Source: Desulfobulbus propionicus DSM 2032 | Lineage (GTDB): Bacteria > Desulfobacterota > Desulfobulbia > Desulfobulbales > Desulfobulbaceae | Reading direction: 5' to 3' | DNA: 32,000 nucleotides | NCBI RefSeq assembly: GCF_000186885.1 | Contig: NC_014972.1 | Coordinates: 2,340,001-2,372,000, forward strand | Part shown: in pieces, positions 1-32,000 of the stretch | Position numbering within the stretch: position 1 is the stretch's first letter | Layout of the letters: every line of letters starts with the position of its first letter | Program-made: the position numbers and the translations under genes | The notes under the pieces: model-generated | The model's input: the letters and a program-made list of their open reading frames with translations, nothing else | What the model was told of the DNA's origin: nothing | The model's database searches: none

Positions 1-1
1 C

Positions 2-208
2 ATTGGCTACGTGGCTCCAGTGGACAAGCTCAGTGGCAGGGAGCAGGAAATTTTCAAAGAGCGGGACCGGAAACTGGAAGCGGCCAGAGAACTGAGGAAG
101 ACAAAACGGCTTCGGGCGCCGTCGGCAAACCCGATGCTCTCTCAAAAAGACAATACGGCTCCTTCGGAGTCCTTACTGCAAACGGCAAGATTGTCCATTT
201 CCAACTGA
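2..208 (+). CDS. 3' end of a CDS entering from upstream of the window; hypothetical protein with a Lys/Arg/Glu-rich C-terminus
   Basis: The frame is open from base 2, with no stop before the GTG at 11 used by the ORF track. Stop at 206-208. No motif I recognise. Confidence 0.3.
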   Translation: MGYVAPVDKLSGREQEIFKERDRKLEAARELRKTKRLRAPSANPMLSQKDNTAPSESLLQTARLSISN

Positions 209-260
209 GGCGGAACAAACAGCCGATCAAGGTTCATCGATCAACGTGCTGGGAAGAGCA

Positions 261-294
261 AACGAAAAAGAGGCCTGAAATATATTTCAGGCCT
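261..294 (-). terminator. Rho-independent terminator of the nuo operon
   Basis: Perfect 24-nt palindrome AGGCCTGAAATA/TATTTCAGGCCT at 271-294. On the minus strand it is followed by CTTTTTCGTT (270-261). It lies about 50 nt past the nuoN stop and could also act on the convergent plus-strand CDS. Confidence 0.65.
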
Positions 295-345
295 CATGAA
301 GATTCTTTTATCCTTTAAGTATTTCAGATCGTTTTCATGAAACCG

Positions 346-1773
346 TCAAACGGTAATAGGATACAAGCTAATCGCGAAAACACAAAGAACAAGGATAAAG
401 GTACAAACTGGCGCAAAATTTGAGGGGAGGGGTTCGTCGAACTGCTCCTCCGGCTCGTGAAAGTACATGTTAATGATCAGACGCAGATAGTACCACATGG
501 AAATAATGCTGCTGATGATGCCTAAAACTGCCAGGGTGATTTGGCCTGCATCGATGGCACTGGTAATAATATAAAATTTCCCCATAAAGCCTGCGGTGGG
601 GGGGATACCGGCCATGGAAAGCAAAAACACGCTGATAGCTGCGGCGGAATAGGGACGAATTTTGGCAAGTCCCTTGAAATCATCAAATGTGTTTCTCTTT
701 TCCTCGGCTCCGCCGAGATACGAGAGTGCGCAAAAAATACCAAGAGTCCCTGCGGCATAAGCGGCCAAATAGTAGGCAATCACACTACCGGAAAATTCTT
801 GGCTGCTTACAGCAACAAGAGCGATCAACAAATAACCGGAATGAACAATACCGGAGGCAGCGAGCATTCTTTTCAAGGATTGCTGGCCGATGGCGATGAG
901 ATTGCCAACAAACATCGTCAAGATGGAGATGTAAAACAGAAAGGTGATCCATCCACTATGCAATCCTTGATCGACAACCAAGAAATTGGCGAACACAGCA
1001 AAGATGGCAGTTTTTAACCCCGTGGCCATGTAGCCTGTGATTGGAACGGAAGCGCCGTCATACACATCGACGACCCAGGCATGGAAGGGAAAGGCGGCAA
1101 CCTTGAAAAGAAAGGCTACCAAGATGAAGAAAGCACCGCCCACCAATGCCGGTGTGTGCAAGAAGCCGTGGGCGGCAACGAATTTGCCGATGGCCACAAA
1201 CTTGGTGCTGGCGGTGGCCCCATAGACCAAGGCTGTTCCCATGGTCAAAAATGCACCAGCGAAGGCACCAAGCATGAGATATTTCAAAACAGCCTCAGTG
1301 CTGATAACATTCTTTCGGTTGTAACCAACCAGGATATAGATGGCCAATGACATAATCTCCAGAGCAATAAAAACGGATATTAACTCTTGGGCCATGGTCA
1401 ACAATAACATTCCTGAAGCGGCAAATACCGTAAGACTATAAAACTCCGGGCTGCAAAAAGTATTCTGTTTGAAATAGGTCTGCGCACTCATAACGGTAAA
1501 GAGTCCGCAAGCTAGAATAATCAGGCCAGCAGCCTTGGAAAAATTAGTGACCACGAGGAAGCTGTTGAAAATATCCGAGAAAAGGACTGCTTTCCCGGTA
1601 ATACACGAACCCAGTTGAACAAGAAATGCTATGGCAAATACAAGGGCACTCCCATAGGCAGCCATTTCATGAGAAATTTTTTCATAGGCAGAAGAGAGCA
1701 TCAACAAGATGGCTCCTGCCCCAACGATAATCAGTGGCATGAGTAACAGTAAATCGTTCGTCATAATGAACAT
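346..1773 (-). CDS. nuoN: NADH-quinone oxidoreductase subunit N (ND2/antiporter-like)
   Basis: 475-aa polytopic membrane ORF and last gene of the nuo cluster. Antiporter-like pattern (e.g. MAGIPPTAGFMGKFY). Starts 6 nt after the nuoM stop. Confidence 0.9.
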   Translation of the reverse strand: MFIMTNDLLLLMPLIIVGAGAILLMLSSAYEKISHEMAAYGSALVFAIAFLVQLGSCITGKAVLFSDIFNSFLVVTNFSKAAGLIILACGLFTVMSAQTYFKQNTFCSPEFYSLTVFAASGMLLLTMAQELISVFIALEIMSLAIYILVGYNRKNVISTEAVLKYLMLGAFAGAFLTMGTALVYGATASTKFVAIGKFVAAHGFLHTPALVGGAFFILVAFLFKVAAFPFHAWVVDVYDGASVPITGYMATGLKTAIFAVFANFLVVDQGLHSGWITFLFYISILTMFVGNLIAIGQQSLKRMLAASGIVHSGYLLIALVAVSSQEFSGSVIAYYLAAYAAGTLGIFCALSYLGGAEEKRNTFDDFKGLAKIRPYSAAAISVFLLSMAGIPPTAGFMGKFYIITSAIDAGQITLAVLGIISSIISMWYYLRLIINMYFHEPEEQFDEPLPSNFAPVCTFILVLCVFAISLYPITV

Positions 1774-1779
1774 CCGGTA

Positions 1780-3300
1780 TTATTGCTGTTCAATGTTGAG
1801 CTCAACGCCGTGAGCATTGGTGGTTGTGCTGTGTGCGACAACAGGAGCGTTCTGGGAAAATTGCAATGCAGCAGAAGGTGTGATCTTACTTATAAACGGC
1901 TGCGGATAAATTCCCATGATGATGATGAGTAAAATCACGGGGAGAAAGGTCAATCCTTCAACCAAGGTCAAATCTTTAAAATTCTCAGATGTTGCGGTGG
2001 ATTTTTCAAAAAATACCCGTTGAAACATCCATAGCATGTAGCACACACCAACGATCAAGGTTGTCGCGGCAAGCACACCGATAGCGGTATTGAATTTTAT
2101 TGCTCCAAGAATAATCATGAATTCACCAATGAACCCACTTGTTCCGGGCAATCCGACCGAAGCCAACATCGCGATGGCAAAAAACAATGCGAAAACTGGT
2201 GCTTTCGCGGCGATTCCTCCAAGGTCCTCGATAGTTCTGGTTTCGGTACGCTCTTCAAGGATTCCCGCGAAAAGAAAAAGGACACCCGTGCTGGTGGCGT
2301 GTGCGACAATCTGATAGATGGAGCCGGTCAAGGCTTGGACATTCATGCAAAATACACCCAGGGCGATGACACCCATGTGGGAGGCAGAAGAAAAGGCCAG
2401 CATTCGCTTGAAGTCTTTTTGGGCGATTGCAGCAATGCCACAGTACATCATGCCAATAACGCCGGCATAGGCGAGAAGTATGGCGAATCGAGCAAATTCT
2501 TGATCAAAGACCGGCACCACGAAACGAATTACACCATATACACCAATTTTGGCCATAATGGCTGACAAGACAAAGGTAGCCGCAGTCGGTGCTTCGGTAT
2601 ACGCGTCAGGCAACCAAGTATGAAAGGGAAACAAGGGAATTTTGATTGCAAAAGCAATCATGAATCCAAAAAAGGCCACCGCTGCCACTTGACCGCTGAG
2701 ATTGAGTTGCGCCATCTTATTCATCGCGAAACTCCACTCGTTGAATTGGGCATGGTAACTAACACCCAGATACACGATGGCAGCCAACATGAGCAAGGAA
2801 CCAGCAATAGTGTAAATGGTGATCTTCAGCGTGGCAGGAAGACGCTTTGCCCCCCCATACAAACCCAGCATGAAGAAGACCGGCAACAACATGATTTCCC
2901 AGAAGATATAAAAGAGGATCATGTCAGTTGCGCATACTGCACCGGTCATGGCTCCTTGAACGATGAGCAGGTTGGCGTAATACCCTTTCTCTTTGGTGCC
3001 AAAAATCAAATAGACCATTGGCAGAAGAACAGAGCAGGCCATCAGGATGAACAGACTGATTCCATCCACACCCAGAGCATAGGAAATTCCCAGTGATTCG
3101 ATCCAAGGAACATTTTCTATGAATTCAAGATGCCCCGTGGACTTGAATCCCAGGTAGAGGTCGAGGCTGAGGACGAGGGTGGACAACGAAATGATGAGCC
3201 CTGTAAACCGAGCGATCGTCCTGCTTGCCGGCGAGGCCAGGAGCACCAACCCGGCAATAATGGGCAAAAAGATTATAACGGAAAGGAGATGTTCAAACAT
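1780..3300 (-). CDS. nuoM: NADH-quinone oxidoreductase subunit M (ND4-like)
   Basis: 506 aa. Motifs: FAIKIPLFPFHTWLPDAYTEAPTA and GLPGTSGFIGEF. RBS AAGGTG upstream of the ATG at 3300. Confidence 0.93.
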   Translation of the reverse strand: MFEHLLSVIIFLPIIAGLVLLASPASRTIARFTGLIISLSTLVLSLDLYLGFKSTGHLEFIENVPWIESLGISYALGVDGISLFILMACSVLLPMVYLIFGTKEKGYYANLLIVQGAMTGAVCATDMILFYIFWEIMLLPVFFMLGLYGGAKRLPATLKITIYTIAGSLLMLAAIVYLGVSYHAQFNEWSFAMNKMAQLNLSGQVAAVAFFGFMIAFAIKIPLFPFHTWLPDAYTEAPTAATFVLSAIMAKIGVYGVIRFVVPVFDQEFARFAILLAYAGVIGMMYCGIAAIAQKDFKRMLAFSSASHMGVIALGVFCMNVQALTGSIYQIVAHATSTGVLFLFAGILEERTETRTIEDLGGIAAKAPVFALFFAIAMLASVGLPGTSGFIGEFMIILGAIKFNTAIGVLAATTLIVGVCYMLWMFQRVFFEKSTATSENFKDLTLVEGLTFLPVILLIIIMGIYPQPFISKITPSAALQFSQNAPVVAHSTTTNAHGVELNIEQQ

Positions 3301-3312
3301 TCTTTCACCTTA

Positions 3313-5214
3313 TCAGTTCAACGATTGAGAAAGGAACAGGCTCATAAGACTCAGCCCCACGATCATGTAAATGGCATAAACCCTGACATAACCGACTTGG
3401 AAAACCTTGAAGGCTGCCCCGAGAATCATATACAGCCTGGAAATCCCTTTAACTGGCGCGTCGGTGACATTCGGCTCAATGATTCTCCAGATGCTTGAGC
3501 CGATTGCCTTATATGGCTGAACAAACACGGCGTTATACAACTCATCGACATAGAATTTATTGTAGGCAAACACCTCGAACCCATTGAAGACCGGCTCGGG
3601 ACCACCTTGGCCAAACTTTGTGTACGCGATTTTAATACCAATCGCGAAAGCGATAATGCTGGTAACCATGGCGAAAACCATGGCAAAAGCTCCACCATGG
3701 GGATGGTGTTCCGTCAAGCTGGGAGCAAGCCAATGAGAAACAGTTTGCCCTCCTGGCACATTCAGGAATCCGGCGAAAACAGCTCCAACCGCCAGGATAA
3801 TGAGGGGAACGGTCATGACAGCAGGCGATTCCTGAGCATGATCGTAGGCATGTTGGTCGCGTGGTTGCCCGTGGAAGACGACGAAGATCATCCTGAAGGT
3901 ATAGTAGGCGGTCATCCCTGCAACCAGCACACCCACGGCCCAGATACCGTAATGACCTGTCGCAAGGGCGCTGTAGAGAATCTCATCCTTACTGAAGAAA
4001 CCAGAGAACGGAGGACATCCAGCCAAGGCAAGGGCACCGATTACCATTGTGATATAGGTCTTCGGCATTTTGCTTTTCAACCCACCCATTTTCCAGATGT
4101 TCTGCTCATGATGCAGGGCATAGATCACCGAACCGGCACCGAGGAAGAGCAGTGCCTTGAAAAAAGCATGGGTGAACACATGGAAAATACCAGCAGAATA
4201 GGCTGCAACACCCACACCGGCGAACATATAGCCCAATTGGCTGACGGTCGAGTAAGCAAGAACCTTCTTGATATCGTCTTGAAACATACCAAATATGGCG
4301 GCCAGCAAAGCGGTCAGTATCCCGACCCATGCAACAATAGTCCCGGCCATCTCTACATGGGCATACAGGAAACTGAATCGGGCAACCATGTAGACACCGG
4401 CAGTAACCATGGTGGCGGCATGGATCAATGCGGAAACCGGAGTCGGACCTGCCATTGCATCGGGTAACCACACATACAAGGGTATCTGAGCCGATTTGCC
4501 GGTGGCACCGACAAACAGGAGCAGGCAAACAGTTAATGCAATGGCGGGCGTCAGGTGATGGACATTGGCCTTGAGGGATAAGTAGTCAAAACCCTGGCCG
4601 CCAATAGCCCAGAACAGAAAGGCCATGCCGAGAACAAAACCAAAATCGCCGATCCGGTTGACGATAAAAGCTTTGTTACCAGCCAGTACGTTGCTTCGGT
4701 CTTCGCTGTAATAGCTAATCAATAGATATGAACAGAGTCCAACGCCTTCCCACCCGACAAACATGACCACCGGCCCGTCGCCAAGTACGAGCACCAGCAT
4801 GCTACCGAGAAAGAGGTTCATGTAGGCAAAAAACTTGCCGTAGTTTTTGTCGCCTCCCATATAGCCTATGGAGTAGACATGAATAAGAGAACCGATCAAA
4901 GTGACAAACAACAGCATTAAACACGACAGAGGATCAGCGAGAAATCCCATGTTAACGTGCAGATCACCGACACTGAACCAAGTGAAGGCTTTGTGGCTCA
5001 AAAATCGGCTATCAACCGGCAGCGCTTTGAGCGCGAAAAAAACCTTAAGCGCCATGACAAAGGAAAGGATAGGCCCAATGCAAGCAAGCAGGCCATAAAC
5101 CTTCTCTGGCAATTTATACCGATCACAGCTAAAAACGTGGAGAAGTCCGATAAATACTGCTCCCATTAATGGAAAAAGCGGTATCAGACCCAGATAATTT
5201 ACACTTTGTTCCAT
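3313..5214 (-). CDS. nuoL: NADH-quinone oxidoreductase subunit L (ND5-like)
   Basis: 633 aa. Motif SAQIPLYVWLPDAMAGPTPVSALIHAATMVTAGVY. RBS AAGGGTGA. 4-nt gap after nuoK. Confidence 0.93.
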   Translation of the reverse strand: MEQSVNYLGLIPLFPLMGAVFIGLLHVFSCDRYKLPEKVYGLLACIGPILSFVMALKVFFALKALPVDSRFLSHKAFTWFSVGDLHVNMGFLADPLSCLMLLFVTLIGSLIHVYSIGYMGGDKNYGKFFAYMNLFLGSMLVLVLGDGPVVMFVGWEGVGLCSYLLISYYSEDRSNVLAGNKAFIVNRIGDFGFVLGMAFLFWAIGGQGFDYLSLKANVHHLTPAIALTVCLLLFVGATGKSAQIPLYVWLPDAMAGPTPVSALIHAATMVTAGVYMVARFSFLYAHVEMAGTIVAWVGILTALLAAIFGMFQDDIKKVLAYSTVSQLGYMFAGVGVAAYSAGIFHVFTHAFFKALLFLGAGSVIYALHHEQNIWKMGGLKSKMPKTYITMVIGALALAGCPPFSGFFSKDEILYSALATGHYGIWAVGVLVAGMTAYYTFRMIFVVFHGQPRDQHAYDHAQESPAVMTVPLIILAVGAVFAGFLNVPGGQTVSHWLAPSLTEHHPHGGAFAMVFAMVTSIIAFAIGIKIAYTKFGQGGPEPVFNGFEVFAYNKFYVDELYNAVFVQPYKAIGSSIWRIIEPNVTDAPVKGISRLYMILGAAFKVFQVGYVRVYAIYMIVGLSLMSLFLSQSLN

Positions 5215-5218
5215 GGAA

Positions 5219-5515
5219 TCACCCTTTCAGCAGGCTAAACACGTTGGTGTCAAGCTTACTTTTATGTTTATGCAACAAAATCACGACGGCAAGGGCCAGG
5301 GCGGCTTCAGCAGCGGCCACAGCCATCACCATCATCGCCAGAACATGACCGTCCATACTCTCATGAACACGGGCAAAAGCGACAAAAGTAAGATTTGCCG
5401 CATTGAGCATCAGTTCTATAGACATGAATACGGTAAAAACATTGCGTCTGGAAATCACACCAACAATACCCAGGCAAAAAAGGATGATACTGAGATACAA
5501 ATAACTGTGAATCAT
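5219..5515 (-). CDS. nuoK: NADH-quinone oxidoreductase subunit K (ND4L-like)
   Basis: 98-aa three-helix membrane ORF. ATGA-type overlap with the nuoJ stop. Position between nuoJ and nuoL. Confidence 0.9.
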
Positions 5516-6021
5516 TTGATACTCCCCCTCTTTCCAGCAAGAACAACCGCACCGATCAAGGAGACAAGCAGCAAGATCGAAACGATTTCAAATGGCACCA
5601 GCCAATCCTTAAACAACAGTAAACCCACCTGTTTTACGCCACCGAAATCGTTTCCAATCAATGCGGCGGAGGACATGGGGATACTTTTCACGATCTTAAC
5701 CAAGAAAAGACCAACAGGAAGAACGATAATCGAACCTCCAATGATATAGAGGAGCTTGGTTTCTTCTTTCGGAAGATCGTCAGGTTGGATGTTTAAGAAC
5801 ATGATGATAAAGACGATGAGCGACATAATTGCTCCTGCATAAACGATCAGTTGCAGGGCGAAGATTAATTTTGCAGAGAGCAGTGCGTACAATCCCGCCA
5901 AGGATATCAGCGTCACCACAAAGCTCATCGCTCCGTTCATCGGATGTCGAAATAGAACCAGCCCCGCTGCTCCCAAAACGGCAAGCACGGCAAATCCAAT
6001 AAATAGCCCGTCGGCAAACAT
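5512..6021 (-). CDS. nuoJ: NADH-quinone oxidoreductase subunit J (ND6-like)
   Basis: The ORF-track start at 6087 would overlap nuoI by 62 nt. The ATG at 6021 ([10 protein letters not shown]...) lies 4 nt after the nuoI stop and is preceded by AAGGGGG. This gives a 169-aa membrane protein. Confidence 0.85.
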
Positions 6022-6025
6022 GATA

Positions 6026-6550
6026 TCAAGCGCCCCCTTTCTTATACTCTTCTTCGGTAAATGCCCCTGGCGTGGCAAGCAAATCATTCAATGTCATAAC
6101 AAAGGACGATCGCTTGTCACCGGTGACTGAAAATATACCAGTGTCCATTCTGATAGCATCCATTGGGCACGCTTCCACGCAGTAGCCACAATAGATGCAC
6201 TCAAGCAGGTCAATATCAAATCTGACCGGCATTTTTTCAGTCCTGCCGTCAACCCGTTCACCGGCCTCAATCATGATGCACTTGGCTGGGCAGTTCGTCT
6301 GACACATGAAGCAGGCGACACATTTCATGGTCCCATCCTCATGTTTCGTCAGTCGATGCCGTCCTCGCCAGCGCGCGGTAATCTCTGGCTTTTGCTCGGG
6401 ATAATGTCGGACATACAATTTTGAGTTATCAAGGAAGTTCGAGATAAAGTGACCAAAGGTCACCGCCATCCCTTTGAACACCTCAACCAGGTACAACCGT
6501 TCGTAAAGGTCTTTGCCTTTACGTTCCATTATTTTGGTTTTTCCACTCAT
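6026..6550 (-). CDS. nuoI: NADH-quinone oxidoreductase subunit I (2x[4Fe-4S] ferredoxin)
   Basis: 174 aa with two CxxCxxCxxxCP motifs (CVACFMCQTNCP, CIYCGYCVEACP). RBS AGAGGAG. Confidence 0.95.
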   Translation of the reverse strand: MSGKTKIMERKGKDLYERLYLVEVFKGMAVTFGHFISNFLDNSKLYVRHYPEQKPEITARWRGRHRLTKHEDGTMKCVACFMCQTNCPAKCIMIEAGERVDGRTEKMPVRFDIDLLECIYCGYCVEACPMDAIRMDTGIFSVTGDKRSSFVMTLNDLLATPGAFTEEEYKKGGA

Positions 6551-6563
6551 GCCAGCTCCTCTC

Positions 6564-7850
6564 TTAGCTCAATGCAACGACGATTGCACTTGTGACGAAA
6601 ATGTTCAGCAACGAAAGCGGCAGGAGTGTTTGCCAACCCAATTTCTGCAGCTGATCATAGCGAAAACGAGGTAACGTCCAACGAACCCAGACATACACGA
6701 AACACATGAGTGTCGTCTTTACAAGAAAGGTGATGATTTGCAGGATCGTCACTAAAATGCGGTCAGCCACGCCACCAGAAACAGTGATCAGATAAATAAA
6801 GAGGACGATTTCAATCGCGGCGACCAATCCCCACAATCCTTTGATATATATTTGCGCTTCACGAACACGAGGGTCATCGACACGATCATAGTGGCTTCTA
6901 TTATTTTTGCTGATCCACATCGCAAAGACTTTGGCAAAAACAGGAAGAAGCAACATCATCAACACAGTGACGGGCCGTGCGTGATTCACCAGAGTTTCAG
7001 TGGCGAACCATGGTATTTGAAATCCACCGAAGAAAAGAGTGACGATAATTGCACTGGAAGTGAAAAGGGCTACATATTCCCCCATGAAGAACATACCAAA
7101 TTTCATGGAACTGTATTCAACATGGAAGCCCGCGACCAGTTCACTTTCACCCTCGGCAAGATCAAAGGGTGTTCTGTTGGTTTCCGCAAAAGCGGCCACT
7201 ATAAAAATCACCGCACCAAGGGGTTGTAGAACGACACCCCACATCGGGATGAAGCCGAACAGGAGCTGCCCTTGAAGTTGCGCCATTTCGGTCAGACTGA
7301 CTGTCCCATAAACGATGAGAAGACTAATGATTGCCAATCCCATGGGGATTTCATAGCTGATGACTTGGGCAGCGGCACGCAACCCTCCAAGAATACCGTA
7401 TTTATTGTGCGATGACCATCCAGCGAGAATAATGCCGTATACAGAAAAGCCTGCCAATGCAAGGAACCATAGAATACCAAGATCCGTGGGAATGGCCTGC
7501 ATTATGTATTCCTTGCCATTGATGACCAAGGCATCCGCGAAAGGTATGGCAGCAAAAGAAACCAAGGCGATAAAAAAAACGATCACAGGTGCAAGCACGA
7601 AATAGAATTTATGCTTGACATGATCGGGGATCACATCTTCCTTGGTGATCAATTTAACCGCATCGGCAAGATTTTGAACTAGACCTCCAGCACGAAAACC
7701 TAAAATATTGGCCCGATTGGGACCTGATCTATCTTGAAAAAAAGCGGCACCACGACGCTCCATCCAAACGAGGACCGCGATGAAGCAGAGCGGAACAAAC
7801 GCTCCAAAGGCGACCCTAAGAACAAGTAGTAGGATATCAAGCTGCGACAT
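6564..7850 (-). CDS. nuoH: NADH-quinone oxidoreductase subunit H (ND1-like), unusually long
   Basis: 428 aa. Motifs: AETNRTPFDLAEGESELVAGFHVEYSS and VRWTLPRFRYDQL. About 100 aa lie between the GGF and the K...WVRWTLPR region. Confidence 0.93.
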   Translation of the reverse strand: MSQLDILLLVLRVAFGAFVPLCFIAVLVWMERRGAAFFQDRSGPNRANILGFRAGGLVQNLADAVKLITKEDVIPDHVKHKFYFVLAPVIVFFIALVSFAAIPFADALVINGKEYIMQAIPTDLGILWFLALAGFSVYGIILAGWSSHNKYGILGGLRAAAQVISYEIPMGLAIISLLIVYGTVSLTEMAQLQGQLLFGFIPMWGVVLQPLGAVIFIVAAFAETNRTPFDLAEGESELVAGFHVEYSSMKFGMFFMGEYVALFTSSAIIVTLFFGGFQIPWFATETLVNHARPVTVLMMLLLPVFAKVFAMWISKNNRSHYDRVDDPRVREAQIYIKGLWGLVAAIEIVLFIYLITVSGGVADRILVTILQIITFLVKTTLMCFVYVWVRWTLPRFRYDQLQKLGWQTLLPLSLLNIFVTSAIVVALS

Positions 7851-9399
7851 TTGAGACCTCGCTATCGGTTAATGCTAACCCTTCACCGGGAACCTGCTCC
7901 AGATCGATACCGTTCAAAGCGGCAACGTTCGCCATTATCTCGGCACGAGCTTCATGATAATCCTTGACGGGTCCGCCAAGCAGATTGACGACATGAATTA
8001 AATTGAAAGCGGGTGTGTTCTTGACAACGGCGATTTCATACTGCTGCAAAATCTGATCGACATTGATCAAGGTCCCGGCATCTTCTGTGTAGGACGCGAC
8101 GGGCAAAGCAATGGTCGCCTTGACCGCGCAACCATCAAGGGAACTGCCTACATACGCTACTTTGACCGAGCTGAGAAGTTGATCGAATTCTGCGACGGTC
8201 AACGATTTGGACAAATCATTTTGGAAACTGATCAAAAGATCGGCCCCGCTGATTGCAGCATCAAATCCGGCACGAGAACTATCGATACCCAGGAGGGTGA
8301 ACGAAGCACGGTTTGCTGATTTATCATCCTGAATGAGGAAGTCGTCACCGTCGCCAGCCTTGCTATAGCCGTCACAGAACCCTGTCACCACCGCATTGCT
8401 TGCAATGGCTAATTGCTGCAGGGCATACATCTGTTCCAGTGAGTTATTCGGGGACAACAGGAAAACAACCTTGCTGGCTTGGCTGATTTCCCGCCGGAGC
8501 GCTTCAATGGTTGCATTGAACCCTGATTCTTTGCCGGCAATCAGGGCGGTGTTGAGACGATTCTCGTTCTCAACCTTGTAGCTCATGCGGCCATCGTCGC
8601 ATATAAAATAACCGTTGACTTTATCATTGAGTCGCGGGCGAAAACGATAAATGACATCGTCTTTGTATTTCTCCCGATTATGATCAATGAAAATGTTGCA
8701 TCCCTTGCTGCATCCCTGACAAATCCCTTTACTCTTGGTCAGAAACCAAGATCGTTGCTTGAAGCGGAAGTCCCTGGAGGTCATGGCCCCGACTGGACAA
8801 AGATCGACAACGTTTAGAGCATAGCGGTTGTTGAGAGGCCGACCGGGGAAAATATTTACCCGTGCCGCGTCGGTACGATTGACAATTCCCAATTCACCGG
8901 TCTTGGTGATCAATCGGGTAAATCGCACACAGCGAGCGCACAAAACGCAACGTTCCTGATCATGAACAACCCCGCAGCCAAAATCCATTTTTTTGGCCTT
9001 GAGCACGGGTTTGACGGTCATTCTACTTTTCTGACCATCATACTTCATGTAGTAATCCTGCAATTTACATTCGCCCGCTTGATCACAAATAGGACAATCA
9101 ATCGGGTGATTGATCAGCTCCAGCTCCATGATATCACGCTGGATCTTTTTAATTTTGTCTGTATCCAGCTGAACTTTCATGCCTTCAACAGCTCGAGTCT
9201 TGCATGCCGGGACCAGAGGAGGCCGGCCATCTTCAATACCAACAAGACACATGCGGCAGTTACCATCTGCCCCCAGCGCCGGATGATAGCAAAGATGGGG
9301 AATCTCAATGCCGACAGCACCAATAGCGTCAATCAGATTTTTCCCTGATTCAACTTCTACTTCCTGTCCGTTCACAAACAGTTTTACCTTATCAGCCAT
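7837..9399 (-). CDS. nuoG: NADH-quinone oxidoreductase subunit G, short form
   Basis: 520 aa. N-terminal 2Fe-2S ferredoxin fold (CYHP...CRMCLV...C), HPIDCPICDQAGEC, CVLCARCVRF...CPVGA, then CQGCSKGC. 14-nt overlap with the nuoH start. Confidence 0.9.
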   Translation of the reverse strand: MADKVKLFVNGQEVEVESGKNLIDAIGAVGIEIPHLCYHPALGADGNCRMCLVGIEDGRPPLVPACKTRAVEGMKVQLDTDKIKKIQRDIMELELINHPIDCPICDQAGECKLQDYYMKYDGQKSRMTVKPVLKAKKMDFGCGVVHDQERCVLCARCVRFTRLITKTGELGIVNRTDAARVNIFPGRPLNNRYALNVVDLCPVGAMTSRDFRFKQRSWFLTKSKGICQGCSKGCNIFIDHNREKYKDDVIYRFRPRLNDKVNGYFICDDGRMSYKVENENRLNTALIAGKESGFNATIEALRREISQASKVVFLLSPNNSLEQMYALQQLAIASNAVVTGFCDGYSKAGDGDDFLIQDDKSANRASFTLLGIDSSRAGFDAAISGADLLISFQNDLSKSLTVAEFDQLLSSVKVAYVGSSLDGCAVKATIALPVASYTEDAGTLINVDQILQQYEIAVVKNTPAFNLIHVVNLLGGPVKDYHEARAEIMANVAALNGIDLEQVPGEGLALTDSEVSNVAA

Positions 9400-9416
9400 G
9401 GTAACCCTTATCCCCG

Positions 9417-10688
9417 TTACATCGCGGTCTGAGCTGAGGCACCGCCATTCACGTACGCCTCGAATTCATGCCGGAATTTATTCAAGTAACTGCGTGTCGA
9501 CATGGTACAAGCCGCCGAAAGTACGCACACAGTCTTCATTTCGATGTTATCGCACAATTCGGTCAACAGATCGATGTCGGCTATCGTCCCCTCACCGCGG
9601 ATGATTTTCTTGACAATCTTGAGCATCCAACCCAAGCCTTCACGGCAGGGCGTGCATTGCCCGCAGGACTCATGGTGGTAAAAATAGATGAGATTCTCTA
9701 CCAGCTTCACCATGTCGACCGTATCGTCGAGCACAACAATTCCCCCCGAACCAAACATGGTTTTGTGGGCCGCCATTGACTCGTAGTCCAAGGTCACGGT
9801 TTGGGCTTCTTCTGGCGTCAGGACAGGAGTAGAGCTTCCACCGGGAATAACCCCTTTGAGCTTGCGCCCATCTCGCACACCACCTGCAACCTTGTCAATC
9901 ACCTCAAGCAGAGGCAACCCCAAGGGAAGTTCGTACATGCCCGGTTTCTTGACCAGACCGGAGATGCCGAACAGATGGGTTCCAGGGCTTTTTTCCGTAC
10001 CATAGGCTTTGTATGCATCCGATCCATTGGCCAAAATGAACGGTAACGAAGCAATACTCTGGACGTTGTTGATGATCGTCGGGCAACCATATAGTCCCTC
10101 GACTGCGGGAAACGGCGGTTTACTGCGTGGTTGCCCCTTACGCCCCTCGATGGATTCCAGCAAGGCGGTTTCTTCACCGCAGACATAGGCGCCTGCGCCG
10201 CGATGCACGGTCACATCGAGTTTATAGTCCTTACCGGCGATGGTATCGCCGAGATACCCGGCGGCATACGCCTCGTCGATGGCAGCTTGAAGGGCCTTGA
10301 CTTGAGTGGTGTATTCACCGCGGATATAGATATAAGCCGCATGGCTTTTGATCGCGTAACAGCAGATGATGATTCCCTCAATCAGCATATGCGGATCACG
10401 GACCAAAATATAGCGGTCTTTGAAGGTCGCCGGCTCGGATTCGTCGGAGTTTACAGCCAAATACACCGGTTTATCGATGTTTTTCGGCAAAAAACTCCAC
10501 TTCAGTCCGGTGGGAAAGCCGGCACCACCGCGCCCTCTTAACCCGCTAGCCTTCACCAATTCAATCACCTCTTCGGGTTGCATGGCAAAGACTTTGTCCA
10601 ACGTGGCGTATGCCCCATGTTCCTTGGCGACTTCAATCTTGTGGGCGTCCGGTATATCAAATCGTGCACTCAGTACTTTTACTTGCAT
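9417..10688 (-). CDS. nuoF: NADH-quinone oxidoreductase subunit F (NADH/FMN-binding)
   Basis: 423 aa. Motifs: GLRGRGGAGFPTGLKW and ESCGQCTPCREG. RBS AAGGAGAG. Confidence 0.95.
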   Translation of the reverse strand: MQVKVLSARFDIPDAHKIEVAKEHGAYATLDKVFAMQPEEVIELVKASGLRGRGGAGFPTGLKWSFLPKNIDKPVYLAVNSDESEPATFKDRYILVRDPHMLIEGIIICCYAIKSHAAYIYIRGEYTTQVKALQAAIDEAYAAGYLGDTIAGKDYKLDVTVHRGAGAYVCGEETALLESIEGRKGQPRSKPPFPAVEGLYGCPTIINNVQSIASLPFILANGSDAYKAYGTEKSPGTHLFGISGLVKKPGMYELPLGLPLLEVIDKVAGGVRDGRKLKGVIPGGSSTPVLTPEEAQTVTLDYESMAAHKTMFGSGGIVVLDDTVDMVKLVENLIYFYHHESCGQCTPCREGLGWMLKIVKKIIRGEGTIADIDLLTELCDNIEMKTVCVLSAACTMSTRSYLNKFRHEFEAYVNGGASAQTAM

Positions 10689-10702
10689 ATCGTTCGCTCT
10701 CC

Positions 10703-11209
10703 TTATTTCAGCGTGGCCAAGAGTTCTTTGAGTTTGTCCACATTCATGTTCTCGTAGAACTCACCATTGACCTGAACCACGGGAGCGGTGCCGCAGTGCC
10801 CCAGACATTCCACCTCTTCGAGACTGAACTCTCCGTCAGCGCTGACGTCTCCGGGTTTGATGCCCAATTCCTGTTGTAAATAGTCGACGATTTCCTGTTT
10901 TCCCAGGAGGTAACAGGACAGGGTTCGACAGACACAGATATGATACTTGCCCTTGGGTTGCAGGTTGTACATGGTGTAAAAAGTGGCAGCCTCGTACACC
11001 ATACTGGCAAAGGTCCCTATGCGATCAGCGATATAGGCCATGGCTTCAGCACTAATCCACCCCTCCTGCTCTTGAACAAGCCACAGGGAAGGAAGTATCA
11101 GAGACTCACGGGTGGGATAGCGTTTGGCCAACCGTTCAAACTCGGCATCGCGTTGCGCATCAAAAGCGAACGGTTTTCCCGTTTCTATTAGCTGTGATCG
11201 ATCACTCAT
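10703..11209 (-). CDS. nuoE: NADH-quinone oxidoreductase subunit E (thioredoxin-like 2Fe-2S)
   Basis: 168 aa. CRTLSC ... CLGHCGTAP cysteine pattern. 4-nt overlap with the nuoCD stop. Confidence 0.93.
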   Translation of the reverse strand: MSDRSQLIETGKPFAFDAQRDAEFERLAKRYPTRESLILPSLWLVQEQEGWISAEAMAYIADRIGTFASMVYEAATFYTMYNLQPKGKYHICVCRTLSCYLLGKQEIVDYLQQELGIKPGDVSADGEFSLEEVECLGHCGTAPVVQVNGEFYENMNVDKLKELLATLK

Positions 11210-12921
11210 CTGTCCAACTCTCCGCCGATAATGTTGATGCTGCCGAGATTGATAACTGCGTCCGCAATCATTTCCCCCTCGACCATTTCATGGAATCCAC
11301 CCATCATATAGAAGCACGGCGGGCGAACCTTGCACTTATACGGTTTTCCGGAGCCATCGGAGACAAAGTAAAAACCGAGTTCACCATTGGCAGCTTCGAA
11401 GGAATCATACCATTCTCCAGCAGGAGCCTTGACACCTTCAAAGACCAGCTTGAAGTGACTGGCCAAACCTTCGATGTTGGAATAGACTTCCGTTTTCGGA
11501 GGCAAGAATACGTTATTATTACTAATATTAACCGATCCAGCAGGTATCATCTTCATAGCTTGGCGGATGATACTGATGCTTTGGAAAATTTCTTCGTACC
11601 GGATCATAATCCGGTCATAGATATCCCCCTTGGAGCCAAGAGGAATGGTGAAATCAAACGCATCGTAATGGTAGTACGGGTTATCCTTGCGCAAATCAAA
11701 CGGCACCCCACTGGCCCGGAGGCATGGTCCAGTGAAGCCATACGACAAGGCCTTATCGGCCGGCATAACGCAAACATTTTGCGTTCTATCATGGACAATG
11801 CGGTTCTTGAGCACCAGCTTCAGCGAATCGTTGACTCCCTTTTCGATATCGCACAACTGCTTCTCCATGTCCGCTTCCCAACCCTCGTAAAAATCACGGT
11901 ACATGCCACCGATTCGAGTGAATGAACTGGTTAGGCGGGCACCGGTCAAACGGCTGATGAAATCGTAGGAGGCCTCCTTCTCATTATACAGATACCAGTA
12001 GTTGGTCAAACCACCCATATCAACCAAGTTAGCGGCAATACAGACCAAATGGTCCTGCACCCGGAAAAACTCGGCGAGAATGACCCGCATGAATTTGGCC
12101 CGCTCGGTAATATCTATCCCGAGCCAGGATTCCACCGCCTTGGCGTAAGCGATGTTGTTCATCAGGGCTGAACAATAATTGAGCCTGTCGGTGAGTGGAA
12201 TAACCTGGTTATAGGTTCGATTTTCTGCAGTTTTTTCGAAACCGCGATGCAGATAACCGATTTCGTTGACATTGGCGAGAATAGTCTCTCCATCAAGAGC
12301 AGTCAAAATGCGGATGGCGCCATGGGTCGCCGGATGGGAGGGACCAAGATTGAGATACATGATCTCGGTATGAATATCCTCCATCAGGGTCTGATCAACA
12401 CCATTCTGCTGCAATCGCGCCTTGATTTCTTTTTCCAGACTATCGCTTTCGTAACAGATCTGACCTTGTTCGATCGGATAATCCTTCCGCAACGGATGTC
12501 CCTGAAATTGCCAATGATTGAGAATCCTGCGCAGATCGGGATGCCCTTGAAAAACGATGCCGTACTGGTCGTAGGTCTCGCGTTCGCCCCAGTTGGCAGA
12601 ATCCCACAAGCCGGTGGCGGTGGGTATACCCACCTCGGGGTCAGCTACCGGGACCCTCACCTGCACCAGCCGATTCTGTTCCCAATTACGGAGGGTATAG
12701 ACAACAAAAAAACGTGCCTCGTGCCACTCGGGATAGTTGAGATAGTCAACCGCGGTAACATCAAGCAGCAGACTGAAGTTGAGTGTGGGATCATTTTTCA
12801 GGCGAGAAAGCGTTTTTTCGAGGTACTCTGGTTGCACGGTAAGAACCACAGAATCGATTGTTGCCGTGCAGGGCGCCTCCGGAAACGCGGCCTGGATAAG
12901 TTCTAGCGCCGTCGTATTCAT
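11206..12921 (-). CDS. nuoCD: Fused NADH-quinone oxidoreductase subunit C/D
   Basis: A single ORF. The N-terminal part is NuoC-like (ERETYDQYGIVFQGHPDLRRIL). The rest is NuoD-like, starting at MYLNLGPSHPATHGAIRI. The ORF-track start at 12927 is a TTG overlapping the nuoB stop; I prefer the ATG at 12921 (MNTTALE...). Confidence 0.92.
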   Translation of the reverse strand: MNTTALELIQAAFPEAPCTATIDSVVLTVQPEYLEKTLSRLKNDPTLNFSLLLDVTAVDYLNYPEWHEARFFVVYTLRNWEQNRLVQVRVPVADPEVGIPTATGLWDSANWGERETYDQYGIVFQGHPDLRRILNHWQFQGHPLRKDYPIEQGQICYESDSLEKEIKARLQQNGVDQTLMEDIHTEIMYLNLGPSHPATHGAIRILTALDGETILANVNEIGYLHRGFEKTAENRTYNQVIPLTDRLNYCSALMNNIAYAKAVESWLGIDITERAKFMRVILAEFFRVQDHLVCIAANLVDMGGLTNYWYLYNEKEASYDFISRLTGARLTSSFTRIGGMYRDFYEGWEADMEKQLCDIEKGVNDSLKLVLKNRIVHDRTQNVCVMPADKALSYGFTGPCLRASGVPFDLRKDNPYYHYDAFDFTIPLGSKGDIYDRIMIRYEEIFQSISIIRQAMKMIPAGSVNISNNNVFLPPKTEVYSNIEGLASHFKLVFEGVKAPAGEWYDSFEAANGELGFYFVSDGSGKPYKCKVRPPCFYMMGGFHEMVEGEMIADAVINLGSINIIGGELDR

Positions 12922-12923
12922 AA

Positions 12924-13436
12924 TCAATCGAGAATCCCCTTGAAATCTTTGTGGCGATCGTTAAGCACACTTTCACCCTTGATTTTGTCCTGGATCTTCA
13001 TCAACGCATCCAGAACAGCCTCGGGCCGCGGAGGACATCCTGAGATGTAAACATCCACAGGAATAATCGTGTCAATACCCTGCACGGTGCAATAGTTGTC
13101 ATAAACACCGCCAGAACTGGCACACGCCCCCATGGCCACGACCCATTTGGGCTCGGGCATTTGTTCATAAATTCGTTTGAGAATCGGCGCCTGCTTATAA
13201 CTAATGGTCCCGCACACGAGCAACAGATCGGCCTGACGGGGAGAAAATCGAACAACCTCAGCGCCCCATCGGGAAATATCGAGTTGACTTGCGGCGGCAC
13301 TCATGAATTCGATCGCGCAGCAGGCGGTTCCGAATACAAACGGCCACAGAGAGTACTCACGCCCCCAATTGATGACTGCATCCAGCTTGGTGGTAAGTAC
13401 CGAATCACCTAGACTTGCTTCTAATCCTAACGCCAA
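12924..13436 (-). CDS. nuoB: NADH-quinone oxidoreductase subunit B
   Basis: 170 aa. Motifs: CCAIEFM, GACASSGG, SGCPPRPE. The start codon is TTG at 13436, preceded by AAAGGGGTG. 10-nt overlap with nuoA. Confidence 0.92.
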   Translation of the reverse strand: MALGLEASLGDSVLTTKLDAVINWGREYSLWPFVFGTACCAIEFMSAAASQLDISRWGAEVVRFSPRQADLLLVCGTISYKQAPILKRIYEQMPEPKWVVAMGACASSGGVYDNYCTVQGIDTIIPVDVYISGCPPRPEAVLDALMKIQDKIKGESVLNDRHKDFKGILD

Positions 13437-13786
13437 TTGAGCACCCCTTTCTTGATGATATAAATAAGACCGGTCAAAAGCAGCGCCATGAACACCACCA
13501 TTTCAGTGAATCCAAACCAGCCCAGCTCGCGCACACTAACCGCCCACGGATACATGAACACTGCCTCTATATCAAACAAAAGAAACAGAATGGCGAGCAG
13601 ATAAAATTTGACACTGAATTTCTGCTCTGCCAAACCAATCATGCGTTTGACGCCGCTCTCGTATGGATCATTCTTTGCCCTGCCACCGGCTCGGGGCCCG
13701 AAGACCGTTGTTACCAGCATGAACAGCGGCACAACGAGAGCAATTCCAATGAGGGCGATTGCTGAAAGTACCAGTTCCGTTACCAT
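13427..13786 (-). CDS. nuoA: NADH-quinone oxidoreductase subunit A (ND3-like)
   Basis: 119-aa three-helix membrane ORF and first gene of the cluster. Motif FLLFDIEAVFMYPWA. RBS AGGGAGAG. Confidence 0.9.
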   Translation of the reverse strand: MVTELVLSAIALIGIALVVPLFMLVTTVFGPRAGGRAKNDPYESGVKRMIGLAEQKFSVKFYLLAILFLLFDIEAVFMYPWAVSVRELGWFGFTEMVVFMALLLTGLIYIIKKGVLNWR

Positions 13787-13874
13787 GAATTAGACTCTCC
13801 CTTTGACGTGATAAAAATAAGCGAAACCTTCTGTGAACAGCAGGTTAGTATAGATAATGAAAATGAACGGCTAT

Positions 13875-13903
13875 TCATTACCGACCCGACTATCATCTGT
13901 CAA
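13875..13903 (-). promoter_or_regulatory. Candidate sigma70 promoter of the nuo operon
   Basis: The minus strand reads TTGACA (13903-13898), a 17-nt spacer, then TAATGA (13880-13875). This lies about 90 nt upstream of the nuoA ATG. The -35 element sits inside a 7-bp inverted repeat at 13898-13922. Confidence 0.4.
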
Positions 13904-14480
13904 GAAAAATAGTTCCTTGACAATGGAGTCGAATTCCTTAACCCCCACCAGGACACAAATCCTGAGCTAAGTATTCAAAATGTGCAAATTGACCAAAATC
14001 GATCATCTTTTTTATTTAACCTTCCCTCCGAATATCTATTATTTTCACCTCCCTTCTTGTGCATTGCTGTTTATCACCCTTTGCCAATAAACCAACAACA
14101 GGCCACTGGTCAATCTGCCCAATTCGCACACCTCTTATTGCGTTTCGGACCATCACCGTCCAAGGATCCCTTGGGAGGGGCTCCACCGCCGGACCGTCGC
14201 GACAAATGCTATCCAACCTCATTGCTTCCGATTGGTTAGGCGTCCAGCCGTTGAAATAAAAAGCCTCGCGTCAACACGATTAACCACGAGAAGCGCGGCT
14301 ACTTCCAAGAGGGGAGCCAAAAAACTCGATACACTTCCTTCTTGAGCGGTTAGCGAGCCTAGGTCAAGAGGGTGAAACATCAAATACTCGCGACGGTTCG
14401 GCCCTCTGGCGCAACGGCGTTCAACCCGCCAACAGCCAATCCCGTCGAACCCTTCAGCAACAGACCCGTCAAGAAACTAG

Positions 14481-14529
14481 CAAAAAATACGCAATAAAGC
14501 CCGGATGGATCACAGATTCACCCGGGCTT
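14481..14529 (-). terminator. Candidate rho-independent terminator after ssb
   Basis: On the minus strand, AAGCCCGG ... CCGGGCTT forms an 8-bp stem (14529-14522 / 14504-14497) with a partly self-pairing 17-nt loop. It is followed by TATTGCGTATTTTTT. It starts 26 nt after the ssb stop. Confidence 0.45.
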
Positions 14530-14554
14530 CATGTCCTCGTATTCCGCCATCGGC

Positions 14555-14980
14555 CTAAAACGGCACATCATCTCCCATGGGCGGCGGCTCGGGAAAAGGA
14601 TCGCCACCGTACCCCGCTCCACCTCCTCCATATTCGCCTCCACCGGACGCGGCGACTCTCGGTGAGAGCATTTTCATCTCTCGAGCCACGATTTCAGTGG
14701 TATAGCGGTCATTCCCGTTCTGGTCCTTCCATTTCCTCGTCTGCAACTTCCCCTCGATGTACACCTTGGACCCCTTCGAAAGATACTCACCACAGATCTC
14801 CGCCAACCGCTGCCAAGCCACGACTCTGTGCCATTCGGTCTGCTCCTGAACCTGACCGTCCTGTCCTTTGCGTCTTTCCGTGGTCGCCATGGTAAATGTT
14901 GCCACCGGCGTTCCGTTCTGGGTATAGCGGATTTCAGGATCAGCACCCAAATTACCGATTAATATCACTTTGTTGATCAT
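14555..14980 (-). CDS. ssb: Single-stranded DNA-binding protein
   Basis: 141 aa. OB-fold N-terminus ([20 protein letters not shown]...WHRVVAW), a Gly-rich linker and an acidic tail ending DDVPF. Confidence 0.93.
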
Positions 14981-15139
14981 TGTTCACCTGCGGGTAGAAA
15001 GTATTGCCGAAGATCTCGGCATACTACAACATTGTCCGTTCATGGAATGGTGGCCAATGATAAACCAATCGACAGGTTATTGCAAAACTTGTTGCAGCAT
15101 TCAGCCCGCCGCTGCCCTTTCCCGATAAGCTTTTTCCAT

Positions 15140-15173
15140 GCAATACAAACGGGCATCACGATGACGCCCGTTT
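15140..15173 (-). terminator. Candidate terminator after amtB
   Basis: Perfect 8-bp stem AAACGGGC/GCCCGTTT at 15147-15154 / 15166-15173. On the minus strand the 3' arm runs into TTTGTATT. It begins 24 nt after the amtB stop. Confidence 0.5.
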
Positions 15174-15196
15174 CCCCCCAACCATTCCCAAGGAGA

Positions 15197-16597
15197 TCAA
15201 TAATGATACGCCGACTCACCATGACTGACCGTATCCAGCCCTTCCCGCTCTTCCTCCTCGGTAACCCGCAAACCAATAGTCATATCCACCAGTTTATAGG
15301 CCACGATTGATACCACACCGGACCAGATGATGGTCGTTCCAATGCCCCAGAACTGACTGATCACCTGATTGCCGATGGAGTAGTCAGCCACCTTGTTGGC
15401 AACATAATCATAGATACCGACACCACCCAAAGCCGGATCAGCGAAGATGCCGGTCAACACAGCGCCAAGTATCCCCCCCACTCCATGGACACCGAAAACA
15501 TCAAGCGCATCGTCCGCGCCCAGAAGGCGCTTGAGACCATTGACCCCCCAGAGACAGACGACGCCTGCGGCCAAGCCGATCACCAAGGCGCCACCTATGC
15601 CAACCCAGCCACAAGCAGGAGTGACAGCGACAAGACCGGCAACCGCACCCGAGGCCGCACCCAACATGGACGGCTTCCCTTTCAGTATCCATTCCGCGAA
15701 CGTCCAGGAAAGCGCAGCCGCGGCAGTGGCCAGCATGGTATTACCAAAGGCGAGGGCAGCCAATCCCGTGGCCTCGAGATTTGAACCTGCATTGAAACCA
15801 AACCAGCCAACCCACAGGAGACAGGCGCCAATCATGGTCATGGTCAAGCTGTGCGGTGCCATGGATTCCCTCCCATAGCCGACGCGCTTGCCGACCATGT
15901 AAGCGCCAATCAAACCGGCAATGGCTGCGTTGATATGAACCACCGTGCCACCGGCAAAATCAATGGCTCCTTTCTGAAACAGGAACCCTGCCGTCGAAGC
16001 CGCTCTGGCGCCGGCCTCGGCGTCGGTGTATGCATCTGGACCGGCCCAGTACCAGACCATATGAGCGATCGGCAGATAGGCAAAGGTAAACCACAAAACG
16101 ATAAAGGCGAGCACAGCCGAGAATTTCATCCGTTCCGCGAACGCTCCAATGATCAACGCCGGCGTGATGGCCGCGAAGGTGGCCTGGAAAAAGACATAAA
16201 TCAGCTCCGGAATGACCACGCCTTTACTGAACGTCCCTGCCACTGAATCAATCCCCACTCCCTTGAGCAGCACTTTGCCAAATCCGCCAAAAAAAGCGGT
16301 CCCTTCCGTGAAGGCAACACTGTACCCATAGACCACCCAAAGCACCACACACAGAGAGAAAATCGTGAAGACCTGCATCAATACCGACAGCATGTTTTTG
16401 CTTCGAACCAACCCGCCATAAAACAACGCCAGGCCGGGAATGGTCATCAGGGTCACCAACAGTGTTGCGACAATCATCCACGCAGTGTCCCCCTTTTCAG
16501 GGACAGGAGCAGCGGTTTCGGCAAGGACGGGCATTGCGGCGGCCACCACAGCGATTGCCGCCAAGATCAGAGAAGAGACAACTGTTGATTTCTTCAT
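15197..16597 (-). CDS. amtB: Ammonium transporter (Amt family) with N-terminal signal peptide
   Basis: 466 aa. Signal-like MKKSTVVSSLILAAIAVVAAAMPVLA. Amt signature AIDFAGGTVVHINAAIAGL. Polytopic. RBS AAAGGAG. Starts 17 nt after glnK. Confidence 0.93.
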   Translation of the reverse strand: MKKSTVVSSLILAAIAVVAAAMPVLAETAAPVPEKGDTAWMIVATLLVTLMTIPGLALFYGGLVRSKNMLSVLMQVFTIFSLCVVLWVVYGYSVAFTEGTAFFGGFGKVLLKGVGIDSVAGTFSKGVVIPELIYVFFQATFAAITPALIIGAFAERMKFSAVLAFIVLWFTFAYLPIAHMVWYWAGPDAYTDAEAGARAASTAGFLFQKGAIDFAGGTVVHINAAIAGLIGAYMVGKRVGYGRESMAPHSLTMTMIGACLLWVGWFGFNAGSNLEATGLAALAFGNTMLATAAAALSWTFAEWILKGKPSMLGAASGAVAGLVAVTPACGWVGIGGALVIGLAAGVVCLWGVNGLKRLLGADDALDVFGVHGVGGILGAVLTGIFADPALGGVGIYDYVANKVADYSIGNQVISQFWGIGTTIIWSGVVSIVAYKLVDMTIGLRVTEEEEREGLDTVSHGESAYHY

Positions 16598-16614
16598 GGA
16601 CGAACTCCTTTCGG

Positions 16615-17046
<432 letters not shown>

Positions 17047-17262
17047 TTAGCGATGTCGACCAAGAAGAATTCCCGTCGAAACGGCTATCGATTTCACTTC
17101 ATTTTCAGCGTCGCGGACCCCTGTTTGCCCCGGTTTTCATGAACCCGCCGCACTCGATGCGTGCCCGCAACCCACCCACTTTCTTGTTTGCCTCCTTTTT
17201 CCTTCGATATTGCGCTGTTGCATGGTTATACATTTCACTCGTTTTACTCGGTACAATGTACT

Positions 17263-17278
17263 AGCACTTTTAATGCCA
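17263..17278 (-). promoter_or_regulatory. Candidate sigma54 (-24/-12) promoter for glnK-amtB
   Basis: The minus strand reads TGGCAT-TAAAA-GTGCT, giving GG-N10-GC spacing identical to the TGGCAC-N5-TTGC consensus. It lies about 310 nt upstream of the glnK ATG. Confidence 0.45.
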
Positions 17279-17299
17279 AAAAATAACAACAACGCAAAT

Positions 17300-17410
17300 A
17301 ATTGAAAATTAAATGAATAATACCATTTATCCGCACAACCGCTCACCCTTTAACAAATTTAATCTTCCTATTGTCATTTTTTATAAAAATAACTTACAAA
17401 ATTGAAAATT
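17300..17410. promoter_or_regulatory. AT-rich divergent control region with two copies of AATTGAAAATT
   Basis: Identical 11-mers at 17300-17310 and 17400-17410, exactly 100 bp apart, lying between the glnK and hoxE starts. The surrounding ~150 bp is far more AT-rich than the rest of the window. Confidence 0.3.
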
Positions 17411-17556
17411 TATCTGCAAAAACGATCATCGAAACCATCAAGGGAAAACAGCAACAGGACAAAAGAAGCGTTGCGCTGATCAGCAAAAATGGGAAAAGAT
17501 GAAAAGCAACGAGTTGATTTTTCAGCTCTCATCTCCTTTCCCAGGAGGCTCATCGC

Positions 17557-18057
17557 ATGTGCGACAATCATTCCCGCCATTCGGTCGACACGCGGCAACG
17601 ACAAGCCATCGATCGAACCATTCACCGCCATGACTTTCGCCCGGATGCCCTGATCGAGACCTTGCACACCGCCCAGGAAACCCTGGGCTATCTGGATCGG
17701 GATACCTTGGCTTACATTGCGGAAAAACTCAAAATTCCTCCAGCCAGGGTCTTTGGTGTGGCCACGTTTTACAATCACTTCAGACTGAAACCCAAAGGAA
17801 ACCATACGTTGGCCGTGTGCACCGGCACCGCATGCCATGTGAAGGGTAACGATCAAATACTCGCCTGGCTGGGTGAGCAGTACCATCTGCGCCCCGGAGA
17901 AACCACTCCCGACAACCATCTCTCCCTTGTGGAAGTCCGATGTGTCGGCGCCTGCGCCCTCGCGCCCGTGATCGTTTCCGACGGCGAACTCATTGGAAAA
18001 AAGAACTTTGACGAGGCAATTCGCCTCATTAAGGAGTGGATTGGCGATGCAACGTGA
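17557..18057 (+). CDS. hoxE: Bidirectional [NiFe] hydrogenase diaphorase subunit HoxE (NuoE-like 2Fe-2S)
   Basis: 166 aa. NuoE-like cysteine pattern (CTGTAC ... CVGACALAP). RBS AGGAGG. First gene of a hoxEFUYH-ordered cluster. Confidence 0.88.
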   Translation: MCDNHSRHSVDTRQRQAIDRTIHRHDFRPDALIETLHTAQETLGYLDRDTLAYIAEKLKIPPARVFGVATFYNHFRLKPKGNHTLAVCTGTACHVKGNDQILAWLGEQYHLRPGETTPDNHLSLVEVRCVGACALAPVIVSDGELIGKKNFDEAIRLIKEWIGDAT

Positions 18058-19663
18058 GGAACTCATCCGCCGCGCGGATGCCCATCGACGCTCTTTGAAT
18101 GGATTTACCCACCACTTTCTAGTGTGCGCCGGTCTTGGCTGTCCGCGCAACGAGGAGATCATCGCCGCGCTGCGAAGCGTCATCGCCGAGCGAGGCCTGC
18201 AGGAACAGATTTCGGTGCGCAAAGTCGGCTGCATGGGACTGTGTGCCCTGGGCCCCATTGTCTTGGTGCAACCCGAGGAAATTTTCTACCAGGCGGTCAC
18301 GCCCGAAGATGCCGAGGATCTGGTCGCATCCCTTGGCAAAGCCCCTCTGCAGCGCCTTTTTCTGCCATCGGACCTGCCATTTTTCAAACGGCAGCATAAA
18401 AATGTGCTGGCACTCTCCGGCCGGATCGACCCGGAAAGCGTCGACGACTATTTGGCGGCTGGCGGTTATCTGGCCGTTGTTCAAGCGCTCACCGAAATGC
18501 GCCCATCCGATGTCATCCGCCGCGTGCAAGAAAGCGGATTGCGTGGCCGAGGCGGGGCAGGCTACCCCACTGGGCTCAAATGGGCGACCGTTGCCAAGGC
18601 CACAGGAGAAAAAAAATACCTGATCTGCAATGCGGACGAAGGCGATCCAGGAGCTTTCATGGATCGCTCCATCCTGGAAAGCACCCCCCATGCCGTTTTG
18701 GAAGGGATGATCATCGCCGCCTACGCGGTCGGCGCGACCAGTGGCTACATTTATGTGCGAGCCGAATATCCATTGGCGGTGAAACGACTCAAACTGGCCA
18801 TCCGCGAAGCCGAGCGCCTGAATTTTCTGGGTCATGCCGTTTGCGGCTCTTCCCTGGATCTTGATATTCAGCTCCGCCTTGGAGCAGGCGCCTTTGTCTG
18901 CGGCGAAGAAACAGCCCTCATCCAATCGGTGGAAGGCAAGCGAGGCATCCCTCGGCCACGCCCCCCTTACCCTGCGGAACAAGGACTCTGGGGCCGCCCC
19001 ACCCTGATCAACAATGTGGAAACCTATGCCAATGTGCCGCCAATCATTGCCCATGGCCCGGAAAAGCTTGCCGCCTTGGGCACCGAACAGAGCAAGGGCA
19101 CCAAAGTCTTTGCCCTTACGGGAAAAATTCGCAACAGCGGCCTGATCGAGGTGCCCATGGGTATGAGCCTGCGGGAGATTGTTTTTGACATCGGTGGAGG
19201 CATTCCCGGTGGTCACGCCTTGAAAGCCGTTCAGACCGGGGGACCGTCGGGAGGATGCATTCCGGCCGAACATCTGGACACCCCGGTGAGCTTCGAGAGC
19301 TTGCGCGCCCTGGGATCAATCATGGGATCGGGCGGCATGATTGTCATCGACGAAACCACGAACATGGTCGATATTGTCAAATATTTCATGGAGTTCAGCA
19401 TGGATGAGTCCTGCGGCCAATGCACTCCCTGCCGGGTGGGAACCGCCCAGATCCACCACCTGCTCACCCTGTTTCAGCAATCCAGGGCCACTTTGCTTGA
19501 CCTTGCAAAGCTGGAAGCGCTGTGCGATTTGGTGAAAAATACCAGCCTTTGCGGTCTCGGCCAATCGGCTCCCAACCCGGTGCTCAGCACCCTGCGGTAT
19601 TTTCGTCAAGAGTATCTGGACCGGATCGTTGCGCATCCGCCCATTCAGGAGGAGGAACAATGA
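18047..19663 (+). CDS. hoxF: Hydrogenase diaphorase subunit HoxF (NAD/FMN-binding, NuoF-like)
   Basis: The ORF-track start at 17993 lies inside hoxE. The ATG at 18047 (MQREELIRR...) overlaps the hoxE stop by 11 nt and follows AAGGAG. 538 aa. Motifs: GLRGRGGAGYPTGLKW and ESCGQCTPCRVG, plus an N-terminal thioredoxin-like Cys domain. Confidence 0.9.
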   Translation: MQREELIRRADAHRRSLNGFTHHFLVCAGLGCPRNEEIIAALRSVIAERGLQEQISVRKVGCMGLCALGPIVLVQPEEIFYQAVTPEDAEDLVASLGKAPLQRLFLPSDLPFFKRQHKNVLALSGRIDPESVDDYLAAGGYLAVVQALTEMRPSDVIRRVQESGLRGRGGAGYPTGLKWATVAKATGEKKYLICNADEGDPGAFMDRSILESTPHAVLEGMIIAAYAVGATSGYIYVRAEYPLAVKRLKLAIREAERLNFLGHAVCGSSLDLDIQLRLGAGAFVCGEETALIQSVEGKRGIPRPRPPYPAEQGLWGRPTLINNVETYANVPPIIAHGPEKLAALGTEQSKGTKVFALTGKIRNSGLIEVPMGMSLREIVFDIGGGIPGGHALKAVQTGGPSGGCIPAEHLDTPVSFESLRALGSIMGSGGMIVIDETTNMVDIVKYFMEFSMDESCGQCTPCRVGTAQIHHLLTLFQQSRATLLDLAKLEALCDLVKNTSLCGLGQSAPNPVLSTLRYFRQEYLDRIVAHPPIQEEEQ

Positions 19664-20376
19664 CAACACAAGTTCTCACCTTGCGGATCGACGGCCGGGA
19701 AGTAAGCGGGCTCGCCGCGGAAACCATCCTCCATGTGGCGCGGGAAAACGACATTTCCATCCCCACCCTTTGTGCATTGGAAGGGTTGTCGACACCCGGA
19801 TCATGCCGGCTCTGCATGGTGCAAATCAACGGCAGCGACAAACTGCACGCCGCCTGCGTCACCCCCATACAAGAAGGCATGGTGGTGACCACCCAATCGG
19901 ACAAAATTCTTCAATACCGTCGCGCCATCATCGAGCTGCTCTTTTCGGAGCGCAACCATGTCTGCGCGGTGTGCGTTGCCAACGGTCACTGCGAGTTGCA
20001 GGATCTGGCCCGGGAATTTGGGGTCGATCACGTGGAAATGGCCTATCGTTTCCCGGCTCTCACGGTGGATGCCTCGCACAGTCGTTTCGTTCTCGATCAC
20101 AACCGCTGCGTCCTCTGCACCCGTTGCGTGCGTGTATGCGCGGAGATTGAAGGCGCCCACACCTGGGACATCAAGCATCGGGGCATCCACAGCCTGATTG
20201 TTGCGGATCTTGATACCTCTTGGGGGGCCTCCGAAACCTGCACCGGTTGCGGCAAGTGCGTTCATGTCTGCCCAACCGGGGCTCTGTGCGAAAAGGGCAC
20301 GTCCGTAGCGGAACTGCATAAAAAAAGGCCGTTTCTCCCCTATCTCCTCGCCAACCGCACGGTGGACCGCCGATGA
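19660..20376 (+). CDS. hoxU: Hydrogenase diaphorase subunit HoxU (NuoG N-terminus-like Fe-S protein)
   Basis: The real start, ATG at 19660 (MTTQVLTLRIDG...), forms an ATGA overlap with the hoxF stop and has RBS AGGAGGAGG. 238 aa. Motifs: CRLCMV, HVCAVCVANGHCELQ, CVLCTRCVRVC, CTGCGKCVHVCP. Confidence 0.9.
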   Translation: MTTQVLTLRIDGREVSGLAAETILHVARENDISIPTLCALEGLSTPGSCRLCMVQINGSDKLHAACVTPIQEGMVVTTQSDKILQYRRAIIELLFSERNHVCAVCVANGHCELQDLAREFGVDHVEMAYRFPALTVDASHSRFVLDHNRCVLCTRCVRVCAEIEGAHTWDIKHRGIHSLIVADLDTSWGASETCTGCGKCVHVCPTGALCEKGTSVAELHKKRPFLPYLLANRTVDRR

Positions 20377-20906
20377 ACACACCACGGATCGCAACCCTTT
20401 GGCTCGATGGCTGCTCCGGCTGTCACATGTCCTTGCTGGATACCGATGAACGACTGCTCGATCTGGCCGCCATGCTGGATGTTGTCTACAGTCCGTTGAT
20501 GGATGTCAAAACCTTTCCCGAAGCCGTCGATGCGGTATGCATCGAAGGAGCGGTGAGTTCCAAGGAGGACGAGCGCAAACTTGTCGTCGCCCGTCAACGC
20601 AGCAGGTTTCTGATCGCCATGGGTGACTGTGCCGTCACCGGCAATGTTCCAGCCATGCGCAATGTTGTCGGGGCGGAAAGGATTCTTCGGTCGGTGTACA
20701 TCGACCAAGACCCCCTCAACCCGCTCATTCCCGCCGACAACCTGCCGGTGCTCAATAGCAAGGCCCTGCCGCTGCATTGTTTTGTCCAGGTGGATCTGTT
20801 CATTCCAGGATGCCCTCCCGCCGCCGACACTCTTTTTGCCGCACTCAGCGCCGTGGCTGCGGGAAAGGTGAACGACCTTCGACTCGCAACCCGTTTTGGC
20901 GCGTAG
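20373..20906 (+). CDS. hoxY: [NiFe] hydrogenase small subunit HoxY (group 3 type)
   Basis: 177 aa. Motifs: WLDGCSGCHMS, GDCAVTG, IPGCPP. ATGA overlap with hoxU. Confidence 0.9.
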   Translation: MNTPRIATLWLDGCSGCHMSLLDTDERLLDLAAMLDVVYSPLMDVKTFPEAVDAVCIEGAVSSKEDERKLVVARQRSRFLIAMGDCAVTGNVPAMRNVVGAERILRSVYIDQDPLNPLIPADNLPVLNSKALPLHCFVQVDLFIPGCPPAADTLFAALSAVAAGKVNDLRLATRFGA

Positions 20907-20915
20907 GAGTCTTGC

Positions 20916-22343
20916 ATGAAACAGCTTATTACCATCGAGCCAATCACTCGCATTGAAGGACACGCCCGAATCCAACTCTTTCTCGATGACGCCGGCCAGG
21001 TACAAAATGCTCGTTTCCAAGTGACCCAGTTCCGGGGTTTTGAAAAATTCGTCGAGGGTCGGCCGTTTTTCGAGATGCCGTCGCTCACAGCCAGAACCTG
21101 CGGCATCTGCCCCATCAGCCACGAACTGGCTTCGGCCAAGGCTTGCGACCAGCTACTGGCGGTCGCCATTCCGGAAACCGCCAAGCAACTGCGACGGGTG
21201 CTCAATCTGGGGCAGATTATCCAATCCCATGCCCTCAGCTATTTTTACCTTTCCGCCCCTGACTTTCTCCTGGGCATGGACCACCCCCCGGCATCCCGCA
21301 ATTTCTTCGGTCTCGCCGCCGCCCATCCGCAGTTTGCCCGTGACGGGATCAGGTTGCGCCAATTCGGCCAGCAGGTGATCGAACGCCTGGCCGGACGGCG
21401 CATTCATCCGGCCTGGGTGGTGCCCGGCGGGGTCCGTTCGCCGCTGGATGAACGAGCGCGAGACGAGCTGCTTCGAGAAATTCCCACGGTCAAGACCCTT
21501 GCCCTTGATCATCTGCATCGCTTTAAGCAATCGCTTGAACAACACGAAGAATATATCCAAATTTTCGCCCATTTTCCCAGCCTCTTTCTGGGGCTAACCG
21601 ACAGAGACGGCAACCTGGAACATTATGACGGAGGGATGCGAATCATCGACCCCACCGGAGCCCTGGTCGTCGATCATCTCGCTCCTTCACGCTATAGAGA
21701 AGTGATCGACGAGGCTGTTGAACCGTGGACTTTTCTCAAATTCCCCTACTATAAGCCTCAAGGATATCCCGAGGGGATGTATCGGGTCGGACCGCTTGCC
21801 CGTCTCAATCTTGCCGCCCGATGCGGCACCGAACTGGCGGATCAGGAATTACTCCAGTTCCGGAGTCTTGTGGATGGCCTGCACCTTGGTTCCTTTTATG
21901 CCCATTACGCTCGGCTGATCGAGGTGGTTTATGCGATCGAGATGATCGAGAAACTGCTGAGTGATCGGGCCATTCTCGACAGCACCGTGCGAGCTGTGGC
22001 CGGAGTGAATAAGTGTGAAGGAATAGGCGTGACCGAGGCCCCACGTGGGACGTTGATCCACCACTATAGGGTCAATGACGATGGTCTGCTCGAATGGGCC
22101 AACCTGATCATTGCCACGGGTCACAACAATCTTGCCATGAATCGCGGCATTCTCCAGGCGGCTCGGCGTTATCTTGACGGCGTCACCCCACGCGAGGGGT
22201 TGCTCAACCGCATAGAAGCGGTAATTCGCGCCTTTGATCCCTGCCTGGCCTGTTCCACCCATGCGGTTGGGGCCATGCCCCTGATTGTCGAGGTGATCGG
22301 TCCCGATGGCTCGATCCTGGGTCAACTCCAGCGGGATAATTGA
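20916..22343 (+). CDS. hoxH: [NiFe] hydrogenase large subunit HoxH
   Basis: 475 aa. Motifs: RIEGH and the N-terminal Ni-binding RTCGICPISH. The C-terminal DPCLACSTH is followed by a 25-aa tail, the expected endopeptidase-cleaved extension. RBS AGGAG. Confidence 0.93.
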   Translation: MKQLITIEPITRIEGHARIQLFLDDAGQVQNARFQVTQFRGFEKFVEGRPFFEMPSLTARTCGICPISHELASAKACDQLLAVAIPETAKQLRRVLNLGQIIQSHALSYFYLSAPDFLLGMDHPPASRNFFGLAAAHPQFARDGIRLRQFGQQVIERLAGRRIHPAWVVPGGVRSPLDERARDELLREIPTVKTLALDHLHRFKQSLEQHEEYIQIFAHFPSLFLGLTDRDGNLEHYDGGMRIIDPTGALVVDHLAPSRYREVIDEAVEPWTFLKFPYYKPQGYPEGMYRVGPLARLNLAARCGTELADQELLQFRSLVDGLHLGSFYAHYARLIEVVYAIEMIEKLLSDRAILDSTVRAVAGVNKCEGIGVTEAPRGTLIHHYRVNDDGLLEWANLIIATGHNNLAMNRGILQAARRYLDGVTPREGLLNRIEAVIRAFDPCLACSTHAVGAMPLIVEVIGPDGSILGQLQRDN

Positions 22344-22489
22344 AAAAAAAAAAGCGGAAAAAGCGAGAATCTCTATGATTCTTTGCCCGAATCATGAAGT
22401 AAAGGGTGGAAATCGCCCTCCCCGGACGACGCCTGACCAGGCTGTGTCGATTATCGCAACAATCAGTTCTTGATTGCGTGCCTTAGTCG

Positions 22490-22966
22490 CTATTCAATTC
22501 GAATTCGCCCCACACGATTTATCACCACCTTCAACGGTGATATTTGGGATGAGTTTTCAAATGTTACAGTACCAATGAAAGAAGGTATGCCATCGGGCCT
22601 AAATCGGGTCCGATTGTTGGTAAAAGTTGTACTGTCGATCACCACCCCCGGTGGCGTGGTCACGTTGCGCAACAGCCGATCATCGGCATCCTCGGTCCAA
22701 TTCAAGTTTTTATCGATAAAGACCCGGTAGGAGGAACCCGCTCCGGTGTTGCAGACCACCGCCACATGCTCCGCTTCCCGGATGGCTGTTATCTTGGCCA
22801 ACTGCAGGTCGCCGACAAGATTGTTGACGGCTCCCCGCAGTTGTCGTTCCGCCCGCCAACCAATCATGTTGGGAATGGCAATCGCGCTCACAATCGCCAT
22901 GATCCCAATCGTAACCACAACCTCGATCAACGTAAAGCCATGCTGATTCGCTGTTTTGTTCACCAT
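22490..22966 (-). CDS. Type IV prepilin-like minor pilin / pseudopilin, GspH-FimT family
   Basis: The ORF-track start at 23116 is upstream of the signal. The ATG at 22966 gives MVNKTANQHG/FTLIEVVVTIGIMAIVSAIAIPN, with the class III signal G/F cleavage site and Glu at +5. The following RAERQLRGAVNNLVGDLQLAKITAIRE matches the GspH/FimT/FimU pattern. 158 aa. Confidence 0.8.
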   Translation of the reverse strand: MVNKTANQHGFTLIEVVVTIGIMAIVSAIAIPNMIGWRAERQLRGAVNNLVGDLQLAKITAIREAEHVAVVCNTGAGSSYRVFIDKNLNWTEDADDRLLRNVTTPPGVVIDSTTFTNNRTRFRPDGIPSFIGTVTFENSSQISPLKVVINRVGRIRIE

Positions 22967-23007
22967 ACCGGCATCCGCTGAAAACGGCAACCTGGGGACG
23001 CTACGGG

Positions 23008-23439
23008 TCAATTCTTCCACACCCCGCCCTCCTGCCGAAAAGGAACAACGTTCTTTTGTTGGGTTGCGGGGACCGGTTCCTGGCCGACCGATGGCCCCTG
23101 CTCCGTCACTTCCCACATCTTGGTCAGCACCGAACCAAGGGCATAGAATTTCACCGCCATGCCGGTTTTAAAATAGGCAACGCTGGTCGGGCCGCCCGAA
23201 CGGGTGCGAAAAACCGCCTCCTTGTCGATGGTATACACACTGTCGTTGATAACAATGATCTGTGACGAGCCGGGCTGCTTCTCCCGGATCCCTTCGACCA
23301 CGCCGGTGAACTCTTCGGCGCCCAGGGCGATGACGTCACCATGCGTGTCATAACGCCGCTCCGCCAAGGCGTTCCCATCGCCGAGCAGGACAATCCCCAG
23401 CACACACACCAACAGGCAGACGGCTTTGCTCCATTGCAT
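23008..23439 (-). CDS. Secreted hypothetical protein at the PilY2 position of the minor-pilin operon
   Basis: Signal-like MQWSKAVCLLVCVLGIVLLGDGNALA. GGAGA (23450-23446) abuts the first ATG at 23445 but lies 6 nt from the ATG at 23439, so I use 23439. 143 aa with no motif I recognise. Starts 21-27 nt after the giant ORF's stop. Confidence 0.6.
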   Translation of the reverse strand: MQWSKAVCLLVCVLGIVLLGDGNALAERRYDTHGDVIALGAEEFTGVVEGIREKQPGSSQIIVINDSVYTIDKEAVFRTRSGGPTSVAYFKTGMAVKFYALGSVLTKMWEVTEQGPSVGQEPVPATQQKNVVPFRQEGGVWKN

Positions 23440-23466
23440 AGTCATTCTCCGCTCACGAAATAGATG

Positions 23467-26400
23467 TTATTTCCATTCAAGTTCGCGCCAGTAAATGATG
23501 GGCGTTCCCTCGACATTGGCTATCGGAGTCAGCAGTTCATCCTTTTCAGGCGTATACAATCGCTGATATTCACCAGTTGTATCGACAACGGTGACCGCCG
23601 GAGTGATGCCTTCGACCTTGAATGCCGATGGTGCGACATAGATCGGCTTCGCCGGCGTACCAATGTTAATGTAATCGTCGGCGTCGATCTCATCATCCTT
23701 GTTGAGATCAAAGAAAGCGCTTCCCAACAGCCCGCCGGTACAAGCATCAACCGCCCAGTTATAGGACGAGCCGCCGCTCTCGCAGGGGGAATCCGACGGG
23801 ATGGTGCTGGTGAAAATCAGCTTGCCGTTGATGATGGTCATGTCTCGGACAATCCGCTCTCCATTGGCCGGCAGATCGAAATACCAGCCTACGTGCCGTG
23901 CTGTTTTTTTGCTGCTCGCGGCAAACTCGGCCTGTTCGGAGGGCAGATACCAATCGATGTAGTTATCGGAAACCACGCGAATTATTTCATCATACAAGTC
24001 GGAATCGGTGGCACCGTAGACGGTTTCCTGCTTGGTGCCGTCACTGTTGTAGTTGACCCCTCCGGCCCAAATCTGCGTCTGACGAAGCAGGGTCACATAG
24101 GGGGCGCTGGCCGTGCCGACCACGGTGGCCGCATTGGAAAGGCTGCGCACCGCGCCGCAATTGGTGGTGCAGGACGCATACTCGCTCATGCAGTCAGCCT
24201 CGCAATCGCTGTCTCCGCTGCAGTCATACAGGCATGTTCCGGAGGTGGTGGCGGTGCCGAGGGTCGCGGTGCAGGCTGAAGTGCAGGCAGTGGCCACGGT
24301 GGTGTTTTTCGCCTGAAAGGTCCCCAGATAGGTCTGTTCGGGCGTGGTATTGCCCGCAGCCTTCCATGAGTTCGACCAATCCCAGAGGCCATACATGGTC
24401 TGCACGCTCTGATCGAGGAAGTCGGTGCCCGGGTCAAGGATCCGGCCCGTGCCAAAAATGATCATGTAGCCTTTTTCGTCCGTGGGGCAGGCCGAGGTGA
24501 TCACCGGCTGCACGGTGATCGGCTGCCGATAACCTGCCTCGCTCCTGGCCTGGAACATGGGCTGCTTGACGGCGGCGCTGTTTTCAAAATAAATCTCCCA
24601 ATCGTCCTTCGTTACCGCGTTGATGTCAAACTTCCATAGATTGCCCAGCAGATCGCCCGCGTAGACGAAATCGTTGATCGTGTCTCCCTGGGGAAAGATC
24701 AAGGCCGGGGTGGAGAGGCCGTTGCACTCCGTGCCGCTGGTATTGTTGCCGACACCGGTATCGATGATCTTCGTCCACTGAATCTGGCCAAAATCGCTTA
24801 GGCCAACGGTGAACAATACCGCGTGTCCATTGGCACTCTCGTAGCCGTTGCCGAACACCAGCACCCAATCTGTGCCGCTATCGTTGGTGGAAGCAATCTG
24901 GGGCCGGGAGAAGCTGTACCCCAGATTGTCTTTCACCTCGGCGGCGGCAACATACCCGGCGGTGGAGGTAGTCGTATACTCCCATAGCACGATTTCCGAG
25001 GCATAGTTTTCAATGTCCGTTTTATGCTGGGCGGCGGAGGTCAGATCAAGGGCAAAGAACCCCTTGCCGCCTTTGCCGAGTCCTCCCACAAGGACCACCT
25101 TGCCACCTAGATCCTTGACCGTGACGTAACCATCGACAAAAGCGGTGTGGGTATAGGCTTCCTGCGAAAGCAGATGAAGATTGCCAAAGATCGCCTGCGG
25201 AATATAGGCAAAAACTTCGTCGCCGGTTGTACCGTCAAAAATATGGAGCATGCCGTCGTTGCCGCCGACAATCACCCAATCTATACCCAGGGTGGTGTTG
25301 GAATAGTGGTACGGCTCGGAGTTGATAAAATCTCCGAGCTTGCTGGAACGATTGCGGAAATTCCTCACACCACCGGTGTCGTTCCGCCGTTCATAGGTGC
25401 TGTCGCCGCGCAGATAATTGAAAATGTATTCATCCTGCTGCAACTGCGCCTGCATGGTAGCATTCAACGAGTTCCAGCGGAAAGGCAGCCCGTTGCCGCC
25501 AATATCGGCGGTGATGATCTGTCGGTCGGCCGCAGCCACGCCGGCGATTTGTTTGGCCGCCGACCATTTGACCTCCGGAGGATTCAGCAGACAGCTGCTT
25601 CGGGCGCTGCCGCACGCGGTCTGGCAACTGCTGGTGGTGCAGTTGACAAGACAGGCATCGTAGGACTCCGAGCAGGATTCTCCACTGCACGAACTGGTGC
25701 AGGTGGTCTTGGTCGCCGTACAGGACGCCTCGCAAATGGCATCGCCGTTACAGGCAGCAACGCAACTGGTGTAATCCGCGCTACAACTCGCCTGGCAGCT
25801 GACTTTGCTGCAAGCCGCCACTTTACCGGAGCTATCCAGGCATTTCGCCAGCACATCGCCGTTCCAGTCGCTGGAGTCATAGGTGGTCTGGAACAAGAGG
25901 GTATCTTCCTCGATTTTATTGGCATTGATGGACACCGACGACGCGGTGCCGGTCTGCTCCTCGATCAGATCCCTGATGGTCTGCATGGCCGCAACCAACT
26001 CCGCCGGATCGGCGGCATTGAGGAAGGCCCCACGGCTGTTGACCGCGGCATGATACAGGTCATCGATCCGCTTGGGCGATTCATTGGAGTAGTTGGGGTC
26101 TTCTGTCCACCAGGCCGGGCATTTGCCGTCATACGGCCCGCCCGTGCTTGAGTAGCCCGAGTAGGCCAGGGAGGTCAGATCGCTGATGAGGGGGCAGTCC
26201 GCCCCTCCTGGCTCATCGCATTTGGGCAGACAATCAGGGAACAGATCCGGTTCGTATTCACCGGCTACGCCGAACGCCACGGTGTAGGTTACCAGATGCT
26301 GCTTGGCGTTTTCGTCATAGCCTTTGCTGGGCACGTTATCCCCTAAACCGCCGTCCAGATCGGTGGCATAAAAATACATGGCCACATCGGCCAGGGTATA

Positions 26401-29400
26401 TTTGGCACTGTCCTTAAGTACGGCATAGGTGTTGTAAGCGCTGTTGCCATCGATATTAACGATGCTGTAAAAATCCTCGTTATAATAGCCATCGGTCATG
26501 GCAACCACATAGGCTCGCTGGCATTCACCGCCGGAATCGTCGCAAGTATCGAGATCGTCGTTCTTGTCGGCATCCCAAAAGACCGAGGTGTCTGCCGAGG
26601 TGCAGGTACTGCCCTGGTTGGTGCCTAGACCGGAGGTGGTCAGCAAGCCGGAATAATCGCCGGATGTTCCCTTTTCGAAATACTTGCCCACCTCGTATAA
26701 GCCGCGGCGCAAGGGAGTGCTTCCCGAGGCCCTGATGTTATAGATGGTTGACAGAAAAGCAACTTTCTCCGCGCTGTCGGCGGTGGTCATCTCCACCAGC
26801 GGTTCGGACACGCTCCGATTGATGGTGTGCAAACCTAATTCAACGCCCTTCATGCCCTCGACCGTCAGGCCTATGGCCGCTTTGGTGGTCAGCATGCGTT
26901 TGCGGTAAAAGGAGAACCAGTCGGCAAAATCCTGGCGCACCATGTAGGCCAGCTGGCTGGCGTTGGTGATCTGATTGCCGGCCGCGTCATACCGTTTGGG
27001 TATGACCGAGGTTGGAACCTCGGCACCCGTTTTTTCAGTCAACTCGCCGTTATCGACCACATTATCCGAGTCGGCGTCGGTGAACAGATAGTAGTGCAGG
27101 GAATAGTCCCCCACGCCGTAACCGGAGCCGGGAATGGTCACGAGATAAACATCTTCTCCCGCTTCCTGTTCGCCATCGCCGTCGGTGTCGTTCCATGTGT
27201 AATAGTGAGCGTTGGGCACGACAATGGTGGCGCTGGAGGTCTGCGCCTTGAAGGCAATCTTCGAACTGTTGAGTCGCAGCCAACGCGCCCCGTAGCGTGG
27301 AGTTTTCCCCCATCCGTTATCATAGCTCTGATCAATAGTATAAGTCGAGGAGACCAGCTGATTGCTCGTGTTGTAATACGAAATGGTATACGTGGCCTTG
27401 CCGTCCCTGGCCGAATCTTCGTTGACCCAGACATACACATAATAATTGCCGGCCTGGGCGGCGGTGAGATTCAATCCCCAATAGGCGGAACGGCCGGCAA
27501 CCTCGGTGAACCGTCCATTGCCATTCCAGGCGTATTGCGGGTCATTGGTGGTATCATACCAATTGCCCAGTTCGGAGTAGACTGTGCTGTCAGAATTGTC
27601 GAAAATGATCTCCGGCTTGTAGGGGATGCTCGTGGTCGAAAAACTGCTGACCGGATAGCCCTTGCTGACGCTTGACTGAATATCGTACCGGGTAGACAGA
27701 CCAACGGCATCGGCATAGGTGGAAGTGCCGGTGCTGCTGGTTGTCCTGGTCACCGTTACCTGTTGCCCGGCACTGACCGTGAAATATTCGGCATTGAGCT
27801 CAATCTGGTAGTTGCTCCGATTCGATGCCGAATCGCCGGGGTGATACATGGAACCGTAGGTGGTGCTGGCATCATGGGAGTTCATACGCGGAAAATCCAT
27901 GTCCGCGTGGGTGTAGCCGGTGGCGTAGGCCGTTTCCGGAAAAGTGGCCCCGGTGGCGGTCGGATTGTATTCGCGTTCGTGGGCCCGAACATTGGCACTG
28001 CCAACCACCTCTTCCCACTTCGGCCACGGGGTGTAGGTCACGCTGGGGTTGAAATAAATCCGGTTATAGCCAAACCATTGACTCTTCCACAGCCGCCGTT
28101 CAGCCAGGCTCAGGGCGGGATAATCGCTATCACTGTAGGTTTTTTGGATCACGTTGCAAGGAAAGACATAGCCATCGCCGTTGAACCGCTGATTATCCTC
28201 GCTGGTCATAAATTCCCAGTCCATACTGCCCGAGTCGTCGAGCAGGAACATGATCAACGGCGGCGCGGGCTTGACCGCAGCATTGGCCGGTACATCCGAG
28301 GCGGTCACGCACGTCACCTCCGAACCCTTGTCCTTGGGGCCGTCATAGCAGTCTTCGTCGGCAGCCGTCGCCGGATCGTCGTATAAACCAGGGGCGACAC
28401 TGGTCGAGGTATCGTCGCAATCGCCCTGATTCTCGGTGTAGCCGTCGCCGTCGTCATCTTTATCGTTGCCGCTGCAGGCCAGATCGGAACCGTTGCAATC
28501 CTGATCGATGCCGTCACCGCAGACCTCGGCGGCCCCGGGATAGATCGACATATTGGTGTCGTCGCAATCGGCCTCGGTACTGGCGGAACAGGTTCCTCCC
28601 TGGGAACTGACGGTATAACTGTCACCATCGGCATCCTGGCAGGGCTCGACAAAGACAGCCTCGACATTGCGATCCTTGTCCATGATCACGGTAATCGAGG
28701 GATCGGTGGCGGTGGCCGAACCGATATCGCCCTTCCACAACGAGAAATACCACCCGGCCTTGCCGGCGGCACTGAGGGTGACGGTTGTGTTTTGCGGATA
28801 GATGTATTGGTTTTGCCCTACCCAGGTGTCTCCTTCAGGCGAACGACTGATTGTGCCGTTGGTGGCGGTAAGGCTCAGGACGTGGGAGTCGGCATCGTAC
28901 AAGCCGGTGACCTGCTGATCGATGAAGTTGTTTTGCAGATCGATGAGAATGTCGGCGGGTTTCTGCCAACCATCAATGGCCAGAAATTCGACCAGAATGT
29001 AACGGACATCGCAGGACCCGGTATCGCCCGGAGCCGAAAAGGAACCTCCATGCACACCGGCCTTGAAGGGCGTGGCGTCGATTTTATTGGACGAGGCGTC
29101 CGCCTTGTAGGCCCTCCAGCCGTTGCTGTGACTTTGCACATAAAGATCCTCGTCTGTGCCGGTGGCGCCGTCATCGGCACCCAACAAGACCGTTACCGTG
29201 GCGTTGCCGAATCGTGCGAGAATGCTGTGGGTTGAGTCGGTGACGTTGCTGAAGGTATGGGTGTTGCCGGTGTAATTGTCGGTATCCGAGGCATAGCCTC
29301 CCAGAGCATTGCCGTCCACCTCAAGTTCCGTGACGCACGATCCACCATCAGCGGTCAGGGTGAAACTTTCGTTGCCGCCGTGGTCGGCGATGACTCCTTC

Positions 29401-31611
29401 CGGCCCGCTGTCGTGAACGGTTTGGCCGGTGCCGCTGGTATGGGCCACCGTGCCGCCGCCTTCGGACTTCATGCTGATCTGATGATCGAACACCACGTTC
29501 AAGGTGTGGGTGTTGATCTGCTGGGGGGTGGTGTCGGTGAACGTGTAGGTGCGCTCCTTGGGGTCGGCGGCATTGGCGATGGTGACATAGGAGAGCGAGG
29601 CAGGATCAACCCCGTTAATGGTCACCGATTGAATCCGGTGGTCGGCCTTGACGGTGAACACTGCCGCCTGCTTGTCGGCAATCGGTACCGGGCTGCCGCT
29701 AGTGATGGCCACCGGGGTGCCCGCCGGGCTTTCCAGGGTCACAATGCCGTCGGTATTCCAACTGGGGATGATACGATGATCATTGTCGGTGATCGTCCCG
29801 GTTGCAAAGACAAAATTGCATACCGTCACCGGCAAAGTGCCGCCGCTTATGGGTCCGGCATAAAAATATTCGGCAGACTCGTCCTCGGTGTCCGGATTGA
29901 CGGGGACATTGGCGGGACCAAGGGTTGTATCGCCTGTTGCCAGGGTAAACTGGTCGGTTGTATAGGCAAAATCATTGCCCGAAACGGCAGAACCGCCGTA
30001 TGTGCGCCATTTGAAAGTTAAACCATTATGTTGCGCCTGCACCGCAGGAGTGACGGTGACCGTGAACGGCATGTTTGCCGGAGTCCCCGAGGGCTCCTCC
30101 AGGGTCGCATTGATGAATTTAATCGTGTATTTTTCATCGACATTAATGGTGACCGTGGCGCTGGTGTAACCGGCGGTGGTCACGTTGGCGGAATTGGCGC
30201 CGATGCCGACGCTGAACTGCTCCGCCGTCTCCACCAGGTTGTCATTGATGATCGGCACGCTGATCGTGCCGCTGGTCACCGAGCCGTCACCGTTGATCGT
30301 CAGGGTGGAGGCGGGCGCGGTGTAATCCGCCCCCTCGGCCGCCGTTCCCGGGGTATGCGATACATTGAACACCACCGTGTCGCCCGTCCGCACCGGCTGA
30401 TTCAATTTCACCGTCAACGTCACGTTGCCAACGCTCTCGGCGACAGTGGCGTTTGCAAATCCGACCACCGCGTAGGTGTCGCCATCGTCATTGATGGTCA
30501 CCGTGGCGCTCTCATGGCCCGTGGTAATCACATTGGTCGAAGACGCACTGATGCCAACCGTGAACTGTTCCGTTTCCTCCACCAGGATGTCATTGGTGAT
30601 CGGCACGCTGATCGTGCCGCTGTCCGCGCCGGCAGCAATCGTCAGGGTGGAAGCGGGCGCGGTGTAATCCGATCCCGCGGTCGCCGTGCCCGATGCGTGC
30701 GAAACATTGAGCACCACGCTGTCTCCCGTGACCACCGCCTGGTTCAGCTGCACCGTCAAGGTCGCTGTGCCCGCGCCCTCGTCGACCGTTATCCCCGAAA
30801 AGCCGCTCACCGCATAGGTATCGCCGGCATCGTTGATGGTCACCGTGGCACTGCTGTTGCCCCCTGTCGTCACATTGGCCGAATTGGCGCCGATGCCGAC
30901 ACTGAATTGCTCCGCCGTCTCCACCAGGCTGTCATTGATGATCGGCACACTGATCGTGCCGCTGGTCACCGAGTCGTCGCCGGTGATCGTCAAGGTGGAG
31001 GCGGGCGCGGTGTAATCCGAACCTGCCGCCGCCGTGCCCGCTGTGTGCGAAACATCCAGTACCACCGTGTCGCCGGTACGCACCGGTTGATTGAGTTGAA
31101 CGATCAGGTTCGCGTTGCCGCCATCCTCGCTGACGGTGACCCCGGAAAATCCGCTCACCGCATAGGTATCGCCATCGTCGGCAATCGTGATGGTGGCGCT
31201 TTGATTGAGACCCGCCGCGTTGCTTGCCGGGTCCCCCGCGAGCGAGACGACAATATTCTCCGTTGATTCGACCAGATGGTCATCGGCAAGGGCCACAGTG
31301 ATCGTGCCGTTGTCCTCTCCAGGATTGATGGTCAGGGATGCCGCCGGAGGCGTGTAATCGCTGCCGGCAGTAGCCGTTCCTGCCGTCGTCACGGCAAACT
31401 GTACCGTGTCACCAACCGCGACAGGCTTATCCAACTGCACCGTCAACGTCACGGTTCCCGTGTGCTCCGTGACCGCAGCCCCGGAAAATGCGGCGATACT
31501 GTAGGTATCCGCCACAGCCCGGCCATGGACGGCCATCATGATCAACGCCGCCAACACACCGGCCCACCACCGCATCTTCATCTTTCCCATCCTGTTCACC
31601 AATGATTTCAT
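23467..31611 (-). CDS. pilY1: Giant PilY1-family type IV pilus-associated adhesin (signal peptide, Calx-beta array, InlB-B-repeat-like modules, MopE-type motifs, split vWA, Cys-rich inserts, PilY1 C-terminal propeller)
   Basis: Uninterrupted ORF. The track start at 31650 is a TTG; the ATG at 31611 (MKSLVNRMGKMKMRWWAGVLAALIMMAVHGRAVA/DTYS) has RBS GGAGGGAG, giving about 2,714 aa. Motifs: Calx-beta GTA(T/A)AGSDYT...ND.LVE..E.F, MIDAS DDSGSMD, AMTDGYYNED, GGNDGMLHIFDGTTGDEVFAYIP, VYAGDLLGNLWKFDI, DLNKDDEIDADD. The operon context includes prepilin genes. Confidence 0.8.
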   Translation of the reverse strand: MKSLVNRMGKMKMRWWAGVLAALIMMAVHGRAVADTYSIAAFSGAAVTEHTGTVTLTVQLDKPVAVGDTVQFAVTTAGTATAGSDYTPPAASLTINPGEDNGTITVALADDHLVESTENIVVSLAGDPASNAAGLNQSATITIADDGDTYAVSGFSGVTVSEDGGNANLIVQLNQPVRTGDTVVLDVSHTAGTAAAGSDYTAPASTLTITGDDSVTSGTISVPIINDSLVETAEQFSVGIGANSANVTTGGNSSATVTINDAGDTYAVSGFSGITVDEGAGTATLTVQLNQAVVTGDSVVLNVSHASGTATAGSDYTAPASTLTIAAGADSGTISVPITNDILVEETEQFTVGISASSTNVITTGHESATVTINDDGDTYAVVGFANATVAESVGNVTLTVKLNQPVRTGDTVVFNVSHTPGTAAEGADYTAPASTLTINGDGSVTSGTISVPIINDNLVETAEQFSVGIGANSANVTTAGYTSATVTINVDEKYTIKFINATLEEPSGTPANMPFTVTVTPAVQAQHNGLTFKWRTYGGSAVSGNDFAYTTDQFTLATGDTTLGPANVPVNPDTEDESAEYFYAGPISGGTLPVTVCNFVFATGTITDNDHRIIPSWNTDGIVTLESPAGTPVAITSGSPVPIADKQAAVFTVKADHRIQSVTINGVDPASLSYVTIANAADPKERTYTFTDTTPQQINTHTLNVVFDHQISMKSEGGGTVAHTSGTGQTVHDSGPEGVIADHGGNESFTLTADGGSCVTELEVDGNALGGYASDTDNYTGNTHTFSNVTDSTHSILARFGNATVTVLLGADDGATGTDEDLYVQSHSNGWRAYKADASSNKIDATPFKAGVHGGSFSAPGDTGSCDVRYILVEFLAIDGWQKPADILIDLQNNFIDQQVTGLYDADSHVLSLTATNGTISRSPEGDTWVGQNQYIYPQNTTVTLSAAGKAGWYFSLWKGDIGSATATDPSITVIMDKDRNVEAVFVEPCQDADGDSYTVSSQGGTCSASTEADCDDTNMSIYPGAAEVCGDGIDQDCNGSDLACSGNDKDDDGDGYTENQGDCDDTSTSVAPGLYDDPATAADEDCYDGPKDKGSEVTCVTASDVPANAAVKPAPPLIMFLLDDSGSMDWEFMTSEDNQRFNGDGYVFPCNVIQKTYSDSDYPALSLAERRLWKSQWFGYNRIYFNPSVTYTPWPKWEEVVGSANVRAHEREYNPTATGATFPETAYATGYTHADMDFPRMNSHDASTTYGSMYHPGDSASNRSNYQIELNAEYFTVSAGQQVTVTRTTSSTGTSTYADAVGLSTRYDIQSSVSKGYPVSSFSTTSIPYKPEIIFDNSDSTVYSELGNWYDTTNDPQYAWNGNGRFTEVAGRSAYWGLNLTAAQAGNYYVYVWVNEDSARDGKATYTISYYNTSNQLVSSTYTIDQSYDNGWGKTPRYGARWLRLNSSKIAFKAQTSSATIVVPNAHYYTWNDTDGDGEQEAGEDVYLVTIPGSGYGVGDYSLHYYLFTDADSDNVVDNGELTEKTGAEVPTSVIPKRYDAAGNQITNASQLAYMVRQDFADWFSFYRKRMLTTKAAIGLTVEGMKGVELGLHTINRSVSEPLVEMTTADSAEKVAFLSTIYNIRASGSTPLRRGLYEVGKYFEKGTSGDYSGLLTTSGLGTNQGSTCTSADTSVFWDADKNDDLDTCDDSGGECQRAYVVAMTDGYYNEDFYSIVNIDGNSAYNTYAVLKDSAKYTLADVAMYFYATDLDGGLGDNVPSKGYDENAKQHLVTYTVAFGVAGEYEPDLFPDCLPKCDEPGGADCPLISDLTSLAYSGYSSTGGPYDGKCPAWWTEDPNYSNESPKRIDDLYHAAVNSRGAFLNAADPAELVAAMQTIRDLIEEQTGTASSVSINANKIEEDTLLFQTTYDSSDWNGDVLAKCLDSSGKVAACSKVSCQASCSADYTSCVAACNGDAICEASCTATKTTCTSSCSGESCSESYDACLVNCTTSSCQTACGSARSSCLLNPPEVKWSAAKQIAGVAAADRQIITADIGGNGLPFRWNSLNATMQAQLQQDEYIFNYLRGDSTYERRNDTGGVRNFRNRSSKLGDFINSEPYHYSNTTLGIDWVIVGGNDGMLHIFDGTTGDEVFAYIPQAIFGNLHLLSQEAYTHTAFVDGYVTVKDLGGKVVLVGGLGKGGKGFFALDLTSAAQHKTDIENYASEIVLWEYTTTSTAGYVAAAEVKDNLGYSFSRPQIASTNDSGTDWVLVFGNGYESANGHAVLFTVGLSDFGQIQWTKIIDTGVGNNTSGTECNGLSTPALIFPQGDTINDFVYAGDLLGNLWKFDINAVTKDDWEIYFENSAAVKQPMFQARSEAGYRQPITVQPVITSACPTDEKGYMIIFGTGRILDPGTDFLDQSVQTMYGLWDWSNSWKAAGNTTPEQTYLGTFQAKNTTVATACTSACTATLGTATTSGTCLYDCSGDSDCEADCMSEYASCTTNCGAVRSLSNAATVVGTASAPYVTLLRQTQIWAGGVNYNSDGTKQETVYGATDSDLYDEIIRVVSDNYIDWYLPSEQAEFAASSKKTARHVGWYFDLPANGERIVRDMTIINGKLIFTSTIPSDSPCESGGSSYNWAVDACTGGLLGSAFFDLNKDDEIDADDYINIGTPAKPIYVAPSAFKVEGITPAVTVVDTTGEYQRLYTPEKDELLTPIANVEGTPIIYWRELEWK
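30133..31509 (-). repeat. Four tandem coding repeats of about 113-116 codons (Calx-beta modules); a fifth degenerate copy extends to about 29779
   Basis: Repeat starts: DTYSIAAFSG, DTYAVSGFSG, DTYAVSGFSG, DTYAVVGFAN. Repeats 2 and 4 are near-identical at the DNA level: 30181-30330 versus 30871-31020 gives 139/150 identical by hand count, at an offset of 690 bp. Confidence 0.9.
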
Positions 31612-31646
31612 CGGAAACGCTCCCTCCAGCGGAATCCACAATGCCG

Positions 31647-32000
31647 TCAAGGCAGATAGACTGTTTTTTTATAGCCGACCATCAGCAGCCGCCGGCCCGC
31701 ATACGCCTTACCCGTGCCGGACTTGACATCGTACATGCCGTAGACGGTGTAACATTTTTCCACCTTCTCGGAATTCGACACATCGGAACCGGCGCAGATA
31801 TCGTAACTGTTGTTATCCGAATTGAGATTGCCCTGAACGGCGGCATACCAGATACGGTCCTTGTCCTTGGTGCCGTCCGAATCATACCCATTGGGGACAA
31901 TATCCCGATCTCCAACGGTAAAGGAGGTGGCCTGTGGGGTGATCAGCGGATCGGGCCAGTTGGCGCTTATCTCCAGATCGATCACGCTGCCGCCGTCCGG
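31647..32000 (-). CDS. 3' part of a CDS running in from beyond the window end; hypothetical, at the PilX/PilW position upstream of pilY1
   Basis: The frame stays open to base 32000; the track's start at 31985 is an internal GTG. The TGA stop is at 31647-31649, 36 nt upstream of the preferred pilY1 ATG (it would overlap only the alternative TTG start at 31650). I recognise no motif in the visible 117 aa. Confidence 0.5.
   Translation of the reverse strand, partial: PDGGSVIDLEISANWPDPLITPQATSFTVGDRDIVPNGYDSDGTKDKDRIWYAAVQGNLNSDNNSYDICAGSDVSNSEKVEKCYTVYGMYDVKSGTGKAYAGRRLLMVGYKKTVYLP

Follow-up and report, generated by a model that had tools for sequence, protein, structure and literature searches.

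INTRODUCTION

PilY1 proteins determine the adhesion targets of type IV pili as well as cell surface sensing, and the experimental work that we found in the literature concerns proteins of roughly 1,000 to 1,500 residues from pathogens and Myxococcus. PilY1 of Pseudomonas aeruginosa (1,163 amino acids; PDB 3HX6) is a Cys-rich protein with an N-terminal vWA-type domain and a C-terminal beta-propeller, and its gene lies after pilV, pilW, and pilX homologues and before small genes that include one for a minor pilin. In PilC of Neisseria and Kingella, the extreme C-terminal strand joins the pilin PilK, which accounts for retention at the tip, and apical pilins of the PilK/PilX type lack Glu+5 (PMC13533445). 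Myxococcus xanthus PilY1.3 and the myxobacterial classes 1.5 to 1.7 likewise combine a vWA domain with a propeller and are encoded beside pilX, pilW, pilV, and fimU homologues; cysteine content and predicted disulfides vary between PilY1 classes and are high in the long classes 1.5 to 1.7, with median counts of 30 to 41 cysteines and many predicted disulfides (PMC13190605). Outside the pilus world, LapA-type Calx-beta/vWA adhesins also carry a vWA domain on a stalk of calcium-binding beta modules, but these are exported by type I secretion and anchored in the outer membrane.

Here, we describe a giant PilY1 protein of Desulfobulbus propionicus DSM 2032, encoded near one end of the window (the whole 32,000-nucleotide stretch of DNA that was analysed). 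We assign a probability of about 0.7 to its being a PilY1/PilC-family type IVa pilus tip protein that serves as an adhesin with a long, calcium-stiffened stalk. It shares the propeller, the N-terminal vWA-type domain, the richness in cysteine, and the gene neighborhood of P. aeruginosa PilY1, yet it is 2.3 times as long, its vWA domain being preceded by beta modules that span about 1,070 residues. Proteins of such size and layout are common in databases; this one is a variant of PilY1 and not a new system or mechanism.

RESULTS AND DISCUSSION

Gene and product

As a sequence-only reading of the locus had proposed, the protein is encoded by a single intact minus-strand open reading frame and starts with a Sec-type signal peptide (Table 1). 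The open frame runs from 23467 to 31650 on the minus strand (2,727 codons counted from a TTG), and the ATG at 31611, preceded at 9 nt by a GGAGGGA Shine-Dalgarno sequence, yields the 2,714-residue product used for numbering here, with a size of ~290 kDa. Public gene calls place the start 10 codons downstream of this ATG and give a protein of 2,704 amino acids (P0001, 100% identical); exact lookup with the 2,714-residue form returned zero matches because those calls begin at Met11, and the shorter form was matched. Read directly from the translation, the N-terminus has a K/R-rich n-region, a hydrophobic core, and an AVA/D junction.

Table 1. Features of the giant pilY1 gene, its product, and the neighboring genes (positions in the window; residues of the 2,714-residue product)
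Feature	Residues	Position	Strand	Basis or remark
Giant pilY1 gene		23467..31611	-	Intact ORF, 2,714 aa + stop
Sec-type signal peptide	1-34	31510..31611	-	Direct reading of translation; cleavage after AVA
Four Calx-beta domains	35-492	30136..31509	-	Pfam PF03160, E 1.8e-60
Fifth, degenerate Calx-beta	493-611	29779..30135	-	18.9 bits scanned alone; AF2 confident
Homologous beta-sandwich pair	~612-709 + 710-803	29203..29778	-	AF2 all-beta, pLDDT ~90
Beta module with one helix, conserved GW motifs	804-906	28894..29202	-	AF2 pLDDT >90
Flg_new_2 / divergent InlB B-repeat domain	909-990	28642..28887	-	PF18998
Two MopE-type Cys/Asp motifs	991-1101	28309..28641	-	PF11617, 2 stretches
vWA domain	1115-1892	25936..28269	-	~420-aa insertion directly after MIDAS DxSxS
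Golvesin_C / CBM6-35-36-like beta-sandwich in vWA insertion	1335-1455	27247..27609	-	Modelled beta strands
Cys-rich insert 1	1934-2007	25591..25812	-	15 Cys including six CX3C pairs
PilY1 beta-propeller	2064-2702	23506..25422	-	PF05567 + PDB 3HX6
Equivalent of P. aeruginosa PilY1 calcium site	2306-2314, F-P-Q-G-D-T-I-N-D	24670..24696	-	Alignment to 3HX6
Cys-rich insert 2, inside propeller	2443-2485	24157..24285	-	Four CX3C pairs
Conserved D-x-N-x-D-x-x-x-D loop, candidate calcium site	2635-2643, DLNKDDEID	23683..23709	-	Direct reading
Extreme C-terminus, TPIIYWRELEWK		23470..23505	-	Candidate beta-strand docking onto PilX-like pilin
PilX/PilK-like minor pilin, 3' end		31647..32000	-	Runs off window; weak PilX_N match
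145-aa secreted protein (orf145)		23008..23445	-	Position conserved
GspH/FimU-type minor pilin		22490..22969	-	159 aa from ATG; G/FTLIE

Propeller and extreme C-terminus

Membership in the PilY1/PilC family, proposed earlier from the letters of the sequence, is established by the C-terminal propeller, which matches PF05567 at 142.5 bits (cut-off 28.1; E 2.3e-41) and PDB 3HX6 with an E value of 3.6e-53, or 1.6e-65 when a profile is used. A search of cluster representatives returned 7,850 homologues. Homology to the PilC proteins of Neisseria and Kingella (NF040838) extends over residues 2064 to 2415 and scores 57.5 bits against an equivalog cut-off of 350, so the giant PilY1 is not a Neisseria PilC equivalog; its N-terminal half is unrelated to theirs.

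Residues 2306 to 2314 align to D-N-N-S-D-G-V-A-D of 3HX6, which we take to be the published P. aeruginosa calcium site, D851-D859. The first Asp is lost in the giant PilY1, the consensus of its clade at this position is PQGDGxND, and the EF-hand-like site is accordingly degenerate here. An acidic loop that had been picked out earlier is real and conserved across the clade, but the alignment to 3HX6 shows that it does not correspond to the P. aeruginosa site: it is the candidate calcium loop DLNKDDEID, elsewhere in the propeller. The extreme C-terminus carries a G..YWRE motif with a near-invariant Trp that was found in 42 homologues, and docking of this strand onto a PilK-like pilin, as in PilC (PMC13533445), is plausible for the giant PilY1.

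vWA domain and its insertion

The vWA MIDAS motifs seen in the initial reading hold up: alignments of 9 to 42 homologues show no variation at D1125-x-S-x-S1129 (D1125, S1127, and S1129), T1632, or D1707. An AF2 model of the region has an alpha/beta core (pTM 0.74), and its best Foldseek matches are all vWA proteins, although the matches are weak (4JDU, probability 0.94; E 0.03). Pfam VWA gave no direct match on the giant PilY1 itself; Pfam VWA_2 is passed by the homologue P0362 in the region that aligns to residues 1560 to 1879, so the VWA_2 assignment of the giant PilY1 is reached only transitively, through that homologue.

Unlike that of P. aeruginosa PilY1, the vWA domain is interrupted by a long insertion that contains a CBM-like module. 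On the giant PilY1, this module scores 27.6 to 28.5 bits with PF25275, below the cut-off of 31.6, but it lies well above threshold in aligned homologues (for example, P0312 at 101 bits), and the domain is widespread in this branch of PilY1 proteins. Its family includes tested lectins.

N-terminal module array

The expectation of about 1,100 extra N-terminal residues ahead of a vWA and propeller core was borne out, and the added modules are of extracellular type. The array begins with four good Calx-beta domains and one degenerate one, just as had been counted by eye: Pfam finds five stretches (202.6 bits), and a family HMM places all five, with limits at 35-146, 148-262, 264-376, and 378-492 and a weak fifth at 493-610. 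In hhalign, repeat 4 aligned to repeat 5 at 98%. The D/E/E columns of the acidic motif D..LVE..E.F are invariant in the homologue alignment, and the domains match the NCX1 calcium-binding domains in the PDB.

The middle region is modelled by AF2 as a confident string of all-beta domains. Of three modules originally likened to InlB B-repeats, the one at residues 909 to 990 passes Pfam (PF18998 over residues 916 to 988, 30.8 to 38.8 bits; cut-off 23.6), but the other two, at ~612-709 and 710-803, form a separate homologous pair: hhalign, run with limits of 613-712 and 713-803, aligned them to each other at 96% (E 2.8e-9) and to Flg_new_2 or module 909-990 with a probability of less than 6%, and neither has a Pfam match. 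The module at 804-906 is likewise without a Pfam match, and matches of an HMM built on it are almost confined to the close clade. Foldseek with the five-domain middle model found only generic Ig-like and Calx strings, which leaves modules 612-906 untyped, and Pfam scans of segments 610-905, 1100-1335, and 1920-2062 on their own gave no matches. The array ends in two Cys/Asp motifs whose MopE type, recognized at the outset, is confirmed by Pfam (PF11617, 50.4 bits, E 2.6e-13), with the Cys and Asp residues invariant in the homologue alignment; the profile match to MopE in PDB 2VOV is weak, and AF2 confidence is low in this region.

CX3C-rich inserts

Two conserved CX3C-rich inserts are specific features of the clade and set the giant PilY1 apart from P. 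aeruginosa PilY1. The first, which is restricted to the clade and has cysteines invariant across it, is modelled by AF2 as four helices forming two predicted helical hairpins (pLDDT 60 to 90). The second is where the alignment to 3HX6 breaks, and it is missing from most homologues, whose propeller matches fall in two stretches. In total, the giant PilY1 has 48 cysteines, compared with the medians of 30 to 41 in the myxobacterial classes; the section of PMC13190605 consulted reports no Calx-beta, Flg_new_2, or MopE arrays and no CX3C hairpin inserts for myxobacterial PilY1.

Operon and surroundings

The minor-pilin operon has the order pilV-pilW-pilX-pilY1-orf145-fimU/gspH and is syntenic on a near-identical contig (L002) and in the complete genome of Desulfobulbus oligotrophicus; the window covers the 3' end of pilX, pilY1, orf145, and the GspH-type pilin gene. 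The full PilX-like gene on the near-identical contig encodes 220 amino acids (L002:4816-5478). The N-terminus of this pilin, G/FVMVM, is without Glu+5, as in the apical pilins described above, and Glu+5 is present in the other three pilins. The prepilin-type and small unknown genes noted beside pilY1 on the same strand are indeed there: the GspH/FimU-type pilin matches PF12019 GspH (E 1.6e-15), N_methyl, and GspH/PpdA-like NCBIfam models, and orf145 has no Pfam or NCBIfam match, with a protein of the same size occupying its position in D. oligotrophicus.

Genes for a sensor kinase and a response regulator adjoin the operon upstream; the regulator is of the sigma-54 type, a difference from P. 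aeruginosa. A search for sigma-54 promoters 5' of the pilV-like gene found no more matches than chance would give, with zero in the intergenic region, and a terminator and promoter scan 3' of giant pilY1 gave none above chance. A candidate gene between the regulator and pilV ("orf89") is probably not a gene: the DNA is AT-rich, with no family match and an implausible start. Elsewhere, the window holds nuoA-N, ssb, amt/glnB-type genes, and a Hox-type hydrogenase in addition to the pilus genes. Genes for a major pilin or for pilus motors are absent from it, and tRNA and Rfam scans of the whole window were empty.

Possible functions

A pilus-borne adhesin role is the most reasonable reading of the giant PilY1. 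Counting against it are the degenerate calcium site, the low score with the Neisseria PilC equivalog model, the weak vWA fold match, the sub-threshold CBM-like match, and the lack of major pilin and motor genes in the window. Going by published work on PilC and PilY1, the propeller, together with the conserved strand at the extreme C-terminus, would dock onto the PilX-like pilin, the remaining minor pilins would join, and the complex would prime pilus assembly and remain at the pilus tip. The anatomy of the protein further suggests that the ~1,070 residues leading from the signal peptide to the vWA domain, comprising perhaps nine beta modules and two small Cys/Asp knots, project from the tip as a stalk of a few tens of nanometres; calcium bound by the Calx-beta domains would stiffen this stalk, which would lengthen the reach of the pilus-tip adhesin. 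On the same grounds, the likeliest ligand sites would be the vWA MIDAS and the lectin-like CBM module within the vWA insertion, with acidic groups or glycans on surfaces, exopolysaccharide, or partner cells as candidate ligands. A propeller seated on the tip puts the Calx-beta domains most distal, with no recognizable terminal binding domain, and the split between stalk and binder is therefore a guess. In contrast to LapA-type adhesins, the giant PilY1 has a Sec signal and a propeller of the pilus-docking kind; if the stalk model is true, it would be a long modular adhesin borne on a retractable filament, with a bearing on aggregation, particle attachment, and syntrophic contacts in sediments.

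It is unlikely that the protein acts mainly in the periplasm or envelope, in pilus biogenesis or signalling, with its N-terminal array otherwise used or cleaved. PilY1 proteins do also prime assembly and regulate the machine, according to PMC13533445 and related abstracts; the sensor kinase and sigma-54 response regulator lie directly upstream, and the size of the giant PilY1 may make passage through the secretin questionable. However, the published C-terminal strand model explains tip retention (PMC13533445). The variation in repeat number (see below) is in keeping with diversifying pressure on an exposed spacer. Surface-exposed proteins are where modules of the Calx-beta, Ig-like, Flg_new_2, and CBM-like types typically occur.

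We consider it quite improbable that the giant PilY1 is a mineral- or metal-specific adhesin whose MopE, CX3C, and acidic modules bind Cu, Fe, or Mn phases for attachment to oxides or metal sensing. The two MopE-type motifs pass Pfam, the cysteines follow conserved patterns, and the modules are strongly acidic and of calcium type. Against this, the suggestion of a metal-respiring lineage finds no indication in the window, which has zero cytochrome genes, and the relatives of the protein are from Desulfobulbales and other Desulfobacterota. PF11617 is annotated as no more than a "putative metal-binding motif", and 82 of 262 related PilY1 proteins, drawn from varied habitats, have it; in its model, the first CX3C segment forms helical hairpins, a geometry that would suit disulfide staples. 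The labels "metal-" and "carbohydrate-type" binding that had been attached to the array are not supported: they derive solely from Pfam family names, and the CBM-like match is below threshold.

Judging by the anatomy of the protein, the 48 cysteines, in particular those of the CX3C hairpins, most likely act as disulfide staples that would keep it intact under retraction force. That the CX3C inserts and MopE knots instead take part in redox chemistry or bind metals at the pilus tip is a long shot; were it true, the Desulfobulbales pilus tip could sense or contact redox-active surfaces or partner cells or, alternatively, unfold stepwise under load through its reducible disulfides.

Distribution

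The initial reading could not match the architecture to a described one. This claim does not stand, since the full-length form is carried by about 20 Desulfobulbales species genomes and its building blocks occur in dozens more PilY1 clusters. At least 2,000 residues are found in 29 of the 150 closest cluster representatives, many of the long ones combining Calx-beta, Flg_new_2, MopE, a CBM-like insert, and the propeller; about one in five of the nearest database relatives falls in the size class of 2,000 to 3,900 residues. Giant PilY1 proteins from Desulfobacterota and other environmental bacteria (for example, P0283, P0289, P0132, and P0137; P0005 of D. oligotrophicus and locus L006 of Desulfofustis glycolicus, both cultured species) have the same order of modules: Calx-beta, Ig-like, Flg_new_2, MopE, vWA with CBM-like insert, and propeller. 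Those outside the close clade differ in having distal arrays of cadherin-like, PKD, PPC, or many Flg_new_2 domains and in being without the CX3C inserts and the module at residues 804 to 906. A link to cable bacteria, considered because relatives belong to Desulfobulbaceae, was dropped: there are zero cable-bacterium genomes among 80 loci, and we found no connecting paper.

Homologues are already named PilC/PilY or "Tfp pilus tip-associated adhesin PilY1" in databases, and our literature search found no published description of, or experiment on, members of the giant PilY1 clade. The gene described here is a clean example of a large PilY1 size class conserved across Desulfobulbales, and what the finding offers is a pointer for annotation and for the choice of a model protein.

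These relatives also bear on gene integrity, and it is barely credible that the long frame arose by chimeric assembly or belongs to a gene in decay that is not produced as one protein: the gene has internal repeats and, in one homologue (P0003), the propeller is heavily deleted, but the Calx repeats are only 74 to 76% identical in DNA, two independent assemblies encode the identical protein, and full-length homologues at 45 to 68% identity, among them one complete genome and one cultured isolate, keep all modules in order. Length variation inside the clade is almost wholly a matter of Calx-beta repeat number, and this copy-number variation fits a spacer role.

The C-terminal propeller and the operon

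Membership of the giant protein in the PilY1 family proved sound: its C-terminal propeller matches PF05567 with an E value of 2.3e-41 and the Pseudomonas aeruginosa PilY1 C-terminal domain (PDB 3HX6) with an E value of 3.6e-53, or 1.6e-65 with a profile of the clade (the close full-length homologues in Desulfobulbales). In the 3HX6 alignment, F-P-Q-G-D-T-I-N-D (residues 2306-2314) lies opposite P. aeruginosa D-N-N-S-D-G-V-A-D, which we take to be the published calcium site, and the first ligand Asp of a site of this type is therefore lost; the clade consensus at this position is PQGDGxND. The acidic loop noted previously (residues 2635-2643, D-L-N-K-D-D-E-I-D) is present, conserved in the clade, and fits D-x-N-x-D-x-x-x-D, but it is located elsewhere in the propeller and is therefore a candidate for a calcium site other than the known one. 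The protein ends in TPIIYWRELEWK, with a G..YWRE motif whose Trp is near-invariant over 42 homologues.

Features of the giant protein (residues, ATG-started form) and of its genomic surroundings (window positions and strand)
Feature	Position	Basis
Signal peptide	1-34	Direct reading
Four Calx-beta domains	35-146, 148-262, 264-376, 378-492	Pfam and family HMM
Degenerate fifth Calx-beta	493-610	Weak score alone, hhalign to copy 4
Two related beta-sandwich modules	612-709, 710-803	hhalign and AlphaFold model
Beta module with one helix, without assignment	804-906	AlphaFold model
Flg_new_2/divergent InlB B-repeat	909-990	Pfam
Two MopE-type Cys/Asp motifs	991-1101	Pfam, profile match to 2VOV
vWA domain with ~420-aa insertion	1115-1892	MIDAS residues, model, Foldseek, Pfam via homologue
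CBM-like beta-sandwich inside vWA insertion	1335-1455	Sub-threshold Pfam; homologues
Cys-rich insert 1	1934-2007	Cys positions, AlphaFold model
PilY1 beta-propeller	2064-2702	PF05567, 3HX6
Cys-rich insert 2, within propeller	2443-2485	Cys positions
Conserved extreme C-terminus	2703-2714	Conservation in homologues
Operon gene 1, sensor kinase		
Operon gene 2, sigma-54 response regulator		
Operon gene 3, PilV-like pilin, 137 aa		
Operon gene 4, PilW/PpdB-like pilin, 221 aa		
Operon gene 5, PilX-like protein, 220 aa		
Operon gene 6, giant pilY1 gene		
Operon gene 7, secreted protein without family, 145 aa	23008-23445 (-)	
Operon gene 8, GspH/FimU-type pilin		
Complex I operon	346-13786 (-)	
Hox cluster	17557-22343 (+)	

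The window stops within the gene upstream of pilY1, and the full operon was taken from a near-identical contig and the Desulfobulbus oligotrophicus genome. The prepilin-type and unknown small genes described as flanking pilY1 are indeed there, with the PilX-like gene upstream and those for the 145-aa secreted protein and the GspH/FimU-type pilin downstream. The 145-aa protein has no Pfam or NCBIfam match and sits in the slot corresponding to Pseudomonas PilY2; its size and its position between pilY1 and the GspH-type pilin are kept in D. oligotrophicus. The PilX-like protein begins G|FVMVM and lacks the Glu+5 present in the other three pilins. According to a 2026 study, PilK/PilX homologues invariably lack Glu+5, and PilC/PilY1 contributes its extreme C-terminal strand to complete the sheet of PilK, which licenses assembly and holds the adhesin at the tip (PMC13533445). 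As far as sequence can indicate, the prerequisites of this strand-docking mechanism are all present in the operon of the giant protein.

The N-terminal modules and the vWA domain

The four good Calx-beta repeats and the degenerate one seen earlier were recovered by Pfam as five stretches (E = 1.8e-60), the fifth scoring 18.9 bits alone and matching copy 4 with 98% probability in hhalign. Their acidic motif, D..LVE..E.F, is invariant throughout the clade, and length variation inside the clade is almost entirely gain or loss of Calx-beta repeats. Three InlB-like modules had also been proposed; the last stands, as a Flg_new_2 match of 30.8 to 38.8 bits (cut-off, 23.6), but the other two have no Pfam match and less than 6% hhalign probability against the Flg_new_2 module that follows. 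The two modules form a homologous pair (hhalign 96%, E = 2.8e-9). Both MopE-type Cys/Asp motifs were confirmed by Pfam (E = 2.6e-13), and the profile match to MopE (PDB 2VOV) is weak. Residues 493-1100 were modeled by AlphaFold as an all-beta domain string (mean pLDDT, 84.9) in which the MopE part alone is poorly defined, and Foldseek searches with this model returned tandem Ig-like proteins, Gram-positive pilus adhesins, and Calx domains.

Pfam gives no VWA match on the window protein itself; four lines of evidence support a vWA domain. The MIDAS motif, already picked out in the sequence-only reading, consists of D1125-x-S1127-x-S1129, T1632, and D1707-G, none of which varies among 9 close and 42 broader homologues, and the model of residues 1096-2062 (pLDDT, 78; pTM, 0.74) has the strand-helix alternation expected of vWA. 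The top PDB match to this model, the BatA-like protein 4JDU, is weak (probability, 0.94; E = 0.03), as are the other best matches, all of them vWA (Streptococcus sanguinis pilin PilB, TFIIH p44, SpaC, and the CLCA1 VWA domain); and one homologue, P0362, clears Pfam VWA_2 (32.4 bits versus 27) on a stretch aligning to residues 1560-1879 (E = 2e-48). The interruption of the domain starts directly past the MIDAS serines. The beta-sandwich within it scores 27.6 to 28.5 against Golvesin_C, just under the threshold of 31.6, and Golvesin_C is clear at the same module in homologues (e.g., 101 bits in P0312). Golvesin_C has been equated with the CBM6-CBM35-CBM36_like_2 domain, of which two Bacteroides carriers were shown to be lectins (PMC9166713).

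Cysteine inserts and proposed function

The most unusual feature of the giant protein is its CX3C inserts. Of its 48 cysteines, insert 1 holds 15 and insert 2 holds 8, mostly as CX3C pairs 5-6 residues apart that are conserved throughout the clade. Insert 1 is modeled with moderate confidence as four helices forming two hairpins, and insert 2 breaks the propeller at a site without any corresponding sequence in P. aeruginosa PilY1 or in most homologues. CX3C pairs on facing helices have the geometry of a disulfide-stapled hairpin; the likeness is to the small Tim proteins with twin CX3C motifs and does not imply membership. Among the window protein and 262 database relatives, 32 of 263 have CX3C clusters (4 to 11 pairs), nearly all of them from the clade itself or from the relatives nearest to it. 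A report on Myxococcota describes high, variable cysteine counts and many predicted disulfides as a character of PilY1 classes (PMC13190605). Just upstream of the two-component system in D. oligotrophicus (L003:908-4726) are a VKOR-DsbA fusion, a large TPR protein, and a further prepilin-type gene; the proximity of the disulfide-forming VKOR-DsbA to a pilus protein with 47 Cys may not be accidental.

We propose, with a probability of about 0.7, a tip-docked PilY1 with stalk, binding modules, and staples. Once exported by Sec and disulfide-bonded, the protein would dock onto the PilX-like pilin through its propeller and C-terminal strand, the minor pilins would assemble under this pair, and the complex would prime a type IVa pilus and remain at the pilus tip. 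A stalk stiffened by calcium and a few tens of nanometers long (estimated at ~4 nm per module) would be formed by the nine beta modules, putative acidic or glycan ligands would be bound by the vWA MIDAS site and nested CBM-like module, and the stapled hairpins would toughen the propeller surroundings against retraction force. Our confidence in any particular ligand is much lower. That the giant protein is mainly periplasmic, acting in biogenesis or signalling, we consider unlikely. A metal- or mineral-specific adhesin is more doubtful still, as that reading draws on a Pfam motif name and on cysteine patterns that suit disulfides better. The lineage had been taken for a metal-respiring one, which the window does not bear out: its genes include no cytochromes and no other sign of metal respiration.

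Integrity of the open reading frame

Counted from a TTG, the frame at 23467..31650 (-) runs uninterrupted for 2,727 codons, and the ATG at 31611, with the Shine-Dalgarno sequence GGAGGGA 9 nt upstream, gives the 2,714 aa originally reported. The database copy (P0001; 2,704 aa) is 100% identical, and public gene callers start at Met11; with either start, direct reading of the translation keeps the Sec-type leader (K/R-rich n-region, hydrophobic core, and AVA|D). An artefact or pseudogene is extremely improbable, and misassembly was ruled out because the Calx-beta array, the only sizeable DNA repeat (period, ~345 bp), has copies only 74-76% identical, the protein is identical in two independent assemblies, each from a different sequencing run, and all modules are conserved in unchanged order in full-length homologues (45-68% identity), including those of the complete D. 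oligotrophicus genome and cultured Desulfofustis glycolicus DSM 9705.

Opposite the giant gene are long antisense ORFs (412 aa at most), at 25147-26151 (+), 30028-31266 (+), and elsewhere; rather than genes, we take these to be shadow ORFs of a coding strand rich in GC and repeats. One close homologue (P0003; 2,499 aa, 68% identity, 1.35-Mb contig) lacks most of the propeller past the position of residue 2361, a loss that shows in the alignment as several deletions; this copy may have been frameshifted or be in decay.

Distribution and genomic surroundings

Searching the propeller against 1.84 billion cluster representatives yielded 7,850 homologues; the best 150 of these have a median length of 1,416 aa, with 29 of at least 2,000 aa, 15 of at least 2,500 aa, and a longest of 3,879 aa. 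The full-length architecture is found in about 20 Desulfobulbales species genomes (Desulfobulbus, Desulfofustis, and Desulfocapsaceae), and the vWA-propeller core (residues ~1100-2714) occurs broadly across Desulfobacterota. Module HMMs run against the 262 relatives matched Calx-beta in 42, the 713-803-type module in 77, Flg_new_2 in 50, MopE in 82, and the CBM-like module in 99; together with precomputed Pfam lists, they place the same-order combination in many giant PilY1s outside the clade. Databases already use the names "PilC/PilY family type IV pilus protein" and "Tfp pilus tip-associated adhesin PilY1." The sequence-only reading, essentially correct as an observation, was thus mistaken in calling the architecture unmatched: the protein is a well-preserved member of a widespread giant PilY1 class known from sequences alone, and its only distinctive points are the two clade-specific CX3C inserts and the relocated candidate calcium loop. 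Our literature search found no paper on PilY1 with Calx-beta arrays or on PilY1 in cable bacteria; the sole Desulfobulbaceae-related mention was of PilY1 expression in syntrophic sulfate reducers.

A full-length homologue (50% identity) is also present on a 10-kb contig (DYNZ01000088.1) of a "Leptospira biflexa" MAG from a sulfidic cave; since the other full-length relatives are all Desulfobulbales, this contig is probably mis-binned.

The window otherwise contains the complete nuoA-to-nuoN operon, with NuoC and NuoD fused (573 aa), and an NAD-linked [NiFe] hydrogenase of the Hox type, whose HoxE/F-, HoxU-, HoxY-, and HoxH-like ORFs are convergent to the pilus operon. Also present are ssb, amt, and a P-II-type gene, all three identified from their translations alone. 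The Hox-pilus arrangement is repeated on contig L001, but D. oligotrophicus has different genes past its pilus operon, so the adjacency is not conserved. GC content steps near 18 kb from ~0.46-0.52 (1-18000: nuo, ssb, and amt) to ~0.55-0.61 (18000-32000: hydrogenase and pilus), which could reflect gene-specific composition or separate origins of the two halves.
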